Below, one piece after another: positions 1 through 64,000 of a stretch of DNA of 64,000 nucleotides (positions are counted from its first letter, which is position 1; every line of letters starts with the position of its first letter). This DNA comes from a virus. The position numbers and the translations under genes were made by a program. Below the pieces are notes generated by a model. That model was not told where the DNA came from and searched no databases. It saw only the letters and a list, made by a program, of their open reading frames with translations. Where the stretch lies: IMG/VR virus record IMGVR_UViG_3300030616_000002, positions 1 through 64,000 of that record, one strand, 5' to 3'.

Positions 1-264
1 CCGCTCCACCGCGGACACGCCGCAGTGCAGCGCGTGATTCCGCACGGCGCGATCCGCGATCTGGCCCAACACCGGCTTGAACTGCGAGCCGAGCACCTCC
101 GGGCGCAGCAGCGCCCACAGGCGATCCTCGACCGGCACCGCGTCGAGCCGCGCGATCTCCAGCGGGGTCAGCGACCCCGAAGGCATCAGGAAATAGAGTT
201 GCTCCTCGTCGTAATCCTCGCATGGCTCCCACGCGATGACCTGCTCGACCGTGATGCGTTTCAC
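1..264 (-). CDS. hypothetical protein, N-terminal part (gene continues beyond window start)
   Basis: Own translation of the minus strand. GTG at 264-262 is preceded by GAGGAGGG (276-269), and the frame stays open to position 1 (VKRITVEQVIAWEPCEDYDEEQLYF...). The plus-strand ORF 25..291 is an Arg-rich shadow. Confidence 0.4.
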   Translation of the reverse strand, partial: MKRITVEQVIAWEPCEDYDEEQLYFLMPSGSLTPLEIARLDAVPVEDRLWALLRPEVLGSQFKPVLGQIADRAVRNHALHCGVSAVER

Positions 265-287
265 GCTACCCTCCTCGCCCCGTGGGG

Positions 288-491
288 CTAGTCCTGCTCG
301 ACGATTTCCCGCACCGCGCGGAGCTTCTCTACGGCGTCGCTATCGACGAGCAGGGGGCGGCCGTCTATGAATAGGCGCAGCACGCCAAACGGGATCCGGA
401 TCGCACCGCCGCTTGGCGCAGAGATACACAGATCCCCGCTCGCGTCAGAGTTGAAGTGGAAGCGGTAACCCTCGATCGTTCGCGTGTGCAT
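288..491 (-). CDS. hypothetical protein
   Basis: ORF track, 67 aa. Packed head-to-tail with neighbouring minus-strand ORFs (1-2 nt gaps). Confidence 0.5.
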   Translation of the reverse strand: MHTRTIEGYRFHFNSDASGDLCISAPSGGAIRIPFGVLRLFIDGRPLLVDSDAVEKLRAVREIVEQD

Positions 492-492
492 G

Positions 493-846
493 CTACACTC
501 TCCTATCTATCCCGCCGAGTTCAGCGCAGCGGTTACAGTGCCAGCGATGGCCGCGCTCTGCATTGAGACTGTCGGCATAGAACTCCTGGGCGATAGGGCT
601 GTGTTCCGTAATGTTGGGATTGCCCTCGTCGTCTTCCCCGTCGCAGTGAAAAATATACGTCTCATACAGCGAATCAGGATCGCCGTGAAGCGGGTAGGCC
701 GCTTCGCCAGTGTGTTGAATATAGTAGCCGATTGTGCTTATGAGATAGCCGCCGATCCGCGTGCATAGATGATAAGCGCACTGGTCACGGCAGACGAAGT
801 GCCCGCCGAATCCGTACCAGACCCACTCTGACTCGGGGATCCGCAT
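493..846 (-). CDS. hypothetical Cys/His-rich protein
   Basis: ORF track, 117 aa with balanced composition. Abuts 288..491 and 848..1183. Confidence 0.55.
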   Translation of the reverse strand: MRIPESEWVWYGFGGHFVCRDQCAYHLCTRIGGYLISTIGYYIQHTGEAAYPLHGDPDSLYETYIFHCDGEDDEGNPNITEHSPIAQEFYADSLNAERGHRWHCNRCAELGGIDRRV

Positions 847-847
847 G

Positions 848-1183
848 CTACTCCCTACTCGCCCGGTCCTGTAGTGCCCCGATCTTGATCGGAGTAGCTA
901 CAGCACAGAGAGAGACTAGGCGCCTCGGGTGCCTCCCGCCCGGGCTCCGGGTATCGTCCTGCTCTATCGCTCTCGCGATTCGGGAAGAGCCCCCGGCCCA
1001 CCACATATAGCCAGGTTTGGGTGGGGATGCCCTATCCCGTCCTGCCATATGGGCTGAAGTGCTCGCCGTACCGGTATCGCGGCAAGGTGATCTTACGGCT
1101 GGCGCGATCCCTCCCGACAGGATCAACGCAACCAGCAGATCAGCCGCAATAGCGATAGCGAGCAGGAAAATCCGAAGCATCAT
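848..1183 (-). CDS. hypothetical protein with N-terminal hydrophobic segment
   Basis: ORF track, 111 aa. The N-terminus MMLRIFLLAIAIAADLLVALIL looks transmembrane; the rest is low complexity, so the extent is uncertain. Confidence 0.3.
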   Translation of the reverse strand: MMLRIFLLAIAIAADLLVALILSGGIAPAVRSPCRDTGTASTSAHMAGRDRASPPKPGYMWWAGGSSRIARAIEQDDTRSPGGRHPRRLVSLCAVATPIKIGALQDRASRE

Positions 1184-1188
1184 ACCTC

Positions 1189-1431
1189 CTACAAGCTCCG
1201 TACTGGATCGTCGAGCAGGGCCCGCTTGACCCGCTCCTGCTCCGCGTCTCGACCCTCTGCGCTCCGCACGCAGAGCATGAAAAAATCAGAGTCCCGTGGA
1301 TCGCCGACCAGCGCAGCCGAGTAGGCCTTGATTCGGCAGCGGCGTATATACGCCAAGTCTCGCTTGCCTAGCTTGCCTACCGCGCGCACTGCGGCCGAGT
1401 AAGCCCTATCGTCTCCGCCCTGATCGCTCAT
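1189..1431 (-). CDS. hypothetical protein
   Basis: ORF track, 80 aa, in the minus-strand block. Confidence 0.45.
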   Translation of the reverse strand: MSDQGGDDRAYSAAVRAVGKLGKRDLAYIRRCRIKAYSAALVGDPRDSDFFMLCVRSAEGRDAEQERVKRALLDDPVRSL

Positions 1432-1443
1432 ACCGCGCCCTCC

Positions 1444-1797
1444 CTACAGCACTCGTAGATCGTAGTGCGTTTCCAAGCGCAGGAAGTTGGGCCGCTGCTC
1501 GGCCGGCTCCTCCCACCACACCTCGCCGCCGAAGCGCTCCTCTAGTCTGCCGCCGAGCCCCTGGATCAACTCCCGCAGATCGTCGCGGTGCATCAGACAC
1601 GAGACTCCCGCCGGCCACGGGCCGACCGCTACGTGCAGTAGATCGGGTCCTCGCGTGAGTCCCCGGCGGATCATCTCGGCAGCTCCCCCCGCCGCCTCCG
1701 ACAGTGGGCCCCCCGAGGCAGACTCTAGGATCTGCAGATCAGCGAGCACCCGGATCAGTGATACCTGGATCGATTGTTTTTCGCGGCAGCAGTGCAT
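1444..1797 (-). CDS. hypothetical protein (first gene of leftward block)
   Basis: ORF track, 117 aa. Start faces the divergent intergenic region 1800-2090. Confidence 0.5.
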   Translation of the reverse strand: MHCCREKQSIQVSLIRVLADLQILESASGGPLSEAAGGAAEMIRRGLTRGPDLLHVAVGPWPAGVSCLMHRDDLRELIQGLGGRLEERFGGEVWWEEPAEQRPNFLRLETHYDLRVL

Positions 1798-1923
1798 CTG
1801 TCGCCCCCCCTAGCCCAGCAAGCCTTGCAAGCCCTGTGCGAAAAAAAGATAGCACCGCTCCGGGAATTCCGTCAAGCTCCGTTGCAATTCCGCCATATGC
1901 CCGCCCTCCGTTGCTAGATAGAC

Positions 1924-1952
1924 TAGTTACTATAGCTAGGATCGGTTGTCAA
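1924..1952 (-). promoter_or_regulatory. candidate leftward sigma70-like promoter
   Basis: Minus strand reads TTGACA (1952-1947), 17 nt spacer, TAACTA (1929-1924). It lies upstream of the minus-strand gene block. Confidence 0.35.
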
Positions 1953-1983
1953 GCAAAAAGTTTTTGCCGCTTTTTACGGGCGC

Positions 1984-1993
1984 GCAAATTTGC
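1984..1993. promoter_or_regulatory. palindromic operator-like site, 10-bp core GCAAATTTGC (copy 1 of 5)
   Basis: Read directly. Lies between the divergent promoter candidates. Confidence 0.6.
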
Positions 1994-2030
1994 ACGACGG
2001 CAAAAACGGTACACGCGCGCGCGAGGAAAA

Positions 2031-2066
2031 TAAAACCTTGACACCGCTTGGCAAGCCCTTTATCTT
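2031..2066 (+). promoter_or_regulatory. candidate rightward promoter A (A-rich tract, -35 TTGACA, -10 TATCTT)
   Basis: TAAAACC TTGACA (2038-2043), 17 nt spacer, TATCTT (2061-2066). The spacer end CCCTTTATC is shared with promoter E at 34421-34449. Confidence 0.5.
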
Positions 2067-2089
2067 GCTCGTGGTTGGAGGGCCTCGAT

Positions 2090-2317
2090 ATGGGCGGCAA
2101 GGTTAACAGGACCAATAAACCCACGGCGTTAGTGACGCCGTACGCGAAAAAGCTCCTGCAGATCTACCGGGGTTACGAGGGGTGCCGGGATGCCGAGGTG
2201 GTATCTCCGCTGGTGATCGAGTACGTGCAGCGCTGGGCAGAGGAGCGGGGGATCCCGATCCCGACCGAGGCCGAGTACGAGGCCGAGTTCCGGGCCAGCA
2301 ATCCAGAGACCGACTAG
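2090..2317 (+). CDS. hypothetical protein
   Basis: In frame with ORF 2048..2317. I prefer ATG 2090 because GGAGGG (2077-2082) sits 7 nt upstream and 2048 lies upstream of the predicted -10. Confidence 0.5.
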   Translation: MGGKVNRTNKPTALVTPYAKKLLQIYRGYEGCRDAEVVSPLVIEYVQRWAEERGIPIPTEAEYEAEFRASNPETD

Positions 2318-2368
2318 ATTGAGACCCTCGGCGGAGCCCTGCTTACGAGCGGCAGTGTCTGTGGTCGT

Positions 2369-2399
2369 GCGGGCTAGCTAGGGTAGCGAGGCAAGCATG
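2369..2399 (+). promoter_or_regulatory. conserved leader GCGGGCTAGC..GAGGCAAGCATG (also at 39016-39038)
   Basis: Read directly. The same leader precedes the start codon of 2397..3377 and the 5' end of the tRNA-Ser gene at 39037. Confidence 0.5.
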
Positions 2400-3377
2400 C
2401 CGTATCGCATCCGTGACTGGGACAATAATTTTGAGAACGCGAGATCTAGAGCTATAGAAAAATGCAAATGGGTACCGATGCCGAACAAGCAAGACGGAAT
2501 GGGATTTACTCGCGTCATAGCAGAGCCGGACGGGGCCGCGATCTACGGCATCTGGTGCCTGATCGTCGGCGCGTGCTCAAGGCAAAAGGCAGAGCGCGAT
2601 GGCTGGCTAACAGACGACGGCTTGGAGACCGGAGCCCCGTGGACCGCGAGTGATCTTGCCCTACGCTGGCGGCGACCACTGGAGGAGGTTGAGCGGGCCC
2701 TGGCGTTCCTGTCGAGCGATAAAATCGGATGGATCGAGGCTATCGGCGAAAGTCACCAAAACGATACCCGGGCGATACCTGGTACCGCTCAAAGCGACAC
2801 CCGGGCGATACCCAGTACCTCTCGGGCGGCACCGGATGGATCCTGCCTATCCAGATCAGGAATAGAAGGGAAGGAAGGGAATAAGTACTCTGTCAAAGCG
2901 CAAGCCGTCTTTGAGTGCTGGAAAAACGAAATGGGCAAGGCCCCCAATACGAAGTTCAAGCCGAAATCCAAGAGATACAAAAATGTAGTCGCTAGAATCA
3001 AAGACGGGTTTTCAGTAGAAGACCTCTGCTTGGCCGTACTAGGTTGCAAGAACACGCCGCACAACATGGGCCAGAACGACCGCAGCGAGAAGTACAACGA
3101 CCTGGAGCTTATCTGCAGGGACGTTGAGCACGTAGAGCGCTTCATAGAAAAAGCTACGGGCCAGGACGGCGAGGATCAGGATGATTGCTGGACCGCAGCA
3201 ACAAAAGAATTGATAGCTCTCTGCGAGTCCCGGGAACTGAAAGCGAAGATCGGAACGGCATCGAAAGAAGCGCAGCAAGTCTGTAGCAAGATCGGACTCT
3301 CGAAACTAGAGGGCCTAGACATGGCATCGGCACGAGGGGCGATCTACTCGGTCGCAGATCGGCTAGCCGGCAAATGA
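2397..3377 (+). CDS. replication initiation / replisome-organizer-like protein
   Basis: 326 aa, immediately upstream of dnaB and overlapping it by ATGA. The C-terminal segment VFECWKNEMGKAPNTKFKPKSKRYKNVVARIKDGFSVEDLCLAVLGC resembles the conserved C-terminal domain of phage DnaD-like/replisome organizer proteins (recalled, not searched). Confidence 0.5.
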   Translation: MPYRIRDWDNNFENARSRAIEKCKWVPMPNKQDGMGFTRVIAEPDGAAIYGIWCLIVGACSRQKAERDGWLTDDGLETGAPWTASDLALRWRRPLEEVERALAFLSSDKIGWIEAIGESHQNDTRAIPGTAQSDTRAIPSTSRAAPDGSCLSRSGIEGKEGNKYSVKAQAVFECWKNEMGKAPNTKFKPKSKRYKNVVARIKDGFSVEDLCLAVLGCKNTPHNMGQNDRSEKYNDLELICRDVEHVERFIEKATGQDGEDQDDCWTAATKELIALCESRELKAKIGTASKEAQQVCSKIGLSKLEGLDMASARGAIYSVADRLAGK

Positions 3378-4693
3378 ACGATAGGATACCGCGTAGCGAA
3401 ACCGAGGAGCGAGCAATACTCGGGATCCTACTGTACAACCCGCAGATAATGGATGATTGTATCGAGCTTGCACCGGAGGATTTTTACGTCGCAGCGCACG
3501 GCCGCATTTACAGGAGCATGCAGAAACTCTGGCGCGATGGAGTCCATTTCGATCTCCCTGCCTTGTGGGAGTCGATCAAGGATGATCAGGGCGTTGTTAG
3601 TCTGGGCGGGGCGAAGTACGTTGCGCGGCTCCTTAACGACTGCGTCGCAGAGGTCACAGCACCGAAACACGTAGAGACGATAAAAACGTTATCCAGGGAT
3701 CGGACGCTACTAGAAGCGGTAGATATTTTTAGGTCGGATATCTTGAACGGAAACGCAGAGCAGGCGGTCTCCGGGATGCAAGCGGCCCTCGCCGATTCTA
3801 TGCGGGCTAGTAGGGTTACGTGGTCGACCGTAGGCGAGATGGCATCGAAGCGGGCGCAGGAAATCGAGGATCTGCTTACAGGGGAGGCTCAGGGAACATC
3901 GTTTTTGCCGACCGGGATCCCGGGGCTAGATGCGAAGATCGCCGGATGGGCTGCCGGGGATCTGATCTATATTGCAGCGAGGCCAAGCGTTGGAAAGACC
4001 GCAGCGGCGATCCAGTCTGCTGTAGAGGTCGCGCAGCGAGGACACCCCGTAGCCTTCGGCTCCGCCGAGATGTCACGGGATGCGATCATGAATCGCATCC
4101 TTGCCTACAAGACCAGGTTTGAGCACCGGAGTATCAGGCAGAACGATCTGCGGGTTCTCCGCGATGTACAGATACCAGCGCTGAAAACGGCAGAGGAGCT
4201 GTATGATGTCCCGATGTATGTTGACGATCGCTCGGCCCTGAGGCCCGCCGACTTATGGTGGCTGGCCAGGAAATGCGAGCGGCGGTGGGGATCGTGTGCT
4301 GCTATTTTTTGCGACTATATCCAGCTCATGCGGCCGAACAAGGGCAATGAAAGCAAAGAGCGTGAGGTCTCATCTATCAGCGCTGACTTGAAGGCGATAG
4401 CGAAGGATCTCAATGTCCCGGTAATCGCACTCTCGCAGTTAGGGCGGGACGTAGAGAAGCGGGTAAAGAAGGGCCCGCCGATGCTCTCGGATCTCAAGTG
4501 GTCCGGCGATATCGAGCAGGACGCTGACGAGATCCTTTTTCTCTGGACGAAGGACGATACCGACCGCGACAACATCGAGGTCCGCCTAAAAGTAGGCAAG
4601 CAGCGTAACGGCCCGCTGGGTACCGTATATCTGCGATTCGACAAGCCTACGCAGACCTTTGCAGCAGAGGAGAGCCGTTATGAGATTGCGTGA
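3374..4693 (+). CDS. dnaB: replicative DNA helicase DnaB
   Basis: 439 aa. N-terminal ERAILGILLYNP..., Walker A ARPSVGKTAAAIQ, and DYIQLM, LSQLGRDVE, GDIEQDADEI motifs typical of DnaB. Confidence 0.9.
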   Translation: MNDRIPRSETEERAILGILLYNPQIMDDCIELAPEDFYVAAHGRIYRSMQKLWRDGVHFDLPALWESIKDDQGVVSLGGAKYVARLLNDCVAEVTAPKHVETIKTLSRDRTLLEAVDIFRSDILNGNAEQAVSGMQAALADSMRASRVTWSTVGEMASKRAQEIEDLLTGEAQGTSFLPTGIPGLDAKIAGWAAGDLIYIAARPSVGKTAAAIQSAVEVAQRGHPVAFGSAEMSRDAIMNRILAYKTRFEHRSIRQNDLRVLRDVQIPALKTAEELYDVPMYVDDRSALRPADLWWLARKCERRWGSCAAIFCDYIQLMRPNKGNESKEREVSSISADLKAIAKDLNVPVIALSQLGRDVEKRVKKGPPMLSDLKWSGDIEQDADEILFLWTKDDTDRDNIEVRLKVGKQRNGPLGTVYLRFDKPTQTFAAEESRYEIA

Positions 4694-4704
4694 CACAAAG
4701 TTTC

Positions 4705-4735
4705 TTGACTTTCCAGGCTAGCTAGGCTAGGCTGG
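4705..4735 (+). promoter_or_regulatory. candidate promoter B with CTAG-box
   Basis: TTGACT (4705-4710), 17 nt spacer, TAGGCT (4728-4733). Overlaps GGCTAGCTAGGCTAGGCTGG (4716-4735). Confidence 0.45.
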
Positions 4736-4746
4736 CTTGCGGGCTT

Positions 4747-4758
4747 TGCAAATTTGCA
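4747..4758. promoter_or_regulatory. perfect 12-bp palindrome TGCAAATTTGCA (copy 2 of 5)
   Basis: Read directly. Lies 14 nt after the promoter B -10 candidate and 12 nt before ATG 4770. Confidence 0.65.
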
Positions 4759-4769
4759 TGGGGGCTAAC

Positions 4770-4904
4770 ATGGCGGACGAAAAAGAGCGCGACAGGCAAG
4801 AGCCGAAACGCGAGCCCGCGACCGAGCGCGACTGGGAGTACCAGCGCGACCGGGCCGACCGAGACTACCCGGCAGACCCGCACGATCCGGAGGGCAACGG
4901 GTGA
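4770..4904 (+). CDS. small charged ORF (44 aa), hypothetical
   Basis: Own translation: MADEKERDRQEPKREPATERDWEYQRDRADRDYPADPHDPEGNG. Its stop overlaps GTG 4901 (GTGA). Too short for the ORF track. Confidence 0.3.
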   Translation: MADEKERDRQEPKREPATERDWEYQRDRADRDYPADPHDPEGNG

Positions 4905-5485
4905 GATACGAATCCATCCTGATCGACTGCCACTCGACAGCGAACGGTCTGAAGCGGGCGAGGACCAGAGGGGCAGCCGTAGTAGAACTACACAGGATCC
5001 TGGCCCTACTAGCCGGTCGCTATCTGGCGGGGGGCGGCCCGGGAATCGCGATCTACGGATCTGGGGATGGCCTACGCCGAGACGTAGCAGACACTGCCCA
5101 GCATTTAGGCCTGCCATTGGTGACGGGAAGGCTACAGGATCAGTTGCTGTTAGCGCTAGTATCGGACCATGCGAAGCGCGGTACAAGTTGCCTGATCGTG
5201 AGCGACGACCTCGGGGCTGCAGCGCACCTGGCAGATACCCCAGTACCGATCCACTGGCTAGAGGGCGTGACGGATACGCAGCGGCTCTGGACGCTGGCGG
5301 GGTTCATGCGACAGGGGCACGGCCGACCATTCGCCCAGAGCGACGGCAACGGCAGAGGGACGATCATAATCACAAGGCCGAGGGCAGATCTACAAGCACA
5401 TAGATGGTGGCTCGCCTCGTGCGGGGCGGAGGCGGCGTTGATGCCGGACTGCTGGCGGCGAATAGAAAGGCTGGCCCGTGACTAA
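4901..5485 (+). CDS. hypothetical protein (possible NYN/LabA-like fold)
   Basis: ORF track, 194 aa. The pattern ILIDCHSTANG ... CLIVSDDLGAAAHL is reminiscent of NYN-domain proteins; this is a weak call. Confidence 0.45.
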   Translation: MRYESILIDCHSTANGLKRARTRGAAVVELHRILALLAGRYLAGGGPGIAIYGSGDGLRRDVADTAQHLGLPLVTGRLQDQLLLALVSDHAKRGTSCLIVSDDLGAAAHLADTPVPIHWLEGVTDTQRLWTLAGFMRQGHGRPFAQSDGNGRGTIIITRPRADLQAHRWWLASCGAEAALMPDCWRRIERLARD

Positions 5486-6158
5486 CGAGCGATTGACCGG
5501 TCCGAGAACGCCCGAGGAAGACGGGCTGATTGTCTACGGGATCGACCCCGCGTCTCTGGGCGCGTGGCCCGATTTCGCCGACCGCGAGATCCGGGATCCT
5601 GCGCTGCCCCCAGACGTGATCCCGCGAGTAGAGGAGAGGCCGGATGGGACCGACTTGGACGCGCTGATCGACAAATATCTGGCCTACGAAGAGGATCGCT
5701 ACGTGATCCGATTCGCGTTACGGGGCAAAGGGCCGGCGGAGATCTCTGCTGCGTTCGATGCTATCGGCTGGCCGTGTCCAAAGGGTACGATAAAAGAGCG
5801 GCTCAACAAGTCAGTCGCGGTGTTATCCGCCGCCTACAAACTAGAGTGCGTAGACCGAGAGATCCGCGTATCGGCGTTGACCGAAAAGCAACATGCGATC
5901 TGGCGGTACTACCGGGCGGGCGAGACCTATCGGGGGATAGCCGAGGCGCTGGGATGCGGGACGCGCTTCGCCTTCGAGCAGATGGCTACGATAACCGAGA
6001 ATCTGCGAGCGGCCGGCTACGGCGAGATCGTTGACGCCGTAGACGCGCTAAGAAAAGCGATGGCCCCTGGGGGCCGAGGAAACATAAGCCGGATTAGTCC
6101 GGACGGAGGACACGATGGAGCCACATCCGATAGCGGGACTGTTCCCGCCGCTTCCTGA
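5478..6158 (+). CDS. HTH protein (LuxR / sigma-70 region-4-like C-terminal half)
   Basis: 226 aa. LTEKQHAIWRYYRAGETYRGIAEALGCGTRFAFEQM looks like a region-4 type helix-turn-helix. Confidence 0.4.
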   Translation: MTNERLTGPRTPEEDGLIVYGIDPASLGAWPDFADREIRDPALPPDVIPRVEERPDGTDLDALIDKYLAYEEDRYVIRFALRGKGPAEISAAFDAIGWPCPKGTIKERLNKSVAVLSAAYKLECVDREIRVSALTEKQHAIWRYYRAGETYRGIAEALGCGTRFAFEQMATITENLRAAGYGEIVDAVDALRKAMAPGGRGNISRISPDGGHDGATSDSGTVPAAS

Positions 6159-7158
6159 TGCCGAGTATCAGGAGCTAGTACAAGACATCCGAGATAACGG
6201 GCAGCGAGATCCGATCACGGTCTGGAAGGAAAACGGCAACGAGTGGATCGTTGATGGGTGCTCGCGGTTCAAGGCGTGCACCGAGATCGGGGCCGCGGTC
6301 AAGGTCGATTACGAGGAGTTCAGCGGCGACGGCGAGATCTTCGCGTTCGTTATGAGCCGGAATATGCGGCGGCGTCACATGGGTACGTCACAGAGATCGC
6401 TCCTCGCGGCCGAGCTAGCCCAGTACTACATGGACAATATCGCCCGGGACGATAGCGAGCAGAGCGCGAGCGCCGCGCTCAAGGAAACGGCGAAGGCACA
6501 GAGGGTATCCCCGCGCTCCGTTGCCTCGGGTAAGGCGCTAGAGATCGCTGGGGTAGATGAACTAGTCGCGCTGGTCAAGGGCGGAGACCTTGCGGTCAAC
6601 CCGGCCGAATTGGTAGCGAAGAGTTGTACTCCCGACGAGCAGCGGGCGCTAGTAGAGGCTGGGCCAAAGGCGGTCAGAAAGAAGGCAAAGGAGATCCGCG
6701 AGCAGAAGAAAAAGCAGCGGGCCGCGGAGAAGGCGTTGCGTGAGGCCGAGGCGCAGGCTGGTGTAAAGCCGGCGGAGGACGCTGCGCCAAGGCCTGATCC
6801 CGACAAGCCGCGAAAGAGCATAACGCTCGGCGCAGACAAGCCGCAGGGGCGCGACGCGATAGTTGAGTCGGAGCCGGAGCTAGAGCCCGAGGTTGAGCGC
6901 GACGACGCGATCTGCGGCGGTCCCGACTGCGGGCTGGTAGTCGACCCGGATCAGTGTATCCGGGCTGACGCCGATGGCTCGCGCGGGTATTTCTGCTCGC
7001 TAGCCTGCTTGCTCTCCGCAATGCTGGCGGGGATTGCGATCATAGATATCGAGATCATCGGCGGTAGCACGGCAGCGGAATTTCTCGCCGCCCTCGATAT
7101 CCCCGAGGCCAGGGCCGAGGCGGTGCGGGATGCCCTGAACAAGGCGCGCGTCGGATGA
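6115..7158 (+). CDS. ParB-like nuclease domain protein
   Basis: 347 aa. N-terminus HPIAGLFPPLPDAEYQELVQDIRDNGQRDPITVW...IVDGCSRFKAC is ParB/Srx-like. It has a Lys/Ala-rich linker and a Cys-rich C-terminus (CGGPDCG...FCSLAC). Confidence 0.7.
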   Translation: MEPHPIAGLFPPLPDAEYQELVQDIRDNGQRDPITVWKENGNEWIVDGCSRFKACTEIGAAVKVDYEEFSGDGEIFAFVMSRNMRRRHMGTSQRSLLAAELAQYYMDNIARDDSEQSASAALKETAKAQRVSPRSVASGKALEIAGVDELVALVKGGDLAVNPAELVAKSCTPDEQRALVEAGPKAVRKKAKEIREQKKKQRAAEKALREAEAQAGVKPAEDAAPRPDPDKPRKSITLGADKPQGRDAIVESEPELEPEVERDDAICGGPDCGLVVDPDQCIRADADGSRGYFCSLACLLSAMLAGIAIIDIEIIGGSTAAEFLAALDIPEARAEAVRDALNKARVG

Positions 7159-7571
7159 CTTGGCGGGACGCCAAGATCGGGATCGTTTGCGCGCTGATCG
7201 GGATGGCAGCCGGGGTTGTTGCGTACGCTATCGGAGCGCGCAGCGTTGAATCTGGGATCTCGGATCGCGTTGCTACCCTAGAAGCCTGCCTCTCTGCTGA
7301 CATGCTAGTGGAGGCGTCCCCTGATCCGTGTTTCCAGATCAGGGAGCGGATCCGTAACGAACGTACTGCCCTCTCCCTGGCCAAGGTATCGCTACGGTTG
7401 ACCCACAGGGTAGACGAGACAATGCGTACGCTCGACTCTACCTACTCTCAGCACGAGGCGGGTAGGCAGCGCGTGCCGTGGGTTAGGCGTGCGCTATGGC
7501 GGGCGGCGTATTGGATCAAGGGGGCCGGGGTAGGGGCACCAAGGCCAGAGGAGGTGGACCGTGGCGACTGA
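7155..7571 (+). CDS. membrane protein, hypothetical
   Basis: 138 aa with one N-terminal TM helix (IGIVCALIGMAAGVVAYAIG). ATGA overlap with the ParB-like gene. Ends in the EEVDRGD tail encoded by the junction motif. Confidence 0.5.
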   Translation: MTWRDAKIGIVCALIGMAAGVVAYAIGARSVESGISDRVATLEACLSADMLVEASPDPCFQIRERIRNERTALSLAKVSLRLTHRVDETMRTLDSTYSQHEAGRQRVPWVRRALWRAAYWIKGAGVGAPRPEEVDRGD

Positions 7572-7598
7572 CAACGAACAGGCTGACAGAGGGAGGGC

Positions 7599-7700
7599 AT
7601 GATGCGGGCAGAGATCCATCTTTGGTGTCTGTATTTGAGCTTTGTTCTGATGGCCGAGGCAGGGCTATTGCTTGCGTCGTTGAGGTTTTCCGGATGCTGA
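7599..7700 (+). CDS. hydrophobic micro-ORF (33 aa)
   Basis: Own translation: MMRAEIHLWCLYLSFVLMAEAGLLLASLRFSGC. GGGAGGG lies just upstream, and its stop overlaps ATG 7694 of the next gene. Confidence 0.3.
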   Translation: MMRAEIHLWCLYLSFVLMAEAGLLLASLRFSGC

Positions 7701-8548
7701 GTTCTACGCCTCGTCTGCCGACGATGGACTTCGCTGCGGATCTTGCAGAGTCGCTTGAGGTGCTGCGCGAGCACGAACCGGCAGAGGGCTACTACGGGCT
7801 ATTCTCCGGCGGCAAGGACTCGGTTGCGCTCAGGCACCTAGCCAAGATGGCGGGCGTCAAGGTGGCATGGCACTACAACGTCACCATAGACCCCCCGGAA
7901 CTTGTTCGCTTCATGCGTGAGCACTACCCGGACACCACCTGGCGTCGCTCGCCACACGGACCGTTCTTCAGGCGAGCAGCGGAGGTCAAGGGATTCCCGA
8001 TGGTGCGCCCGTGGCGAAACCGCTGGTGCTGTGATGAGTACAAGGAGCAGGGGAGCCCTCGGGGCGTGACGCTGCTGATGGGCGTGAGGGGCGAGGAGTC
8101 GGCATCGCGCGCCGCTGGCTGGGATGTCGTGGGGGAGTTTCGCAAGACCAAGACCAAGACGGTTGCGCCGCTCTATCGCTGGCCGAGCGATGACCTTTGG
8201 GACTTCATCCGTGGCGAGAGCGTGCCGTATTGCTCGCTCTATGATGAGGGATTCAAACGCCTAGGGTGCGTGGGCTGTCCCATGCCGGGTGCGGACGCAA
8301 GGCGCGCAGAGTTTGCACGTTGGCCACGGTTCGAGCAGCGATGGCAGTACGTTATTAAGCGCACATGGGAGCGCCGCAGCGGTACGACGCAGCGCGACGG
8401 GCAGCCGTGGTTCGGGTCGGCGTATTTCAAGGATTGGCGCGGGCTGTGGGAGTGGTGGCGTGACGGCTGTCGAGGCTTGCCTGCACCGAAAGACCCTTGC
8501 GGTATGAGCGCGGGGCCCTCGGAGCAGAACCAGGGAGGTGCGCGATGA
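7694..8548 (+). CDS. PAPS reductase-like PP-loop ATP pyrophosphatase family protein
   Basis: In frame with ORF 7496..8548. YYGLFSGGKDSVALRHLA is the SGGxDS PP-loop, and the C-terminal half is Cys-rich (WCC...CSLYDEGFKRLGCVGCP). Start chosen at ATG 7694, coupled to the upstream micro-ORF. Confidence 0.75.
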   Translation: MLSSTPRLPTMDFAADLAESLEVLREHEPAEGYYGLFSGGKDSVALRHLAKMAGVKVAWHYNVTIDPPELVRFMREHYPDTTWRRSPHGPFFRRAAEVKGFPMVRPWRNRWCCDEYKEQGSPRGVTLLMGVRGEESASRAAGWDVVGEFRKTKTKTVAPLYRWPSDDLWDFIRGESVPYCSLYDEGFKRLGCVGCPMPGADARRAEFARWPRFEQRWQYVIKRTWERRSGTTQRDGQPWFGSAYFKDWRGLWEWWRDGCRGLPAPKDPCGMSAGPSEQNQGGAR

Positions 8549-8569
8549 CCGCCATCGAGGAGGTGGACC

Positions 8570-8842
8570 GTGACTAGCCCTCACCTGACCCTGCTCCGCG
8601 TGGAGCAGATAGACGAGCAGTGCGCCGAGCGCGGCAACCAGTGGGCGCTGTGCCAGGACTGGCGGTGGTCTTTCGCCGCGCTGGCTGCGATGCCGTGTGA
8701 GCAGCGGCGTTATCTCGCGTGCGAGCACTGCGGAGAAACAGGGTGCGAGAATTGCAACGGCAGCGGCCTTGTTCCCGGCCCCGACTGCGGCTCCTGCCCT
8801 ACCTGCAAGGCGCGGAAGGCGCTTGAGGTGGACCGTGGGTAA
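8570..8842 (+). CDS. small Cys-rich zinc-finger protein (DnaJ-type CxxCxGxG-like repeats)
   Basis: 90 aa. CEHCGETGCENCNGSGLVPGPDCGSCPTC. The GTG start is defined by the junction motif at 8557-8572. Confidence 0.55.
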   Translation: MTSPHLTLLRVEQIDEQCAERGNQWALCQDWRWSFAALAAMPCEQRRYLACEHCGETGCENCNGSGLVPGPDCGSCPTCKARKALEVDRG

Positions 8843-9056
8843 GAGGACAGCATTCGACGACGAGCGCGCGGTCCCTCGTTGTTCTGCGGTCGGAGACTTG
8901 GAGTGGACGCTGCGCTACGGATATCCGACGCGGGACGACTTGTTGTTTGCGGCGTCGGTGTGCAATGTCTATACCACCATGTGCCTGGCCCGCAACGTAA
9001 AGCAGTTCAAGGCTATCGTTGATTTAGCCATGACGGAGGAGGTGGACCGTGGGTGA
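8835..9056 (+). CDS. hypothetical protein
   Basis: Tail of ORF 8697..9056. Start reassigned to the motif-defined GTG 8835 (MGKRTAFDDE...). Ends EEVDRG. Confidence 0.5.
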   Translation: MGKRTAFDDERAVPRCSAVGDLEWTLRYGYPTRDDLLFAASVCNVYTTMCLARNVKQFKAIVDLAMTEEVDRG

Positions 9057-9381
9057 CAAGGTGGTGCTCATTTCTGCTCACCCGCGATTCCAATACCAGA
9101 GAGGCAGGCGGCGCGGTGGCAATTACAATCAGGTGCTCGCCGCGCTGGGGGTCGTTGATGCGGACAAGGTGCCAGAATGCGTTTACGCTCGCGGTTGCGG
9201 CGCGAGGGCCGAGGTCTGGTTGCGGTTTATTGGAGGCCTTTCCGTAAACAAGTCACGGCTATCCGGAAAGCATTTCAAGGACAAGGCCGAAGCGAATGAG
9301 TGGGGCCGCATTCTGGCCAGCAACATGAAACTGCCGTTCTACAAGCGCGAACCGCGGCGAGAGGAGGTGGACCGTGGGTAA
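9049..9381 (+). CDS. hypothetical protein
   Basis: ORF track, 110 aa. Motif-defined GTG start; ends EEVDRG. Confidence 0.55.
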   Translation: MGDKVVLISAHPRFQYQRGRRRGGNYNQVLAALGVVDADKVPECVYARGCGARAEVWLRFIGGLSVNKSRLSGKHFKDKAEANEWGRILASNMKLPFYKREPRREEVDRG

Positions 9382-9745
9382 TCTGAGCAAGAACGCACAG
9401 CATATGTTGCTACATACCCTCGGCCTGACGAATAGCGACGAGATCTATCGAAACCATTTCGTTGCTGGCGATGTTCACTGCGACAAGCCGTATCTCGCAG
9501 AGCTAGTAGGTGCGGGATTGATGGTCGAGCGAACCGCGCCCGCGTTCTGTTCGGCCGACGACCGGCTATTCATGGCTACCGAGGAAGGGCGCGCTGCAGC
9601 ACTTCGAATCAAGCACGAGAACACGCCAAAGCTCACACGCTCACAGGAGCGCTATCAGCGGTATCTGCGCGTTGCAGATTGCTTCGAGAGCTTCCGCGAT
9701 TTTCTTAAATGGGACGGGGGCCGAAAGGAGGTGGACCGTGGGTGA
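9374..9745 (+). CDS. hypothetical protein
   Basis: ORF track, 123 aa. Motif-defined GTG start; ends KEVDRG. Confidence 0.55.
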   Translation: MGNLSKNAQHMLLHTLGLTNSDEIYRNHFVAGDVHCDKPYLAELVGAGLMVERTAPAFCSADDRLFMATEEGRAAALRIKHENTPKLTRSQERYQRYLRVADCFESFRDFLKWDGGRKEVDRG

Positions 9746-10127
9746 CGCGCGGGACCCGTTAGCTTCCGTGTTGGCCGAGGTTCGCCAAGAACGAGCGCTT
9801 CAAGATAGGCGCTGGGGCGAGCAGAATCACAGCCCCGCGCAGTATTTGGCAATCCTAGCTGAAGAGTTCGGCGAGGCTGCCAAAGAGGCGGTTGAAGCCG
9901 AGTTTGAGAAGCCCTGGGGAGATCCACGCGCCCGGTTGCGTGAAGAGTTAGTGCAGACGGCAGCCGTGGCAGTAGCATTTATCGAGTGCCTAGATCGAAA
10001 CGTGCCAGAGCGCATCGTGGCACGCAGGTTGTTCAATGCTGTTGCGGAGTGCGCAACGCAGAAATGGGCAGAAGAGGTATCCGAGAAATACCCCGGTCTT
10101 CTGTCCAGCGGGGAGTATCACCGATGA
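9738..10127 (+). CDS. MazG-like nucleotide pyrophosphohydrolase (candidate)
   Basis: Tail of ORF 9672..10127 from the motif-defined GTG 9738. RRWGEQNHSPAQYLAILAEEFGEAAKE...ELVQTAAVAVAFIE matches the EExGE / helical pattern of phage MazG-like proteins (recalled). Confidence 0.5.
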   Translation: MGDARDPLASVLAEVRQERALQDRRWGEQNHSPAQYLAILAEEFGEAAKEAVEAEFEKPWGDPRARLREELVQTAAVAVAFIECLDRNVPERIVARRLFNAVAECATQKWAEEVSEKYPGLLSSGEYHR

Positions 10128-10221
10128 GTGACGCGCGGGAGCTGCAGAAGCGATTGCGCGTCGAGGAGGTGGACCGTGGCGACTGACCTCGAACAGGCTG
10201 ACAGAGGGAGGGGGGAGCAGG

Positions 10222-10494
10222 ATGCTATCTGACGAAACGATTGAGGTGCTGCGGAATGGCGAGAGACTTCGCGGCTACATGCTGCGCTCTGGCGGGAAGT
10301 GGCTCGGCGCGGCGCGAACGTGGTTGCAGTGGAACCGCATCAACGGCGAGCGCGTAACGTGGGGCAGCGACGACGTGCTTGAACCACACTTCACTGCTCG
10401 CGATGTCGAGGAACTCGCCGCAGAGGTAGCGGCAGCAGCAATGACGGAGGCGGCGCGAATCCTCGCTGAGCCGGAGGAGGTGGACCGTGGGTGA
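10222..10494 (+). CDS. hypothetical protein
   Basis: ORF track, 90 aa. GGGAGGGGGGAG lies upstream. Ends EEVDRG. Confidence 0.5.
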   Translation: MLSDETIEVLRNGERLRGYMLRSGGKWLGAARTWLQWNRINGERVTWGSDDVLEPHFTARDVEELAAEVAAAAMTEAARILAEPEEVDRG

Positions 10495-10825
10495 CAGCAA
10501 GCCGTTGACCGAGGCCGAGGCGAAGCGACTCGTAGAGTGGTGGCGCGAGGAGATCGGGAATAGCGATGTCACCATCGAGACTGACTTCGCCGTAGATGTT
10601 GCTGATTGCTTGGCCGGATTGCTGGACGCCGCGCGGGCCGAGATCGAGCGGCTGCGGCGGAGGCGGGACGAGGCGGCGTGGACCTCGGATCAGGTGGAGG
10701 CGGCGCTTCGGGACTTTGTGAACGCGGCGAACCTGCTGACAGAAAAACGAGGCCTCATCCAACCGTTTCTCGCGCTGTTCGTGAGGCACGCTGAAATCAT
10801 CGCCGCGTTGGACGGAGGTGAGTGA
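10487..10825 (+). CDS. hypothetical protein (paralog of 10822..11145)
   Basis: 112 aa. Shares RDEAAWTSDQVE and the ALDGGE C-terminus with the next ORF. Confidence 0.55.
   Translation: MGDSKPLTEAEAKRLVEWWREEIGNSDVTIETDFAVDVADCLAGLLDAARAEIERLRRRRDEAAWTSDQVEAALRDFVNAANLLTEKRGLIQPFLALFVRHAEIIAALDGGE
10664..10700 (+). repeat. 37-nt perfect direct repeat, copy 1 (CGGGACGAGGCGGCGTGGACCTCGGATCAGGTGGAGG)
   Basis: Read directly; identical to 10984-11020. Confidence 0.9.
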
Positions 10826-11145
10826 TGCTGCGGCTGACAGATGAGGAGCGAAATCGTTGGCCCGATGTGCCTTATAGAAAATCAGAGGAGAATGAATTAC
10901 GCCGATGGCAAAAAAGCGGGGGGCGACAGCAGACCGTTGAGCAACGTCGCATCTGGGCCACGCTGGACGCCGCGCGGGCGGAGCGGGACGAGGCGGCGTG
11001 GACCTCGGATCAGGTGGAGGAGGCCGTCCGGGGCGCGTGCACCTGCGGGGGCGGCGGGCCTGGTGACTGCTGTCCTGCGTGCGAGGTGTGGCATCGGCTC
11101 GTGAGCGGTGCGCCGTGGGATGCGGCGCTGGACGGGGGTGAGTGA
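10822..11145 (+). CDS. hypothetical protein (paralog of 10487..10825)
   Basis: 107 aa; ATGA overlaps on both sides. Confidence 0.55.
   Translation: MMLRLTDEERNRWPDVPYRKSEENELRRWQKSGGRQQTVEQRRIWATLDAARAERDEAAWTSDQVEEAVRGACTCGGGGPGDCCPACEVWHRLVSGAPWDAALDGGE
10984..11020 (+). repeat. 37-nt perfect direct repeat, copy 2
   Basis: Read directly; identical to 10664-10700. Confidence 0.9.
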
Positions 11146-11408
11146 TGCTGACGCGCGTCCGAGTGGAGCAATGGCTAGTAGGTATGAGTAGCGGCGAAGC
11201 GGAGAAACTCTTTGTTGTGCAACTCGCACGCGACTGGCTCACCCTGAAGGCCGAGCGGGACTGGGCCGTCGAGGCGCTGGCGGGGATGCCGTGCCAAAAG
11301 CCCGTCGAGCCAGAACCCGGCACCGAGGGATGGCTCGACTGCGGGCAGGTGCGAGGCCGAGAACTCTGCCCTCCCTGCAAGGCGCGGGCGATGCGAGGTG
11401 AGCGATGA
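11142..11408 (+). CDS. hypothetical protein
   Basis: ORF track, 88 aa; ATGA overlaps. Confidence 0.5.
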   Translation: MMLTRVRVEQWLVGMSSGEAEKLFVVQLARDWLTLKAERDWAVEALAGMPCQKPVEPEPGTEGWLDCGQVRGRELCPPCKARAMRGER

Positions 11409-11848
11409 AGTTTAAAGTGCTGTGTAGGCGGCTTGGCGATCTTGACGGCCATACGTGGGAAGAAAATTACGAGAAAGACGCCGTGAAGACAATTGCCGAT
11501 GCGTGGCAGTGGGCCGAGGCAACGGTAAAGAGCTTCAACGATACCCTTCGAGCAGGAGAACATGCCCGCGAGGTTGTTGATGTGGAGGCAGATGAAAGCA
11601 CGGCCGCCTTCAAGAAGGAACACGACTGGGAGAAAACAAACAAGGTGACCATACTCAAGGGCGGCTTAATGTACGACACCTATGTTTGTACGGCATGCGG
11701 GATCACAGCGAAGCGCTATTCCTTGTCGTGGCCACCCACGATAGACAGCAAGTACAGAGCCAAAGTGTACAGAAGATGCGACACAGCGCAAAGGCATCTT
11801 GAAAAACGAGCCCGCGCATTAGAGGGCGATGAAGGAGGCCAGCGATGA
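11405..11848 (+). CDS. hypothetical protein
   Basis: ORF track, 147 aa. Visibly lower GC than neighbours. CxxC pair (YVCTACG). Confidence 0.55.
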   Translation: MKFKVLCRRLGDLDGHTWEENYEKDAVKTIADAWQWAEATVKSFNDTLRAGEHAREVVDVEADESTAAFKKEHDWEKTNKVTILKGGLMYDTYVCTACGITAKRYSLSWPPTIDSKYRAKVYRRCDTAQRHLEKRARALEGDEGGQR

Positions 11849-12078
11849 ATGAGCGGACCTGCGAGACCTGCGTGTGCAAACCGGTGTGCATTCTCACCGA
11901 CACGGATCAGATGGGGAGCGACAAGTTCTGCGAGCACTGGCGCGGCGACGACTCGGCTGTCGTGGAGGCGGCGAGGGAGGCTGTGGCACTTGGTCACAAC
12001 GACGACTGCATGTTCTGCGGCTTCAAAGATAAGGCGCTATTAGCCGCGCTCGACGCGCTGGAGGTGGACCGTGGGTAG
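11845..12078 (+). CDS. small Cys-rich protein (tandem paralog 1)
   Basis: 77 aa. The RTCETCVCKPVC...CEHWRGDDSAVV pattern is shared with the next ORF. Ends LEVDRG. Confidence 0.55.
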   Translation: MNERTCETCVCKPVCILTDTDQMGSDKFCEHWRGDDSAVVEAAREAVALGHNDDCMFCGFKDKALLAALDALEVDRG

Positions 12079-12295
12079 AACCTGCTCGACGTGCGCGCAC
12101 CTAGAGGTGTGTCGCTACACGCCGCTGTACGCTGGAGGCCGAGCTATCGGGTGCGGTGACGGCCTGCCGCACTGGCGCGGCGACCGCGAGGCTGTGGTGG
12201 GTCTGTTGCGAGAGACACTGGAGTGGGTGCCAGATATGGATATGAGGAACAGGATACGCGCCGCGCTCGCCGCGCTGGAGGTGGACCGTGGGTGA
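12071..12295 (+). CDS. small Cys-rich protein (tandem paralog 2)
   Basis: 74 aa. RTCSTCAHLEVC...HWRGDREAVV. Ends LEVDRG. Confidence 0.55.
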   Translation: MGRTCSTCAHLEVCRYTPLYAGGRAIGCGDGLPHWRGDREAVVGLLRETLEWVPDMDMRNRIRAALAALEVDRG

Positions 12296-12316
12296 AAAAC
12301 AAAAAGGAGAAGCGAG

Positions 12317-12523
12317 ATGAAGATCAGCAGGACAAGCACGATGGAACTCAGATACGAAATGAGTTTCAAGGAGTTCGTCAGGGCGATGTGGGGATCGGTT
12401 GATGGCGACAGTCTCCCGGAAGACGGAGAAGGAGTCGTGGTCGAGAATATAGTCATCGACGCAGATGCGGAATTTGTAACCATCGACCTCCGAGCCTCCG
12501 GCGAAACAGAAATCGAGAAGTGA
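12317..12523 (+). CDS. hypothetical acidic protein
   Basis: ORF track, 68 aa. AAGGAG lies upstream. The ATG overlaps the stop of a 10-codon mini-ORF opened by the motif GTG at 12288. Confidence 0.45.
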   Translation: MKISRTSTMELRYEMSFKEFVRAMWGSVDGDSLPEDGEGVVVENIVIDADAEFVTIDLRASGETEIEK

Positions 12524-12534
12524 AGAGGTGGACC

Positions 12535-12798
12535 GTGGCGACTGACCTGCGAGAAAAGATCCGTCAGCGAATCAAGACCATGTCACCGGCACAGCTAGGT
12601 CAGTGCTACGATGCGCTGTTCAGTCGTCGCTGCCTGTCCTGCGCACAGGTCGAGCAAGGCGATGGCGACCTGGCCGAGGGCAAGAACTTCATGGACGATG
12701 GAGGCGACGGGCTTGTCTATTGCCAGCGATACGAAATCTGGGTGTCGGGCTGGCACAACAAGAACCCGCACTGCTACGAGGAGGTGGACCGTGACTGA
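12535..12798 (+). CDS. hypothetical protein
   Basis: In frame with ORF 12520..12798. Start moved to the motif-defined GTG 12535 (MATDLREKIR...). Ends EEVDRD. Confidence 0.5.
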   Translation: MATDLREKIRQRIKTMSPAQLGQCYDALFSRRCLSCAQVEQGDGDLAEGKNFMDDGGDGLVYCQRYEIWVSGWHNKNPHCYEEVDRD

Positions 12799-14452
12799 TA
12801 GGACTTGCGATAGCTGCGAGCACCTCCGTGCCGAGCTGGCATCCGCGTACGACGACCTGCGGAGCAAGGGCGAGCGGATAGCGCGGCTGGTAGAGGCGGC
12901 GCAGGCGCGGCGGTGGACTACCGAGCCGCCGGCAGAACCGGGGTGGTACTGGTTTCGGTTGACCCCTCGCATAATTGAGGTTGTAGAAGTAGTGAGGCAC
13001 CCGCAGCGGGCCGGACTGCTATTCAAGACAAAAACGTCACAATGGATGAAGATCGAAGAAGGCGGCGAGTGGTGCGGCCCCATCCCCGCCCCCGACGCCG
13101 CGCAGCCGACAGGGGATCCCGCGGAGCCCTGCAGCCTCGCTGATGCGGCGATCTGCCCGCACAGCGATCCGGAGCGAGATGCGCTGGAGCCCTGCGCTAC
13201 GTGCGGAGGCGAGCGACGGCGGCTCGTGCGCGCCGAGGGGCACGAGGGCATGGTCTGGGTAGATTGCCCCGACTGCGCGCCCGCAGCGGAGAGCATCGAG
13301 GAAACCATCGAGCGTCGGGCAAAGGAGATGCCAGTGGAGCCCTGCGCTGAGCCGTGTGACAGAGCGCACGCAATCGGCTGTCCTGACCTGGATTCGGATC
13401 GCTGCGTGAAGCCACACGAGCGTTCTGCGGAAGCGGCCGAGCCCGCAGCGGAGAGTAATGGGTATCCCGACCGAGCAGATATCGCCCGCGAGCAGTTCGC
13501 GGAACTGGCTGACACCGCGCCCGCAGCGGAGAGCAATACCTGCGGGGAGTGCGCGGAGTGGCCGCTGGACGAGCGCGGCAAACCCGTCCTCTACTGGAAA
13601 CTGCCGACCTGTGGAGCCAAGCCAGAGAGCGGAGCGCTGAACCGTGACGCGATACCCTGCGAGCACTTCCGCCCCCGCACCGAGGACAGCGCAGAGGCGA
13701 TCACGTTCACGGTCAGCTATCACCCCGAGCCGCCCGGCGGATACGCTACCGTCCTGGAGTGCCCGGGCTGCATCTCGCAGGGCACCACGCGGGACAGGTG
13801 CATTGCCTCTACGCTAGAGGCCCTGGCTAACTGGTGGCGTGCGGATACCGACACCGACACGGACGGTGATACGGAATCACAAGAGAAATCCGATTCGGAT
13901 ACGGAAAACCCCAGTGATTCTGACACCGACTCCGACACGGACACGGACACCGACACGGAAGACAATTTAGGAGCCGTGGCCCTGCGCCGGGACCTCGACG
14001 CCCTGGCCGAGAAACTCGAACATGCTGACGCCGGGTTATCGGTACAGATCATGAAGCTGCGCTCCGACCTCGCGGCGCTGCGAATCGACATGGGGAAACA
14101 CTGCGCGACAGCGACGGACCTGGAGGAGCTGGCCGAGAAACTTTTTCTAGCAGAGGAGCACTGGCAGACGGACGTTGGTGTGCTACGGGGCACGCTAGAG
14201 GGCAAGTGGCCGCCGGATTCTGTAGCCAGGCTGGCCGAGAAGGTGGAGCGGCTGGAGCGTGGCGTCCACCCCCGCTCCACGCAGATAAAAGCACTATTCG
14301 GGCGCCTCGACGCGCTGGAGAACGCGGAGCCCTGTTGCCACGAGCGCGGCGCGAGCGGCAAGCCGGTGCCGTGCGATCTTCGCTCCCTAGAAGCCGACCT
14401 CACCGAGCGCATCGAAGCCTTGGAGCGCGCCCTAGAGCGCGAGGAGGAGTAG
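12791..14452 (+). CDS. large multidomain protein (Cys clusters, HicB-like segment, Asp-Thr/Asp-Ser repeat, C-terminal coiled coil)
   Basis: In frame with ORF 12611..14452, from the motif-defined GTG 12791. ITFTVSYHPEPPGGYATVLECPGCISQGTTRDRCIASTLEAL resembles the HicB/UPF0150 fold. DTDTDTDGDT...DSDTDSDTDTDTDT is an acidic repeat, and the C-terminus is rich in heptad-like LxxL/E. Confidence 0.6.
   Translation: MTDRTCDSCEHLRAELASAYDDLRSKGERIARLVEAAQARRWTTEPPAEPGWYWFRLTPRIIEVVEVVRHPQRAGLLFKTKTSQWMKIEEGGEWCGPIPAPDAAQPTGDPAEPCSLADAAICPHSDPERDALEPCATCGGERRRLVRAEGHEGMVWVDCPDCAPAAESIEETIERRAKEMPVEPCAEPCDRAHAIGCPDLDSDRCVKPHERSAEAAEPAAESNGYPDRADIAREQFAELADTAPAAESNTCGECAEWPLDERGKPVLYWKLPTCGAKPESGALNRDAIPCEHFRPRTEDSAEAITFTVSYHPEPPGGYATVLECPGCISQGTTRDRCIASTLEALANWWRADTDTDTDGDTESQEKSDSDTENPSDSDTDSDTDTDTDTEDNLGAVALRRDLDALAEKLEHADAGLSVQIMKLRSDLAALRIDMGKHCATATDLEELAEKLFLAEEHWQTDVGVLRGTLEGKWPPDSVARLAEKVERLERGVHPRSTQIKALFGRLDALENAEPCCHERGASGKPVPCDLRSLEADLTERIEALERALEREEE
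13844..13963 (+). repeat. imperfect GAC-ACN/GAT-TCN microsatellite-like repeat encoding (D-T/S)n
   Basis: Read directly: gataccgacaccgacacggacggtgatacg...gacaccgactccgacacggacacggacaccgacacggaagac. Confidence 0.85.
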
Positions 14453-14456
14453 GACG

Positions 14457-15296
14457 ATGAGGTGGCCCAAAGCCCCAACCCGCTGGATAGAAGGGCGAAC
14501 GCTGTTTGTATCGGTGCCATTCACCTGGGACCTGCCTGCGCTTCGGGACGAACTACAGCAGGGAGATCTAGCGTGGGATTCGGTTATAGTCGGTGGCCCC
14601 GCAGTGGACATGATGCCAGGATGGTTCAATGATCTGCCGCACGTTCACACCGGACACGGGATGCCGGGCGCGATGCAGCGGGTGAACCCAGAGGCTACCA
14701 AGACCAGCGTCGGATGTATCCGCCGCTGCGAGTTCTGTGCTGTGCCGCAGACAGAGGGCCGCCTGCGTGAGTTGGATGACTGGCCCGATTTGCCGATCAT
14801 CACAGATAACAATCTGCTTGCATGCTCGCGCCGCCACTTCGATCGCGTGATCGAGCGGCTGAAGGGGCACGGGTGGGCCGACTTTAACCAGGGCATCGAC
14901 GCGCGTCTGCTGACAGCCCATCACGCGCAAGCCATCGCGGAGATCGGCAAAGTGACGGTGCGGCTGGCCCTCGATTCAATGTCACATCGGGCAGCGTGGG
15001 AGAATGCCGTCGATACCCTGACAACCAACGGCGTCCCGAAGTCGCGCATCCGATCCTATGCGTTAATCGGCTTCGACAGCAGCCCCGAAGAAGCATGGAA
15101 CCGCTGCCAATATATCGAACAGCACGTCCGCATGGTGCTGCCGATGTGGTTTCACGAACTGAACGCCCTGGAGTTAAATTCTGTGACAAAGGAGCAGGGC
15201 AAGCTCGGGTGGTGCGACAAAGAACGGCTGCACATCATGCGCTATTACTACCAGCACCAGGGCGCAGCCCTGAAAGCCGAGCCGGAGCCCGAGTAG
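14457..15296 (+). CDS. radical SAM domain protein (candidate)
   Basis: 279 aa. VGCIRRCEFCAV carries the CxxxCxPhiC cluster motif; the preceding ~70 aa could be a cobalamin-binding-like domain. Confidence 0.6.
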   Translation: MRWPKAPTRWIEGRTLFVSVPFTWDLPALRDELQQGDLAWDSVIVGGPAVDMMPGWFNDLPHVHTGHGMPGAMQRVNPEATKTSVGCIRRCEFCAVPQTEGRLRELDDWPDLPIITDNNLLACSRRHFDRVIERLKGHGWADFNQGIDARLLTAHHAQAIAEIGKVTVRLALDSMSHRAAWENAVDTLTTNGVPKSRIRSYALIGFDSSPEEAWNRCQYIEQHVRMVLPMWFHELNALELNSVTKEQGKLGWCDKERLHIMRYYYQHQGAALKAEPEPE

Positions 15297-15317
15297 GAGC
15301 GGGAGAGGAGTAGGACG

Positions 15318-16265
15318 ATGGCTCGTGTACTGGTAACAGGCGGCGCTGGATTCATCGGATCGCACCTCTGCGATGCGCTGCTCATCCGCGGCGACGAGGT
15401 AGTCTGCCTTGATAACTTTTTCTCGGGTAGCCGGGACAACGTACAGCAGCATCGCGAGAATCCGCGCTTCGAGCTAATCCGCCACGATGTTGTTGAGCCT
15501 ATTTTGCTTGAGATCGATCAGATCTATCACCTGGCGTGCCCTGCCTCGCCGATCCACTACCAATACAACCCGGTCAAGACGACCAAGACTAACGTAATGG
15601 GAACGCTGAACATGCTCGGCTTGGCGAAGCGGGTAGGGGCGCGGCTGCTGCTAGCCTCTACCTCCGAGGTGTACGGCGATCCCGAGGTGCATCCACAGCC
15701 TGAGGATTACTGGGGACGGGTGAACCCTATCGGGCTGCGTTCCTGCTACGACGAGGGCAAGCGCGTAGCCGAGACGCTCTGCTTTGACTACCGCAGGCAG
15801 AACGGCGTGGACGCGCGCGTAGTGCGGATCTTCAATACCTACGGCCCGCGTATGGCTGCTGATGACGGCCGGGTAGTAAGCAACTTCTGTGTGGCGGCGC
15901 TCACCGGCAAGCCCCTGCTGGTATATGGGGACGGTAGCCAGACGCGGTCGTTCTGTTACGTACGCGACTTGGTCGACGGGCTGATCGCCGCGATGAATGG
16001 CGAGGCCGAGGGTATAGAGGGGCCGATCAATCTCGGCAACCCGGATGAGCGGACGGTACTAGAGCTGGCGCAGAAGATACTCTCCCTTACCCCGCCTGGG
16101 CCCGGCATCGAATACCGCGATCTGCCGGCAGACGATCCGGTCCGGCGGAAACCGGTAATAGATCGTGCTCGCAAGATCCTATGGTGGCGACCTACCGTCT
16201 CCCTAGATAGCGGCATAAGGACTACGTTAGAGAGCTTCCGCGAAAAAAACCTTGCTAAAGGCTAG
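15318..16265 (+). CDS. UDP-glucuronate decarboxylase (UDP-xylose synthase), SDR family
   Basis: 315 aa. [14 protein letters not shown] (Rossmann GxxGxxG), [15 protein letters not shown] (YxxxK) and [11 protein letters not shown] are characteristic of UXS-type enzymes. Confidence 0.88.
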
Positions 16266-16283
16266 CAAGGCTAGTAAGGCTAG
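16243..16283 (+). promoter_or_regulatory. candidate promoter C with CTAG-box
   Basis: AAAAAAACC TTGCTA (16252-16257), then GGCTAGCAAGGCTAGTAAGGCTAG (16260-16283). Overlaps the 3' end of the UXS gene. Confidence 0.4.
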
Positions 16284-16287
16284 TCAC

Positions 16288-16758
16288 GTGGCAACGCTTG
16301 GACGATCTGTGCCGAAGCCCGATCCGCCGTGGCGGTCGGAAGAGTACCGCGCGTACGTAGCAAGTCACAGGTGTTGTCTATGCCAGAAAAAACGGGGCCC
16401 ACAAGGGGGAGTCGTCGCGGCGCATATTGGATCGCGGGGAACCTCGCAGAAGCCGCCAGACTACCAGACAGTACCGCTCTGTTACGATTGCCACGCGAGA
16501 GAGCACGGGCGACCTGGATACGAGCCGCTATCAAGGGACGAGCGGGAGCACCTGGTCTGGGTCGCGTTGAAGCTAGCTGGTAAATTCATCGCAGCGATCC
16601 GATCCGAGACCCTAGATATCGAGCCTGGGGAAGCGCTGTCCTACCGAGAGCAGATAGAGGCGGGTAGGGAGCAGGTTCGCGCGCGCAGGAAAAAGAAAAC
16701 GAAGATCGGCCAGCGCAAGCCAGATAGCCGGCGGCCTAGAAACAAGGGGATCCGATGA
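16288..16758 (+). CDS. HNH/DUF968-like zinc-binding protein (candidate)
   Basis: In frame with ORF 16252..16758. I prefer GTG 16288 because it lies after the CTAG-box. CCLCQKK...AAHIG...PLCYDCHAREH resembles the DUF968-type motif. Confidence 0.4.
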   Translation: MATLGRSVPKPDPPWRSEEYRAYVASHRCCLCQKKRGPQGGVVAAHIGSRGTSQKPPDYQTVPLCYDCHAREHGRPGYEPLSRDEREHLVWVALKLAGKFIAAIRSETLDIEPGEALSYREQIEAGREQVRARRKKKTKIGQRKPDSRRPRNKGIR

Positions 16759-16985
16759 ACGCATGGGTTCGGTATCAGTATCTTGGATCCGACGAGGTCC
16801 AGTTTGACTTGTTGACGGAACGCGGCGAGAGGCAGGAGTCGCTAGGGTCCGTTGTGCTAGATGCCGATCGGTTTTTTGCCGACGATAAAACCGGCGTTGC
16901 AGAGGCGGCGGGCGCGCTCGGCGTTGACGCGCCAGTTGTACGCTATGCCATGCGGCACGGCCGCTCAAGGGATATCAGACTATGA
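16755..16985 (+). CDS. hypothetical protein
   Basis: ORF track, 76 aa; ATGA overlaps on both sides. Confidence 0.45.
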   Translation: MNAWVRYQYLGSDEVQFDLLTERGERQESLGSVVLDADRFFADDKTGVAEAAGALGVDAPVVRYAMRHGRSRDIRL

Positions 16986-17581
16986 GGCGCGGCGGGGCGA
17001 CCGAGGATCTACTGCTCGGGCCGAACGTAAAATACATACCAGAGGGCAAGGGCAGGATCGTCAAACGGGAACAGGCTACCAGGTGGTCTGCGAAGCGGGG
17101 TGGACTGATACCGACAGAGAAGGGCAGGCCAGATTATAGCGGATCGTGGAATGGGCTCGCTTTTGAAATAGAGGCAAAAGAGGTTACTAGCGGGACGAGC
17201 TTCAAATTTGCGGGCCCACACACGCGCGGGGCGCAGACGCTCATGGCTCAGATCAAAGATCTAGAGGAGAACGCAAGGGCGGGGGCCCTGTCGTTTTTCG
17301 TCGTGCATTTCGCTGTTTTCAAAAAGGGGATTCGCGAGGCGTACTTGTGGGAGATCGGTAAGTACCTCCGTGATCTGAACTGCCCGTTTCTGGCCTATGC
17401 CTTCGGTATTCCCGGAGCGGGGAAGCCGATTTCGTTACAGTGGTTTCGGGACAACGCGCTTCGAATCTACGAGAAGAACGGCGGGTTGGACTGGGGCACG
17501 GGGATACAGCGCGTAATTGAAGCCAAGGCAGCGCTCGCCGCGCAGAACGGCGGTCTATTGGCTGCGGGCAGGTTGGACTAA
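16982..17581 (+). CDS. RecU-like Holliday junction resolvase (candidate)
   Basis: 199 aa. RPDYSGSWNGLAFEIEAKEV...GAQTLM...GALSFFVVHF follows the D..G..FE.KE...Q...G..F pattern of RecU/PD-(D/E)xK resolvases. Confidence 0.5.
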   Translation: MRRGGATEDLLLGPNVKYIPEGKGRIVKREQATRWSAKRGGLIPTEKGRPDYSGSWNGLAFEIEAKEVTSGTSFKFAGPHTRGAQTLMAQIKDLEENARAGALSFFVVHFAVFKKGIREAYLWEIGKYLRDLNCPFLAYAFGIPGAGKPISLQWFRDNALRIYEKNGGLDWGTGIQRVIEAKAALAAQNGGLLAAGRLD

Positions 17582-17596
17582 CGGGGGCGAGTTGGG

Positions 17597-17989
17597 ATGT
17601 TCGGCGTGAGCGAGAATTGTTGCCGTTGCCGGGTGCGGAAAATCCGCACGATCGAGACTGAGGATACAAGCGGGCCAGCAGAGGACAGCCTGTGTATCGG
17701 GTGCTCTCTGTATGCGGGGAAGCACAAGCTGCGAGAGTTCGCCGAGACCTTACTGAAGATCGGCACGGCGCAGGGCCTGTCGGATATGATCCGGATCTTC
17801 GTGGCAACGATGTTCCCGACGCAAGAGGAACTAGCGCGAGCGATCGGGGGACGCTGCTACACGGCCGAGCACCATGCAAAGCTAGCGGCCGAGCACCTGA
17901 TAGCGTTGGCCGAGTTTATTCACGGCGACGGCTGGGTGCCTCCGACGCCGAAGCCGAAAAACAAACCGTGGGTGATGAACAGTGGATAG
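17597..17989 (+). CDS. hypothetical protein (N-terminal Cys4 cluster)
   Basis: ORF track, 130 aa. CCRCR...CIGC. Confidence 0.45.
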   Translation: MFGVSENCCRCRVRKIRTIETEDTSGPAEDSLCIGCSLYAGKHKLREFAETLLKIGTAQGLSDMIRIFVATMFPTQEELARAIGGRCYTAEHHAKLAAEHLIALAEFIHGDGWVPPTPKPKNKPWVMNSG

Positions 17990-18206
17990 CGACAACCTTT
18001 GTCCTGGCTCCGGTCTGCCGTTCTTCGGCAGCGTAATAGATAGCGACGGGCGGCGTCTTTGCGGCGTCGCTTGTCTCTGCGGGCGGTTTTTCAGGGCTAG
18101 CGATTGTCCGGGCGGTGTGATTCCAGATCACGAGGGCAAGCCGGAGCCTCTACCGGACTCGAACAAGATGACAACGGATCGGATCGTGGTGAAGCCGGAT
18201 GGCTGA
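17982..18206 (+). CDS. hypothetical protein
   Basis: ORF track, 74 aa; 8-nt overlaps on both sides. Confidence 0.4.
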   Translation: MDSDNLCPGSGLPFFGSVIDSDGRRLCGVACLCGRFFRASDCPGGVIPDHEGKPEPLPDSNKMTTDRIVVKPDG

Positions 18207-18453
18207 TCTGTGGAACATTGAGGAGATCCGTTTATTGCGGCACGCGCGTAGGCGTTTGATTGAGCAGTACGGCGATTATGAGCGCGAGTTTAGATCAGTA
18301 TTTGCCGATTCTAGATTCAAGGCATGGGCCAAGCCGCTGGTCAGGGCGATGCTGGAGCGCGAGCAGCAAGGGACAGACTGGTCCTGGCTTGCGCGGAAGG
18401 TTCAGTCCGAGGCGTGGGCGCGGGTCAAGGCGATAATAGCGGAGGGGGAGTGA
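18199..18453 (+). CDS. hypothetical protein
   Basis: ORF track, 84 aa. Confidence 0.45.
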   Translation: MADLWNIEEIRLLRHARRRLIEQYGDYEREFRSVFADSRFKAWAKPLVRAMLEREQQGTDWSWLARKVQSEAWARVKAIIAEGE

Positions 18454-19103
18454 GCGCCAATCGAGCGAGGCGTCGCGTATTGCATGCGGCTACGGCGCTA
18501 GATGCTGTTGAGCGATGGGCCGATGGCTGCATGCTGTTGCGTGAGATCGGTTTAGTAGAAAACGGACGGATAGACGGGGCGCTTGTGCCGCTGTCTATCG
18601 ACTCGCCAGGAGTCAAGAACAATCCCATGCGGAAGACTGGTCGCCCGTTCTGGGATCGCATGGGACTGCTCGGTGTTGAGGTAAAGCTGCACCGCTCCGA
18701 TTTTTTACGTGGGCTCAAGGAAAAGCAGTTTGAGCGCTATGCGCCGAGTTTCATCGGTCTATATATCTGCACGACGCTGGACGTATGCAAGCCGTCAGAG
18801 ATCCCGCGCGAGTACGGCCACCTAGTAGTAACGTGGAGTGATGAGACCGAGCGCGACTCGTATAAACGAATCCCGGTTTGCGTATGCAAGCGCCACCCGC
18901 AGTTCAAGGCGGTTGAGTTAGATCATGAAACCATGTGGCGGGTTCTTTGGCGTAGCGGCGAGGAAATGCGCAAGCGTGCAGCCGAGGCCGAGGCGAAGTA
19001 TGCAAGGGCTACGGCGCGCGTTGGGTCGCTTGCGTCTGAATATATTTTCGGCGCTGTCAAGGCACTTGAGAAAAGAGCCGAGCGCGAACTGGAGGGCGAA
19101 TGA
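18450..19103 (+). CDS. PD-(D/E)xK nuclease-like protein (MmcB-like, candidate)
   Basis: In frame with ORF 18324..19103. GTG 18450 overlaps the upstream stop (GTGA). GVEVKLHRSDFLRGLKEKQFERY...GLYICT resembles the MmcB-family core. Confidence 0.4.
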   Translation: MSANRARRRVLHAATALDAVERWADGCMLLREIGLVENGRIDGALVPLSIDSPGVKNNPMRKTGRPFWDRMGLLGVEVKLHRSDFLRGLKEKQFERYAPSFIGLYICTTLDVCKPSEIPREYGHLVVTWSDETERDSYKRIPVCVCKRHPQFKAVELDHETMWRVLWRSGEEMRKRAAEAEAKYARATARVGSLASEYIFGAVKALEKRAERELEGE

Positions 19104-19402
19104 GCGCCAAGAAATGCCCCCATGATCCGACGTTCCCGACGGGATCATTCGGCCTGTACGTTGATCACAAGGCCCAGTGCATCGGACCCGATTGCGCGCT
19201 GTGGGATCCCGAGACTAACCGCTGCGGAGAATTGCTGCGCGCGCAGTCTGGGAATAGGCGCGTATGTCCTGATTGCGGCGGCGCTGGGGATTGCCCGGTG
19301 CTCGGCGACGAGGGCGAGGTAGCCAGCGTAGAGCCCTGCGAGCGATGCGGCGGGTCGGGCATGCTCTTGATCATCACGAAGGAGGCCCCACATGATCGTT
19401 GA
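19100..19402 (+). CDS. small zinc-finger protein (CxxCGGxG repeats)
   Basis: 100 aa. CPDCGGAGDC and CERCGGSG. Confidence 0.5.
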   Translation: MSAKKCPHDPTFPTGSFGLYVDHKAQCIGPDCALWDPETNRCGELLRAQSGNRRVCPDCGGAGDCPVLGDEGEVASVEPCERCGGSGMLLIITKEAPHDR

Positions 19403-19832
19403 TATGAGCGCAGTAGCCCGATACTTCCGCGCGCGGGGCGAATTTGATCGGGCTCGGGCGGTCGAGGATTCTTACTTCCGTTACGCGCAGGAGATGACGA
19501 GGGGGGAGTCGGAGATAGTCTGCGAGTTGAAGCTGCCGAACGTCGAGGGGCAGAACGCAGGGCGCAAGCTGTTAGAGGAGGAGAGCCTACGGCGAGAGGT
19601 GCTGGCGCTGCGCGAGGACGTGGACGCGCTGAAGGCGGGTGGTAAAGCGGGGGCGTACGATAAACCAGTGTGGGTTAGCGAGCGGAGCGACTGGGATGCG
19701 GTACTAGATGCTGCAATAAAACGGTTGGGTGCGATGTCCGGAACGCCGCTGACGGTCAAGACGATATCGGGGCTGTGCGAGATCCGCGATTTCCTCCGTT
19801 CCAACGATATCCGAGGACCGGAGCACGCATGA
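19392..19832 (+). CDS. hypothetical protein
   Basis: ORF track, 146 aa. Confidence 0.5.
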   Translation: MIVDMSAVARYFRARGEFDRARAVEDSYFRYAQEMTRGESEIVCELKLPNVEGQNAGRKLLEEESLRREVLALREDVDALKAGGKAGAYDKPVWVSERSDWDAVLDAAIKRLGAMSGTPLTVKTISGLCEIRDFLRSNDIRGPEHA

Positions 19833-20122
19833 GGCAGGGAGTAATAATTTGTCCCGTAAAGGGTGAGCAGGCTTTGGCCAAGTGCGACTGGTGGCGGCGG
19901 CGTGGGTTGAAGGCTTGCTTGACTTGCAAGGTGCGGCCTTTGTACCTATCGAAGCACAATCACGGCGAGCGGCTACGGCCGGCAGAGACGTGCCCGCGGT
20001 GCGGTCGGTATAAGCACGCGGATTCGAAGTTCTGCGGCGAGTGCTCGAAGTCCATGTTTCATCTTGGGGGCGGCGAGCGGGTCTTTGATACCGAGATCGA
20101 AAGCGAGGCGAGCGATGAGTGA
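19829..20122 (+). CDS. hypothetical Cys-rich protein
   Basis: In frame with ORF 19775..20122. ATG 19829 overlaps the upstream stop (ATGA). Confidence 0.45.
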   Translation: MRQGVIICPVKGEQALAKCDWWRRRGLKACLTCKVRPLYLSKHNHGERLRPAETCPRCGRYKHADSKFCGECSKSMFHLGGGERVFDTEIESEASDE

Positions 20123-20546
20123 TGCCGATCTGGTTCTCCCTGGCAGCCACTACACCGAACTGGCGCGCGGAATCGTGAACGCAGCGGCCGATGGTCTCCC
20201 CTCTGTAGGCCAGCCGCGCGAGGATCAGTCTCATCCGCGGACGATCAAGATCCTCCCCGATATGTCGATCCTAGTCTGGCACTACGATTCAGTAGAGGCG
20301 CGGGGCGGTCTCTTGCGGCCGGACGGCGAGCCGCTAAAGAAGCTCGGGTTGGTTTGCGATCTACTGGATCCGGAGCAGGCGTTTGATTTCTTCCATCGCA
20401 ACGCGCTCAACTTTGCGGAGTTCTTGGTCGAGCGGGACAAGGCGATTGCGGCGGCGAAAGCGGGGCGCGATGAGAAGCCCAAGAAGCAACGCCTGCCAAA
20501 GAGCGAGCGGAAGGCGCGGCGAAAGAAGATGAGGGGGCGGCGATGA
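20115..20546 (+). CDS. hypothetical protein with basic tail KKMRGRR
   Basis: In frame with ORF 20064..20546, from ATG 20115. The C-terminus is encoded by the 33-nt repeat. Confidence 0.45.
   Translation: MSDADLVLPGSHYTELARGIVNAAADGLPSVGQPREDQSHPRTIKILPDMSILVWHYDSVEARGGLLRPDGEPLKKLGLVCDLLDPEQAFDFFHRNALNFAEFLVERDKAIAAAKAGRDEKPKKQRLPKSERKARRKKMRGRR
20514..20546 (+). repeat. 33-nt junction repeat, copy 1 (GCGCGGCGAAAGAAGATGAGGGGGCGGCGATGA)
   Basis: Read directly. Identical to 22128-22160; a 16-nt version (GAGGGGGCGGCGATGA) is at 21543-21558. Each copy ends in an ATGA stop-start overlap. Confidence 0.9.
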
Positions 20547-20893
20547 GCAAACAGCAGAAGCCGAACAAGGTGGGCTGGTGGAGATTTTGGCTGCCTAATA
20601 AGCGGCGGCCAGACATGGCGTTTGTCTCGGTGGCGCACGATGGGATGACGTTCTACGTTCACACGCACCGCTCTACTAGGAACGCGGCAACCCATCCAGC
20701 GAGACGGTGGGAGTTCGTTGATAATAAGCGCCGAGGAGTAGCGTGTTTAGAATGTGAACAGAAGCGACTCCGTAGGCCACGGTACAATCGCTGTCGATCT
20801 TGCTGTGATTCGCTTGAGGCCTGCCCTGATTATGTAAAGGGGCTCGGCGCAAATACGGGGATGGGGGATTTCGCCATGAAGGTCAGGAGATGA
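20543..20893 (+). CDS. hypothetical protein
   Basis: ORF track, 116 aa. Confidence 0.5.
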   Translation: MSKQQKPNKVGWWRFWLPNKRRPDMAFVSVAHDGMTFYVHTHRSTRNAATHPARRWEFVDNKRRGVACLECEQKRLRRPRYNRCRSCCDSLEACPDYVKGLGANTGMGDFAMKVRR

Positions 20894-21207
20894 GTGAAAT
20901 GAAGGTGACGAGATCACTCTTAGGGCGCGTTTTGTTCGCCCCGGCCATGAGCCCGCAGTCGGCAGTGTGGTTGTTTCTAGGGCTCGTGTTGATAACAGGC
21001 GCATGCGGCGCGGTGCTGGTTGCTCTTGGTTTCTACCCGGTCGCAATCGGCTGCTTTTTCGTCACCTATCTTTTAGAGCGTGCTCTTACGGATCAAATGC
21101 ACCGAGTCGATAGGCATCTCTGGAGCGAAGAAATCGAGCGGAGAAACGAAGTAGAAAAGGCGCTGCTTCAACGAATCAAAAAAGGGGGGGGGCGCAGCGA
21201 TGAGTGA
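20890..21207 (+). CDS. membrane protein (2 predicted TM segments)
   Basis: 105 aa. Hydrophobic stretches AVWLFLGLVLITGACGAVLVALGFYPVAIGCFFVTYLL. A G9 run at 21184-21192 lies near the 3' end. Confidence 0.5.
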   Translation: MSEMKVTRSLLGRVLFAPAMSPQSAVWLFLGLVLITGACGAVLVALGFYPVAIGCFFVTYLLERALTDQMHRVDRHLWSEEIERRNEVEKALLQRIKKGGGRSDE

Positions 21208-21219
21208 CGGAAAGGAACT

Positions 21220-21558
21220 GTGATGATCGAAGCGCTGATCGGATGCGGGATAGCATGGGCTGGCGGTTTCGCTATCGGTCTCTGTGTTGGACATCAGATA
21301 CGGTGTCGCTCTGTATCGAGCAAGCCCCAGCCGAGACCGGAGCGCCAGCACGATCCTTACCGCGCCACGTTGGCCGGGCACGCCGTCAGGGTCGGGTATG
21401 ATCACCCGGAGCGCTACCCGGGCCTATACGAAGCGGCCGGTGAGGTGTGCAGCGAAGAGTCCACGCTCAAGCAGACCGCCGACGTCGGCGGCTTCACGGA
21501 CCTGGACGAGATCGCAGAAGCGTTCTGGAAGTACGAGGAGAAGAGGGGGCGGCGATGA
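21220..21558 (+). CDS. hypothetical protein with N-terminal TM segment
   Basis: ORF track, 112 aa. MMIEALIGCGIAWAGGFAIGLCVG. Confidence 0.45.
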   Translation: MMIEALIGCGIAWAGGFAIGLCVGHQIRCRSVSSKPQPRPERQHDPYRATLAGHAVRVGYDHPERYPGLYEAAGEVCSEESTLKQTADVGGFTDLDEIAEAFWKYEEKRGRR

Positions 21559-22160
21559 CCTGCATCGTAGGGTTGCGCGCGCCAGATGGCGTGGTCATGG
21601 GCGGCGATAGCGCCGGCATCGGCAATATGGATCTACATGTGCGCGCAGACGAAAAGGTCTTTGCTCGGAGCGGGGGCGGTGCTGACTGGCTGTTCGGATT
21701 CACGTCTAGTTTCCGCATGGGCCAATTGATTCGCTACTCGCTGAAACTGCCGAAGGTGCCGGGCCGAGACGGCGATCTCTATCGCTACATGGTAACTAAG
21801 TTCGTTGATGCCTGCCGCGACTGCTTTAAGAGCGGGGGCTTTGCCCAGAAGCATAAAGAGGAGGAGTCTGCCGGGACGTTCCTTGTCGGTGTTCGCGGAT
21901 CGCTGTTCACCGTGTACGGAGATTACCAGGTGGCGCAGGAGGCGTGCGGCTTTGCCTCTGTTGGTTGTGGCGGTGAGATCGCGCGTGGGTCATTGCATGC
22001 AACAGCGGTTGCGGCGCGCGAGGCGCAGCCGTGGCGAATCGGTCCGCGCAGGCGAGTAGAGATGGCGTTGCAGGCGGCCGAGCAATGCAGCGCTGAGGTT
22101 CGCGGGCCGTTTGTAATCTTGGAGGGTGCGCGGCGAAAGAAGATGAGGGGGCGGCGATGA
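21555..22160 (+). CDS. proteasome/HslV-type Ntn-hydrolase peptidase (family T1-like)
   Basis: In frame with ORF 21447..22160, from ATG 21555 (ATGA overlap). MTCIVGLRAPDGVVMGGDSA puts Thr right after Met as the predicted nucleophile, and a later FASVGCGGEIARGSL (GxGxxxA-like) fits proteasome beta-type folds. Confidence 0.55.
   Translation: MTCIVGLRAPDGVVMGGDSAGIGNMDLHVRADEKVFARSGGGADWLFGFTSSFRMGQLIRYSLKLPKVPGRDGDLYRYMVTKFVDACRDCFKSGGFAQKHKEEESAGTFLVGVRGSLFTVYGDYQVAQEACGFASVGCGGEIARGSLHATAVAAREAQPWRIGPRRRVEMALQAAEQCSAEVRGPFVILEGARRKKMRGRR
22128..22160 (+). repeat. 33-nt junction repeat, copy 2
   Basis: Identical to 20514-20546. Confidence 0.9.
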
Positions 22161-22951
22161 CACTAGGCGAGTGGGTAGTATTGGTCGCAGGTGTCGTAAT
22201 CGCGGCCGGGTTCTTGAAGCGCCTACTGCCGCCGGCGGTCGATTACTCCGATAGGCTATTTGTCAAAACTGACTTCAATCCTGGCCCACCGAAACCGATA
22301 CCGGAGCCCGTCCCGGACTCCATGTTGTTGGTGGTGAGGGAAGCCGGTAAGGTGGACGCAAACGGAAATGTGTATACCGAGGAGGCGCTGCGCAAGGCCG
22401 TGGATAACTGGCATAAGAAGTACAGTAAGGACAAGCCGATGCCGGCCGGGGAGCCGTCCATATACGGTGGGTCCGAAGTCAGCGTGATGGGGATAACCCA
22501 TTTCGTGGAGGACGTGTTCATCGGGTATGCACCTAATAGAAAGGCGTTGGCGGCCAGTGTGAAGTTCTTCGACACCGAAACATCCCGTGCGGTGGCGCAT
22601 GGGCTGGCCAATGGATATTTCCGCCTGGGATTGTCCGTTAGGGGGAGTATGGAGCGCAAGGACGATCATTGGGAGGTGGTTCCCAACGACGACCTGGAAA
22701 TAACCAACATCCACGTCCTGCCGGCGGACGCTCCGGCACCACCAGAGCCAGGGCCACCGCCGCCGCGTACCGCCCGCCGCGCCGGCTACCAGCCAAGCCC
22801 TGGCGAGAAGCCGCTGACAGATGGGTATCAACCCTCGCACCGAGTTACGGGAGAGATCGTTTGCACTCCGTTGCCGCCGAAACGAAAGCGCGCTGGCATC
22901 GAGGCCAAGGTTCCAGCGACGCGCTGCCCCCACTGCGGGAGGGATCTGTGA
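22157..22951 (+). CDS. membrane-anchored hypothetical protein with Pro-rich linker and C-terminal CxxC
   Basis: 264 aa. N-terminal TM helix (WVVLVAGVVIAAGFL). The central part, DANGNVYTEEALRKAV..., loosely resembles the N-terminus of 51043..52515. Confidence 0.5.
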   Translation: MTLGEWVVLVAGVVIAAGFLKRLLPPAVDYSDRLFVKTDFNPGPPKPIPEPVPDSMLLVVREAGKVDANGNVYTEEALRKAVDNWHKKYSKDKPMPAGEPSIYGGSEVSVMGITHFVEDVFIGYAPNRKALAASVKFFDTETSRAVAHGLANGYFRLGLSVRGSMERKDDHWEVVPNDDLEITNIHVLPADAPAPPEPGPPPPRTARRAGYQPSPGEKPLTDGYQPSHRVTGEIVCTPLPPKRKRAGIEAKVPATRCPHCGRDL

Positions 22952-23412
22952 TGAACGGCGACGCCGTAATCATCCGCTGCCAGAACTTGCGCACGCTGTA
23001 TCACTCGGAGCAGTTCTGGATGAGCGATGCGGCGATCCATGACGAATCAATGCGCGAGCTATCGGACCAGGCATACGGGGATGTTATCTGCGGGGGCTAC
23101 GGTCTCGGCCTATTGCAGCGGCACTTGACGAACAATCCCCGCGTGACCTCGGTAACCACGGTGGAGATCAACCCGGACGTGATCCGTGTGGTGTTGCTAG
23201 ACGATCAGTGGATCTGGGGCTCGGTGGTAATCGCGGACTTCCTCTCCTATCGGCCTGGCCGAAAGTGGGATTGCGTGATTGGAGATCTTTGGGCCGACGT
23301 GCCTAGCGATACGGAGTCGCTAGACGCGGAACTTTATCGCGGGTTTTTGGCGCGTGCTTCGGATCTAGTGAAGCCGGACGGCCGGGTGCTCGCGTGGAAC
23401 GGGAGTTGGTAG
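22951..23412 (+). CDS. class I SAM-dependent methyltransferase-like protein (spermidine-synthase-like fold, candidate)
   Basis: In frame with ORF 22669..23412, from ATG 22951. DVICGGYGLGLLQRHL ... VTTVEINPDV ... DCVIGDLW. Confidence 0.45.
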   Translation: MNGDAVIIRCQNLRTLYHSEQFWMSDAAIHDESMRELSDQAYGDVICGGYGLGLLQRHLTNNPRVTSVTTVEINPDVIRVVLLDDQWIWGSVVIADFLSYRPGRKWDCVIGDLWADVPSDTESLDAELYRGFLARASDLVKPDGRVLAWNGSW

Positions 23413-23413
23413 G

Positions 23414-23704
23414 ATGAAAAAAATCATTTGGGTTCAGTGGGTTGATGCCGAGATCGAAGATGAAAAGGTGTTGACCTTGGCGCAGGCCAAGAAGTTGAAA
23501 TGCCCTATCATCGAAACGGTCGGCTGGTTGGTTGACGACAACGGCGAGCGGACGATTCTCTGTGCCGATATAGACAGGTCCGATGACTGGCACAGGGGCA
23601 CCGTGGTTATTCCCAATGTATGTATCGTCGACCACCAGATTATCTCAATAGGCAGGCAAAGAAAGAAGGTCAGTAAGAAGCCGAGGCGAAGGCGGAAGGG
23701 ATAG
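23414..23704 (+). CDS. hypothetical protein with basic tail
   Basis: ORF track, 96 aa. Confidence 0.5.
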   Translation: MKKIIWVQWVDAEIEDEKVLTLAQAKKLKCPIIETVGWLVDDNGERTILCADIDRSDDWHRGTVVIPNVCIVDHQIISIGRQRKKVSKKPRRRRKG

Positions 23705-23710
23705 GGCGGC

Positions 23711-23806
23711 GTGACCGACTTCGGCGCGATAGCATTCGGCTTTGCCTTGGGTGCTCTCGTGGGGTTTTGCTCTGGGATCTGTATTGCCGCCGCGGTGCTA
23801 TCGTGA
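23711..23806 (+). CDS. hydrophobic micro-ORF (31 aa)
   Basis: Own translation: VTDFGAIAFGFALGALVGFCSGICIAAAVLS. Its stop overlaps GTG 23803 (GTGA). Confidence 0.3.
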   Translation: MTDFGAIAFGFALGALVGFCSGICIAAAVLS

Positions 23807-24144
23807 GCGATTACGATCCGCTGTTAGAAGAGGACTTGGATCTGTGGGAGCGGGAGTTTTCCGTATTCGAAGGGGGCCTGGGGTATTCGCAGCGGCACTT
23901 TGTCGGTCGGCTGATAGCTACGGTGCGGTTGGGTTTTGCGATCGAGCGGTATCGGGGTCGAATGCGGTGCAAGAATTGTGGTGCGTGGGATCGGGATAGT
24001 GGCCCGGGGCCGCTGGGCGGGGAGTGGCGGGAGTGCCAGAAGCTATGGCGGTACTTTCCTCCTTATTTCGGTTGTCCGTATTTCGAGGAGCGGGACGAAA
24101 AAAACCTTGCTTCTCGGCGCGGTTCTGGTAGTGTGGCTAGCTAG
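23803..24144 (+). CDS. hypothetical protein
   Basis: In frame with ORF 23767..24144. Start uncertain; GTG 23803 is coupled to the micro-ORF. Confidence 0.4.
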   Translation: MSDYDPLLEEDLDLWEREFSVFEGGLGYSQRHFVGRLIATVRLGFAIERYRGRMRCKNCGAWDRDSGPGPLGGEWRECQKLWRYFPPYFGCPYFEERDEKNLASRRGSGSVAS

Positions 24145-24158
24145 GCTAGGCGGGCTAG
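24098..24158 (+). promoter_or_regulatory. candidate promoter D with CTAG-box
   Basis: AAAAAAACC TTGCTT (24107-24112), 16 nt spacer, TAGTGT (24129-24134), then GGCTAGCTAGGCTAGGCGGGCTAG (24135-24158). Confidence 0.4.
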
Positions 24159-24311
24159 ACGGGAGGCACGAGACGATTACGGATCTCGCTTGGCACGTGG
24201 CTTCTCTCTTTAGAGCCGAGCCCATGTGCTGGTCTTTAGTGAGTCCGGATCTTAAGACGCGAATCGGGTACGAGTGGATCGGAGAGAAGAGAGGGAGCAA
24301 GGGGAGCAATC

Positions 24312-24461
24312 ATGGCTACAGGTAGCAAGGATGGATCGGGCAAGGGCAAGGGGCGTCCTGGCGGCGGCGGTCGGAACCGGAACAAGGGTCCGGGGACTCG
24401 CGGCGGCCCCGGTTACGGGAAGGGCGGTGGTCGCGGGAAGGGCCAGGGGCGGGGCAAGTAG
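24312..24461 (+). CDS. Gly/Arg/Lys-rich small basic protein (49 aa)
   Basis: Own translation: MATGSKDGSGKGKGRPGGGGRNRNKGPGTRGGPGYGKGGGRGKGQGRGK. AGGGGAG lies upstream. It is the first ORF after promoter D and is too short for the ORF track. Confidence 0.4.
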   Translation: MATGSKDGSGKGKGRPGGGGRNRNKGPGTRGGPGYGKGGGRGKGQGRGK

Positions 24462-24510
24462 CCCTGTTCTCCCCTAGAGAGCGTGCGCTAGAAGGGGCGA
24501 GGAGGCGAAG

Positions 24511-24795
24511 GTGATAAGGGCGAAGCTGTTTGATTTGATCGCATCGCCCCTGCTGAGCCTTGGGCAAGTTGTAATCTTGGCTGGGCACGAGGCGCCCTCT
24601 GCTTGGATAATGCGGTGTCAACCATTGCCCGGATTGCCGCCGCCCCCGCCGAGGAAGCCAGAGCCCGGACCGATTGTCTGCACGCTGCGCGGCGACGATG
24701 GAAAAGAAGTTGAGATTCGTGCGGGCGACATCGTGTGCGTTCACCCGGATCACTTGGATGCGATACAGCGAATGATCGAGGAGGAGGCCCCATGA
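24511..24795 (+). CDS. hypothetical protein
   Basis: ORF track, 94 aa. GGAGGCGAAG precedes the GTG. Confidence 0.45.
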   Translation: MIRAKLFDLIASPLLSLGQVVILAGHEAPSAWIMRCQPLPGLPPPPPRKPEPGPIVCTLRGDDGKEVEIRAGDIVCVHPDHLDAIQRMIEEEAP

Positions 24796-25034
24796 ACCGC
24801 CGTGACTTCGTACGAGCGCTAGGGGTCGGCGCTGCTGCTGCCCTTCTCCCCTGTAAGCCGAGCGAACAGAGCGGCGGGTGGGTCGCGCTGATATCTGACA
24901 ACCATATGGGGCGAGTTGCGGGGTCGAGCCACAACTGCCGATTTGACTACAGCCGCTATGTCTATTTGCGTTTTACCTCTCGCTGTGAGGTGTTCAGGAC
25001 TCGGCGGGACGGGACGTGGGAGAGGGTGCAATGA
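24792..25034 (+). CDS. small predicted Tat-signal lipoprotein
   Basis: In frame with ORF 24735..25034, from ATG 24792 (ATGA overlap). MNRRDFVRALGVGAAAALLPC has a twin-Arg motif plus a lipobox-like LLPC. Confidence 0.45.
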   Translation: MNRRDFVRALGVGAAAALLPCKPSEQSGGWVALISDNHMGRVAGSSHNCRFDYSRYVYLRFTSRCEVFRTRRDGTWERVQ

Positions 25035-25140
25035 ACAAGGTCACGGGTCAAGTTGGAGCCGGTGCGATGAGTGTGCGGGGCTCGCAGGCACAGGGAGAGC
25101 CTTGTGGTAGGCGTTCGAGATCATGCGGAGCAGACCCCGA

Positions 25141-25152
25141 TGCAAATTTGCA
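25141..25152. promoter_or_regulatory. perfect 12-bp palindrome TGCAAATTTGCA (copy 3 of 5)
   Basis: Read directly; 28 nt upstream of GTG 25180. Confidence 0.65.
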
Positions 25153-25179
25153 TAGCGGTAAAAAGCAAGGTGGTGGTGA

Positions 25180-25692
25180 GTGAAGTTCAAGCCCGGCGAC
25201 ATCGTCAAGGCGCTGCGAGATAGCGAGCGCTATTTGCACTTAATGGTTACTCCCGCGGGCAGCCTGGGGTTAATCACTGGCGCTTTTGTGGACTCATGGA
25301 GCGGGAGGCAGAAGTATTGGATTGACTTCGACCACGTGCGCGTAAACATGATTGAGAGCAATCTTGTAGCTGCTACGCCGGCCGAGGCATTAGCGTTTCG
25401 AGAGCGTGGGTCGTTTGCTCTGAACGGGCATGTAGAGAAGCGCGCCTATACGCTAGAGAATACGTATTGTGATTACGGCCACATGAGCAATCCTAGCGAG
25501 CACTACGGCGAGAGGGAGAACCCGCACGTTCGGCTTGCGCGGATGATGGGCCAGCCGACCTGGGGAAATGTGCACGACGCGCTCAATGCGGGGCGTCCGA
25601 GTCCGGATAAGCGCGACTGGTCAAAGAGCAACCGCGAGGTCATGGTTGCGTATCTTCGCCAGCGGGCTAGCAAGGCAAGGGAGGGAGCATGA
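25180..25692 (+). CDS. hypothetical protein
   Basis: ORF track, 170 aa. Confidence 0.55.
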   Translation: MKFKPGDIVKALRDSERYLHLMVTPAGSLGLITGAFVDSWSGRQKYWIDFDHVRVNMIESNLVAATPAEALAFRERGSFALNGHVEKRAYTLENTYCDYGHMSNPSEHYGERENPHVRLARMMGQPTWGNVHDALNAGRPSPDKRDWSKSNREVMVAYLRQRASKAREGA

Positions 25693-26348
25693 GGTACTCC
25701 AAGGAGATACCTGACAAGGACGGAATCTACCCTGTCCGGTACGCGGCAGGAGAGGGTGAATTCATCTATGCCGTGGCAACTAGACCTCGTTCTGGGATAG
25801 TGACGCTGCTCCACCTGGACGGCGTGCGCCAGACGCTCAACGAATGGGCGGTTGAGTGGGGGCCGGCGATAGAGTTCAGGGAGACGCAGCATATATGCCT
25901 AGAGTGCGTAGAGCCGTGGCGGGTAGATATGGGCGGAGAGAATCCGTGTCGTTACTGGACCGACGACGATGTGGACGGAGATAGTCCTGCCTGCGAGAGG
26001 TTCAGACAGAATGGAGCAGCGGTGGGATCTTGCGTTACTCCCGATGGAGACGACTTCGCCACCCGCGAGTATGTGGACGAGGGTACGAAGGCGCTAGAGC
26101 AGCGTATGATCCGCGAGCGCGTGCACAAGGAAGTCTGCGGCGATACGCGGCTTGAGGTAGCGCAGCGGCTAGAGAAGTTAGAGCAGATTGTCGGGAGGTT
26201 GTCTGGCCATACGCACCCGGCGAGTGTGAGTGTCGGCGCTATCCCGGATCAGATCAGGCTTGTATCGGTAGGGCCGCCGAGGGCTGCAGACGAGGGCCTC
26301 ACGCCAGCCCGGGGTGCGGGGTGGTTTCTAATCACCCCAGATTTCTGA
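25689..26348 (+). CDS. hypothetical protein
   Basis: ORF track, 219 aa; ATGA overlap. Confidence 0.55.
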   Translation: MRYSKEIPDKDGIYPVRYAAGEGEFIYAVATRPRSGIVTLLHLDGVRQTLNEWAVEWGPAIEFRETQHICLECVEPWRVDMGGENPCRYWTDDDVDGDSPACERFRQNGAAVGSCVTPDGDDFATREYVDEGTKALEQRMIRERVHKEVCGDTRLEVAQRLEKLEQIVGRLSGHTHPASVSVGAIPDQIRLVSVGPPRAADEGLTPARGAGWFLITPDF

Positions 26349-26485
26349 TGAGCGTTGCTGCCCTCGTCGGCTCGCCATGTTCTTCGTGCCCTTGTGGTAT
26401 GGGCTCGTCGGGCGTAGTGGTAGCGCAAAAAGCCGGCCGCATGCCTACGAGGGAGACTATCAGAATTGAAGGGGTGGGCGCATGA
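26348..26485 (+). CDS. micro-ORF (45 aa, Cys-rich)
   Basis: Own translation: MSVAALVGSPCSSCPCGMGSSGVVVAQKAGRMPTRETIRIEGVGA. Stop-start overlaps at both ends. Confidence 0.3.
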   Translation: MSVAALVGSPCSSCPCGMGSSGVVVAQKAGRMPTRETIRIEGVGA

Positions 26486-26637
26486 GCGAGTATTGCAGTG
26501 GCTGCAAGGAGCGGCGGGAAGAGGTTGAGCGGCTGCGAGCGGAGCGGCCTTCGTCCGGGCCCGAAGTGCAGAGAGAGCCTTGCGGTATGAGTTCGGACGG
26601 CAACGAGGCACCGCAAAAATCCGGCCGGGAGGACTAG
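26482..26637 (+). CDS. micro-ORF (51 aa)
   Basis: Own translation: MSEYCSGCKERREEVERLRAERPSSGPEVQREPCGMSSDGNEAPQKSGRED. ATGA overlap with the preceding micro-ORF. Confidence 0.35.
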   Translation: MSEYCSGCKERREEVERLRAERPSSGPEVQREPCGMSSDGNEAPQKSGRED

Positions 26638-26641
26638 CATC

Positions 26642-26995
26642 ATGAGCACAGAGATCCGGTCTCCCAATTTGCATGGAGATATCAAGTCTCGGCTGGCTGC
26701 CTCGTTCGGCCCGATAGGTCTCCGCTGGGACCGGGAGCGGTTCGCGTTGATGGTAGAGGTGGGGCGGACGGTTGGCCGTTTTGACTGGCAAGCGCTGTCT
26801 GATATGGCGCGGTACTGGCCGGGCGAGTTTGAAACCATCATAGCCGTAACAGTAGATCACGAGAACCGGATTCGCGGGGAGGCAGAGGAGCTACACTTGC
26901 GGGTTGACGGTGAACGTATCACGGCGGCCGCAGAGTGGATCAGGGGGGAAGTGTTGCCAGTAGCTAGACGACCACTGGCCCAAAGCGGACAATAA
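26642..26995 (+). CDS. hypothetical protein
   Basis: ORF track, 117 aa. Confidence 0.5.
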   Translation: MSTEIRSPNLHGDIKSRLAASFGPIGLRWDRERFALMVEVGRTVGRFDWQALSDMARYWPGEFETIIAVTVDHENRIRGEAEELHLRVDGERITAAAEWIRGEVLPVARRPLAQSGQ

Positions 26996-27032
26996 CCGGA
27001 CGGAAAGCGGACACAGAGAGAAGGAGCATGAG

Positions 27033-27473
27033 ATGAAAGAAAATTCCACACTGCTATTAATTGAAGTCAGTTCAGAATATGGTGGCACATACGTAGATGA
27101 GTCGGAGATCGATGATGTGATTCGAGTAATTAGTTGTATTCGCGGAGTGGGAGACGTCTCCCGCGTCGGCATAGATATTACCGCAGAGGTCGAAAGAAGG
27201 CTATCTGCTGCCGGACTGTTTGACCTTTTGCCAGGAGAACCGCCAGTTATGAGTAGGTATGATGAGGGAACGCCCAGGCAGTTCATCTTGTCGCTACAAG
27301 CGCTGTCTTTGGTGGGGCTTCTCTGCTCGGATTTGAATTTGTCTGATCCATTGAGCGAAGATAATAGGGGGGCAGTAAGCGAAGTATTTTGTAGGTGTAG
27401 GGAGTGGTATGTTGCGGCGAAAAGCAAACAGCGCAAGCGAGCGGAGGAGGGCGTCGGCAATGGCAAGCATTGA
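27033..27473 (+). CDS. hypothetical protein (AT-richer island)
   Basis: ORF track, 146 aa. Visibly lower GC than the flanks. Confidence 0.5.
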   Translation: MKENSTLLLIEVSSEYGGTYVDESEIDDVIRVISCIRGVGDVSRVGIDITAEVERRLSAAGLFDLLPGEPPVMSRYDEGTPRQFILSLQALSLVGLLCSDLNLSDPLSEDNRGAVSEVFCRCREWYVAAKSKQRKRAEEGVGNGKH

Positions 27474-27642
27474 CATGGTGCCCAAGAGTTTCCAGGACAC
27501 ACACAAGCGGGCGATGTGGGGGCGCAGCCGCAAGATGGCGATCTTCGCGTTCTGTGCCGAGTGTATGGGGTGGGAGACCAACGCACAGCGCGGCAAGGGA
27601 AACACGAAAGGAAACGCAAGGGAAACATGGCTCGAAAGGTAA
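27460..27642 (+). CDS. small hypothetical protein (CxxC)
   Basis: In frame with ORF 27409..27642, from ATG 27460. KMAIFAFCAECMGW. Confidence 0.35.
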   Translation: MASIDMVPKSFQDTHKRAMWGRSRKMAIFAFCAECMGWETNAQRGKGNTKGNARETWLER

Positions 27643-28448
27643 CAACAACGCCGGAAACGGAAACAGAGATCAGGCGGCTAGCCGCCGGCGGCAAGACATA
27701 CCGAGAACTGTCAAAGATGTTTGGCGTCTCGACCAAGGTGATCGGACGCGTGCTCAAAGCCAAAGAGCCCCACGCGCGCGCGCACGAGGGGGGTATGCAC
27801 GTGCGTAAGAACACAACCCCGCCAGCGCGGGGCACGGCGGCGGGGATTATCAAAACGTGGGCGGAGGTCGGGAGCCAAACACGAACGGCAGAACTGCATG
27901 ATGTCTCGCGGTGGGTGGTGCGCAGGGTATTATCCGATCCAAAGAACAAGAGTGCAGTTGAGAGCGCCAAGCGCAGCGCGGAAGAGCAGGTCGCAGAGAT
28001 TATTGATGATGCGTTGGATCGGGCCGAGGTCGAGCATGTAAAAGAAAACATTGCACCTGTTTTGCAGATTAACCGCAAGGATGAATTAGACAAGAGTTTG
28101 GATGCGATTCGGATTGTAGAGGGATGCAATCTCATGGCGCTCAAGGCGCTATACCGGGAGGCGATAGATCCGGATACGGGAAAGATTGCTGATAGGGATG
28201 CCCTGGCTCTTATGTGGGGAAAGAATAGCGGGAAGGTAGTTCTTGATGCGGTTAGCGCTCGTGACAGGGTGGTCAACAGAAGATCTGTTCCGACGATGCA
28301 TTTCAATACATTCGTAGCGCGGGTTGCAAACGGGCTTGCTGAAAGAATCAAGGACCCGGATGTCAAGGTTTCGGTTCTTACTATGCTTAACGCGCAGTTA
28401 GCAGAAATGAAGATGGCAATCAGGCAGGGGCGAGAAGCAGAGCAATAG
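27627..28448 (+). CDS. terminase small subunit (candidate; two HTH-like segments)
   Basis: In frame with ORF 27516..28448, from ATG 27627. TYRELSKMFGVSTKVIGRVL and TAELHDVSRWVVRRVL are HTH-like. Sits immediately upstream of the large terminase. Confidence 0.55.
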   Translation: MARKVTTTPETETEIRRLAAGGKTYRELSKMFGVSTKVIGRVLKAKEPHARAHEGGMHVRKNTTPPARGTAAGIIKTWAEVGSQTRTAELHDVSRWVVRRVLSDPKNKSAVESAKRSAEEQVAEIIDDALDRAEVEHVKENIAPVLQINRKDELDKSLDAIRIVEGCNLMALKALYREAIDPDTGKIADRDALALMWGKNSGKVVLDAVSARDRVVNRRSVPTMHFNTFVARVANGLAERIKDPDVKVSVLTMLNAQLAEMKMAIRQGREAEQ

Positions 28449-28451
28449 GGC

Positions 28452-30722
28452 ATGTCACAGAAAACGGCGGATGAGGCCATAAGCGCTGCGGAAGCGCTGG
28501 TGCGAGACATGATAGCTGGCGTTGAGCGCACTCGCGGCGGCGGGGAGTTGGGCGAGGAGCGTCGCAAGAACTTTGATTCAATCCTTCGATTTGCAAAAAA
28601 AGCGTTCCCGCACTGGGTGCCGGCGAGCTTCTCTGATTTGCATCGGCATCTAGACTTTGTCGGGCGCATGATCGCGCTCGGCGGGGGCGGTGCGAAGCGT
28701 GTTACCCTGGCCCCTCGCGGCAACGCGAAGTCAACTATCGTCTCCAAGATCTATACGATGTGGGCGATTGCTCACCAGGAGGAGATTTTCAACGAGTCGG
28801 GTCGACGGATCGATTGTATTATTCTGTTGAGCTATGCCCTCGCGCTGCCCGTTAGCTTCATGCTCGATATCAGGCGCGAACTAGAGAGCAATGATTATTT
28901 GCAGGAGTACTATCCCGAGATCTGCGGGCAGGGGGACCGCTGGACGGAGCGGCACATACGCACGCGCAACGGCGTGCACGTGGGCGCGGGCTCGACGGGC
29001 GGCAGTATCCGCGGATTCATCAAAGAGGCGTCTAGGCCGAAGCTGGTTATCTGTGACGATCTAGAGTCAATGGAGCATGCGCAAACTATCGGGCAGAGAG
29101 ACAAGGCCGAGAAGTGGTTGGATGAGGACGTGATACACGCGTCCGCTGCCGATGCGGACGTATGGGTTGTCGGGACGTTGGTGCACAGGGATTCGCTGCT
29201 CGCGCGGTTGGCCAAGGGCAACTGGGACGAGTCTCGATTCGAGGCGGTAATTCGGTGGGCAGACAACCAGGATATCTGGGACGAGTGGCGCGAGATCTAC
29301 CTTGATAAAGAGGGGGAGTTAGCGGACTCGCAGATCTACGCGGATACGCTGTGGAAGGCTACGGGCACCTGGCTCCGGGCCGAGGCGGCGAAGGGCGGAG
29401 AGATCGAGCAGATCGCATGGCCCCTGCTGCCCCGGTTCGAGGAAGACTGGGGCCGGGTTGTTGGCGAAAAGCCGAAGCGGCGGATGGCGCTTCGCAATTC
29501 TTTGATCAGTGCTTTGAACTTCTGCCGCAACTTTAGCGTTGAGATAGAGCGGGGCGATTTCTCGGAGGTCGTTGACTTCTGGGAGCGCTGCGTGTTCGAG
29601 CCGATCCGAGAGATCAAGGGCCGCAAGTCAAAGGCGTGGGAGTTCTTTCAAGAGCACAAGAGGGAGATGCTGGCCGGAACAATGGTGCTCTGGCCGGAGG
29701 TCGAGCCCTACTACAAGCTCATGTGCCAGAAGGCGGACACCCGGCGGGTAGCCTCGTGGTTCCAGGAGAAGCAGAACAAGATTCTCGCATCCGAGGACGC
29801 GGTATTCGGAAAGAACGTATGGACGTTCTGGGAGGCACCGAAGAACCCGGGGCCCCGCAATATGCTAGACACCATCATGGCGGACGCTGCGCAGCAGCGA
29901 TCGCAGGGGCACAAGTTAGACCTCGTTCTATTCATGGCCCTTGATCCGAGCATGGGCAAGGAATCCAAAAAGCATGACCCTGCGGCGATCGGGATCGTAG
30001 CCCGCATGCCTAACGGCCGCTGGCGGATCGTATGGGCTTTTATCCGTAGGGACAAGCCCAGCGCTATGTTTACGAGGCTATTGGATTACCAGCGGATCTA
30101 CAAGTGCAAGGTCGTTGTTATCGAGGCCAACCAGTTTCAGGAGTTATACGCAGACCAGATCGGCGATGCCGCGAGGGTTCTCGGCGAGCCGCTGCCGTAC
30201 AAGAAAAAGAAGAACCTAGAGAAGAAAGAGCTTCGGATCATGGGCCTTGAGCCCCACGTGGCGGCTGGTAATATTGAGTATCCGGCGCGCATAGTAGGAG
30301 ACGGAGAGCGGCAGGAGGCGATACCCGCGCTCCCCACCCTCTGGGAGCACTTCTCCTGCTTCGGCGAGACCGATGTACACGACGACGGGCCAGACGTAAT
30401 CGAGATGGCGTTTAGCGGCGGCATGAAGTGGCTTGAGGGCGTGCCCCTGCTGGCCGAGACCGAGTACGTGGGCGACGGGGTACTGGATGACATGGAGGCC
30501 GTTGTATTCGAGGATCCCAAAGACGCCGAGTGCCCGCATTGCGGGGCGCGCTTGATCGAGGGCTCGTATGTCTGCACTGAGTGCGAGCTGGAGATCGAGG
30601 GCGGGGCGAAGATTCCCGGGCCTTACCGGGATCCGGCCGAGGAAGAACGGCAAAAAGCAAGACAGGCTAGAGCGCGCAAGATGAGCATGATACAAAAAGC
30701 ACTCCTGGGTAAGTTCCGGTAA
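28452..30722 (+). CDS. terminase large subunit
   Basis: 756 aa. LAPRGNAKST (Walker A-like), LVICDDLES (Walker B-like), and a C-terminal RNaseH-like nuclease part (ALDPSMGK...VVVIEANQFQ...DDGPD). Confidence 0.85.
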   Translation: MSQKTADEAISAAEALVRDMIAGVERTRGGGELGEERRKNFDSILRFAKKAFPHWVPASFSDLHRHLDFVGRMIALGGGGAKRVTLAPRGNAKSTIVSKIYTMWAIAHQEEIFNESGRRIDCIILLSYALALPVSFMLDIRRELESNDYLQEYYPEICGQGDRWTERHIRTRNGVHVGAGSTGGSIRGFIKEASRPKLVICDDLESMEHAQTIGQRDKAEKWLDEDVIHASAADADVWVVGTLVHRDSLLARLAKGNWDESRFEAVIRWADNQDIWDEWREIYLDKEGELADSQIYADTLWKATGTWLRAEAAKGGEIEQIAWPLLPRFEEDWGRVVGEKPKRRMALRNSLISALNFCRNFSVEIERGDFSEVVDFWERCVFEPIREIKGRKSKAWEFFQEHKREMLAGTMVLWPEVEPYYKLMCQKADTRRVASWFQEKQNKILASEDAVFGKNVWTFWEAPKNPGPRNMLDTIMADAAQQRSQGHKLDLVLFMALDPSMGKESKKHDPAAIGIVARMPNGRWRIVWAFIRRDKPSAMFTRLLDYQRIYKCKVVVIEANQFQELYADQIGDAARVLGEPLPYKKKKNLEKKELRIMGLEPHVAAGNIEYPARIVGDGERQEAIPALPTLWEHFSCFGETDVHDDGPDVIEMAFSGGMKWLEGVPLLAETEYVGDGVLDDMEAVVFEDPKDAECPHCGARLIEGSYVCTECELEIEGGAKIPGPYRDPAEEERQKARQARARKMSMIQKALLGKFR

Positions 30723-30774
30723 CGTAAAAACGGCGATACGGAAACAACCCGCACCCTGGCGCGGTAATAGGTGC
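30719..30774 (+). promoter_or_regulatory. repeated intergenic element, copy 1 (GTAACGTAAAAAC..CGGAAACAACCCGCA..GCGGTA)
   Basis: About 80 percent identical by eye to 50658-50715. Follows the terminase stop and precedes the portal gene. Confidence 0.6.
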
Positions 30775-30811
30775 AAGGGTCGCGCGTGTCGCCCGCATCC
30801 ACCGTGGCCCC

Positions 30812-30860
30812 GCGGGTCGCGGTTGGATCGTCCTCCCCGGCCGCGACCCGCTCCTTTTAT
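30812..30860 (+). terminator. candidate hairpin terminator/attenuator
   Basis: GCGGGTCGCGG (30812-30822) pairs perfectly with CCGCGACCCGC (30841-30851), with an 18-nt loop, followed by TCCTTTTAT. Confidence 0.4.
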
Positions 30861-30941
30861 CCTCTACTAATAGTAAGGGGACCCACAAAGGCTTCGGACG
30901 CTGAGCCAGATCAGCGTCTGATCTACTGTACGGGAGAACAC

Positions 30942-32591
30942 TTGCCTGACCTCCGCTCTCGCCTATCCGACCTTGCCGAAGGCTTCGCCGACGCGGCGAA
31001 CCAGACGCTAGCCAACCTCGGACTAACCCTCTACAACTTCGGTACCAAAGATATGAGCGCCGCAAACGCGGTAGCTCAAGCCGTCGCGCCAAAGGCCGAG
31101 CCCAAGAACTCCGAGGATTACCCGCCGGACCAAACCAGCCGACGCGGGCTCTCGATCGATGATGGCCGTATAGGCGGTAGCGCGTACGACTGGTACGATA
31201 AACACACCAAGACCTCGAAGAGCCGCAAGGCGGTTTATGCCGACTGCAGGCAGATGGATTCCGAGAGCCCGGAGCTTCACTCTGCGGCTAACGTAATCTC
31301 CCGTAACCTGTTCAGTTCCGAGGAAGGCGACGAGGTTACCTACAAGGTTGAGGCAGAAGACAAAAACGTAAAGCGGATCCTCGACGACCTAGACCACCGT
31401 ACGCGGCTACCACGCAGGGCCCCGGTAATCGCCCGAGAGCATATCTGTATGGGCGACGCGTTTACCGAGATCGTTGTAGGCGAAGAGCGCAAGCCGCTGA
31501 TCTGGGCAATCAACGAACTCCCGCCGACAACGATGCTCCGCAACGAGGACCACGGGCACCTGGAAAGCTTCCAGCAGGTCGACTCGGCGGGCAATCCGGT
31601 TGTGACCTGGGATCCGTGGGCCATCATGCACCTGCGGTACAACCGGCCCTTTACATCCAAGTATGGCCAGTCGATCTTCTACCCGATCCGCAAGGACTGG
31701 CGGCGGATATCCGCGCTAGAGGACAGCACCGTAGTCATGGTGTTAGAGCGCGCGTCACAGGTCCGCGTCCACAAGGTACCGGTACCGGGCGACCGCTCGC
31801 AGCAGGGCTCCGCGATGAATGACTACAAGGCGCGGAACCGGCGTAAGCGTTCGTGGAACGCGAACAATTCGACCCTGGTAGCTACCTACAATCCGATGGA
31901 TACGGCCGAGATCTACATACCCGTACCGATGGGTATGGAGAACTACCCGAAGGATCTCGGGATCGACACGCTAGACGGGCAAGCGAACTTCCGAGAAGTG
32001 ATCACGGTCGACGAGTACTTCCAGCGCAAGTGTCTGATCCCGCTTGGCGTGCCTCCTAGCTACATGGGGATCGAAAAAGAAACGCACAGCCGCGCGATCA
32101 ACATGGCGCAAGAGGTCGAGTTCGGGCGTATGCTCCGGCACATCCAATACACCCTGGCGACCGATCTAAAAGAATGCGTTTACAAGCTACAGCTACGCTT
32201 CGCCTACGGGAAAGACATCCCGGATGAGGACTATTGGCTTGAGTTCCCTCGCCCGTCAAAGATCGACGATAAGGTCAAGGCGGAGATCATAGAGATCCAG
32301 GCGAAAGCCGCAGCCCTGATCGGCAATACGTTCGGGGTGCCTCTAGATCTAATCCTGATCCACTTCTTTGGCTGGGGCGAAGAGAAGGCGGCAGAGGTCG
32401 CCGCTACCCCCGGCATTTCATCGCAGGAGACCGAGGGGCTGTCAAAGCAGGAGGCCAAGAGCCTGCTCGGCGATGTGCAGCGGGCCGTATCTGAGGACTC
32501 CGAGCGGGCGCGGGAACTCGGGGGACTGCTAGAGAGCATGGCCGACGCAGCAGACTACCTACTGGAAACCAAGGACCCCGTGCGAGTCTAA
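30942..32591 (+). CDS. portal protein
   Basis: In frame with ORF 30771..32591. Size and position after the terminase fit a portal. Start is ambiguous: TTG 30942 follows GGGAG, and ATG 31053 is an alternative. The stretch 30771-30940 covers the repeat element and hairpins. Confidence 0.65.
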   Translation: MPDLRSRLSDLAEGFADAANQTLANLGLTLYNFGTKDMSAANAVAQAVAPKAEPKNSEDYPPDQTSRRGLSIDDGRIGGSAYDWYDKHTKTSKSRKAVYADCRQMDSESPELHSAANVISRNLFSSEEGDEVTYKVEAEDKNVKRILDDLDHRTRLPRRAPVIAREHICMGDAFTEIVVGEERKPLIWAINELPPTTMLRNEDHGHLESFQQVDSAGNPVVTWDPWAIMHLRYNRPFTSKYGQSIFYPIRKDWRRISALEDSTVVMVLERASQVRVHKVPVPGDRSQQGSAMNDYKARNRRKRSWNANNSTLVATYNPMDTAEIYIPVPMGMENYPKDLGIDTLDGQANFREVITVDEYFQRKCLIPLGVPPSYMGIEKETHSRAINMAQEVEFGRMLRHIQYTLATDLKECVYKLQLRFAYGKDIPDEDYWLEFPRPSKIDDKVKAEIIEIQAKAAALIGNTFGVPLDLILIHFFGWGEEKAAEVAATPGISSQETEGLSKQEAKSLLGDVQRAVSEDSERARELGGLLESMADAADYLLETKDPVRV

Positions 32592-32622
32592 CCCATCCCA
32601 ACCCAATGAACGGAAAAGAACC

Positions 32623-33213
32623 ATGACGCAGCAGCGATCAACGGCAGAGGTACGCGCGCTTCTCGGCGATGAGTTCTTCGAGCAAGACGGCTTTGAGGAC
32701 TGGCCGGTCGAGCGGACCAAGCTCTCCGACTACAAGCCTGCGGACTATAACCCGCGGACGATCAGCGATGCCGGCCTGAAGAAGCTCGCCCGCTCCCTAA
32801 AGGCCAACGGGCGTCTCGATACGGTCGTCGTGAATCGGAGAACGGGCAACGTCGTATCGGGGCATCAGCGGTTCTCTGTCCTACTTGCTGCCGGCCTGAC
32901 CGAGACGTGGGCAACCGTGGTTGACGTCCCCGAGTATCGAGAGAAGGGGATGAACGTTGCTGCGAACAACCGGGATGCTCAGGGCGAGTTTGAGATGGAG
33001 GGGCTCGCGGAGCTACTGGGCGAACTGCAGGAGATAGACGCCCCGGATTTCAGCATCGAGGACACAGCGTTTGAGATCGGGGAGGTGGAGAGTATCGTCG
33101 CGACGGGCAACCTGCCTGCCACAGGACCGGAGCCCGATCCCGCGGAGCAGTCTGGCGGGGGCCGCACGGTCGAGTGCCCCAACTGCGGACACAGGTTCAA
33201 CCCGAATGACTAG
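32623..33213 (+). CDS. ParB-like nuclease domain protein (second copy)
   Basis: 196 aa. LSDYKPADYNPRTISDAGLKKLARSLKANGRLDTVVVNRRTGNVVSGHQR is a ParB N-terminal domain pattern. C-terminal CPNCGH zinc ribbon. Confidence 0.65.
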   Translation: MTQQRSTAEVRALLGDEFFEQDGFEDWPVERTKLSDYKPADYNPRTISDAGLKKLARSLKANGRLDTVVVNRRTGNVVSGHQRFSVLLAAGLTETWATVVDVPEYREKGMNVAANNRDAQGEFEMEGLAELLGELQEIDAPDFSIEDTAFEIGEVESIVATGNLPATGPEPDPAEQSGGGRTVECPNCGHRFNPND

Positions 33214-34384
33214 CTTCGCCGACAAGCTCCGCGCCGCAGCCCGCTTCGCTCGCCTGGTAGAGCGGCACCCAGACCTACTGGTAGAGGGCAAGAGCTTCGT
33301 GGACGCGGGCAACGGCTACGCCGACGTAGCGACGCAGAAGTTCAAGGATCTGTCAAAGGCCACGGCAACGAAAGTCGGAGATACGATCGCGGATCTCGGC
33401 GCAGGCAAGCTGACAGGGGATCAGGCGTTCAACCAGGCACACGCGGACCTGATCAAGGCGCACAAGCGAGCATACACGCTGGGCAAGGGCTCGATGTTCG
33501 GGAAGGCAGCGGCGCTCAACGCGGATGATCTGTTCTACCTGCGGCGGGCAATGGAGGTCGAGGCACAGTTCCTCAAGGGCTTCATAGACGACGTGGTGAG
33601 CGGGCGGATAGATCTCGCGGGGAAGATGGGGGCGGGGAGTCGTGCCGACCTCTACTCGCGGAGCCTGCGGGGATCCTGGTGGAACGCGAAGACCGAATGG
33701 GCGGGGGGCGGCGACGACGGGGATGGGTATGAGGTGATCTGCTTTTGGGAGATGTCGCCGGCCGAGCATTGCGAGGATTGCGTAGCACTTGCGTCAATGT
33801 CTCCCTGGCCCCGCGATGCGCTCGCCACCGTGCCCGGTGCTGGTGACACGGCGTGTCAGGCACGCTGCAAATGCAGCCTCCGCTACGAGCGCCGCCGCAT
33901 CCCCAAGTCAAGGGCCAAGGGCAAGCTGATCCCCATGCGGCCGAAGGCGGTTAGGGACGTGTTCAGGCTGCCGCCCGCGCCCGGCAACCTCATGCACCCA
34001 GCGCCGCTAGAGAGAGCAGCGGTCGAGGAGCTACGGCAGAAGGTCAACTACTGGCGGCGGGTCGCAGCGGACGAACTCGCAGCCGGTAACGAGGAAGCCT
34101 ACAGGCAAGCGCTCTCGGCGCGGCGAGTAGCCAACGGGAAGCTCAACGAGTTTCTGAAGGACAACAAGTTGTACAGCCCGCCAGCGTTCGGCGTTGACGA
34201 CGTGCTCTCGGGGCGCGTGCTCGACGAGCGGCTGGTCGATGCCCTGATGAGCCTTGGTTTAGACGGCGCGTCGATCGCGTCAATGCCGAAGGCCCAGTAT
34301 CGTGAGATCATAGATGCGATCATAGATGAAGCTGGTTTATTGGATGCGGAGATCAAGCAGGTCTTGGTCCGCGCCGGCAAGTAG
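33206..34384 (+). CDS. head morphogenesis protein (SPP1 gp7 / Mu F-like minor head protein)
   Basis: In frame with ORF 33071..34384, from ATG 33206. EHCEDCVALASMSPWP...ACQARCKCSL resembles the conserved Cys/His core of this family. Position is right after the portal region. Confidence 0.6.
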   Translation: MTSFADKLRAAARFARLVERHPDLLVEGKSFVDAGNGYADVATQKFKDLSKATATKVGDTIADLGAGKLTGDQAFNQAHADLIKAHKRAYTLGKGSMFGKAAALNADDLFYLRRAMEVEAQFLKGFIDDVVSGRIDLAGKMGAGSRADLYSRSLRGSWWNAKTEWAGGGDDGDGYEVICFWEMSPAEHCEDCVALASMSPWPRDALATVPGAGDTACQARCKCSLRYERRRIPKSRAKGKLIPMRPKAVRDVFRLPPAPGNLMHPAPLERAAVEELRQKVNYWRRVAADELAAGNEEAYRQALSARRVANGKLNEFLKDNKLYSPPAFGVDDVLSGRVLDERLVDALMSLGLDGASIASMPKAQYREIIDAIIDEAGLLDAEIKQVLVRAGK

Positions 34385-34411
34385 AAATCTGAAAAACGGA
34401 CAGGGGCGGCG

Positions 34412-34475
34412 AAAAAAACCTTGACTGGGATCCCCGGTCCCTTTATCAATGGCAAGCAAGGCTAGCTAGGCTAGC
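34412..34475 (+). promoter_or_regulatory. candidate promoter E with CTAG-box (best match to sigma70 consensus)
   Basis: AAAAAAACC TTGACT (34421-34426), 17 nt spacer, TATCAA (34444-34449), then GGCAAGCAA GGCTAGCTAGGCTAGC (34460-34475). Confidence 0.55.
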
Positions 34476-34492
34476 GAAGGCGAGGGCGGAAG

Positions 34493-34792
34493 ATGGAACT
34501 CACGGCACACGATCTTTTCCTCTGTGGGATCTTGGGCGGCATAACGGCTGCAGCGATGTTTGGCGTCGTTGAGATCGCGGCGCGCTACTTCCGGCGATGG
34601 TTCAAGCGTGCGCCCGTGGACTACCTCACCATCGAGGTCTCGACGGTCGGCGTCGACGAGGCAGTAGCCGAGCTAGAGCGCGCCCGCGCCGCAATGGAGA
34701 AGACGGCCGAGTCCGCAGACTACCTCACGGGAGCGCTGGAGCGGCAGGATCGCCCTCTCCCTGAAAGCCAGTCCGAGGGCGGTAGCGAGTGA
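34493..34792 (+). CDS. membrane protein, hypothetical
   Basis: 99 aa with an N-terminal TM helix (LFLCGILGGITAAAMFGVVEIAA). Confidence 0.5.
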   Translation: MELTAHDLFLCGILGGITAAAMFGVVEIAARYFRRWFKRAPVDYLTIEVSTVGVDEAVAELERARAAMEKTAESADYLTGALERQDRPLPESQSEGGSE

Positions 34793-34968
34793 GCGAAAAG
34801 AGACAACAGCAATTAGAACTGGCATGGGAGCGCTGCTCTAGATGCGGGCGGCTAGCGCCGCGCTTGGTGGGCGGCGTGCTGGTGCGTGACTGTGAGTGCG
34901 ACGCGGAGCCGTGCTTTGATGATCTTGGGCGCTACCTTGAGCCGCCACCTGCAGGGGTAACGCTGTGA
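34789..34968 (+). CDS. small Cys-rich ORF (59 aa)
   Basis: Own translation from GTG 34789 (GTGA overlap): VSEKRQQQLELAWERCSRCGRLAPRLVGGVLVRDCECDAEPCF... Confidence 0.35.
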   Translation: MSEKRQQQLELAWERCSRCGRLAPRLVGGVLVRDCECDAEPCFDDLGRYLEPPPAGVTL

Positions 34969-35288
34969 TGTGGAATAGCTACAGGGAGCTTACAGGGGAA
35001 GAGCAGGCGCGAGTTATCGCCGGGGAGTGGAACGGAGATCCCATCCCTACTGGCCGGTTCGTAGCGACGATCCAGTTGCTCTTGTCGCGACTAGCTGCCG
35101 CCGAGGGCCGGGCCGACTTCAATGAGACGCGAGCCCTAGAGGCAGAACAGCGCTTAAAGGATAGGGAGGATCGCCGCTGCCGCTCCTGCCACTACTGGCG
35201 CGACGAGGTGTGTACGCACGACGGGATTCTCTGTGCGGAGTTTACCCCGCCTGGCTTCGGGTGCACGGACTGGAGGGAGAGCGAGTAA
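34968..35288 (+). CDS. hypothetical protein
   Basis: ORF 34965..35288; ATG 34968 overlaps the upstream stop. Confidence 0.5.
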   Translation: MWNSYRELTGEEQARVIAGEWNGDPIPTGRFVATIQLLLSRLAAAEGRADFNETRALEAEQRLKDREDRRCRSCHYWRDEVCTHDGILCAEFTPPGFGCTDWRESE

Positions 35289-35452
35289 TGGCCAAGGGTA
35301 CGAAGAAAGAAGCCCACGCGCCGCCGTGCCGGAAGATCCGCTATCCGGCAGACCTGCGCGCCCTGAATCGTGGGCGGATCTGGGTCCCCTGGCCGAACCC
35401 GAGGGCTGGCTGCAACCCGAATCTGATCAAAGGAAAGGGGCAGAGCAAATGA
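35288..35452 (+). CDS. small basic ORF (54 aa)
   Basis: In frame with ORF 35210..35452, from ATG 35288 (TAATG overlap). Confidence 0.35.
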   Translation: MAKGTKKEAHAPPCRKIRYPADLRALNRGRIWVPWPNPRAGCNPNLIKGKGQSK

Positions 35453-35814
35453 ACGAGCAACTAGAGGTAAAGAGATCCGTCATTCACGCGAGCCGAGAGA
35501 AACCAGACTGCGTTGCGGATCTTGACGAGCGCGGCGTCTGGCACTTCACGAATACCAAGACGGGCGAGTCGGTAGCGTGTCCTTTCTGCATCGTGCTTTG
35601 CGATGTAGTTCACGACTGGGTCTATCACGATACAGTCGGCTATACCGATCCTCTCACATACCTTCGGATCTGCCGGAAGTGCGGAGCCGGCGGGTTCACG
35701 GAAGAGAAGCCAACCGGGGTAGTCAAGCCCGGTGAGTTCCAAAGCGTGCGCGAGGATCTCGCAAAGACAATGGAGCATGTAAGGCTCAACAGCACGCTAC
35801 GGATTTGGGGTTGA
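35449..35814 (+). CDS. hypothetical Cys-rich protein
   Basis: In frame with ORF 35233..35814, from ATG 35449 (ATGA overlap). Confidence 0.5.
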   Translation: MNEQLEVKRSVIHASREKPDCVADLDERGVWHFTNTKTGESVACPFCIVLCDVVHDWVYHDTVGYTDPLTYLRICRKCGAGGFTEEKPTGVVKPGEFQSVREDLAKTMEHVRLNSTLRIWG

Positions 35815-35816
35815 GC

Positions 35817-36242
35817 ATGACCATCGCCGATTTGGTCCAGTGGTTTGCGCAGCGGGATAAGCGTGGACCGCTACTCTTGGAACTCAAGCACAAGATCTGG
35901 CGGTTGCGAGATTGGGCGTGGCGCGGATCGCTCTGCCCTATCTGCGGTTCTCGTGAAATCGCCCGAGTGCGGATGTGCTCGCGGGTCTCTCGGTCCGGGG
36001 CAGGCGGCATATTCCCCCGCTGCAAGGCGTGCGGGTGGGATAGCGATAGGAGAGAGGAGTCGAGGTCACTCCGCAGAACGCTGATTCAGCGCGCTGTGTA
36101 TCGGCTGCTGATGGGCATGTGCTACCCGGGGAACAAGGGATTGCCGGGACTGCGCGGCTTCGAGTTTGAGCACATACACGAAGTCAAGACAGAGCCAATC
36201 AAGATAGAGGGCGTCAAGATTGAACCGATGAGGTTGCCATGA
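35817..36242 (+). CDS. hypothetical protein (N-terminal paralog pair, MTIADLVQWFAQR)
   Basis: In frame with ORF 35805..36242, from ATG 35817. The first 13 codons are nearly identical to those of 36239..36616. Confidence 0.5.
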   Translation: MTIADLVQWFAQRDKRGPLLLELKHKIWRLRDWAWRGSLCPICGSREIARVRMCSRVSRSGAGGIFPRCKACGWDSDRREESRSLRRTLIQRAVYRLLMGMCYPGNKGLPGLRGFEFEHIHEVKTEPIKIEGVKIEPMRLP

Positions 36243-36616
36243 CCATCGCTGATCTAGTCCAGTGGTTCGCGCAGCGAGGGGTAGCGCTGCTGTGCGACTC
36301 GGCGCGGCGGTACGAGAGCGAGCCAGCGCCAGCAGATAGGAAAAATCTGTGGAGCGGTAATCTCTATTCGCTTGAAACGGAGATCGCAAGCATTAAAAAC
36401 ACAGCGCATCAAAACTTGCTAGAGTGCTTGTGGTGCGTGAATCGTAGCGACGGCAAGATCGACGTCGAGGGGATCAAGAACACGATAGACGAGCACAGGC
36501 AGCGAGTGGCGGATCTCGCGATGAACGCACTCGCGATGCTCAAGTCATTGGACGACGCCGATCCCGAGCGCGTGCCCGGCGCCCCCCCCGAAAGCCAGTC
36601 CGGAGACGATGCTTGA
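36239..36616 (+). CDS. hypothetical protein (N-terminal paralog pair)
   Basis: ORF track, 125 aa; ATGA overlap. Confidence 0.5.
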   Translation: MTIADLVQWFAQRGVALLCDSARRYESEPAPADRKNLWSGNLYSLETEIASIKNTAHQNLLECLWCVNRSDGKIDVEGIKNTIDEHRQRVADLAMNALAMLKSLDDADPERVPGAPPESQSGDDA

Positions 36617-36870
36617 CTACCCATCACTACTTCTTTGAGTCCAACGAGGCCCGGATCTCCGGTCTGGTCTGCATCCTAGACGAGATGCGCTCTGGAGACT
36701 GGAACGAGATCCAGGTAGGGGCGATAGACACAGAGCTTGCTAGCATGCTCGGGTTCTTGATCCGGGCTCGCTCTCCGGATCAGCTACAGGCATTCAGGGA
36801 TAAGGCAGAGGGACGGATGCGGGATTCCGGGGTTGAGTTCGCCGGCAAGCCGTGGACGGCGCAGAGGTGA
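36613..36870 (+). CDS. hypothetical protein
   Basis: ORF track, 85 aa. Confidence 0.45.
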   Translation: MTTHHYFFESNEARISGLVCILDEMRSGDWNEIQVGAIDTELASMLGFLIRARSPDQLQAFRDKAEGRMRDSGVEFAGKPWTAQR

Positions 36871-36872
36871 GC

Positions 36873-37145
36873 ATGTTCAAGCGAATCCTGGGGCAGCTTG
36901 GTTTCTGGGTCGGGCTTGCGCTTGCTGCGTGGCCGCTACTATTTGCTGCGTGGTGTGCAATCAGGGGCGAGAATGGTGCACTAGAGGCCGCCACTCTTTT
37001 CCTATCCTCCGCGCTCGGCGGCTGGCTCATTCGCTCCGCCTACGGCAACTGCCGCAACATCGAGATCCGGACGCCAGAGGGCTTTACCGGGTTCAAGCAT
37101 GTTGACGGGACGGGCGACGTGCTTGTGACCTTTGTTCGGGACTAG
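36873..37145 (+). CDS. membrane protein, hypothetical
   Basis: In frame with ORF 36852..37145. ATG 36873 follows GAGGTGAG. Two hydrophobic segments. Confidence 0.45.
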   Translation: MFKRILGQLGFWVGLALAAWPLLFAAWCAIRGENGALEAATLFLSSALGGWLIRSAYGNCRNIEIRTPEGFTGFKHVDGTGDVLVTFVRD

Positions 37146-37157
37146 GGCGGAGAAGGT

Positions 37158-37376
37158 GTGGGCGTGAGCAAAACACTCTACGAGACGATCGAGGAAATGG
37201 AGACGGCGGTGCGCGAGCGGCGCGAGCGGCGCGAGTGGACCGGCCCGATCTGGATCGCAGACTCGCTTTGGAATCGGCTTGTTCGTATGGAGCAGATCCG
37301 CTCCGAGGCCTGGGTCGGCTACGTCGCTGCTGTGTTCTTCCCTCTACTCGCTGCGCTGGGATGGTGGGCGGCATGA
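37158..37376 (+). CDS. hypothetical protein with C-terminal TM segment
   Basis: ORF track, 72 aa. Confidence 0.4.
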   Translation: MGVSKTLYETIEEMETAVRERRERREWTGPIWIADSLWNRLVRMEQIRSEAWVGYVAAVFFPLLAALGWWAA

Positions 37377-37627
37377 AGATCGATCTTAATGATCCCGAAG
37401 CGCGTCTAAATCTGATCAGCAAGATACTAGACGAGAAGGCACGATGGGCCGTCGCATGTGCTGGCGGGAACTTCGCTCCACAGATCAACGATTGTGATTT
37501 TCCCCTGTTAGTTGCTGGCCACTGGGGGCCTGGTATTGACGGTTACGATCTAGATCCCGCAATGACTTACTGGGAGCGGCTGCGAGCGCGAAGCAGTTGT
37601 CCCTATTCTGGCAGGTGTGGGGCATGA
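37373..37627 (+). CDS. hypothetical protein
   Basis: In frame with ORF 37235..37627, from ATG 37373 (ATGA overlap). Confidence 0.45.
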   Translation: MKIDLNDPEARLNLISKILDEKARWAVACAGGNFAPQINDCDFPLLVAGHWGPGIDGYDLDPAMTYWERLRARSSCPYSGRCGA

Positions 37628-37794
37628 GGACGTTCAAATATTTGTCACTCGTTGCGGGCAGTATCTTTTATGGCGTTCTAATGGGGCTTGTCGTGGCGCT
37701 CTGTCAGGAAGCCGGTCTTGAACTTCCTCCGCATACTTGGGTTACGCTCACAGCAACGGGGACGGCGTTCACATTCTGGGGGTTCGACCTATGA
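37624..37794 (+). CDS. small membrane protein (56 aa)
   Basis: In frame with ORF 37597..37794, from ATG 37624 (ATGA overlap). Two hydrophobic segments. Confidence 0.4.
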   Translation: MRTFKYLSLVAGSIFYGVLMGLVVALCQEAGLELPPHTWVTLTATGTAFTFWGFDL

Positions 37795-37847
37795 GCTACG
37801 GGATCTCAAGGTGGAACGCATGAGAACAGGCTTTTAAGGAGGGCGGC

Positions 37848-38405
37848 ATGAGCCTTAACTATAGCAGTCCGAGTCGTTGGTATGGCGGCCAGGAGAAAAA
37901 GAAGCGCAGCAAGCGCAAAGCAAAGAAGCCCGAGCGCAATTTTCTAAAGGTCGGCGATGTATTTACGTCGCGACGTTTGGAGTGGATGAAGCGAGAGGGA
38001 GGCTGTCTCTACCCGCTATATGAGGGCCAGACAAGCGAACCTGTGACCTATTGCGAGACGGTTACGGCGAAGGATGCTGATGGCAACGAATACGAGGTGA
38101 TGAAAGAAGACGAGCGCGACGATGCGAGGCACAGTCCGGCGCGCGGAAAGGCCCGCTTTGTGGTGCTGCGCGTAGACATGTGCGGCGGTGGTTACGCGCA
38201 CGGACCCGGCGATTACTTTTCAGACGGCCTGCACGTCACCGCGCGCAAGCTAAAGAAAGACGGCTCATTCAACCCACGCGGCGAGAAGGTGCGGTTCTAC
38301 ATGAGCGGAGATTTTATCGGAATGATTGAGCCCGAGGAAGTCGAGATCGTCGGCAGGATGAAGATGAACTTCAAGCCAGATACTACACAGGGAACGCCGG
38401 CATGA
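37848..38405 (+). CDS. hypothetical protein
   Basis: ORF track, 185 aa. AAGGAGGG lies upstream. Confidence 0.55.
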   Translation: MSLNYSSPSRWYGGQEKKKRSKRKAKKPERNFLKVGDVFTSRRLEWMKREGGCLYPLYEGQTSEPVTYCETVTAKDADGNEYEVMKEDERDDARHSPARGKARFVVLRVDMCGGGYAHGPGDYFSDGLHVTARKLKKDGSFNPRGEKVRFYMSGDFIGMIEPEEVEIVGRMKMNFKPDTTQGTPA

Positions 38406-38605
38406 GCGTCAAGCCCAACCCTTTTCGCCAGCGCGACGGCGGGCGGGACGAATACGAGCCGGGATGCTACGGGCGGTCTCCGCTATTTGCTTCATTCAAG
38501 CCGTTCAAGAAATACGAACTGTTGTGTAAGGCGTTCGCTGTGTGGCGTATGGAAGAGGCTCGGTTAGCCTGCGAGCGTTTGGGAATCAAGACAGAGGGGC
38601 GATAA
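38402..38605 (+). CDS. hypothetical protein
   Basis: ORF track, 67 aa. Confidence 0.45.
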   Translation: MSVKPNPFRQRDGGRDEYEPGCYGRSPLFASFKPFKKYELLCKAFAVWRMEEARLACERLGIKTEGR

Positions 38606-39015
38606 TGGGAACCAACTTCTATTTATATGACCAGCCGCCGTGCGAAAAGTGCGGAAGACCGTTCAAGCCCAAGCATATCGGCAAGTCAAGCGCGGGGTGG
38701 TGCTTTACTCTGCACGTCGAGCCGGACGAGGGTATCCACGACCTCGGCGACTGGCGAGAGCGATGGGCCAAGCCCGCGGCCTACATCGAGAACGAATATG
38801 GGGATCGGATCTCTCCCGAGGAGATGGATTCTATCATTACCAAGCGCGGACCCGGGCGGCATACGCCGGACGAGCCCGATCCGTGGTCGCCTCGGGACTA
38901 TGAGCAGAACTACGCCGTACCTGGACCCAATGGCCTCGTCCGCCACAGGATCGGACGCTTCTGCGTGGGCCACGGCGAGGGCACTTGGGATCTTGTGGTG
39001 GGTGAGTTCTGTTGA
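38605..39015 (+). CDS. hypothetical protein (CxxC, HIGKSSAGW motif)
   Basis: In frame with ORF 38542..39015, from ATG 38605 (TAATG overlap). Confidence 0.5.
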   Translation: MGTNFYLYDQPPCEKCGRPFKPKHIGKSSAGWCFTLHVEPDEGIHDLGDWRERWAKPAAYIENEYGDRISPEEMDSIITKRGPGRHTPDEPDPWSPRDYEQNYAVPGPNGLVRHRIGRFCVGHGEGTWDLVVGEFC

Positions 39016-39036
39016 GCGGGCTAGCGAGGCAAGCAT

Positions 39037-39122
39037 GGATGGTTGGCCGAATGGACTATGGCGCTGGTCTTGAAAACCAGTGGTCGAAAGACCTGGGGGT
39101 TCGAATCCCTCACCATCCTCCA
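39037..39122 (+). tRNA. tRNA-Ser (anticodon UGA), encoded CCA
   Basis: Hand-folded. Acceptor GGATGGT/ACCATCC; 3-bp D stem GCC/GGC; anticodon stem CTGGT/ACCAG with loop CTTGAAA; long variable arm GGTC-GAAA-GACC; T arm GGGGG-TTCGAAT-CCCTC; then T-CCA. Confidence 0.85.
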
Positions 39123-39124
39123 GG

Positions 39125-39210
39125 GGAGCGGTGCAGGAATGGCAACTGACCGGAGTGCTAATCCGAGGTCACCGGAAGGTGTGGAGGTTCGAGTCCTCCC
39201 CGCTCCGCCA
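39125..39210 (+). tRNA. tRNA-Ser (anticodon GCU), encoded CCA
   Basis: Hand-folded. Acceptor GGAGCGG/CCGCTCC; D stem CAG/CTG; anticodon stem CCGGA/TCCGA (one C-A mismatch) with loop GTGCTAA; long variable arm CACC-GGAA-GGTG; T arm GGAGG-TTCGAGT-CCTCC; then G-CCA. Confidence 0.7.
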
Positions 39211-39323
39211 GAAGAGAACAGTTTACGCGCTCGGTGCGGGTTGACCTCGGACGGCGGCGGCACCGCAACAGGGGGGAGAGGCCTAGCCAGCCCACCGCAC
39301 CGGGCGCAACAGGAGGGGTTGGT

Positions 39324-39542
39324 ATGAGATGCCAGGTTTGCGGGGCGCGGTTAGAGTTCTCGATGTGGGATCCTGACCTCTGCGAGATGGCGGCGTATTG
39401 CTGCGGTCACTGGTATCACGCGGCAGAGGACTGCAACTGCTGTCCGGTAGATAGTACGGCCTACGTGTTCAGCGGACCAGAGACTAGCGAATTACAGCAG
39501 CGCCTTGAGCGCGAACGGGCATTTAATAGGAGGACACGATGA
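39324..39542 (+). CDS. small Cys-rich protein
   Basis: In frame with ORF 39234..39542. ATG 39324 follows AGGAGGGG. Confidence 0.5.
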   Translation: MRCQVCGARLEFSMWDPDLCEMAAYCCGHWYHAAEDCNCCPVDSTAYVFSGPETSELQQRLERERAFNRRTR

Positions 39543-39802
39543 ACCGCAGAGATCGAGGGCCGGCGCTTCTCCGGTGTGAGCGCTGCCGAGCGTGGACCAA
39601 GCACCAGTTCGCCGCGGAGAAGAGCACGAGAGAGAAAGCCTTTGTCAAGGAGATCTACCGTTGCGGTGTCTGCGACGAGGAGCGCGTCTGGGGGCTCGGC
39701 ATGAGGCCGCGTGAGTATGCCGCGCTGATGAGGCAGATAGGGGGGCCGGTGGCGTTCGTCGATACCGGCACCGTGGACGCTGCTGTTTCGGCCGAGGGGT
39801 AG
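39539..39802 (+). CDS. small zinc-ribbon-like protein
   Basis: 87 aa. CERC...CGVC. ATGA overlap. Confidence 0.5.
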   Translation: MNRRDRGPALLRCERCRAWTKHQFAAEKSTREKAFVKEIYRCGVCDEERVWGLGMRPREYAALMRQIGGPVAFVDTGTVDAAVSAEG

Positions 39803-39806
39803 CCTG

Positions 39807-40190
39807 ATGAATGCAGATGCGCAGGTTGCGAACGTCGAGATCACGCAATACAAGAAGTGGCACCCCGTGATAGATCGCTTCATTCCTGTCGTCGAGGCGG
39901 AGCTTTGGTATCCGCCATACGAGGACGCTGATATCGCAGAGGACAAGGTAAAGCACGTAGAGATCGCCCTGATGCATACGCGCGCCGCAGACAGCATCCG
40001 CGTGAGTTATGATCTGCATAGGGACGGCTGGGTAATAGAGCAGGCGTCCCGTTTCGTGTGGGCGCCTGGCGATGAGGAGATGGACGAGGACTGGCAAGAG
40101 GTCGCATACGTTCCGGCATGGGGGCGCGAGGAGAGCAAGGAAGAATCGATCAAGCGGCTCGGCTTTGATCCGAATCCGGGCGACCAGTAG
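39807..40190 (+). CDS. hypothetical acidic protein
   Basis: ORF track, 127 aa. Confidence 0.55.
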   Translation: MNADAQVANVEITQYKKWHPVIDRFIPVVEAELWYPPYEDADIAEDKVKHVEIALMHTRAADSIRVSYDLHRDGWVIEQASRFVWAPGDEEMDEDWQEVAYVPAWGREESKEESIKRLGFDPNPGDQ

Positions 40191-40194
40191 CCAG

Positions 40195-40206
40195 TGCAAA
40201 TTTGCA
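40195..40206. promoter_or_regulatory. perfect 12-bp palindrome TGCAAATTTGCA (copy 4 of 5)
   Basis: Read directly; 39 nt upstream of the -35 of promoter F. Confidence 0.65.
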
Positions 40207-40237
40207 AAGGAACATAAAAACGGATCGCGAGGACCAG

Positions 40238-40286
40238 AAAAAACTTGCCGCTAGAGCACAGGGCTAGTAAGGGTAGCTAGGCTAGG
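40238..40286 (+). promoter_or_regulatory. candidate promoter F with CTAG-box
   Basis: AAAAAAC TTGCCG (40245-40250), 17 nt spacer, TAAGGG, within GGGCTAGTAAGGGTAGCTAGGCTAGG (40261-40286). AGGAGGA and GTG 40297 follow. Confidence 0.4.
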
Positions 40287-40296
40287 AGGACGCGTA

Positions 40297-40755
40297 GTGC
40301 TAAAGAACTTCCTACTGCAGGCCAAGCACGGAGTCGACGCGGCGATGCGCAAGCTGCAAGCGGGCCCGCTGTCTGCCTACACGGGGAAGACGGTAATGCG
40401 GCACGGGAAGATCCTGCACGTGCTCTCGGCCTCGCGGCGTAAGGGAGTCAAGGTGCTCAACCAGGCGGGCGAGACCAACACGCTATCGCGGGACTCGTTT
40501 CTCTCGCGGAAGATCGTAATCGTGCCTACCCCGCCGGAGATGAGAAAGAAGCTCGCGCCGAGGTCGGTCCCCGACCAGGCCCACGATATCGCGATCAGCA
40601 CGGAGATCCCGGGGCCGACCAAGATCCGCCGCCTCTATGCGCTACGCAAGCAAGCGGACGAGGACGGGGATACCGCGGGCGTGAAGGCGTGCACTCATTA
40701 TATCGGCTTGCTCAAGCGGGGCGAGCCGATCAAGCGATGGAAGCCAGACCAGTAA
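40297..40755 (+). CDS. hypothetical protein
   Basis: ORF track, 152 aa. Confidence 0.55.
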   Translation: MLKNFLLQAKHGVDAAMRKLQAGPLSAYTGKTVMRHGKILHVLSASRRKGVKVLNQAGETNTLSRDSFLSRKIVIVPTPPEMRKKLAPRSVPDQAHDIAISTEIPGPTKIRRLYALRKQADEDGDTAGVKACTHYIGLLKRGEPIKRWKPDQ

Positions 40756-40767
40756 GGAGGGCGGGCG

Positions 40768-41184
40768 GTGAAAACAACAGACGCCCACGCCGGGACCGTC
40801 TATTACCCTAACTGTTTCTACTGCCCGGATCGCTACAGTGGCAAGTGTGGCGACGGGACGGAGGTCGCGCCCGATCCCCCCGGACCGTTCGATTTCGTAG
40901 CCGATCCTACGCAATACGTTACCTGTGGCCAGAAGTGGGAGCATTGCAAGGAATGTCTGGCCGGGGGCCACGGGACAGTGCTACGAATGCTCGCACCTCC
41001 CGACGTGATCTGTTTCCGGATACTCGCATTCATGCGCTCGCTAGACGGCTTGGCCGAGCAGTATCCGGGTAAGTTCGTTGAATTCGACTGGGAGAAAAAC
41101 GAGATCGTCAAGATCTGGGATAGCAATCCTCACGATAGGCGCTTGTCGATCAAGAACAGACTCGTCAGGCTTCGTGGCGACTAG
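40768..41184 (+). CDS. hypothetical Cys-rich protein
   Basis: ORF track, 138 aa. Confidence 0.55.
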   Translation: MKTTDAHAGTVYYPNCFYCPDRYSGKCGDGTEVAPDPPGPFDFVADPTQYVTCGQKWEHCKECLAGGHGTVLRMLAPPDVICFRILAFMRSLDGLAEQYPGKFVEFDWEKNEIVKIWDSNPHDRRLSIKNRLVRLRGD

Positions 41185-41192
41185 GAGGACAC

Positions 41193-42299
41193 GTGAACGC
41201 AACAGCAAACAGGAAAGACCTTGCCGACACCGTGGGCGCGGTGCTCGGCTTCGCAACCCGAACGGGCTCCATGCCGATCCTATCGACCGTCCTGCTCTCG
41301 GCAGACGAAAGCACGGGGATCCTTGTCTCCGCTACGGACCTGGAGATCGGAGCGACGGCAGACTGCGAGGCGGTGGTATCGCAGCCGGGCAAAGTAGCGG
41401 TAACGGCCAAGATGCTGTACGCCGTGCTCAAGTCGCTACCAGACGAGACCGTAGAGCTAGCAGACGAAGGGGCAACGCTCGTGCTCAAGAGCGGGGCGTC
41501 GGAATTCAAGTTGGCGACGCAGAACGCTGATGACTTCCCGGGGCTGCCGAGCGCGGCAGAGGTTGCGTTCTCGGATATATCCGCGCCGCTGCTCGCCGAT
41601 ATGCTGGGGCGGGTAGGGTTCGCGGTGTCCACCGACGAGTCGCGCTACATGCTCAACGGCGTACACTTGGAGACGCGGCCGGGTCGTCTATTCGCAGCGG
41701 CGACGGACGGACACCGGCTAGCGCAGGTAGAGCGCGAGGGCGAGTTCCCCGCCGAGCTGCCGGCGAACGGGATCACGATCCCGCGGAGGGCCGCGGCCGA
41801 GCTGCTGAAGGTCATGGAGCGGGTAGAGGGAGAGGTCGGGATCGGCCTGCACAAGAACTCTCTCTACCTGCGGGCACCGGGCCTTACGATGTCGGCGCGA
41901 CTGATCGACGGCGAGTTCCCGGATCCCAATGCGGTGATCCCCGAGTCCACAACGCGAGAGGCGATCATCGACACAGAGTTTCTGGTAGCAGCGCTCAAGA
42001 GGGCGTCCGTGCTCTCGCAGGACAAGGCGTGGGGGATCCGTTTTGATCTCAAGGGCGACGGCCTGGAGATCAACTCTAGCAACCCCAACGTTGGGGACGC
42101 GCACGACAAGCTGGACCTCGCCGAGTATCGGGGCGAGCCTCTGAACATCGGTTTCAACCCCCGCTACGTACTAGATGCGCTATCCGTGATCGACTGCGAG
42201 CACGTGCGGGTACGGTTCGATGATGAGCTGCGCCCCTGCATTGTCCAGGCAGCCGAGGACGACGGCTACCTCTGCGTCGTGATGCCGATGAGGATCTAG
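41193..42299 (+). CDS. dnaN: DNA polymerase III beta subunit (sliding clamp)
   Basis: 368 aa. PILSTVLLSADESTGILVSATDLEIG, ...DESRYMLNGVHLE...FAAATDGHRLA..., ...LIDGEFPD..., ...EPLNIGFNPRYVLDAL...PMRI are typical DnaN landmarks across three domains. Confidence 0.9.
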   Translation: MNATANRKDLADTVGAVLGFATRTGSMPILSTVLLSADESTGILVSATDLEIGATADCEAVVSQPGKVAVTAKMLYAVLKSLPDETVELADEGATLVLKSGASEFKLATQNADDFPGLPSAAEVAFSDISAPLLADMLGRVGFAVSTDESRYMLNGVHLETRPGRLFAAATDGHRLAQVEREGEFPAELPANGITIPRRAAAELLKVMERVEGEVGIGLHKNSLYLRAPGLTMSARLIDGEFPDPNAVIPESTTREAIIDTEFLVAALKRASVLSQDKAWGIRFDLKGDGLEINSSNPNVGDAHDKLDLAEYRGEPLNIGFNPRYVLDALSVIDCEHVRVRFDDELRPCIVQAAEDDGYLCVVMPMRI

Positions 42300-42312
42300 G
42301 GAGAGGCGAGCA

Positions 42313-42876
42313 ATGAGCGCACCCGAGATCGCCGCCGTTGTCATCGCCTGCGTTGCCGGCGCTGCTATCATCGCATACGGGATCTACCAGATCGTCCGGG
42401 CGATTAGAGCGAGGCCAGCTTACAGGACAGCGAGAGGGCTAGAGGTCCACGAGAACGGCGTAACCGATCCGCCGAGCCGGGCCGAGGCCGAGCGCTACCT
42501 AGATCGGGTCGACGTTGATCTCGCGCAGTGGCGTATCAGCATGGGCCAGTTACCGCCGACGCCAAACTTCTTTGCGGGGCTGATCTTGTTTTGGATGCCC
42601 GCTACTCGCTGCGCACTTAGGCCCAGCGGCGTGATAGAGCCGGACCCGAACGGCTCACTATACATGTTCAGGGATCCCGAGGACCGGAGGCCCGGTCGCA
42701 AGCACGACTGGTACGCGGGTCGCCGCAAGGGCAACGTGCTGTGCGTGGCCTGGCCCTACTCCCTAAAAAGCTCTGCTCTGGCCCACGAGGTCGGGCACGT
42801 CATAGCGGAGATCGTTACCGGGAATCCAGATACGGCTCATATCCTCTACCCGGAGTTGTGGGAGGTGGTGGGATGA
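42313..42876 (+). CDS. membrane-anchored protein with HExxH zinc-metallopeptidase motif
   Basis: 187 aa. N-terminal TM helix, with ALAHEVGHVIAE near the C-terminus. Confidence 0.4.
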   Translation: MSAPEIAAVVIACVAGAAIIAYGIYQIVRAIRARPAYRTARGLEVHENGVTDPPSRAEAERYLDRVDVDLAQWRISMGQLPPTPNFFAGLILFWMPATRCALRPSGVIEPDPNGSLYMFRDPEDRRPGRKHDWYAGRRKGNVLCVAWPYSLKSSALAHEVGHVIAEIVTGNPDTAHILYPELWEVVG

Positions 42877-43208
42877 TACCGGACAAGCCGGGCTGGTGGT
42901 GGATTGCGCGCGACCATCATGTGCCGCGTGTTATTCCGCTTCTGGTGTGGGTCGATCCGACGCTGGTCGAACTGCGGTGTATCGATCCAGATTACTCGTA
43001 TGGTGCGGTTAGCGTGAGCAGGGCCGCTGGCCAATGGCTTGCCCCTGTGCTCAGACGCGAACAAGCCGACGAACTCCAGCGCCACGCAGCCGCGCTAGAG
43101 GCGCAGATCGAGGACTTGGAACAACGGCTTTTTTTAGACCACGAATTCATGGACGATGAAGGATATCGAGGGTCGCACAAAATCGCAGAGGCTATGCGCG
43201 ATGAGTAG
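42873..43208 (+). CDS. hypothetical protein (tandem paralog 1, PGWWWI...RDE)
   Basis: In frame with ORF 42741..43208, from ATG 42873 (ATGA overlap). Confidence 0.5.
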   Translation: MIPDKPGWWWIARDHHVPRVIPLLVWVDPTLVELRCIDPDYSYGAVSVSRAAGQWLAPVLRREQADELQRHAAALEAQIEDLEQRLFLDHEFMDDEGYRGSHKIAEAMRDE

Positions 43209-43518
43209 CAACACTATCCCCGTCGAGCCCGGCCTGTGGTGGATTCGGCGAGGCGACTCGGTTCGGATTGCGGCGTTCGCGCACATCCCGCGGGTTATCG
43301 GCGAGACGCTTACCGAACTTTGCTGCGCAATAGAGCTTTACATCGCAGATGATGGGTACGCCGTGAATTTGGAATTTCCAACCGACAGAAAAGAGCGGCC
43401 TATGGCTCCGATGGAATGCGATATAACCGTACGCAAGACGCCGAGGGATATGTTCCGCGAGGGCGTTCGGTTTATCAGGCCGGCTGAGCCGTACGCGGAG
43501 GCCCTGCGCGATGAATGA
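43201..43518 (+). CDS. hypothetical protein (tandem paralog 2, PGLWWI...RDE)
   Basis: In frame with ORF 43156..43518, from ATG 43201. Shares the junction sequence GAGGC.(A/C)TGCGCGATGA with the previous gene. Confidence 0.5.
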   Translation: MSSNTIPVEPGLWWIRRGDSVRIAAFAHIPRVIGETLTELCCAIELYIADDGYAVNLEFPTDRKERPMAPMECDITVRKTPRDMFREGVRFIRPAEPYAEALRDE

Positions 43519-43615
43519 CGCCCCGGCAATCGCAGACACGTTCGGGCTGCTGGCGCTCGTTATCGCTATCGTCCTGATCTATATGTACAACAAGTACCCA
43601 CCGGAGAGCCCATGA
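43511..43615 (+). CDS. hydrophobic micro-ORF (34 aa)
   Basis: Own translation: MNDAPAIADTFGLLALVIAIVLIYMYNKYPPESP. The start lies in the repeated junction, and the stop overlaps ATG 43612. Confidence 0.35.
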   Translation: MNDAPAIADTFGLLALVIAIVLIYMYNKYPPESP

Positions 43616-43794
43616 AACGAAGAGAATCCGAATTCTGCGGACTGATCAACATGAGGGTCCGATTCAACGGCGAGGGGCATCCGCTCTGCCACTGGTACGA
43701 GGACGGTAGGTGCAAGCGGCAAAGCGGGCGCTGCGTACTGGAGCGGTTCGTGGAGCCCCTAGAGAGGGACAGCAAGAGGAGGCTTTTAGGGTGA
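43612..43794 (+). CDS. small Cys-containing basic protein
   Basis: ORF track, 60 aa. Confidence 0.4.
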   Translation: MKRRESEFCGLINMRVRFNGEGHPLCHWYEDGRCKRQSGRCVLERFVEPLERDSKRRLLG

Positions 43795-44522
43795 GCTACA
43801 TCGAGAATCCCAAGACCGCGGGCTCCGGTGTTATCGGCGCGATCCCGCACGCGGGCCTATGCCCTAACGGCTGTAAGGACTGCTTCTTTAACCGGGCCGA
43901 TGGATACCTGCACCCGCTCTCCGAGAACCTGCCCAACATGCCGACGCCAGATCAGGCAGAGGGTAGGGTAGTGCGCGTCAACGACGGCCACGATTCCAAT
44001 ATTGACCGCGAGATGGTCATGGAGGCGTGCAGGCCCTACGCGCAGAAGTTCTACAACACCAGTATCCCGCGAGACCTCGGCGGATTCGACGCCCCGGTCG
44101 TGCTTACGGTCAACCCGGGGGCCAAGACGGACAAGGGCTGGCACCGGATAGATCCGATCCCGCCGAACCTGATGTTTGTCAGGGTCCGCACGAATATGTG
44201 GAACCTCTGGCTTGTTGACGAGGTGGTGGACTACTACACGGAGCGCGGCGTATCTGTAGTGCTTACTTTTATGGCCTACTTTGAGCAGCCGATCCCGGTT
44301 GAGCACAAGCTAAACTATATCTCTAGGACGCGAACGATCAATCGCTACATGGCGATAACGACCGATGCGTGGCGTTGGGTAATGAAGCGCTACGAAGACA
44401 ATGTTTTGGTTTACTCCTGCGGCAAGATCGAGGGCGAGCGCGGGACTACGAAGTGTAGGTATTGCGGAAACTGTGTCCGGGAGTTCCACTCCGCGCAGGA
44501 GAGGCTAGCTAGGCTAGTATGA
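43791..44522 (+). CDS. Cys-motif protein, possible radical-SAM-like/Fe-S enzyme
   Basis: In frame with ORF 43710..44522, from GTG 43791 (GTGA overlap). GLCPNGCKDCFF is CxxxCxxC but lacks the aromatic residue before the third Cys. C-terminal CRYCGNC. Confidence 0.35.
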   Translation: MSYIENPKTAGSGVIGAIPHAGLCPNGCKDCFFNRADGYLHPLSENLPNMPTPDQAEGRVVRVNDGHDSNIDREMVMEACRPYAQKFYNTSIPRDLGGFDAPVVLTVNPGAKTDKGWHRIDPIPPNLMFVRVRTNMWNLWLVDEVVDYYTERGVSVVLTFMAYFEQPIPVEHKLNYISRTRTINRYMAITTDAWRWVMKRYEDNVLVYSCGKIEGERGTTKCRYCGNCVREFHSAQERLARLV

Positions 44523-44731
44523 GAAGCGAGATCATCACGGGCGACGTAACGGAGGTGCTAGCCGGTATGGCTGCGAAGTCGGTACACCTGTGTATCACGT
44601 CTCCACCGTACTGGGGGCTGCGGCAATACTTAGTTGACAACGCGGTTTGTTTGCGCCACGATTTGACGGAAGATGAGGTAGCGTTCGTCACAAAGGAGCT
44701 TGAAAAACATGGCGTCAAACCGAAACTCTGA
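44519..44731 (+). CDS. DNA N4/N6-methyltransferase, N-terminal fragment (motif IV SPPY)
   Basis: 70 aa. CITSPPYWGLRQY (to 44629), then an unrelated tail and a stop. The conserved enzyme sequence resumes at about 45298. Confidence 0.65.
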   Translation: MRSEIITGDVTEVLAGMAAKSVHLCITSPPYWGLRQYLVDNAVCLRHDLTEDEVAFVTKELEKHGVKPKL

Positions 44732-45297
44732 TGGTACGTTCAAAAAGGGCAGTCATTGGCGAAAGCCGAAGCTATACTGGAATAAGAAGTGGCTTCTACG
44801 CGAGTACGTCACCAAGCAGCAAAGCGCCAAGGAAATTGCAGATCACGCCGGATGTTCCGAGAACAGCATTTTTAACTGGTTAACAAAACACGGCATTAGG
44901 CGACGTTCTATTTCCGAAGCGCGTTCAATTAAGTATTGGGGAGCACAAGGATCAGCCAATCCAATGTTCGGTCGTTGCGATAAGGCTAATCCAAATTGGC
45001 GCGGTGGTGTCTCGCCGGAACGGCAGAAGTTGTATGCACGCTCAATGTGGAAGGCGATCAGAAAGGCAGTGTTCTCTCGGGACAATTTCTCTTGCCGCCG
45101 ATGCGGAGAAAAACCAGTCGGGCACAAGCAACTTCACACTCACCACCTAAGAGCATGGGCTAGAGACCCCGCGTTACGATTCGACGTGGACAATATCATT
45201 ACTCTGTGCCGGGGATGTCACGAGTGGATTCACAGCAAGGAGAACAAAAACCGTGAATTTCTGGAGTAAGGACGAAATACCGATCCACCTTCAGGAG
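44630..45297 (+). mobile_element. HNH endonuclease insertion 1 splitting the methyltransferase gene
   Basis: Bounded by a duplicated TACTT (44627-44631 and 45298-45302). Visibly lower GC. Contains the HNH ORF with its own SD. Confidence 0.55.
44709..45269 (+). CDS. HNH homing endonuclease
   Basis: In frame with ORF 44700..45269. ATG 44709 follows AAAGGAG. CRRCGEKPVGHKQLHTHHL...NIITLCRGCHEWIH is an HNH motif, and the N-terminal part has an HTH-like segment (SAKEIADHAGCSENSIFNWL). Confidence 0.8.
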   Translation: MASNRNSDGTFKKGSHWRKPKLYWNKKWLLREYVTKQQSAKEIADHAGCSENSIFNWLTKHGIRRRSISEARSIKYWGAQGSANPMFGRCDKANPNWRGGVSPERQKLYARSMWKAIRKAVFSRDNFSCRRCGEKPVGHKQLHTHHLRAWARDPALRFDVDNIITLCRGCHEWIHSKENKNREFLE

Positions 45298-47235
45298 TAC
45301 TTTAGGCCGGCACCGCAACTCGGCCTTGAGCCGGTCCACGACTGCCTCGGCTGGGCAACCGGCAACCGCTGCGGCGAGTGCTACGTGTGCAGGATGGTCG
45401 AGGTGTTCAGGGGCGTGTGGCGAGTGCTGCGGGACGACGGCCTGTGTTTCGTCAATTTGGGTTCGTCCTACGCTTCGCGTGATATGCCTGCCAGCCAGTC
45501 TCGCCGCGCTTGGAGTGGATTCTCATGTGGCAGCGATGACACAGAACGATCAGATTCTGGAGACTCTGATCGCGCTTGTCCCCATTGCGATGGTGAACGT
45601 CAAGCCGACTCTCCGATCCATCGTGACCGCACTCCTCGCACTGGCCAACAGCATGGCGCAGACGAGCCGCCCCCTTCGCTGACAGTCCATGATAACGCGC
45701 AAGAGGATTCAGTTTCAGCATCTCCTGGCGCTTCTCCTCCCTGCGCTCCGGGGTCCAGAACTCCTGTTTCATGTACTGCGAGTGCTTCGGACGCTTCCGA
45801 CCCCGCATGTGCGGTCGAGGTTTTCCTTTTAAGCGCTCAGACATCTTCTTCCGCCACGCGCCAGTGCGCTCATACGGTTGAACGCAATTCCGGCAAACCT
45901 TCGCTTCAGCCGATTTCGGCTGACCACACTGCGGGCACGGCACCTTCTTCCTTGGCATGTCATTCTCCTTTTGGTAGCGCTTCCAAAACATGCCCATATT
46001 ATAGCACCACGCCCCCTGGACTCAAGCAAAAAGACCTGAGCCTGATCCCCGCCCGCGTAGCCCTCGCCCTACAGGCCGACGGGTGGGTTCTGCGATCCGG
46101 CATCACGTGGGCCAAGGGCGTCTCGTTCTGCGAGCACTACTCGGGATCGGTCATGCCCGAGTCAACCCGCGACCGGCCTACCAGCGCATCGGAAATGATC
46201 TGGATGCTGGCCAAGTCGAACACGGCCCAGTACTGGACGCACCGCGACCTGCCCGGCACGAGAACGAAGCCGAAGCCGGATTATCGGTACGTGCACGCGA
46301 CAGGAGCAGAGCAGGTCGAGGAACCGGACAACTGGAAGACGAGCAAGGTGCTCTGCCCGGCGTGCGGCGGATCGCGCAAGGTCACGGTGCAACTTGAGGG
46401 AGACCTGATCGGCGAGACCGTGATCCCCTGCGAGCTGTGCAAGGGCAAGAAGGGCTCGATGGTTCCGGAGTGGAAGCGGATCAATCTCTGGCAGGGGCAC
46501 GATTACTACTACGATGGTGAGGCGGTGCGGGAAGCATACAAGATGTCATCTTGGACCGCGAAAACAGACAGCGAAGGGTCAACCAAGCGCGGGAAAGACG
46601 GCATTAGAAGCGGAGGAAAAGGAGCGGCACGAGCAGAAGGCGCGGCAGACGGATCGACCTACGGATCAACGTCGATGCAAAAGGCATACAGCCACGGCGG
46701 CCGCAACCTCCGCAACGTGTGGACACTGAACCCGCAGCCCTTCGCGGAGGCGCACTTCGCGACCTTCCCTGAAAGCCTCGTACGACCTTGTATCCAGGCG
46801 GGGAGCAGCGAGCGGGGCGTGTGCCCGGAGTGCGGGGCTCCGTGGTCCAGAGTGGTCGAGCGCGGCGAGCCAGACGACGAACAGCGCAGCGCTTGCGGGG
46901 CGGACTCGACCGGAGGCTATTCGGGGCAGGCAACCAAGAACTACGCAGCGGGTAGGGCTGAAGATCCGAGCGCAGTCAAGGCGCGGATTCTGGAAGGCAT
47001 GCGCGAGCGCCGCACGGTGGAATGGAGACCGACCTGCGGGTGCGAGGCAGGGGCCGTCGTGCCTGCGACTGTGCTAGATATGTTCGCCGGCAGCGGGACC
47101 ACGCTGCTGGTAGCCGAGAAGCTCGGGCGTGACAGCATCGGCATCGAACTCAATCCAGAGTACGCGGACATGGCACGGAAGCGGATAGAAGAGGGAACAA
47201 AGCAGGGAGACCTGCTGCTAGGGAGGGCGCAATGA
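45253..47235 (+). CDS. DNA N4/N6-methyltransferase, main part, containing a ~178-codon in-frame insert antisense to a second HNH gene
   Basis: 660 aa. VFRGVWRVLRDDGLCFVNLGSSYAS, then a low-complexity insert, then KDLSLIPARVALALQADGWVLRSGITWAK...PESTRDRPTSASEMIWMLAKS...NVWTL...HFATFPESL...VLDMFAGSGTTLLVAEKLGRDSIGIELNPEY. AAGGAG (45237-45242) precedes GTG 45253. Confidence 0.7.
   Translation: MNFWSKDEIPIHLQEYFRPAPQLGLEPVHDCLGWATGNRCGECYVCRMVEVFRGVWRVLRDDGLCFVNLGSSYASRDMPASQSRRAWSGFSCGSDDTERSDSGDSDRACPHCDGERQADSPIHRDRTPRTGQQHGADEPPPSLTVHDNAQEDSVSASPGASPPCAPGSRTPVSCTASASDASDPACAVEVFLLSAQTSSSATRQCAHTVERNSGKPSLQPISADHTAGTAPSSLACHSPFGSASKTCPYYSTTPPGLKQKDLSLIPARVALALQADGWVLRSGITWAKGVSFCEHYSGSVMPESTRDRPTSASEMIWMLAKSNTAQYWTHRDLPGTRTKPKPDYRYVHATGAEQVEEPDNWKTSKVLCPACGGSRKVTVQLEGDLIGETVIPCELCKGKKGSMVPEWKRINLWQGHDYYYDGEAVREAYKMSSWTAKTDSEGSTKRGKDGIRSGGKGAARAEGAADGSTYGSTSMQKAYSHGGRNLRNVWTLNPQPFAEAHFATFPESLVRPCIQAGSSERGVCPECGAPWSRVVERGEPDDEQRSACGADSTGGYSGQATKNYAAGRAEDPSAVKARILEGMRERRTVEWRPTCGCEAGAVVPATVLDMFAGSGTTLLVAEKLGRDSIGIELNPEYADMARKRIEEGTKQGDLLLGRAQ
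45452..45997 (-). CDS. HNH endonuclease nested antisense within the methyltransferase ORF
   Basis: 181 aa. CPQCGQP...CRNC zinc ribbon plus CEECGHDGSESRLDVHHRNGDKRDQSLQNLIVLCHRCHMRIH (HNH). On the minus strand, TTGAGT, 16 nt spacer and TATAAT (46003-45998) abut the ATG. Confidence 0.75.
   Translation of the reverse strand: MGMFWKRYQKENDMPRKKVPCPQCGQPKSAEAKVCRNCVQPYERTGAWRKKMSERLKGKPRPHMRGRKRPKHSQYMKQEFWTPERREEKRQEMLKLNPLARYHGLSAKGAARLRHAVGQCEECGHDGSESRLDVHHRNGDKRDQSLQNLIVLCHRCHMRIHSKRGETGWQAYHAKRRTNPN
45478..46011 (-). mobile_element. HNH endonuclease insertion 2 (antisense, keeps host ORF in frame)
   Basis: Lies between the conserved methyltransferase blocks NLGSSYAS (ends 45477) and PPGLKQKDL (starts 46012). 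Confidence 0.5.
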
Positions 47236-47483
47236 GCGAAGGATCAAGCACGTCGATCTCCGAAGATCGGCCTACGGTCTATACGTTCTCGACCACGGAT
47301 ATAGGCGAGGCCAAGCGGGCGCTCAACGCAGTCGCGCTAGAGGGTATCCTTTGGGATCTAGTAAACGAAACCCGCACCTGGCTCAAGCACGGGCACAGCT
47401 TCGAGGACGCGGACAGCGCAATAGAGGCGATCCGCCAACGTATCTTTGACGAACTCGCGGAAGCGGGGATCGTCCTTGGCTGA
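47232..47483 (+). CDS. hypothetical protein
   Basis: ORF track, 83 aa; ATGA overlap. Confidence 0.5.
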   Translation: MSEGSSTSISEDRPTVYTFSTTDIGEAKRALNAVALEGILWDLVNETRTWLKHGHSFEDADSAIEAIRQRIFDELAEAGIVLG

Positions 47484-47696
47484 CCAGAATAGGGCGCGCG
47501 GAGACGCATTTCCGAGCCCTGGCGCACTCGCCGCAGAGTGGGCCGCGCGCCACACCTCTCACCGCTCTGCGGACCTCCGAGGGAATGGGCAGCCGGTCCG
47601 CCAGCCCGAAACAATGCGCCAGACACCGGCACGCTGGGCCGCGTCAACGAGGGCGCGGCCTAGCTCTACAAAAGAGGGGCTAGAGAGAGAGAAGCT

Positions 47697-48647
47697 ATGA
47701 AGCGCAATGTTGAGATAGCAGCAGAAATGGCGCAACGCTTGATCGAATACGCCGAGAGCGACAAGAACAAGCCGATCAGAAAGTACAAGCCGCCCAAGCG
47801 AGACCGTAGCAAATCGGCAGACGAGGAAACCCTGGTTCTACTTCATTCGGACAGCCAGATCGCACACCTTACGCCAACCTACAATTTCGAGATCTTCAAA
47901 CAGCGCAACACAAGGCTGGTAGAGAGAACCCTGCGGGTCGCGGACCTTGACCGCAAGGGCCGACCGATCAACCACGTCGAGCTGTTCTTGCTCGGTGATA
48001 TCATACATGGAGAGCGGGTAGGTAGGACCGTCGACCTTGATGAGCTAGAGGATACGGTTGCCGTTGCCATGTTCGACGTGGCGCTGCCGGGCCTCGAATA
48101 CGTAATAAACAACCTCGCACAGAATTTCAATTCTGTTGGAGTTCGTTGCGTCCGCGGCAACCACGGGATCGTGAGCAGGGACAACGCCCTTACGACCAAC
48201 TGGGACTATATAATCTGCAAGATCTTGGAGCGCGAGTATCGCAACAACCCGCACGTCAAGTTCTCTGTACCGAGTACGTTCTACCATATTCAGGACGTGA
48301 TGGGCTGGCGGTTCTTCCTTGCGCACGGGGACAAGATCAACATGTGGATGAACGTCCCGATCTACGGGATCGTCCAGAAGCTCATGCGCTGGGCCGGCAG
48401 TATCGGCGCGTTCGATTACGCCACGTTCGGCCACTTCCACAACCACGCGGACATGGACTGGAACGACAAGCGCTTTTTCATCAACGGCAACTTCACAACA
48501 GATGACCAGTGGGCGATCAAGACGCTCGGGCTCAAGGGCTCGTGCTCGCAGATGTTGCTTAACGTGCACCGGAAACTCGGGGTCGTCAATCAGCGGAAGA
48601 TCCACCTTGAGCAGTTCGAGCGTAGGACAAAGCAGGAGGCGTCATGA
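47697..48647 (+). CDS. calcineurin-like metallophosphoesterase
   Basis: 316 aa. LLHSDSQIAH, LLGDIIHGE, VRGNHG, LAHGDK and GHFH are the metallophosphoesterase signature blocks. Confidence 0.75.
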   Translation: MKRNVEIAAEMAQRLIEYAESDKNKPIRKYKPPKRDRSKSADEETLVLLHSDSQIAHLTPTYNFEIFKQRNTRLVERTLRVADLDRKGRPINHVELFLLGDIIHGERVGRTVDLDELEDTVAVAMFDVALPGLEYVINNLAQNFNSVGVRCVRGNHGIVSRDNALTTNWDYIICKILEREYRNNPHVKFSVPSTFYHIQDVMGWRFFLAHGDKINMWMNVPIYGIVQKLMRWAGSIGAFDYATFGHFHNHADMDWNDKRFFINGNFTTDDQWAIKTLGLKGSCSQMLLNVHRKLGVVNQRKIHLEQFERRTKQEAS

Positions 48648-49267
48648 TGCAGTTAACCGAGGGGCAGGAGGCGGCGCTAGAGGTACTGCGGGCCAGCGAA
48701 CAGCCCATGACCACGGCATCCGTATTCGAGGGGTCTGGCGGGCTCGTATGCAAGAGCAGGAGCAATACGCGGCGGGTCCTTGTGGGCTTGGTCAAGCGGG
48801 GGCTTGTCGCTCGCGTAGGGACTGGCGAGTGGGCGGCGGTAGAGAACGGAGCGGCTAGCCCCGAAAAAGGGTCTATTTTTGTGACAGACGGCGAGGCAAA
48901 GCAGATCATCGGCGCTGCTCTGGCGTTCTACTTTGAATCCCTGCTCAAGACGGATCCCGAGGGGGCAGCGCGGGTAGCCTATACGGCAGGGCTACACAAG
49001 GTCGGGATGCCGCGGAGGACGCAGAAGAAAGCGGATGAACCGAAGCCGGAGCCGAAGCGTAAGGCGCTCCCTAAAAAGCTGACGCTTCAGAAGTTCTGCG
49101 GGAAGGCGGAGGCCGCATATCGGGCTGGCCGTTTTTCGTTAGACGAGTTGAGCGACGCGACGGGGCTCGGCCGCGACTACCTGCGGAAGATCATCCAGGG
49201 CAAGGCGCACCCGAGAGACGAGACCCTGGAGAAGATCTACGCGGCGGTAGAGGAGCACTTGTCATGA
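48644..49267 (+). CDS. DNA-binding protein (winged-helix N-terminus, HTH C-terminus; candidate)
   Basis: 207 aa. RRVLVGLVKRGLVARVGTGEW and LSDATGLGRDYLRKIIQG. Confidence 0.4.
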   Translation: MMQLTEGQEAALEVLRASEQPMTTASVFEGSGGLVCKSRSNTRRVLVGLVKRGLVARVGTGEWAAVENGAASPEKGSIFVTDGEAKQIIGAALAFYFESLLKTDPEGAARVAYTAGLHKVGMPRRTQKKADEPKPEPKRKALPKKLTLQKFCGKAEAAYRAGRFSLDELSDATGLGRDYLRKIIQGKAHPRDETLEKIYAAVEEHLS

Positions 49268-49674
49268 AGATCATCCGCCCCCCTCGCAGGATCAGCGTCG
49301 AGAGGCTAAAGCAGATCCACTACCACATTGACGTGTGCCACGGGCCCTACGGATCGCAGTGCGCCAACGGACACCGCTACGAGCCACAGGTCAGGACCAG
49401 CGATCAGGGAGAGCAGACGGTAGAAAAGCCTCCGCCTGTAGGTGTCCCGTGCCCGAAGTGCGGGGAGACCCTGGAGCGCGGACCCGAACGGTTCGTCGCG
49501 TTCCTGTATCGCGGCGGGCTGGACCTAGAGGCTCATGAGGCGCTGGGCGAGTGCTTGGACGTAGGCCCGGCCCGCAGCACGCAGGCAGAAGCGGCGGCAG
49601 ACGCCCGCGACATGGAGGACAGGCACGTGGGCAAGGGCAAGCGGCGGCACTTCCTGGTTACGGGGATCGCGTGA
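49264..49674 (+). CDS. hypothetical protein (zinc-ribbon CPKCG)
   Basis: ORF track, 136 aa. Confidence 0.5.
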   Translation: MKIIRPPRRISVERLKQIHYHIDVCHGPYGSQCANGHRYEPQVRTSDQGEQTVEKPPPVGVPCPKCGETLERGPERFVAFLYRGGLDLEAHEALGECLDVGPARSTQAEAAADARDMEDRHVGKGKRRHFLVTGIA

Positions 49675-50382
49675 GCTGGGAGATCATCACCGGCGACTGC
49701 CTCGACTGGCTGCGGGAGCGCGAGGCGGGGAGCGTCGATGCGGTGGTGACGGATCCGCCGTACGGCACAGGGGCATGGAAAAGACAGACTAGCGGTGCGG
49801 GAAGCGATCCAACGGCGAAACTAATCCGCGAAAAGTGGGACGTGTGGACAGAGGACTGGATCGAGCAAGCGCGGCGAGTAGCGAGGTGCGCCTTTGGTTT
49901 TTTTATCCCGTGGTCAGTCCGCCTAAAGAAACCCACGGGGGGGGGGGCGACTGTTCGTTTGGATTAAACCAGATCCTAGACCGCGGGCTGGCGGACAGCC
50001 GGCGTATGGCTTTGAGCCGTTCTATCTCGCAGGAAAGGTTCAGAACATCGGCGGGAATGATTGGTTTGAACACACGGCGCCTCGGCTCAATCGCGATCCA
50101 GAGGCGACAGGACACCCGCATCAGAAGCCCGTTGCTGTCATGGAGTGGCTATTGAGGTTAGCATGTCCTGTCGGCGGGTCTGTTCTTGATCCGTACTGCG
50201 GCAGCGGTAGCACGGGCGAAGCCGCTGTGAGGCTTGGGCTTGATTTTATCGGCATCGAGATCAACCCCGAGTATGCCGACATCGCCCGCGAGCGGTGCGC
50301 GAAGGCAGAGAGACAGCCTGACCTGTTCGTCAAGCCCCCGAAGCCCGAGCAGCTAGAGATAGGGACATATCCTACCCCTTAA
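49671..50382 (+). pseudogene. DNA N6-adenine/N4-cytosine methyltransferase interrupted by a +1 frameshift at a G11 tract (possibly phase-variable)
   Basis: Frame 1 (GTG 49671): VVTDPPYGTG... stops at 49965-49967. Own translation of the next frame from 49948: RLFVWIKPDP...GHPHQKPVAVMEWLL...VLDPYCGSGSTGEAAVRLGLDFIGIEINPEY, running to 50382. Removing one G would fuse them. Confidence 0.7.
49937..49947 (+). repeat. G11 homopolymer at the frameshift point
   Basis: Counted directly in acccac-ggggggggggg-cgactg. Confidence 0.9.
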
Positions 50383-50462
50383 CGGCGATACGGGGCAATA
50401 AACCGCCCATAGATCGATCAAAACCGCAAAAAGCAACCCGCCACATAAGATCGGAGAACGCC

Positions 50463-50666
50463 ATGACCCGCCCCGAGGCGCTCCGCGCTGGAGCGTGCGC
50501 ACTACGCGAGAGCAAGCACGAGTTCGCCGCGCAGGCGCTAGAGCTAGCGGCCCACGCCGCAGAGATCGTTGTCGATACGAGCCAGAGCAACGAGGAATAT
50601 ACGGAGAGCCTACACCAGGCGCTCAACGCGCTCTGGACCCACGTGAGGCGAGGGACCGTAACGTAA
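50463..50666 (+). CDS. hypothetical protein
   Basis: ORF track, 67 aa. Confidence 0.4.
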   Translation: MTRPEALRAGACALRESKHEFAAQALELAAHAAEIVVDTSQSNEEYTESLHQALNALWTHVRRGTVT

Positions 50667-50715
50667 AAACTGCAAACCGGAAACAACCCGCAACCGCTCG
50701 CGGTATATGGCGTGG
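50658..50715 (+). promoter_or_regulatory. repeated intergenic element, copy 2
   Basis: GTAACGTAAAAACTGCAAACCGGAAACAACCCGCAACCGCTCGCGGTATATGGCG aligns with 30719-30774. Precedes GTG 50712. Confidence 0.6.
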
Positions 50716-51050
50716 AGCCACCGCGCAAAAAAACCAAGCAGCACTATCGCACCGTACAGCAAGCGATCCGAGACGGCTGGCCTGACACCCTGCAAGGGAT
50801 CGATCTAACCGTCTCGAATTACAACCTGCTTGGCGATCTAGCGGCAGAGCTTTTCCGGGCGAATCCGGGCCGAGACGCAGCCGAAGTTCGCAAGGTAGCA
50901 ATCAACGCCTTTGTCAAGCGGTTGTGTGTCCCCCGCAAGGGCAAGTGGGTTGTAAGCACTACCTACACGCTAGCCAGCGGGCTTCAGTTTCCCAACCCGA
51001 GAGCGCCGCAACCGAACCTAGAGAAAGCCAACAGAGGGCAGCATGGATAA
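50712..51050 (+). CDS. hypothetical protein
   Basis: ORF track, 112 aa. Confidence 0.5.
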   Translation: MEPPRKKTKQHYRTVQQAIRDGWPDTLQGIDLTVSNYNLLGDLAAELFRANPGRDAAEVRKVAINAFVKRLCVPRKGKWVVSTTYTLASGLQFPNPRAPQPNLEKANRGQHG

Positions 51051-52515
51051 AAAGCGCCTGCAAGAATTCTGCGCCATTCGGGTAGAGATCCTCGAAGGCG
51101 AAGAGAACGAAAAGAAGGCGCAGGAGAACGGCTTTCTAATGATGGTGCGCGGCGTCGGTATGAACGCCGGGCGCGTAACTCTCAATAAGACCCTGTACCC
51201 GCGCGAGATAGTTTATCGAGAGGTCAGGAATATCCGACCCCGCATGGATGCCGGGCGCGTAGTTGGGCTCGCCGATCATCCTAGCATGTTCGGCGGTAAC
51301 GAGGTTCGGGACTCGGCCATCCGCTGGACCTCGGCCAAGATCAACGAGGACAACGACGTCGTCCTAGAGGGCGGCGTGCTCGATACCGAGGCTGGCAATG
51401 TGATTGCCGGCGCGTATCGGGGCGGCGTTCGTTATGGCATCTCGTCTCGCGGCTACGGCTCTGTCCGAGAAGTCGAGATGGACGAAGAGCATCCCGAGTG
51501 GGAACTGAACAAGGATCGCAAGGGCGAAGTCGTTTTGGAGATCCAAGACGATTACGAGCTTGAGTCCTGGGATATGGTCCTGAAGCCGTCCAACGAAGAC
51601 GCGTGGACGGAATCGGAAATCAAGCAAGCGCTAGCGCGGCTGGAGGCCGCAACAAACACCCATCAGGAGGAAACGATGGATATCAAGGATCTGAAGACTC
51701 TCCGTGAGTCGGTCTCCGCCGAGGTCGTGGACAAGATCGTGGCCGAGATGACCGAAGGCATGGTCAAGGCAGAGGACGCCGACAAGGCGAAGGCCGACGC
51801 CGTGACCGAGGCGCTCGCCGACAACGAAAAGGTCTGCGAGGCGCTGGGCATTTCGCCCAAGCTCGCCGCCTACGCGAAGGACAACAGCGACAAGCTGGAG
51901 CCCTGCGCAGAGGCCAACTATCCGCTCGACGCCCTCGACCCGACCAAGGTCGACGAAGAGAAGACCGAGCTAGAGAAGCAGGTCGAGGCGCAGACCAAGC
52001 AGATCACCGCGCTCACCGAGAAGGTCGCCGAGATGACCGACAAGGCGACGAGCGCAGAGAAGACCCTGCGAGACCGCGAGCGCGCCGAGGCGCTCTCCGG
52101 GATCGTAGAGGCGCAGACGGTCGGCGGCCGGTGGGCCGAGAAGCTCGCCGAGTGCGCCAATGACGATCTAGAGCTGCCCGAGGACTACGACGGCAGCGAC
52201 GCTGCCAATCAGGCAGCGGAGAAGATGGTCGAGACCTACCTTGGCGACAAGCGCGCCGAGTTCGAGGGCATCGCAGGTGCTGTAGAGCCGAAGCCTGGTA
52301 AGGGAACGAACGAAGGCGGCGGCGAGAAGCCTGAGGCCGATATGGTCAAGGCGGCTCGCGAGGACTTCGCGAAGGACTACCCGGCGCTGGTGCCGAACAA
52401 GTACAACTACGAGAACGCCAAGGGCGCTGCGGCCCGCGCAGGATACGGCGCGGAGTTCATGGCGTGCTACGGCCCGGCAGCGCAGGAAATCCTGCCCCTC
52501 GACGAGGTCGACTAG
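51043..52515 (+). CDS. prohead protease / scaffolding protein fusion (candidate)
   Basis: 490 aa directly upstream of the major capsid gene. The N-terminal ~170 aa are globular (NKTLYPREIV...GLADHP...GISSRGYG), and the C-terminal ~300 aa are Ala/Glu/Lys/Asp-rich and predicted helical, like scaffolds. Confidence 0.5.
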   Translation: MDKKRLQEFCAIRVEILEGEENEKKAQENGFLMMVRGVGMNAGRVTLNKTLYPREIVYREVRNIRPRMDAGRVVGLADHPSMFGGNEVRDSAIRWTSAKINEDNDVVLEGGVLDTEAGNVIAGAYRGGVRYGISSRGYGSVREVEMDEEHPEWELNKDRKGEVVLEIQDDYELESWDMVLKPSNEDAWTESEIKQALARLEAATNTHQEETMDIKDLKTLRESVSAEVVDKIVAEMTEGMVKAEDADKAKADAVTEALADNEKVCEALGISPKLAAYAKDNSDKLEPCAEANYPLDALDPTKVDEEKTELEKQVEAQTKQITALTEKVAEMTDKATSAEKTLRDRERAEALSGIVEAQTVGGRWAEKLAECANDDLELPEDYDGSDAANQAAEKMVETYLGDKRAEFEGIAGAVEPKPGKGTNEGGGEKPEADMVKAAREDFAKDYPALVPNKYNYENAKGAAARAGYGAEFMACYGPAAQEILPLDEVD

Positions 52516-52530
52516 CCCTCTTCCGTTTCT

Positions 52531-52542
52531 GTTTCCGGAAAC
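52531..52542. promoter_or_regulatory. 12-bp palindrome GTTTCCGGAAAC upstream of the capsid gene
   Basis: Read directly; 27 nt before ATG 52569. Shares CCGGAAAC..ACAACC with the 30719 and 50658 elements. Confidence 0.45.
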
Positions 52543-52568
52543 CAAGACAACCGAAAGGAAGGCACACT

Positions 52569-53858
52569 ATGGGTGCTACCCCCGCATACGCGAAGCTCCT
52601 AGAGCAGGCCAACGGGTCGGACCAAGACCGCCAGGGCCTCCACGAGCAGCTCAACCGCCATGCCTTCCAGCGCGCCCGCCACGAGCGCTGGAAGCCCGTG
52701 ATCGACGGCACCAAGCCCGGCAAGTTCGACGAGGACTGCAAGCGGCAGGGTGGCCTCAGTGATCGCGGCGTCTCGGCTCTCCGCGCCATCGCAGAGAACT
52801 GCATGGACAAGATGGACAAAGAGTTCGACGACCCGCGGAACCGCAGCTATCTGAAGGCGTTTGCCGAGAAGGTCGGCGCGGGTCCGAACGGCCGCGCGAT
52901 CTACGAGTCGACGGACGTGGGCGACATCGCCGCGTTCCGTGACTTCTCGTTCGGCATCGTCAAGGAGATCTGGCCCAAGTTGGCACCGCTCGCCCGTATG
53001 ATCGGCCTGTTCTCCATGCCGGGCCCCTCGGAGCGGATCTTCTACCTGAAGACCTACGGCACCGATGCTAGCGGCAGCTTCTACAGCGCTGACTGGCGGC
53101 TCCGCAACCAGAACGACCCGGCCTACATCGACTACACCTGTGGCACCGAGGCCAACGAGGTCGAACTGGAGATCACCGGGGCCAACGTGACCGCGAGTGC
53201 ATACGCGCTGCTCGCCCGCTGGGATCTCTGCGCCGAGCAGGATGCCATGTCGCAGCACGGCGAGTCCCTGCAGTCCAACCTGCAGAACATCATGGCCGCG
53301 TATATCGCCCGCGCCACCGTGGGCAAGGTGCGCAACATGATCTCTGGCGGTGCTTCGGGTGGCAACAGCTCGTGGACCGCGACCGCGGCTTCGCCCTACA
53401 CTCTCGATTCGTTCGGGCCGCGTGCACACCTCCGCACGCTGGGCGACGCGATCATCGACATGGAGGGCCTCGTGCGAGCCAAGCGGTACGCTCCGCTCGG
53501 TTGGCTCTGGTGCTCGCCCGACGTGTCCCGCCGGTTCCAGAAGTTCGAGGACATGAAGTTCCGTCCCGCCGAGGACTTCTACGACGGCGAGATGGAGGGC
53601 CAGACGAGCTTTGCCGGCACCATGGGTCGCTGGGCCGTCTTCAACGACGACGACGCTCCGAGCGGCACTCTGCTCGGCGGCACGTCCCCGGTCGGCGGGA
53701 TCTCGAACATCGGCCTCATGCTGGCGATGTACATCCCGCTCATGTTCACCGGCCGGTTCATGGACCCCGCGGAAAACATCCCCCGCGAGGCCGCGCTGAC
53801 CCGCTACGCCCTCCACATGGTCGACTCCGGGCGGTTCGGCAAGGTGCTGATCAGCTAG
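52569..53858 (+). CDS. major capsid protein
   Basis: In frame with ORF 52464..53858. ATG 52569 follows AAAGGAAGG. 429 aa, positioned after the scaffold-like gene. The function call rests mainly on synteny and size. Confidence 0.7.
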   Translation: MGATPAYAKLLEQANGSDQDRQGLHEQLNRHAFQRARHERWKPVIDGTKPGKFDEDCKRQGGLSDRGVSALRAIAENCMDKMDKEFDDPRNRSYLKAFAEKVGAGPNGRAIYESTDVGDIAAFRDFSFGIVKEIWPKLAPLARMIGLFSMPGPSERIFYLKTYGTDASGSFYSADWRLRNQNDPAYIDYTCGTEANEVELEITGANVTASAYALLARWDLCAEQDAMSQHGESLQSNLQNIMAAYIARATVGKVRNMISGGASGGNSSWTATAASPYTLDSFGPRAHLRTLGDAIIDMEGLVRAKRYAPLGWLWCSPDVSRRFQKFEDMKFRPAEDFYDGEMEGQTSFAGTMGRWAVFNDDDAPSGTLLGGTSPVGGISNIGLMLAMYIPLMFTGRFMDPAENIPREAALTRYALHMVDSGRFGKVLIS

Positions 53859-53963
53859 TCGCGAATCCGGGGAGCCCCGGTAGCCCGCCAGCAACCGCCC
53901 CCGCTGTTCTGACTGCCGGGCTCCCCTGGTTCTTTCTCACCCTTTCCTGGGAGGACACCCCAA

Positions 53964-54554
53964 ATGGCAAGCAAGAAAACTGACGCGGGCAAAAAGGCCG
54001 CAACCGAGACCCCTGTTCCCGCAGAAAACATCCCGAAGGATACTGGCGGCAATCCGATCTTCATCGAAGAGAAGGTCGGAGACAAGATCGTCCGTAGGCC
54101 GAACCCGAAGTACATGGCCACTGCCGAAGAGGAGCAGGGCAAGTATAACCCCCGCGAGATCTACGAGTTCGTCTATATCGGCCCCTCGGATCACAAGCTC
54201 CCGAAGATCGAGAAGGTCGAGAAGGACGGCAAAGACCACTGGATCCAGACCGGCGGCGAACTTTGGCTAGGACCCGGCCAGCGAGTCAAGTATCTCGGCT
54301 GGATCGGCAACCACCGAGAATCTGATTTCGTGCTCGCAGACGATAAGGCCGTTACCGACGACTGGCTCTACCCCTGGTCCGAAGACACGATCATCGAACG
54401 GTTCAAGCGAGTACCGCCGGAGCTGTTCGATAGCTTCGTGCGGGCCTACCTGAAACTTTTTGGCGATCGTCGGCTCAAGGTGCAGGACTTCTACATGACA
54501 ACCTCCATAAAGCATCGCCAGGAAATCGAGGCTCGCCAGACCGGCGCTTTCTAG
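53964..54554 (+). CDS. head-associated hypothetical protein
   Basis: ORF track, 196 aa, immediately after the capsid gene. Confidence 0.5.
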   Translation: MASKKTDAGKKAATETPVPAENIPKDTGGNPIFIEEKVGDKIVRRPNPKYMATAEEEQGKYNPREIYEFVYIGPSDHKLPKIEKVEKDGKDHWIQTGGELWLGPGQRVKYLGWIGNHRESDFVLADDKAVTDDWLYPWSEDTIIERFKRVPPELFDSFVRAYLKLFGDRRLKVQDFYMTTSIKHRQEIEARQTGAF

Positions 54555-54563
54555 GAGTAGCAC

Positions 54564-54923
54564 ATGCTTCTGACTAAGACCCCGCACTGGCCGCACGCGC
54601 GTACGGCAAACCGAGTAGCTAACGACACCGTAGAGCGGCATACGTTTAACTCTGCGGCCGAGATCGTGGGGTTCTACGCAGAGGCAGAGACGTTCATCCG
54701 GATCGGAGACGGCGCGGTCGATATCCCAGCTTACAACGCCAACGATGTTGTTAGGATCCCCGCTGGACACTGGACCGTCTTATCTCTCGTCGGTTGGGCC
54801 GAGCGCGGCCCGGCCAAGACCAGAACCACCGTTGCGTTCCGAGCACCCGTCAACAACCGCCTGCAGATCATGGAATGGGACAACCCGGAGATCGACGTGG
54901 GCGCTACCGGCGGCAGCTACTAG
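54564..54923 (+). CDS. hypothetical structural-module protein
   Basis: ORF track, 119 aa. Confidence 0.5.
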   Translation: MLLTKTPHWPHARTANRVANDTVERHTFNSAAEIVGFYAEAETFIRIGDGAVDIPAYNANDVVRIPAGHWTVLSLVGWAERGPAKTRTTVAFRAPVNNRLQIMEWDNPEIDVGATGGSY

Positions 54924-54926
54924 CAG

Positions 54927-55652
54927 ATGGGTGCGATCGCTTCAGAGACGGTCCTAAAGGCGATTATCCGCAAGCGCTGCGATGGTGCCGATACGGATCT
55001 ACTGTCCGACGCTACCCTCGACAACTACCTAGACGACGCAGTCAACCGGGTTAACGAGTTGAACCCGCGCCTCATACTCTCGCAGCTAACCACGGTCGCG
55101 AATACCCAGGACTACCAGTTGACGGGCGGCGGCGCGAATCTCTCGAACTTCCTCGGCCTAGAAGCCGTATTTTATGATCAGACGAACACCGGGTTTCTCG
55201 CCGACGAGTTTCCTACCCTCTGGAGCCGCGGGCTCTACTCTCCGATCGCAGAAGGTATCTCGGTCTTCGACAACCCGTCGCTGGTCGAGATCTACTACCG
55301 CAAAGACGCCGCGTACGCCAAGGCCTTCGATGGTTCGTGGACCTACGTAGAGAAGGCGAGCGAGGCATACATCCGCCTTGAGCCAGCACCCGGCGTCGGC
55401 GATTCCATTGTCCCATACCTGTGGTGGCAGAAGCGAACACTAGACGATATGGAATCGTGGTTTCAGCAGAAGCTAGTTGATCTAGCCGCCGCCTATTGCC
55501 TGCAGTCAATCGGTAGTCGCCTTGAGATGCACCCCGAAGTTTCAATGGGGGGCTTCAAGGGCAAATCTACCGGCGCTCACCTTATCAGGCGCGGCGAGAA
55601 GTTAGAGCAGAAGGCCGAAGGGCGACTCATCCTACCACCTCTATTGGGGTAA
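54927..55652 (+). CDS. head-tail connector/adaptor-like protein (weak)
   Basis: 241 aa. The call rests on position and on an N-terminal helical segment like gp6-type connectors. Confidence 0.4.
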   Translation: MGAIASETVLKAIIRKRCDGADTDLLSDATLDNYLDDAVNRVNELNPRLILSQLTTVANTQDYQLTGGGANLSNFLGLEAVFYDQTNTGFLADEFPTLWSRGLYSPIAEGISVFDNPSLVEIYYRKDAAYAKAFDGSWTYVEKASEAYIRLEPAPGVGDSIVPYLWWQKRTLDDMESWFQQKLVDLAAAYCLQSIGSRLEMHPEVSMGGFKGKSTGAHLIRRGEKLEQKAEGRLILPPLLG

Positions 55653-55663
55653 TCAAGGGCAAC

Positions 55664-58273
55664 ATGGCCAAAGAAAAGCTAACGCTGGTTAGACGCCAGA
55701 ATGGGCCAGATCTCGTCTTCTACGATGACGCGTGGGAACCCCGCGTAATCAAGATCGGCGAGTGGATCTCCGCCGTCGATCCGGTAGCCAAACTACCAGA
55801 GTTAGGCAGGCCGGAGCCGTTGCCTGGCGACGCAGAGCCAGCGGGACCGGTGTTCGTAAAGGGCGGCGTCAGGGTTCAGATCTTCCGCTCGCAGAAGAGT
55901 AGGGAAGCGCAGCAGGCAGCAGATGATAGTCCGGGGATCGATCGGCCAGAACGACACGGAGAACTCGCCAAGATCCGCGGGGGCAAGGAAGACTTCACGG
56001 CGACAACCGCGATTCTAATTCCCGAGGGCGGCCCGCGATCCGCTGACGCTGAGGGCTCTTGCGTAAGAGCGAAGGCTATAAGGATAGGGGAAGATGGGAT
56101 CCCCGCCGCGCTAAAGGACTTATCGCCGGATATCTACTGGGTGCTCGTACTCAACGGGCCAGAGCCGCCGCAGCAGGGGCAGCTTTTAGCAGCAGTTGAG
56201 AAACTAGACAGGAGTAGCGCGGCCCTCATCCAGATCTCGTGTGGCGTGGTGTGCTCGGCCCAGACGCTCAAGAGCCTACCTACAGACGCAACGACCAAGG
56301 CAAGCGATTTACCGAAAATAGCAGCGGCAAAGGGCGCTGCTACGATCAACGGCAAAGAGATCGTGATCAAGCTGCCTGGTATTACTGTGCCCAAGGGTCG
56401 GCCGAAAAAGTCGGCGGTCGGCGTAGTGGTCACGGTCCACAACGCGCTGCGGGCTACGTCGTACTGCCTCGAATCCCTGAAGCGCTTTGACTTCGGCGGC
56501 GGACTGAACCCCCGCGTGATCGTGGTCGACGACGAATCAGCGCCACACGTCGAAAAGAAACTCCGCGCTATCTGCGGGGAGAACAAGTGGATCTACAAGC
56601 GCAACATAACCCGGCAGGGATATACGCGCACGGTTACCTCCGGGCTAGATCACGCAGTTAAGCTCGGCTGCAAGTGGATCTGTATTCTCAACTCGGATAC
56701 ACTGGTTACTCCGGGCTGGCTCTACAAGCTGGTAAGGGCCGGTGAAACGGATCCAAAGATCGGCATGGTCGGGCCCTACTCTAATGCAGCGGTCCACTTG
56801 TCTCTGCCGCAGTGGCTACTAAAGGGAGAGGACCCGGTATCTATTGCGGGCAAGCTCGCGCTCACCTCGAAGCGCTGCTATCCCGATGCCCTGACCCCTA
56901 CCGGCTTCTGTCTGCTCCTTTCAAGCGAGGCGTGGAAAAAGCACAGGCCATTCCGGGACGATATCTACGGAGAGGCGTACGGCGAGGAAACCGAGTTCTG
57001 GGCGCAACTGGTCAAGGGCGGGGGGCGCGCGATCTTGGCCGACGACGCCTTTGTCTGGCACCAGGGCCACGCGTCCTACGGGCAGGAGCAAGGCCACGTT
57101 GCCGAGGGATTCGCTGTTGCAAAGTTCAAGGCACGGCACGGCGCATTGCTCCAGCAGAAGGCCCACGACTTCAACGCCACGGCGCACGAGCGGATACTAT
57201 ATCAGGCCAATAGGTTCCCGCAGGGGACGATGAGCAGGCGTCCGCGGATCGCGTTCTTCGCTCACGAATATGGGTTGTACGGCGGCGTCCTGGCTATCGC
57301 CAATATCGTTAACCGCCTGATCGTGCTCGGCTGGGATGCACGGATCGCGGTTCGGGTTATCCGCAACAAAGCGATCGACGCGTTGCCCCTGCTTACCCAC
57401 CCGGTACCGTTCGGCTCCAAGGCCAACTTCATGAATCACTTTGCGTCGGAGATGTTCGATAGCGGGATTCTCTGCGCTACGGTTTGGGATACGGCGTTCC
57501 CGGTTGCCGAGGTAGCGAAGATCAACAAGGGGATCAAGCCCTGCTACTTCATCCAAGACGATGAAACCACTTTCACGGATCCCGATGGCGAACGGTTTGT
57601 TTCCGCAGGCCCGGTAATCGAGTCCTACTCCCACATCCGAAAGAAGATCGTTAACTCGAAGTGGGTCGTTGATCGGATCGCCGGAGAGCACAAGGTCGAC
57701 GGCTGTGTCTATATCCCGGTCGGAGTAGATACCAACCTATTCCACCCGCGGCATAGAGAGGACTCGACGCCAACGGTACTGTTCTTCTGCCGTCCAGAGA
57801 CACCGCGCCGCGGGGCAGATCTAGTACAGCGGGTATGCAGCGAGTTGACCGCGCGCTACCCGGATCTCCGCCTTGTAACCTACGGCGGGACACTGCCGAA
57901 TATGCCGGCGGCCGTCGAGCAACTAGGAACGATCCCGCAGGAAGAGGCCGCGCAGATCTACTCGCAGGCAGACGTATTCCTGGAGGCTTCGCACACGCAG
58001 GGATTCGGATTGCAGGGGCTAGAGGCGATGGCCTCAAGATGTGCGGTGGTATCAACGCGTAACCGCGGAATCGACAACTACGGGCGGGACCAGCAGAACT
58101 GCACGCTCATAGATATTGGCGATCAAGAAGCGGCCGTAGGCGCGATCGTAGAGCTGATCGAAGATCATAGCAAGCGCCAGCGCTACGTTGATGCCGGAAT
58201 GGAGACCGCTGCCGAGTTCGATTGGTGGCGGATTGCGGAGCAGTGGGACAAGGAATTGAGGAAGCTGTTGTGA
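55664..58273 (+). CDS. bifunctional glycosyltransferase (unknown N-domain + GT2 + GT4/GT1-type domain)
   Basis: 869 aa. GT2 part: VGVVVTVHNA...VIVVDDESAP...ILNSDTLV (DxD-like). C-terminal GT1 part: VLFFCRPETPRRGADL...ADVFLEASHTQGFGLQGLEAMASRCAVVST (E-x7-E type motif). Confidence 0.8.
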   Translation: MAKEKLTLVRRQNGPDLVFYDDAWEPRVIKIGEWISAVDPVAKLPELGRPEPLPGDAEPAGPVFVKGGVRVQIFRSQKSREAQQAADDSPGIDRPERHGELAKIRGGKEDFTATTAILIPEGGPRSADAEGSCVRAKAIRIGEDGIPAALKDLSPDIYWVLVLNGPEPPQQGQLLAAVEKLDRSSAALIQISCGVVCSAQTLKSLPTDATTKASDLPKIAAAKGAATINGKEIVIKLPGITVPKGRPKKSAVGVVVTVHNALRATSYCLESLKRFDFGGGLNPRVIVVDDESAPHVEKKLRAICGENKWIYKRNITRQGYTRTVTSGLDHAVKLGCKWICILNSDTLVTPGWLYKLVRAGETDPKIGMVGPYSNAAVHLSLPQWLLKGEDPVSIAGKLALTSKRCYPDALTPTGFCLLLSSEAWKKHRPFRDDIYGEAYGEETEFWAQLVKGGGRAILADDAFVWHQGHASYGQEQGHVAEGFAVAKFKARHGALLQQKAHDFNATAHERILYQANRFPQGTMSRRPRIAFFAHEYGLYGGVLAIANIVNRLIVLGWDARIAVRVIRNKAIDALPLLTHPVPFGSKANFMNHFASEMFDSGILCATVWDTAFPVAEVAKINKGIKPCYFIQDDETTFTDPDGERFVSAGPVIESYSHIRKKIVNSKWVVDRIAGEHKVDGCVYIPVGVDTNLFHPRHREDSTPTVLFFCRPETPRRGADLVQRVCSELTARYPDLRLVTYGGTLPNMPAAVEQLGTIPQEEAAQIYSQADVFLEASHTQGFGLQGLEAMASRCAVVSTRNRGIDNYGRDQQNCTLIDIGDQEAAVGAIVELIEDHSKRQRYVDAGMETAAEFDWWRIAEQWDKELRKLL

Positions 58274-59031
58274 ACTGGGACAAGCCAGACCGCAACTTCG
58301 TGATCATGGGCATGGCCCGGAGCGGGACTAGCCTTGCCTGTAAGCTGGTCAGTGAGCAGGTAAGAAACTCCTACTGCCTCAACGACGCAGAGATCAACTT
58401 CAACAAGGTGCCAGCACTGCTGGCCGAAACCCGTAGGTGCCTGGTCAATCGAGAGCCCGTCACTAACCGCTTCAGGGGCGATGAGCTTTCAAGCGATACG
58501 GTTCGGGTACTAGCTCCCTTGGAGCCGCGAGTAGCAACCGGAGACTTTAATAGCAACGCCGCAGTCGGCGTGAAAATGATCCCGGAGTACCGCAAGGCGA
58601 TTGCTGCTGGGTATCTCGTAATCGCTATGCTTCGAGATCCGGTCTATGCGATCGCTAGCTGGGGAAGCCACGATATCGCGTGGGCCCACGTTACCGACGA
58701 CGACATGGATCCGATCTGGCGATATAGGGGGATCAAGTTCAAGATGAGTTCGCAGGTCGAGCGGCAGTGCGAGATCTGGGAGTTCTTTGCAAAGCAGATC
58801 CTAGAGGCCAAGGCTAGCGGCAAGGTACAGGTTGATGTCTGGAAATACGAGGGCCTTGTAGCGTTGCCCGATCTTCATATCCGAGACTTTGCTAGCTACT
58901 TCGGGCTCGCGGCAAAGCGCGGAGTCCGCCTGGCCAACCTGAACGACCCATCGCGATTCTACGGAATAAGAACAATCCGTGACGCCGTCGCGGAGCTTTG
59001 CCCATCAAGGCTGGAGTTCGGTTATGCCTGA
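58270..59031 (+). CDS. sulfotransferase family protein (type B paralog 1)
   Basis: In frame with ORF 58222..59031, from GTG 58270 (GTGA overlap). MGMARSGTSLA is a 5'-PSB-like loop and AMLRDPVYAIAS is a 3'-PB-like motif. Confidence 0.7.
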   Translation: MNWDKPDRNFVIMGMARSGTSLACKLVSEQVRNSYCLNDAEINFNKVPALLAETRRCLVNREPVTNRFRGDELSSDTVRVLAPLEPRVATGDFNSNAAVGVKMIPEYRKAIAAGYLVIAMLRDPVYAIASWGSHDIAWAHVTDDDMDPIWRYRGIKFKMSSQVERQCEIWEFFAKQILEAKASGKVQVDVWKYEGLVALPDLHIRDFASYFGLAAKRGVRLANLNDPSRFYGIRTIRDAVAELCPSRLEFGYA

Positions 59032-59803
59032 CCTCGTAATTACTGGCCCGTGTCGCAGCGGTACGGCACTATTGCACACGCTGGTCAACGATTATGTGCC
59101 CAACGCGATCTGCACCAATGAGGTGGTGAACAAAGGAATCGCTGGGCTGAAGGCATACTTCGCTGCGACCCGCAAGGCAGTCAACGCGGGCAAGCCGATC
59201 GCCAATCGCTACGCGCGAGACGGGTCCTTATCTGATAACTCCTGGCGCAAGGGCGCGGAGATACAACGCCGCGTAGTCGAGAAGCCGCTAGAGGGTGACT
59301 GGCTTATGGCTACAAAGGTCATGCTTGGGTGCATGGATCATATTCCCGAGATCGTTGACCTCGGATTCCCCGTTGCCGTGATAGTCCGAGATCCTGTCTA
59401 TACTCTGGGCTCATGGGGGGACCCGAAGACCAGGGGACAGACGGTCGGGCGTATCACGGAAAACGACATGCACAAGTGGTGGGAGAAACACCCGTTCCCG
59501 TTCAACAGGATCGATGCAATCGGAAGACGAGCGGAATACTGGAACTACCTGGCCAGCACGATCTACGAGTCGATCTGTATTGCCCCTAAGGGCACGGTAC
59601 GATTGTTCCGTTACGAGGATCTCGTAACCGATACGATTGGCGAGTTGCAGAAGATTACCAAATGGTTTGATATGGACGATCCGATCGGTGCGCCAAAGCT
59701 CAAGAGCGCCAACAGAGACGATCGATACCCAGTGAGGATGGGTGAGATCAAAAAGGTTGTCGGGAGGCTTTGCCCGATACGGGATAAGTTTGGATACAAA
59801 TAG
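59024..59803 (+). CDS. sulfotransferase family protein (type B paralog 2)
   Basis: In frame with ORF 58979..59803, from ATG 59024. TGPCRSGTALL and VIVRDPVYTLGS. Confidence 0.7.
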   Translation: MPDLVITGPCRSGTALLHTLVNDYVPNAICTNEVVNKGIAGLKAYFAATRKAVNAGKPIANRYARDGSLSDNSWRKGAEIQRRVVEKPLEGDWLMATKVMLGCMDHIPEIVDLGFPVAVIVRDPVYTLGSWGDPKTRGQTVGRITENDMHKWWEKHPFPFNRIDAIGRRAEYWNYLASTIYESICIAPKGTVRLFRYEDLVTDTIGELQKITKWFDMDDPIGAPKLKSANRDDRYPVRMGEIKKVVGRLCPIRDKFGYK

Positions 59804-59812
59804 GAGGGACTG

Positions 59813-60922
59813 ATGCGCTTTCTGTTCATAGGCGCGCACTATCCAGCGCTGCGAAGGGAACTGCGGAAGCTCGGCCACGAGTGCAAGGACGTTGACCACT
59901 GGGCCCTCTTCTGCAGGCGCGGGGCGCTGGCTGCCGCGGAGTCTTGCCACCCAGAGGGTACCGAGGGCGGTACGCAGTCGGCAGTCAATGATCATGTTCG
60001 CCGCGTAGCGCTTGAGTACAAACCTGATGTTATCGTGCAGTGGAAAGGCTGGATCGACGGGGCTCGCTTTATTCTCCCCGATACGATCAGCTACCTGAAG
60101 GATGAGTTAGATTGCCTGACCGTTTACTGGAGCGTTGACGATCCCGATTTCGTCGGCTTCTGGCGGCAGCACATGAGCGGGATCGGCGTCTGGGATGTGG
60201 CCCTTACCTGCTGCGCTGCGAGCAAAGAGATCTACCGAAAGGCTGGAGTCAGATATCCTCACTATTTCCTGCCGGCCTTTGATACCGAGTGGCCGATCGA
60301 TACGCTCGAAGGCGAACGCGAAACCGCGGATCTCGTTGTCGCTGGTCACTCCTACGCCCCGATCCACGGGGCAGACATGGGGCGGGCAGCCTTCGCGCTA
60401 GCGGTCAAGCGGGCGGGCTACAAGGTGGAGATCTACGGGCCCAACCCGGAGATGTGGACGACTCCGGGCGGTATCTTGGTAACAGGGCACCCGGAGCTAA
60501 GGGAATGTTACCGGGGCTGGCTACAGCATGACGACGTGTGGAAGGCGTATATCCGCGGCAAGGTCGTGCTCAACAACCATCTGCGAAAGGGCGGGGGATA
60601 CGACAAGCGATACACGGGCTACTGCAACGACAAGATCTTTCAGATCGCCGGGGCCAACGGCGCAACGCAGCTCATGGATTACCAGCCGGGGATCTCTCCG
60701 GACGTATATACTGCGGGCCTAGAGTTCGTACAGTATCGCAAAAGCCTAGAGCCGCAGGAGTGCCTTGATTCGGCTTTTGAGATCTTCGAGGACCTAATCG
60801 CTAACGACGACGTTAGGTACGGCATGCGGGATGCTGCGCGCAAGCGCACGCTAGCCGAGCACACATGGAGACACCGAGCCGAGCAGCTTATGCAAATTTG
60901 CAAAACAGGAGGAAAGGGGTAG
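59813..60922 (+). CDS. CgeB-like glycosyltransferase (candidate)
   Basis: 369 aa. The overall layout and the C-terminal ...RKRTLAEHTWRHRAEQL resemble CgeB/DUF3880-type GT1-like proteins (recalled). Confidence 0.5.
   Translation: MRFLFIGAHYPALRRELRKLGHECKDVDHWALFCRRGALAAAESCHPEGTEGGTQSAVNDHVRRVALEYKPDVIVQWKGWIDGARFILPDTISYLKDELDCLTVYWSVDDPDFVGFWRQHMSGIGVWDVALTCCAASKEIYRKAGVRYPHYFLPAFDTEWPIDTLEGERETADLVVAGHSYAPIHGADMGRAAFALAVKRAGYKVEIYGPNPEMWTTPGGILVTGHPELRECYRGWLQHDDVWKAYIRGKVVLNNHLRKGGGYDKRYTGYCNDKIFQIAGANGATQLMDYQPGISPDVYTAGLEFVQYRKSLEPQECLDSAFEIFEDLIANDDVRYGMRDAARKRTLAEHTWRHRAEQLMQICKTGGKG
60891..60902. promoter_or_regulatory. perfect 12-bp palindrome TGCAAATTTGCA (copy 5 of 5)
   Basis: Read directly; 23 nt upstream of ATG 60925, inside the 3' end of the preceding gene. 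Confidence 0.65.
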
Positions 60923-60924
60923 AG

Positions 60925-61662
60925 ATGCCACGCCCTCTTCCCGCCTGCGCGCGGCTCGTTATGGCGAACAAGGAAAGAAACAAGATCGTTTCGTTTCCCC
61001 GGTCAGGCATTTCGTGGTTGTTCCTCCGGACCAATCGCTTTCTACTGCACCGGTTCGGCATTGAGGACACGAGCCCTACGGCCCGGTTCTTGTCGCACTC
61101 GCACTTGGGCTACTTGCCGCACAACGATAAAACAGTGATTCACCATTCTATGCGACACAAGTTGAACTATCCAGAAGGCACGAGGGTAACGGTACTGCTA
61201 CGAGACGCGCGCTCGATTCTCGCCTCTGTGTATCATTATAGACGGCGAAACGTAAACGGCTGCTGCGAGATTGCTAGTGAGTTTGTAGCTAGTAATACGG
61301 GCGCGTCCTGTTTGAGCGCTTTTCTGAACGACGTCGCTTTGCTTGCGAGCAGGGCAGAGAAAAACAAGTGGGACCTACGATTTATCTACTACGAGGATAT
61401 GCTAGATCCGCTTTTCCTTGATTGTATCCCAGACATTCTCGGGCTCGGGTGCGTGCTGACGGATATTGAGAGGGAAGCCCTAGCCGAGGACAGCAACTTC
61501 ATAGTGCATCCGTCAAGGTTATACGAAAGACTCAATGACGCCGATTCGAATTACCAGAAGAACAAGTACAAGGAAGCATTTGGCGAGAAAGACGTGCGCT
61601 TCATCGAAGATCACATGAAGCGGTTTTGCAAACTGCGGCAATACAGCGTGCGGTATTGCTAG
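60925..61662 (+). CDS. sulfotransferase family protein (type A paralog 1)
   Basis: In frame with ORF 60865..61662. ATG 60925 follows AGGAGGAAAGGGG. SFPRSGISWL, VLLRDARSILAS, IYYEDML. Confidence 0.65.
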   Translation: MPRPLPACARLVMANKERNKIVSFPRSGISWLFLRTNRFLLHRFGIEDTSPTARFLSHSHLGYLPHNDKTVIHHSMRHKLNYPEGTRVTVLLRDARSILASVYHYRRRNVNGCCEIASEFVASNTGASCLSAFLNDVALLASRAEKNKWDLRFIYYEDMLDPLFLDCIPDILGLGCVLTDIEREALAEDSNFIVHPSRLYERLNDADSNYQKNKYKEAFGEKDVRFIEDHMKRFCKLRQYSVRYC

Positions 61663-61671
61663 GGAGGAATT

Positions 61672-62202
61672 ATGGAACCGATGGTAGGGGCGGACGCTTG
61701 GGAGCGTTATTGGTCAACACCGAATCCTGATCGCAGAGACCGCAAGTGGCCGCTATATACGAGAATGGCGCTGCTGGTGGTTGACGTTGCGGAAGGCAGG
61801 CAGGTCAGTGTTGCCGAGGTCGGATGCGGGGTCGGCGGTTTTTTGGATCGCCTGCGTGGTTTGAAGGGGATCAACAAGATCGGCTTTGACATCGCGCCGA
61901 CTGCAGTAGAAGCGTGCAAGAACCGGGATCACAATGCGTTCATCGCGGATGCCGCTGATCTTCCGGTTGACGGCAGCTTTGATATTATCGTCGCGATCGA
62001 TCTGCTCGGCTACCTAGAGGATCCCCACGCTGCCCTACTACACTGGCGAGACCTAACGCCAGGGGGGGAGCTGATTGTCGCGGATCCCTACTACGATACT
62101 GACGTGCTAAAGCAGACAATAGAGGGCGCAGGGTTCAGCGTAACCGACGAGCGCATGGTGACGGCATCTAGCAAGGCGTTTCGGATTGTGGTAGCCAAGT
62201 GA
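61672..62202 (+). CDS. class I SAM-dependent methyltransferase
   Basis: 176 aa. VAEVGCGVGGFL (motif I), GFDIAP, IIVAIDLLGYLEDP. Confidence 0.8.
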   Translation: MEPMVGADAWERYWSTPNPDRRDRKWPLYTRMALLVVDVAEGRQVSVAEVGCGVGGFLDRLRGLKGINKIGFDIAPTAVEACKNRDHNAFIADAADLPVDGSFDIIVAIDLLGYLEDPHAALLHWRDLTPGGELIVADPYYDTDVLKQTIEGAGFSVTDERMVTASSKAFRIVVAK

Positions 62203-62915
62203 GGGCGAGGAGCTACTTTATCTCGTATCCGCGATCCGGTAGTCACTGGATCAAGCAGCGTATACGATTGCTGCTCGCCGGGATCAGCGGAGTCGATAGC
62301 GACCCGGACCAGCGATACAACTGGACCCACTACGGCTATGCGTTCAACCCGAGCCGCAATATACCAGGCCGAAAGGTAAAGCCGCCGAGAAAGTCAAACG
62401 TAGTGCTACTGCTGCGCGATGCTGTTCCGATCGTGGGATCAACGTATCACTTCATGCATACGCGCTTGGTTGAGTTAGGCCCGGAAGATCGCAACCTGCA
62501 GATAGAAAAGGATCATGACGCGTTCGTTAGGGGCGGCTGGGGCGTATCAAGATACTGCGCCTTTTTGAACGAGGTATCAGATCTCATGGAGAGCGCGCAG
62601 GAGCTACGCTGGCGGGTCAAGCCTGTTTTCTACGAGGACCTGTTCAGCGAGGAGTCGATTGCAGAGCTTCCGTGGATACTCGGCTTGAGCTTCTGGGTAT
62701 CGCCAGAAATCAGCAGAGATATCTTTGAGCAAACGAGGCAGCTAATCAACCCGTCCCTGAAAGCGCAGAAGGGCACGATAGCAACGGAGAGATACCAGGC
62801 CACGAAGCACAGCAATGTGATCAGTAAAGAATCCGAGCGATACATTCGGGGCTACATGGACAAGCACTGTAGGCTCGGGCTCTACCGAGAGCGCTACATA
62901 GATAGGGGCGAATGA
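62199..62915 (+). CDS. sulfotransferase family protein (type A paralog 2)
   Basis: 238 aa. SYPRSGSHWI, LLLRDAVPIVGS, VFYEDLF. Confidence 0.7.
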   Translation: MRARSYFISYPRSGSHWIKQRIRLLLAGISGVDSDPDQRYNWTHYGYAFNPSRNIPGRKVKPPRKSNVVLLLRDAVPIVGSTYHFMHTRLVELGPEDRNLQIEKDHDAFVRGGWGVSRYCAFLNEVSDLMESAQELRWRVKPVFYEDLFSEESIAELPWILGLSFWVSPEISRDIFEQTRQLINPSLKAQKGTIATERYQATKHSNVISKESERYIRGYMDKHCRLGLYRERYIDRGE

Positions 62916-63571
62916 AAATGAGAACTCAAAACTTTTTCATTTCGCACCCGAGATCGGGGACGCAGTGGACAAAAAGAAGAATTAAGGCCATTCAAGAATG
63001 GCGCGGCATTGTGCCCGGCAACAGGGTGACGTTCTCGCATTTTGGGTACAACCCCATGACCCCACGAAACCCAAACAAGCAGAGAAACGTCATTGGCCTT
63101 AATGTGACCGTTCTTATGAGGGATCCGTGTGCTTTGTTTGCTTCATATTATTGTTTTTACAACGGTCAGGCCAGGAAACACCGGGATCGCCCGGAGGCAC
63201 GGAGCCCCGTTGAATTTGTTTTGGGTGATTATGGAATTTCGAGACTGTGCTCGTTTTTGAATGATGTTGATCGTGTTGTCGTTCAAGACGCGGCAAGTAA
63301 AAACAACCGGATTAATTATTTGTTCTATGAGGATCTTTTTAATGTGGATCGGTTTGCCAAGATGATGTTGCCCATTATGGACACCGGGCGCGCGCTAGTG
63401 GGCAAAGAGATAGAAATTCTCAGCAAACATCACACGATGGACAGGAATGCGCAAATCAACAAATATCGTGAAACGCTAACGCGCGAAGCAATAGATATAG
63501 TACGCGATGGGATGCGTTCTGGTTGTAGGTTGGCTGCATATCGTAAGCGCTACCTAGAGAAGGGCGATTAG
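62912..63571 (+). CDS. sulfotransferase family protein (type A paralog 3; AT-richer)
   Basis: 219 aa. SHPRSGTQWT, VLMRDPCALFAS, LFYEDLF. Noticeably lower GC. Confidence 0.7.
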   Translation: MKMRTQNFFISHPRSGTQWTKRRIKAIQEWRGIVPGNRVTFSHFGYNPMTPRNPNKQRNVIGLNVTVLMRDPCALFASYYCFYNGQARKHRDRPEARSPVEFVLGDYGISRLCSFLNDVDRVVVQDAASKNNRINYLFYEDLFNVDRFAKMMLPIMDTGRALVGKEIEILSKHHTMDRNAQINKYRETLTREAIDIVRDGMRSGCRLAAYRKRYLEKGD

Positions 63572-63572
63572 C

Positions 63573-64000
63573 ATGGGCCCAGCAGAGCACAAGATGTTCC
63601 AAGCCCTAAACGGCACGTTCCCTGAAAAGATAGACTTGATCAACTCGCCGGTTGAGCGCAAGCTACACTTGGGCTCCGGCGTTGAGGTTGACCCGAAGTG
63701 GACCAACATTGATCGGTCGTACGCAAAGCCGCTGCCGAAACAGGGCAAGCAAGTACAGCTTGACATCTTGCGCCTGAATGAACACTACAAGCCGGGCTCC
63801 GCGGATTTGATCTTGAGCCATCATGTTGTCGAACACCTGAGTTACCGGGTTGTGCTAGACGCGATCAAGCAGTGGGCCGAAATTCTAGCCCCGGGCGGCT
63901 GTATGTATATCTGCGTGCCTGAGGTAGCATGGGCTATTGACTGCGCGCGCGGCGGGCCTCACTGGGCCCTACAGCCCGACTATAGGCGCGGCAAGTTCGA
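63573..64000 (+). CDS. class I SAM-dependent methyltransferase (partial, runs off window end)
   Basis: Own translation: MGPAEHKMFQALNG...LHLGSGVEVDPKWTNID...ADLILSHHVVEHL...LAPGGCMYI. Methyltransf_11-like pattern. Confidence 0.6.
   Translation, partial: MGPAEHKMFQALNGTFPEKIDLINSPVERKLHLGSGVEVDPKWTNIDRSYAKPLPKQGKQVQLDILRLNEHYKPGSADLILSHHVVEHLSYRVVLDAIKQWAEILAPGGCMYICVPEVAWAIDCARGGPHWALQPDYRRGKF

Follow-up and report, generated by a model that had tools for sequence, protein, structure and literature searches.

A phage DNA methyltransferase gene interrupted by two HNH endonuclease genes, one split-forming and one antisense within an open host frame

It is proposed that two unrelated HNH genes of the homing-endonuclease type reside in one phage DNA methyltransferase gene, each sparing its host gene in a different way, a reading that we consider probable. 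The window (the whole stretch of 64,000 nucleotides analysed here) has a tailed-phage setting, with DnaB, large terminase, portal, clamp, exonuclease and protease genes, and its plus-strand region 44519-47235 is a beta-class N4/N6 DNA methyltransferase gene interrupted twice. One cassette, HNH1, just after catalytic motif IV, would bring with it a stop codon and, besides the HNH gene itself, a new start codon with its ribosome-binding site; translation would then yield the methylase as two polypeptides, one of 70 aa with the SPPY motif and one of 660 aa with the remainder, and a conserved tail on the first fragment and leader on the second are inferred to mediate their reassembly into one enzyme. 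The other gene, HNH2, occupies the opposite strand of a 534-nt insertion; the affected part of the methylase is a variable surface loop that lies between motif VI and motif VII. HNH2 would be transcribed from its own promoter at the insertion edge. The host ribosome would translate through this insertion in the methylase frame to give a disordered loop of ~178 residues, with phage-level selection removing stops from the host frame and the HNH2 protein evolving under its own constraint.

The three methylase segments and all open reading frames were found where the original prediction had placed them. The N fragment (44519..44731, +, 70 aa) aligns with the N terminus of uninterrupted homologs; its native part (44519-44629, +) holds catalytic motif IV (TSPPYWGLRQY), and it ends ...ITSPPYWGLRQY followed by 33 residues and TGA. 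The C ORF (45253..47235, +, 660 aa) has a GTG start preceded by AAGGAG at 45237-45242 and matches PF01555 in a profile search (E = 1e-25). Within it, homolog alignment defines a middle block with motifs V-VI (45310..45477, +; APQLGLEP...CLGWATGNRCGECYVC...VFRGVWRVLRDDGLCFVNLGSSYAS; pLDDT 81-92) and a C-terminal core (46012..47235, +) that starts GLKQKDL and carries motif VII/VIII (MPES..DRPT), zinc-ribbon inserts and, near the C terminus, AdoMet motif I (FAGSGTT). The order is that of the beta class, with motif IV (SPPY) N-terminal and motif I C-terminal, and the nearest solved relatives are 2ZIE, CcrM, M.MboIIA and N4-cytosine methylases. Uninterrupted homologs span both gaps continuously in alignment; the cores of the compared methylases are at most 73% identical and no recent "empty-site" allele was found among them, which leaves an uncertainty of a few codons in the insertion boundaries and makes homing an inference from patchy distribution rather than an observation. 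A second methylase of the window is likewise spread over two frames.

Gap 1 contains the sense gene HNH1 (44709..45269, +, 186 aa; SD AAGGAG 44693-44698), which lies in a different frame and runs into both methylase fragments, overlapping the N fragment at its end and the C fragment at its start. Its identification as an HNH gene holds above the Pfam cut-off (PF01844, E = 2.3e-8, 34.5 bits vs 21.4); 21 relatives were found. The lower GC reported for this gap is also borne out (0.45-0.55 vs 0.60-0.67 in the flanks), and deletion of 671 nt restores a single frame reading LRQYFRPAPQLGLEP. The TACTT copies noted at both borders are present (44627-44631 and 45298-45302) but are uninformative: the downstream copy lies within the leader motif (HLxxYF), which also occurs in a locus (L058) at a different methylase site, and the repeat was rejected as a target-site duplication.

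Two cassette-encoded peptides extend the methylase fragments. The N fragment acquires a 33-aa tail (44630-44728, +; LVDNAVCLRHDLTEDEVAFVTKELEKHGVKPKL, then TGA), which is conserved in four loci (L066-L069) and in dozens of small-protein clusters, and the C fragment begins with a leader (45253..45309, +; GTG; VNFWSKDEIPIHLQEYFRP) whose SD at 45237-45242 lies within the HNH1 3' end and whose motif (I/V)PxxLxx(Y/F)F is kept in the same four loci and in L058. Both are under purifying selection, with pN/pS ~0.3-0.4 for the tail and ~0.25-0.3 for the leader. The other 119 methylase homologs listed, most of them uninterrupted, have neither the tail nor the leader motif. The whole order, N fragment plus tail, HNH1, then leader plus C fragment, recurs in the four loci with HNH1 55-68% identical. 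Among 50% cluster representatives, N-fragment-plus-tail proteins of 65-105 aa are numerous and form a widespread small-protein family; long methylases in the same search align only to query residues 3-50. Divergence of HNH1 is similar to that of its host methylases; long vertical co-inheritance is as likely for this gene as ongoing mobility.

The arrangement resembles the "genes-in-pieces" of T4-like phages, which arose through free-standing homing endonuclease genes, namely mobE in Aeh1 nrdA, mobA in T4 gene 39/60 and seg in phage 25 gene 43 (reviewed in PMC2988022, section 17). In both, an endonuclease gene, here of HNH type, lies within a conserved enzyme gene, its ORF reaches into the adjoining ones in a way that suggests translational coupling, and the halves are translated separately and must reassemble. 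HNH1 differs from the cases described there in that its host is a DNA methyltransferase split directly after the catalytic motif, that its cassette has a conserved tail and leader, which recur in L058 with a different HNH gene at a different site, and that its layout is widespread and not confined to a single phage.

Gap 2 is an in-frame, stop-free insertion of 534 nt or 178 codons (45478..46011, +), read through within the 660-aa methylase ORF, where it separates motif VI from motif VII; that it is open on the plus strand and carries an HNH gene on the minus strand was predicted correctly. This antisense gene, HNH2 (45452..45958, -, 168 aa), starts at a conserved ATG at 45958 (MPRKK...) within an ORF open to 45997 (45452..45997, 181 aa). 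In its protein a CxxC...CxxC zinc ribbon at the N terminus is joined by a helical linker to an HNH core at the C terminus, and the family has invariant Cys, His and Asn residues. The Pfam scores of the window's copy are slightly below gathering thresholds (HNH 20.9 bits, HNH_3 21 bits); at family level the HNH identity is confirmed, with matches to HNH_3 in 31/36 members, to HNH in 29/36 and to NUMOD3 in 12/36. The predicted structure (pLDDT 84) has HNH nucleases as its top fold matches, all weak (best E = 0.035). The last 8-9 codons of HNH2 and its stop overlap conserved methylase codons for VNLGSSYAS.

A promoter, TTGAGT-16-(TG)TATAAT (45998..46025, -), is present as predicted; it is TG-extended, has 10/12 matches and outranks every other promoter-like site in the region, with its -35 element antisense to the conserved methylase codons G-L-K. 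It had been taken to abut the ATG of a gene with a leaderless or near-leaderless transcript, but the start is the ATG at 45958, not 45997, with a leader of ~35 nt and an SD, AAGGAG (45965..45970, -), 6 nt upstream, as found in the leadered subclass of the family; other members are truly leaderless. TTGnnn-N16-19-TAnnnT precedes 23/36 family members vs 6% of shuffles, and an extended -10, TGnTAnAAT, is recurrent.

The two strands of the insertion are constrained differently. Comparison with an orthologous nested HNH2 at the same site in an otherwise unrelated genome (L001) gives omega of 0.175 for the HNH frame and 1.4 for the host frame, showing purifying selection on the former and not on the peptide encoded by the latter, which is low-complexity and only 44% identical between the orthologs. 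This peptide is predicted to be disordered: in the methylase model residues 74-255 have pLDDT < 50 and almost no secondary structure and the rest is confident, although shallow alignment of the insertion may account for part of the low score. The host frame is nonetheless open, which is unlikely by chance: for the window's HNH2 the probability of an open antisense frame is 0.003 by codon shuffle and 0.023 by synonymous resampling, and 0/218 windows of 181 codons from the window's other genes are open in that phase. Among 47 distinct relatives (27-72% identical; at most 78% identical to each other; family median 53%), the antisense phase is stop-free in 46, against 4.7 (shuffle) or 3.0 (resampling) expected stops per sequence and mean probabilities of openness of 0.018 and 0.059, respectively; some of these relatives have 41-49% GC, where 5-10 stops are expected. 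These comparisons show selection for frame preservation across HNH2 family-wide.

The nested layout recurs at the same site: 55/58 loci have the same relative phase open and methylase motifs on both sides, and four further MAG loci show the same arrangement with the phase stop-free in 4/4. The loci were chosen by HNH2 similarity alone, so the family-wide open frame is not an artefact of locus choice. L058 is an exception that fits the rule, its host frame having two stops and its methylase being split at the HNH2 site with the same tail and leader modules. Neither element is a one-off invasion; each belongs to a family that recurs at a fixed site of the methylase family. Distances between HNH2 copies do not correlate with those between methylase cores (R2 = 0.049, 561 pairs), which points to mobility. 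Methylases with and without the insert are interleaved in nearest-neighbour analysis, and only ~3% of close methylase homologs carry it (4 of ~92 with measurable linkers). Against L001, the flanks adjoining HNH2 are 79-83% identical in nucleotides (pS 0.38-0.48) vs 53-65% for the distal methylase C terminus (pS 0.70-0.78), as expected from co-conversion.

HNH2 might instead have ceased to be a homing element, or never have been one, and be a stably nested partner of the methylase, for example in a compact restriction-modification or addiction-like pair whose methylase guards against the HNH nuclease, or as an antisense regulator of methylase expression acting by convergent transcription; the full-length relatives found all sit in methylases of this family, and neither site nor phase varies among them, the family is old and HNH2 is under purifying selection, its promoter is conserved, and the fixed nested position ensures joint inheritance of nuclease and methylase. 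We regard this as unlikely given the rarity of the insertion, the interleaving of carriers with non-carriers, the uncorrelated distances and the zinc ribbon, NUMOD3 and HNH make-up of a modular homing endonuclease; a 178-residue junk loop is also costly to a methylase, and tolerated parasitism explains it more easily than design. Removal of the gap 2 insertion after transcription or translation, by an unrecognised intron or an intein-like element, would leave a mature methylase without the 178 residues. Its in-frame position beside conserved residues is intein-like, and the same question has been raised for the ShiLan domain (PMC11855218). However, the host-frame peptide is divergent, unconstrained and predicted to be disordered, and has no intein blocks (it starts RDMPAS, position 1 is not C/S/T and there is no HN-C/S/T junction); there is no Rfam match, and an intron would not need the stop-free frame that 46/47 lineages retain. 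We give removal only a slim chance.

A compact self-splicing intron (group I or II) in gap 1, with HNH1 in a loop, would yield a continuous methylase from the mature mRNA and make the 70-aa and 660-aa ORFs incidental. The continuous frame after the 671-nt deletion, with its 5-nt TACTT ambiguity, is compatible with this, and phage HNH genes are often intron-borne (PMC3428280). Yet the HNH1 ORF takes up all but ~100 nt of the insert, nothing in Rfam matches at E <= 1 over 43500-48500, and none of the six junction registers allowed by the ambiguity offers group I (5'-exon U with 3' intron G) or group II (GUGYG...AY) boundaries. Nor would an intron require the conserved stop and start signals or the extensions beside HNH1, whose peptide sequences are conserved, pN being well below pS. 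The intron alternative, left standing in the original prediction, thus has very little to sustain it, and the genes-in-pieces arrangement preferred there is supported. It could also be argued that the methylase gene is a pseudogene in decay, into which two mobile genes have moved, and that the openness of the frame opposite HNH2 merely follows from GC-rich composition: the gene has two interruptions, the window's other methylase is also in two frames, and antisense frames in GC-rich genes are sometimes open. This is very unlikely, the least credible of these readings, in view of the low probabilities of openness for HNH2 and its divergent relatives, the 5-10 stops expected in those at 41-49% GC, indels between the window and L001 orthologs of 3 and 12 nt, and methylase flanks under purifying selection, with pN 0.07-0.14 vs pS 0.38-0.48 against L001. 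Under the preferred reading of two homing-type genes that each spare their host, the open frame means that translation matters and does not show that methylation occurs; in principle, activity could be lost through the 178-residue loop together with the split beside the catalytic motif. An active methylase in two pieces and with the loop is inferred without expression or methylation data, and so, without cleavage data, is the idea that the two HNH proteins cut alleles lacking the inserts and spread by homing.

An antisense gene that keeps its host ORF open was originally called an unusual form of invasion. Unusual it is, but the concept has a sense-strand precedent in the ShiLan domain, a "hidden HNH" of mycobacteriophage DNA methylases (Gosselin et al. 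2023, PMC9957025; Arsenault, Gosselin & Gogarten 2025, PMC11855218). Like gap 2, the ShiLan domain is an in-frame, stop-free insertion in a phage methylase (~200 codons), without detectable intron or intein signature, predicted to form a loop that possibly spares methylase function, and with an HNH endonuclease encoded in another reading frame; it too is patchy, with element and methylase distances uncorrelated (R2 0.001-0.12). The ShiLan HNH lies in the third frame of the same strand without recognisable expression signals, whereas HNH2 is encoded opposite its host gene and has a conserved promoter and either an SD or a leaderless start. In Mantra, the ShiLan insert lies in a DPPY-type methylase between repeated EP(V/I)VVARKP motifs; the methylase interrupted by gap 2 is of SPPY type, and the interruption follows motif VI and precedes motif VII. 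The HNH families differ, tblastn of HNH2 gave no match in any mycobacteriophage record, and antisense cases are not mentioned in the ShiLan paper. The antisense orientation, own promoter, different site and different HNH family are new. Inteins with homing-endonuclease domains are likewise in frame at a conserved enzyme site and translated with the host protein, but gap 2 lacks splicing blocks, its nuclease is outside the host-frame polypeptide, and its unconstrained host-frame peptide is presumably retained in the protein. Long gene pairs that overlap in antisense are known from bacteria and phages (e.g. bioRxiv 10.1101/2020.11.18.388249), and here too two long opposite-strand ORFs share ~500 nt and are both apparently translated; the present pair differs in that one partner has a well-known ancient fold and, by its substitution pattern, clear purifying selection, the other frame is selected only for openness, and the evidence is comparative, from ~50 divergent loci. 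Both layouts, the methylase split by a sense HNH gene and the backwards HNH gene in an open host frame, recur in many uncultured phages.

The methylase lies in a tailed-phage genome, encoding DnaB, a large terminase, a portal, a sliding clamp, an exonuclease and a prohead protease, for which no close reference genome, and for the locus no near-identity DNA match, was found among cultured phages. Its coding sequence starts in a 70-aa ORF (44519..44731, plus strand) bearing the catalytic motif TSPPYWGLRQY of a beta-class amino-methyltransferase and resumes in a 660-aa ORF (45253..47235, plus strand) whose PF01555 (N6_N4_Mtase) score of 91.4 bits (E = 1.1e-25) is well over the 26.7-bit threshold. 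The beta-class motif order, catalytic (S/D/N)PP(Y/F) N-terminal and AdoMet FxGxG C-terminal, is met across the two ORFs, with TSPPYW in the 70-aa fragment and FAGSGTT at about residues 611-617 of the 660-aa ORF. Among solved structures, 2ZIE, CcrM, M.MboIIA and N4-cytosine methylases are the nearest; SPPY is commoner in N4-cytosine enzymes and is not decisive for base specificity here. Conceptual splicing of the three conserved blocks retrieved thousands of methylase homologs, and those aligned ran continuously across both gaps; on sequence comparison alone, the methylase is a single gene with two interruptions. The first gap separates GLRxY, which closes motif IV, from GQ(L/I)GLE; the second lies in the variable linker between NLGDSYA and GLKPKDL, where the motif-to-motif spacing is usually 40-60 residues in homologs and 192 in the window. 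The ORF map of the original prediction matches exactly the ORFs found in the window sequence, and its double invasion of the methylase by HNH genes is confirmed as an observation and supported by comparative data as an interpretation. Among the loci examined, only the window carries both elements, here called HNH1 and HNH2, in one methylase gene.

The second gap, a stop-free in-frame insertion of 534 nt (45478-46011), contains on the opposite strand the HNH2 gene (ORF 45452..45997, minus strand, 181 aa) with a CxxC...HH...N...CxxCH HNH core. The closest methylase relative (P0002) is encoded on a 224-kb contig, L001, which shares DNA with the window only in the methylase modules; an orthologous minus-strand HNH gene occupies the same site, and the plus frame is also open (603-aa ORF). 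Identity between the two inserts is about 70%, or 83% when the flanks are included in the alignment, and the only indels measure 3 and 12 nt. Read in the HNH frame they show 72.5% amino acid identity with an omega of 0.175, whereas in the methylase frame identity drops to 44% with an omega of 1.4, from which it is inferred that sequence constraint acts on the nuclease, the host frame being kept open and no more. Compared with L001, the methylase flanks show purifying selection (pN 0.07-0.14, pS 0.38-0.48).

Pattern searches based on the HNH2 alignment yielded about 20 viral loci and 34 from metagenomes. In 55 of the 58 loci with an HNH2 match of at least 110 aa, the host frame in the window's antisense phase, in which codon position 1 of the methylase faces codon position 1 of the HNH gene, is wholly stop-free, and these open host ORFs carry SPPY and NxGDxY upstream and KDLxxxP, MPES and DxFxGSxT downstream. 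Removal of duplicates left 47 distinct HNH2 sequences (pairwise identity at most 78%, median 53%), 46 of which have no host-frame stop; the expected number of stops per sequence is 4.7 under codon shuffling and 3.0 under synonymous resampling, and the mean probability of an open frame is 0.018 and 0.059, respectively (0.003 and 0.023 for the window copy). The frame is also open at 41-49% GC, where 5-10 stops are expected, and none of 218 181-codon windows from the window's other genes is open in the same antisense phase. A scan of species-representative genomes added four further loci with the same arrangement, all from MAGs. The proposed nesting of an antisense HNH gene inside an open host ORF is thus upheld across the family, as is the conservation of the minus-strand ORF. 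At one of the HNH2 loci (L025, match 1467-1934), two stops interrupt the N-terminal zinc-ribbon region, the remainder is intact from an internal Met and the methylase frame is still open; it may represent a partly degenerated endonuclease inside a still-selected host gene. Most insert-bearing methylases read NLGSSYA(S) versus NLGDSYA in insert-free homologs (window 45461-45477 and the equivalents in L001 and four other HNH2 loci, L003, L008, L010 and L058), and since these codons in the window are antisense to the final residues and stop of HNH2, a conserved host motif seems to have been altered to suit the nuclease ORF.

HNH2 is an autonomous gene. Its N-terminal sequence MP(R/S)(K/P)K, conserved in the family, places the start at the ATG at 45958, with AAGGAG 6 nt upstream. 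The promoter originally claimed for it, TTGAGT-16-TATAAT, is indeed the best promoter-like site in the region (46025..45998, TTGAGT-16-TGcTATAAT). Across the family, an extended -10 (TGnTAnAAT) and a TTGAnn -35 are found repeatedly in the corresponding position, and a strict pattern is present in 23 of 36 upstream regions versus 6% of shuffles. Opposite the -35, on the host strand, are the conserved methylase codons (L/F)K(P/Q)K. The accompanying suggestion of a leaderless transcript holds for one family subclass, in which the start codon follows the -10 by 5-6 nt without a Shine-Dalgarno sequence (SD), and fails for the window copy, which belongs to a second subclass with an SD in a 23-50-nt leader. 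The HNH score of the window copy is marginally below threshold (21.1 bits versus 21.4); its assignment as an HNH endonuclease is met by family profiles (HNH_3 in 31 of 36 members, HNH in 29, NUMOD3 in 12 with a best E of 1.4e-10) and by the catalytic and zinc residues, the invariant positions being C107, C110, H122, H123, N135, C140, C143, H144 and H148. An AlphaFold model (pLDDT 84) predicts a zinc ribbon at the N terminus followed by helices and a beta-beta-alpha core, and the best partial Foldseek matches, all weak (best E = 0.035), are the HNH nucleases McrA, Cap5, Gme nickase, PacI and I-HmuI, a fold search that is supportive, not decisive. Only a single weak Geobacillus match was found in cultured phages. 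A catalogue of 5.8 billion proteins lacks the window HNH2 but lists two other products of the same 94-kb contig, the 660-aa methylase (P0001) and HNH1 (P0121), so gene callers evidently drop the nested antisense gene; nested genes of this kind are liable to be overlooked in annotation.

Of about 92 close methylase homologs whose linker could be measured, only 4 have a long insertion, and carriers and non-carriers are interleaved among nearest neighbours. Distances between HNH2 copies hardly track those between methylase cores (r = 0.22, R2 = 0.049, 561 pairs); between the window and locus L009, for example, HNH2 is 64% and the methylase 33% identical. Against L001, the segments adjoining HNH2 retain 79-83% DNA identity (pS 0.38-0.48), against 53-65% in the distal C terminus, where pS is close to saturation (0.70-0.78), a gradient as expected from co-conversion or recombination centred on the HNH2 element. 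No recent insert-free allele that would fix the boundaries was found, the nearest methylases being at most 73% identical in their cores; homing itself is therefore inferred. The evidence for a homing function of HNH2 is indirect only (the patchy distribution, the low R2 and the co-conversion-like gradient), and nuclease specificity is likewise inferred without cleavage data.

How the host accommodates the second insertion could be explained by splicing, at the RNA or the protein level, or by translation. The in-frame insertion would be compatible with an intein; an intein requires an N-terminal C/S, a C-terminal HN followed by C/S/T and a conserved, folded Hint domain, and the insertion peptide, which reads RDMPAS...TTPP and contains ACPHCDGER, has no splicing blocks and no Pfam match, evolves with an omega of 1.4 and is predicted to be disordered. 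A group I or group II intron finds no support from Rfam, which gave zero matches at E <= 1 over 43500-48500, a null to be read with the caveat that a large ORF within an intron reduces sensitivity. AlphaFold models the methylase core of the 660-aa ORF with confidence (pLDDT 80-96) and the insertion, residues 74-255, at below pLDDT 50 and almost without secondary structure. Most simply, the insertion would be translated as a disordered surface loop; the activity of such a two-piece, loop-bearing methylase is inferred, without methyl-transfer data. Locus L058 supports the translated-loop reading by exception. Its methylase (3057-5856, minus strand, a ParB-like/methylase fusion) carries at the same site an antisense HNH2-like gene (4001-4543, plus strand, 38% identical), and here the host frame has two stops. 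The methylase is not read through and is split into two ORFs, the upstream one with the tail RADLTNKERAYVLRGL... and the end ...NMGSSYASQADDMMEVRADLTNKERAYVLRGLAECSRR*, the downstream one with the start ...LRETEIPKHLRKFFRPCGVKPKD and the leader ...EIPKHLRKFFRP, the same motifs as in the HNH1 cassette.

The first gap holds HNH1 (44709..45269, plus strand, 186 aa) in a different plus frame, and profile support for its HNH identity is borne out by PF01844 (34.5 bits versus a threshold of 21.4, E = 2.3e-8) and by the residues CRRCG...HTHH...NIITLCRGCHEWIH, of pattern CxxC...HH...N...CxxCH. An intron was considered for this gap as well. It meets neither the Rfam models nor canonical boundaries, as no register of the TACTT ambiguity gives group I (U...G) or group II (GUGYG...AY) boundary nucleotides, and only about 100 nt of the insert lie outside the HNH1 ORF. 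The original preference for a genes-in-pieces arrangement stands, with no intron signature and with a split layout whose tail and leader are conserved in relatives: the halves have their own stop and start, and purifying selection is kept. Among 21 HNH1 relatives in the protein catalogue, all four with contigs examined (L066-L069; HNH1 55-68% identical) lie between methylase fragments. The N part in these relatives is a fragment of about 70 aa that runs through ...SPPYWGLR(Q/S)Y into a conserved tail, LFDNAVxLRYDLTxEExxFVxKELEKHGVKPxx, and a stop; the C fragment starts inside the HNH1 3' end with the leader (V/M)xFWxxxxIPxxL(K/Q)(Q/E)YFxPAPQ(I/L)GLE. Together with the small-protein matches described below, this recurrence and the constraint on tail and leader indicate that two-polypeptide split methylases are widespread and stably maintained. 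HNH1 was not matched in IMG/VR by peptide patterns and has only remote relatives in cultured phages; its divergence is about that of the host methylase, with no sign of recent mobility.

In the window the 33-aa tail includes DLTEDEVAFVTK and the leader (45253-45309) includes DEIPIHLQEYFR; with pN of 0.18-0.29 versus pS of 0.5-1.0 for both, they are taken to be real peptides. An exhaustive search with the 70-aa fragment matched many 65-105-aa proteins over residues 4-69, tail included, and long methylases only at residues 3-50. That tail and leader are ordinary parts of uninterrupted methylases is ruled out by the representative search and by the other 119 methylase homologs listed, mostly uninterrupted, none of which has a tail-like or leader-like motif. 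The tail resembles the downstream exon helix only weakly, offering little for a degenerate-copy origin. The reading of the TACTT at both borders as a target-site duplication has to be abandoned, because the downstream copy is part of the leader motif, which is also found in L058 beside a different upstream exon. The tail and leader pair accompanies two unrelated HNH genes, in either orientation and at two methylase sites (the window and L066-L069 versus L058).

On contigs L071 (1342-1962, minus strand) and L072, an HNH1 relative (46% identical in L071) is free-standing, directly upstream of and overlapping the methylase start (L071 53-1465), so that the HNH1 family is found in two positions, beside or inside the methylase gene. 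The adjoining methylase lacks HNH2 and carries a TGG-TGA-CCA-TGG insertion in motif IV. An endonuclease gene paired in this way with a short insertion, resembling a coding gap, in its probable target recalls the mobA/gene 60 cassette of T4 (bioRxiv 10.1101/2022.08.31.505936). Tiny stop-containing insertions inside catalytic motif IV are also seen in other relatives of the window methylase: TAC TGG TGA GCA TGG GGC in L001 (8957-8977; the same in L002), read as SPPYW*AWGLRDY; TGG TGA CC(G/A) TGG in L008, L071 and L072 (in the last two at 1242-1267 and 6419-6444, minus strand); 6 nt in L028 (CCA TAG CTG TAT); and a frame-shifting 7 nt in L010 (TAC [TGATTAG] TGG). The long ORF behind the insertion is intact, with six synonymous and no non-synonymous changes in the 12 codons just downstream between L001 and L008, and the W-stop-X-W pattern has matched 'take-off' and 'landing' codons around the stop, like a miniature translational hop. 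Alternatively, these insertions could be read through, could mark a further split or could be scars that immunise the target site. The window also encodes a second, DPPY-type methyltransferase with its N-terminal (49671-49763) and C-terminal (50098-50352) blocks on the plus strand in different frames (ORFs 49551..49967 and 50140..50382), versus a single 349-aa ORF in L001 (3972-5021); a frameshift may have made it a pseudogene, or it may be a shorter form or a further methylase with an interruption.

We raise the possibility, still a doubtful one, that the tail (...LRxDLTxEExxxVxxELxxxGxxP) and leader (...IPxxLxxYF(R)P) form a portable 'reassembly kit' carried by endonuclease cassettes so that the split enzyme assembles, which, together with antisense read-through and the tiny motif IV stop insertions, would make at least three non-splicing ways for selfish nucleases to reside in coding sequence. 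The role of these peptides is inferred, with neither an assay nor a multimer prediction of fragment reassembly.

The direct conceptual precedent for the HNH2 insertion is the ShiLan domain of mycobacteriophage methylases (PMC9957025; PMC11855218). This in-frame insertion of 202 aa has no stops and contains, in the third frame of the same strand, the gene for a 195-aa HNH protein. Its distribution is patchy, it is predicted to loop out of the enzyme, and it is not an intron or an intein. The ShiLan paper leaves the route of nuclease expression open and does not mention antisense cases (PMC11855218). The second gap resembles this type as an in-frame, stop-free insertion in a phage methylase without an intron or intein, but HNH2 is antisense, and neither the same-strand HNH nor a homologous element and site is met. 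Phage Mantra has its ShiLan-type insert, with an HNH_3-like ORF in a sense frame, in a DPPY-type methylase, flanked by repeated EP(V/I)VVARKP motifs, and also encodes an uninterrupted SPPY-type methylase like that of the window; Rando14 gp63, considered as a further example, is a methylase with a C-terminal HNH-like fusion and no hidden insertion. Since methylase subfamily and site differ and tblastn with HNH2 found no match in any mycobacteriophage, the HNH2 element is analogous, not homologous, to ShiLan, differing also in strand, expression signals and HNH family. Further searching for antisense or nested HNH genes in methylases found none. The two-polypeptide methylase is comparable to nrdA, gene 39/60 and gene 43 of T4-like phages, split by homing endonuclease genes (PMC2988022, section 17). 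Actinophage methylases have been reported as a hot spot for selfish nucleases (PMC9957025), and the methylase family described here appears to be a general one. In one 732-aa methylase homolog (P0087), a match to LAGLIDADG_3 (PF14528) suggests that an intein or another endonuclease has been inserted.

To our knowledge, homing endonuclease genes inside genes have been thought to survive only in self-splicing introns and inteins, or else between genes. The window locus and about 50 related loci point to two further solutions within a single gene: antisense nesting, in which the host would read through the insertion as a disordered loop while selection holds the frame open, and splitting of the enzyme by a cassette with conserved peptides added at the break. 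If these junction peptides mediate assembly, they could find use as natural split-protein tags. The HNH2/methylase pair provides a clean, statistically strong natural case of a long antisense overlap whose strands are under different kinds of selection, and the promoter of its own that HNH2 carries offers an answer to the expression puzzle posed by the sense-strand ShiLan elements.

Follow-up and report, generated by a model that had tools for sequence, protein, structure and literature searches.

The window analysed here, a 64,000-nucleotide (nt) stretch of DNA from an uncultured phage with a T4-like capsid, belongs to a singleton metagenome contig, k141_1547066 of ENA assembly ERZ27252234, whose length puts the phage at 94 kb or more and whose k141_ name indicates a MEGAHIT assembly. 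It contains a DNA methyltransferase gene split between two adjacent reading frames on the plus strand. The N-terminal fragment (49671..49967, 98 aa) begins at a GTG codon at 49671 that overlaps the TGA of the upstream open reading frame (ORF) 49264..49674 as GTGA, and the N-termini of 16 intact homologs align with it. Catalytic motif IV, DPPY, occupies residues 28–31 (49752..49763) and is invariant in the homolog alignment, and residues 22–71 match positions 1–43 of the Pfam N6_N4_Mtase profile. This frame reads …DAVVTDPPYGTG…FFIPWSVRLKKPTGGGATVRLD and ends at a stop codon at 49965–49967, its final 6 codons (ATVRLD, then stop) being out-of-frame read-through past a homopolymer. The C-terminal frame (+1; 49927..50382) is open from a TAA at 49924–49926 to the stop codon at 50380–50382, reads GGGRLFVWIKPDPRPR…HPHQKP…DPYCGSGSTG…GIEINPEY and matches Pfam N6_N4_Mtase on its own with E = 4.8e-20. 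It holds a conserved RLFVWIKPDP block (49948..49977; Arg93, Trp97, Lys99, Asp101 and Pro102 invariant in the family alignment), a conserved HPHQKP motif (50113..50130; H148, P149, Q151 and K152 invariant) and the AdoMet-binding motif I, DPYCGSGSTG, at residues 173–182 (50188..50217), where profile positions 144–220 match. Between 49927 and 50139 the C-terminal frame contains no ATG, GTG or TTG, so that, with no start codon before 50140, it is untranslatable on its own.

The two frames meet at an uninterrupted run of 11 G (G11; 49937..49947), directly 5′ of the RLFVWIKPDP block and, read directly from the sequence, the longest run in the window. On the contig it covers positions 49951–49961, window coordinates being offset by 14. 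Because the Arg93 codon (CGA, 49948–49950) adjoins the run and a stop codon closes the C-terminal frame 5′ of 49927, the change of frame is confined to 49927–49947, a 21-nt interval of which 11 nt are the G run. We followed the consequences of tract length in a computed series. Ten G read ACG GGG GGG GGG (Thr-Gly-Gly-Gly) in frame and give a full-length protein of 236 aa, as do 13 G (237 aa); G8, G11 and G14 give about 98 aa, and G9 and G12 run into the third frame and end at about 160 aa (161 aa for G12). Gain or loss of one unit in this intragenic repeat therefore toggles the full-length frame, as at a contingency locus, which makes the frameshift site a putative slippage-prone switch. Secondary lesions are absent: both halves are open, as are the 144 codons downstream. 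No promoter, terminator or frameshift-stimulating RNA structure around the gene stood out beyond shuffled sequences.

The repaired 236-aa protein matches Pfam PF01555 at 92.7 bits (E = 4e-26; cut-off 26.7) and PHROG 67 (DNA methyltransferase) with E = 2e-56, and among solved structures its profile matches CcrM (6pbd), a DpnA-type enzyme (5hek) and M.RsrI. It retains every one of the 38 columns that are invariant in the family, 5′ and 3′ of the tract alike, and alignments to intact homologs of 220–257 aa span 86–97% of its length. Motif IV lies N-terminal to motif I, the circular permutation required for the β-class. An AF2 model of the repaired protein is confident overall (pLDDT 83, pTM 0.81) and has low confidence in a loop at residues 79–91, flanked by strands 71–78 and 92–101; the tract glycines lie in this surface loop, whose length varies in the homolog alignment. 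Judged by motifs and profile matches, the split locus is a single gene, predicted to encode a small orphan β-class N6/N4 DNA amino-methyltransferase; its DPPY motif suggests N6-adenine specificity. The preliminary description of this DNA, made from its letters, had proposed two halves of one enzyme in adjacent frames at the G11 run, restored by G10 or G13, as the second methyltransferase of the window. Sequence, PF01555 profile matches and the tract-length series bear this out, and the first such gene is 45253..47235, an intact 660-aa N6_N4 methyltransferase of PF01555 that lies 2.4 kb upstream, likewise on the plus strand. The two enzymes resemble each other only around motif I, which makes a different specificity likely for the upstream one. 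No endonuclease partner was found among the neighbours of the split gene.

How unusual is such a run? The window has 13 G runs of length 6 and one each of lengths 7, 9 and 11. Extrapolated, the decay of run lengths within it gives an expectation of 0.006 runs of at least 11, and a G or C run of at least 11 appears in 1–6% of windows simulated under Markov models of orders 1–5, both of which mark the tract as an outlier of hypermutable length. Phage poly-G tracts on record have 7–11 G (PMC12633550). GGG accounts for 27.6% of Gly codons, and among 15 Gly-Gly-Gly tripeptides about 0.3 would be expected to be all GGG against one observed, with GGG-GGG pairs otherwise depleted about two-fold; codon-choice selection is thus only mildly suggestive as a sign of an evolved tract. 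The window's G9 run lies outside the set of ORFs that supplied these 15 tripeptides. This run (21184–21192), which had been offered as a parallel, is real and sits at the 3′ end of ORF 20890..21207, but, falling 5 codons before the stop and disrupting nothing, it is not an ON/OFF site. An A7 run at 16243, considered as a frameshift, simply marks where an epimerase gene gives way to an HNH gene. The next 9.5 kb hold no further long runs. The G11 run is unusual, then, though not astronomically so; what is striking is its coincidence with the one gene, across 64 kb, that a homopolymer disrupts. The G9, a C8 at 36582–36589 and all other runs of 6 or more are harmless, which argues against general homopolymer trouble of the platform.

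Megablast against phages returned no close relatives, exact-protein look-ups recovered these sequences from the source contig alone, and DNA patterns from the tract flanks matched nothing in JGI metagenomes, IMG/VR or GTDB genomes. Capsid and protease searches went no further than short contigs sharing 70% identity or a relative sharing 41% and lacking the methylase. In a syntenic relative (L006), a methylase homolog is absent from the whole locus. Of the 16 closest homologs examined (44–55% identity), none has a Gly run at the tract site, a weak test, as closer relatives were not found in the databases searched. Two homologs, P0001 and P0003, are intact, reside in unrelated phages and are uninformative on the tract. 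A scan for a window-like tract elsewhere (G9 before W.K.DP) gave a single match, L025, which is not a methylase; and mycobacteriophage Juniper1, considered as a precedent for a split enzyme, has two separate complete genes instead.

Variation at a G tract is found in a homologous gene, bpm of the Bordetella phages. The BPP-1 Bpm protein aligns with the repaired protein over its full length (BLASTP, 32% identity, E = 1e-23), and the split gene is in this sense a homologous orphan β-class phage methylase of the Bpm type. The bpm tract is G8 and in frame in BPP-1 (251 aa), and G9 in BIP-1 and G10 in BMP-1, both out of frame; across the 956 nt compared, tract length is the sole difference among the three. 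As cited in later papers (PMC4791379, PMC12633550), a 2004 article in J Bacteriol described this tract as a possible control point of expression. The bpm tract lies at Pro-Gly-Gly-Val, immediately before motif I, whereas the tract described here lies about 80 codons (about 240 nt) earlier, before the RLFVWIKPDP strand; this difference in position points to independent origin. At its own Pro-Gly-Gly site the window's gene has GTCGGCGGGTCT, without a run, and so carries no tract of the Bpm type.

We surveyed IMG/VR for runs of at least 8 G lying no more than 30 nt 5′ of motif I in methylases and obtained matches in at least 120 contigs. Among 120 tract loci examined, 25 were frameshifted at the tract and 61 intact, against 0 and 99 of 120 tract-free controls (Fisher P = 5e-10). 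When 27 frameshifted loci were repaired conceptually at the tract, the family profile matched from the N- to the C-terminal end, in some of them in several stretches. Tract length differed in 5 of 14 clusters with near-identical flanks, and two clean ON/OFF pairs were seen. Counting 53 stretches of GTDB genomes alongside the IMG/VR contigs, about one-fifth of Pro-Gly-Gly-site tracts are out of frame. Some of these frameshifts may be sequencing errors, and, the tract position being different, the survey supports the mechanism in the split gene through analogy only.

We propose, as the most likely reading, that the gene at the split locus is genuine and was sampled while a reversible switch, prone to slippage, had it OFF; leaving adaptive value aside, we give this an even chance. 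The assembled genotype would be OFF, with one G more than the in-frame G10, so that translation would stop after 6 further codons and the regions 3′ of the tract that serve catalysis and AdoMet binding would not be made from the G11 allele. A run of 10–11 G is by nature prone to slipped-strand mispairing during replication, and high-rate flipping between G10 (ON) and G11 or G12 (OFF) would yield phage populations in which methylating and non-methylating genomes are mixed. The likely payoff would be bet-hedging, in that methylation may guard against matching host restriction enzymes and at the same time expose DNA to methylation-dependent (Type IV) nucleases. A MEGAHIT assembly should report the majority allele; we infer that G11 is that allele in truth, that the tract switches and that switching is advantageous. 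The idea of phase variation, raised when the locus was first described, is thus strengthened by the bpm siblings with G8, G9 and G10 and by the survey (25 of 120 against 0 of 120), and tempered by the single assembly and the want of a close relative.

Several other accounts of the broken frame must be weighed. The phage may truly carry G10 (or G13) and an intact gene, the extra G being a homopolymer-length miscall: a single base, in the window's longest homopolymer, accounts for the whole break, both gene halves are flawless, a single assembly is at hand, and indel errors become more frequent at and beyond long homopolymers, and in motifs rich in G, whatever the platform, Illumina included (PMC4719071). 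Yet the 64 kb show no second frameshift linked to a homopolymer, despite the G9, the C8 and many runs of 6–7, and tract-length variants in the Sanger-era genomes of Bordetella phages are genuine. Moreover, the majority k-mer path is what a short-read consensus of the MEGAHIT kind reports, and under PCR stutter tracts mostly lose units and seldom gain them. We consider a sequencing or assembly artefact unlikely on balance, while still a serious contender. Much the same may be said of plain recent loss of function, in which G11 is real and marks a mutational hot spot in a dispensable gene, switching is incidental and decay is under way. The tract is missing from all homologs found and, with the nearest of them (about 53% identity) lacking it, could be a lineage-specific accident; codon usage can produce such a tract by chance at a level of about 0.1–0.3. 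The split gene could also be dispensable given the second, intact PF01555 enzyme in the same phage, and the syntenic relative L006 does without a methylase homolog in the locus. Decay, however, has left no secondary lesion, the 144 downstream codons are open and every invariant residue is present; a G11 run would be expected to revert often whatever its origin, and the recurrence of G tracts in many phage methylases suggests more than accident. On this evidence simple loss appears improbable, without being far-fetched.

Recoding would make the G11 allele functional, the full-length protein arising by +1 ribosomal frameshifting on GGG GGG GGG G or by RNA polymerase slippage. On a G run tRNA-Gly can re-pair perfectly in the +1 frame. 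Transcriptional realignment usually takes place at homopolymers of at least 8 (PMC3711429), but transcriptome-wide slippage insertions are seen only in A/T runs and not in G/C runs, and the 1-nt deletion needed here belongs to a class that is rare in homopolymers (PMC5574713). The shift site is, besides, unconserved in the homologs, there is no slow or stop codon 3′ of the run, a stable downstream RNA structure is absent (z = -0.59), and the gene annotated in the Bordetella phages has the in-frame length. An unconserved, structureless run of G thus lacks the character of a programmed frameshift or transcriptional slippage site, and we regard recoding as very unlikely. A naturally split, two-subunit methyltransferase would agree with the gene caller, which places two ORFs of 98 and 80 aa on the source contig. 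It would leave the conserved RLFVWIKPDPRPR and HPHQKP segments (71 codons) never translated, given no start before 50140, and the homologs are all single chains; the missing start codon effectively refutes this reading, to which we attach almost no credence.

If the tract is real, the slippage-prone switch would amount to a heritable, reversible coin-flip on one of the phage's DNA marks, with consequences for the hosts and defence systems that a given virion could survive. Annotators would have cause for caution too, since a methylase set aside as a 'pseudogene' at a G run may in fact be switchable. It is the pattern, more than the locus, that has wider value: frameshifts at G tracts are frequent in phage methylases and specific to the tracts, which makes epigenetic bet-hedging by phages testable. 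Across many unrelated phages and prophages, poly-G tracts may have evolved repeatedly and independently as an ON/OFF device of orphan β-class methyltransferases, used at two or more tract positions, with populations hedging between methylated genomes (safe from classical restriction) and unmethylated ones (safe from methylation-dependent nucleases). We advance this generalization tentatively, as a possibility that the odds do not yet favour; if true, it would be a virus-side counterpart to the phase-variable restriction–modification (R-M) systems of bacteria. We know of no systematic survey of a poly-G device in phage methyltransferases in the literature searched, and the mechanism, noted in 2004 for Bordetella phages, has been little studied since.

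Among enzymes of solved structure, the best profile matches are the CcrM/M.HinfI-like (6pbd) and DpnA-like (5hek) methyltransferases (E = 5e-34 and 3e-30, over nearly the full protein), which share the DPPY, HP.QKP and DPF.GSG motifs; CcrM has 366 aa against 236 aa here, and its C-terminal domain is absent from the phage protein. Bacterial phasevarions likewise turn methylation ON and OFF through a simple-sequence repeat within the ORF of a DNA methyltransferase (PMC5909438, PMC7383803, PMC5149525). Their genes, however, are Mod or HsdM/S of chromosomal R-M systems and control host regulons, whereas the split gene is an orphan, Type II-like β-class gene on a phage and has no partner nuclease nearby; being neither a Type III nor a Type I mod gene, it does not fit the phasevarion label. 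Homopolymers with reversible frameshifts are known in other phage genes as well: an A9 repeat in T2 agt, also a gene for a DNA-modification enzyme (Gomez, Barrick and Waters 2025, PMC12633550), and poly-G tracts in Fletchervirus receptor-binding genes (Sorensen et al. 2021, as cited in PMC12633550). In T2 the trade-off between ON and OFF states has been shown experimentally, with TgvAB set against McrA/BC (PMC12633550). The products in those cases are a glucosyltransferase (T2) and tail fibres (Fletchervirus) rather than a methyltransferase, and their switching rates and phenotypes have been measured, whereas the split methyltransferase is known from sequence. The bpm gene of BPP-1, a temperate podovirus of Bordetella, differs in its phage background from the uncultured phage with a T4-like capsid, in its tract of 8–10 G against 11, and in that its variation is seen across sibling genomes whereas the split gene is known from one contig. 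Both are nonetheless small orphan β-class PF01555 phage methyltransferases with the same motif order, and both encode loop glycines by an intragenic poly-G tract in which a change of 1–2 G toggles the frame. The mechanism is therefore already known from bpm, and what is new in the split gene is a second position for the tract.

Direct reading of the sequence places 11 G residues, without interruption, at 49937-49947, where two + strand frames of a methyltransferase gene meet. The N-terminal frame (49671..49967) begins at a GTG (49671) that shares GTGA with the TGA of the upstream ORF (49264..49674), an overlap of the kind typical of translational coupling. Its product reads VSWEIITGDCLDWL...DAVVTDPPYGTG...FFIPWSVRLKKPTGGG and then, out of frame, ATVRLD before a stop at 49967. 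The C-terminal (+1) frame is closed upstream by TAA (49924-49926), is open at 49927..50382 and encodes GGGRLFVWIKPDPRPR...HPHQKP...DPYCGSGSTG...GIEINPEY. Homology and stop codons thus confine the frame change to 21 nt (49927-49947), 11 of which are the run. Conceptual translation yields 236 aa when the tract loses one G and 237 aa when it gains two, ~98 aa from the G8, G11 and G14 alleles, and ~160 aa in the third frame from G9 and G12. The preliminary description, which had two frames meeting at G11 and full length restored at G10 or G13, was right in its coordinates and arithmetic. A T7 run in the same gene (49898-49904; Phe-Phe-Ile), 33 nt 5′ of the G11, is in frame and corresponds to the conserved Phe78.

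The repaired protein, the 236-aa translation with G10, scores 92.7 bits against Pfam N6_N4_Mtase, for which the cut-off is 26.7, with each half alone matching its own N- or C-terminal part of the profile, and also matches PHROG 67. A search with the methylase protein returned at least 3000 homologs at E ≤ 0.001; among the matches listed, the top homologs are 220-250 aa long and ~53% identical, with query coverage of 86-97%. Alignment with 16 homologs shows all 38 of 38 invariant columns retained on either side of the tract. The codon of invariant Arg93 (CGA, 49948-49950) lies directly 3′ of the run, and the three glycines of the tract sit where homologs differ in segment length. The alignment profile matches CcrM (6pbd, E=5e-34) and DpnA-type enzymes (5hek), and the AlphaFold model is confident (pLDDT 83, pTM 0.81), with the tract-encoded residues in a low-confidence loop (79-91) flanked by two strands. 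Collectively, the profile matches, retained columns, structural hits and model establish that a single gene here encodes a compact beta-class amino-methyltransferase, in which motif IV precedes motif I; the DPPY sequence suggests specificity for N6-adenine. A two-subunit enzyme was rejected: the C-terminal frame lacks any ATG, GTG or TTG upstream of 50140, which would leave 71 conserved codons untranslated in a separate subunit.

The gene lies in a 94,112-bp ENA metagenome contig with a MEGAHIT-style name (ERZ27252234 k141_1547066; contig coordinates exceed window coordinates by 14) that is a phage by its gene content. Nearly every gene is on the + strand. Replication genes encode a replication initiator, DnaB helicase and DNA polymerase III beta clamp, alongside HNH proteins; head and packaging genes encode a large terminase, portal, S77 prohead protease and T4-like Gp23 capsid protein, the last at most 24-27% identical to those of cultured phages. 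The split gene is immediately upstream of the head module. It had been called the second methyltransferase, and an intact 660-aa PF01555 methylase (45253..47235) does precede it, with likeness limited to the vicinity of motif I. No nuclease partner was found beside the split gene, and its surroundings show no conspicuous promoter, terminator or RNA structure. The T4-like major capsid gene is followed, ~1.8 kb further on, by a block of ~12-15 kb (window 55664-64000, on to ~68 kb of the contig; L020 2753-15171) that is unusual for the interior of a phage structural module. This block combines glycosyltransferases, among them an 869-aa GT2+GT1 fusion and several GT1/GT4 genes, with four small-molecule SAM methyltransferases, a sulfotransferase-like gene and an RMNT_CmcI-like gene, and could be a cluster for virion glycosylation or for remodelling host surface glycans. 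Amid the replication genes, 6115-8548 and 12611-15296 encode ParB-like, PAPS-reductase-domain and radical-SAM-like proteins and a 613-aa protein without a family match; with the two methylases, these hint at more DNA or nucleotide modification chemistry in the phage.

G runs in the window number 13 of length 6 and one each of lengths 7, 9 and 11. Extrapolation from these counts predicts 0.006 runs of at least 11 G, and such a run is present in 1-6% of Markov-simulated windows. GGG accounts for 27.6% of Gly codons; among 15 Gly3 tripeptides in large ORFs, a set outside which the shorter ORF of the G9 run falls, ~0.3 all-GGG cases are expected and one is seen, with GGG-GGG pairs otherwise depleted (4 seen versus ~8.5 expected). 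By these figures an all-GGG Gly3 is no great rarity; unusual as the run is, codon statistics are not by themselves proof of selection for it.

We consider it rather improbable that the extra G is a homopolymer-length error of sequencing or assembly. Indel error does climb at long homopolymers and G-rich motifs, Illumina included (PMC4719071). Indirect evidence nevertheless speaks against a data set that is generally homopolymer-poor. No other run in the window breaks a gene. The path taken by a short-read de Bruijn consensus is that of the majority, and tracts are mostly shortened by PCR stutter. The next-longest homopolymers, a G9 (21184-21192; ...IKKGGGRSDE, ORF 20890..21207), present as previously described, and a C8 (36582-36589, ORF 36239..36616), lie 5 and 9 codons before their stops; length changes there would swap the final few residues, as C-terminal switching, and neither inactivate nor fuse genes. 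The following 9.5 kb of the contig contain no long runs. In protein look-ups the neighbour protein and both methylase fragments occur on this contig only, and no tract-flank match was found in JGI metagenomes, IMG/VR or GTDB genomes. Frameshifting or slippage at G11 that yields full-length enzyme is likewise unlikely: the site is not conserved among homologs, a common codon (GCG) comes right after the run, the RNA downstream is no more stably folded than its shuffled versions (z = -0.59), and transcriptome-wide data showed slippage insertions in A or T runs only, the event required here being a deletion (PMC5574713). An A7 run (16243-16249) between ORFs 15318..16265 and 16252..16758 was rejected as a programmed frameshift; these ORFs, in different frames, encode an unrelated nucleotide-sugar epimerase and HNH endonuclease, making the site a plain gene boundary.

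Tracts of this kind recur in phage methylases. At least 120 IMG/VR contigs with PF01555-type methylases carry a run of at least 8 G within 30 nt upstream of motif-I codons (L026-L145), with runs of 8-13 at Pro-Gly-Gly codons. Of 120 loci examined, 61 are intact, 23 ambiguous, 11 cut by contig ends and 25 clearly frameshifted at the tract, where 80 or more open codons of the DPPY frame lead up to the run and the frame of motif I is closed just upstream. Control loci with the same motif and Pro-Gly-Asp codons but no run (L146-L265; 120 among the matches listed) include 99 intact and 0 frameshifted genes (Fisher P=5e-10). Once the tract is repaired conceptually, 27 of the frameshifted loci align with the family profile from its N-terminal to its C-terminal end, in some cases through several separate stretches. 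Tract length differs in 5 of 14 clusters of near-identical flanks, two of which give clean ON/OFF (in-frame/frameshifted) pairs (L064 G8/L049 G9 and L082 G8/L141 G9). The same pattern occurs 53 times in GTDB genomes (L266-L318; 11 frameshifted, 27 intact), and across both sets about one-fifth of tract-bearing loci lose the frame precisely at the run. Sequencing errors may account for some of these frameshifts; several of the genome hits resemble long-read MAGs. OZ244911.1, a Flavobacteriaceae MAG chromosome, has a G tract ahead of motif I in three separate methylase genes (L266, L274, L276), two of them out of frame; either this genome abounds in switchable methylases or its long-read assembly contains homopolymer errors, a choice that bears on trust in any census of this kind. 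Because the frameshifts are tract-specific and the Bordetella phage case is Sanger-era, real length variation seems the simplest reading, and the Pro-Gly-Gly tract looks like a widespread ON/OFF site. Literature searches found no systematic treatment of such frameshifting and BPP-1 bpm alone as a described example; the apparent breadth of tract-specific frameshifting in phage methylases is a more interesting lead than the single locus.

The phase-variable switch raised in the preliminary description is plausible by strong analogy with bpm and the survey loci. The analysis establishes the structure of the gene and how its class behaves; switching in this phage, and its benefit, we infer. The ancestral in-frame allele would be G10, its ACG GGG GGG GGG encoding Thr-Gly-Gly-Gly within a tolerant loop, with slipped-strand mispairing during replication adding or removing G. 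G11 or G12 would truncate the enzyme ahead of its substrate- and AdoMet-binding parts, G10 or G13 would restore it, and progeny would mix methylating and non-methylating genomes. The chances that G11 is real and reversible are evenly balanced; that the switch is adaptive is far more doubtful. A plausible benefit parallels the T2 agt repeat (PMC12633550): the modified state would escape classical restriction, and the unmodified state modification-dependent nucleases. The label phasevarion is unsupported.

The closest known system is bpm of Bordetella phage BPP-1, whose 251-aa product is homologous to the window protein at 32% identity (E=1e-23). In the genome sequence, bpm carries an in-frame G8 at Pro-Gly-Gly-Val directly before motif I, and G8 recurs in a fourth Bordetella phage isolate. 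The sibling phages BIP-1 (G9) and BMP-1 (G10) are frameshifted and otherwise identical over 956 nt. The two methylases share a protein family and a poly-G frameshift mechanism but differ in the codon position of the tract, which indicates that the window tract arose independently. The mechanism is thus already known in a phage methylase, and the tract position is new.
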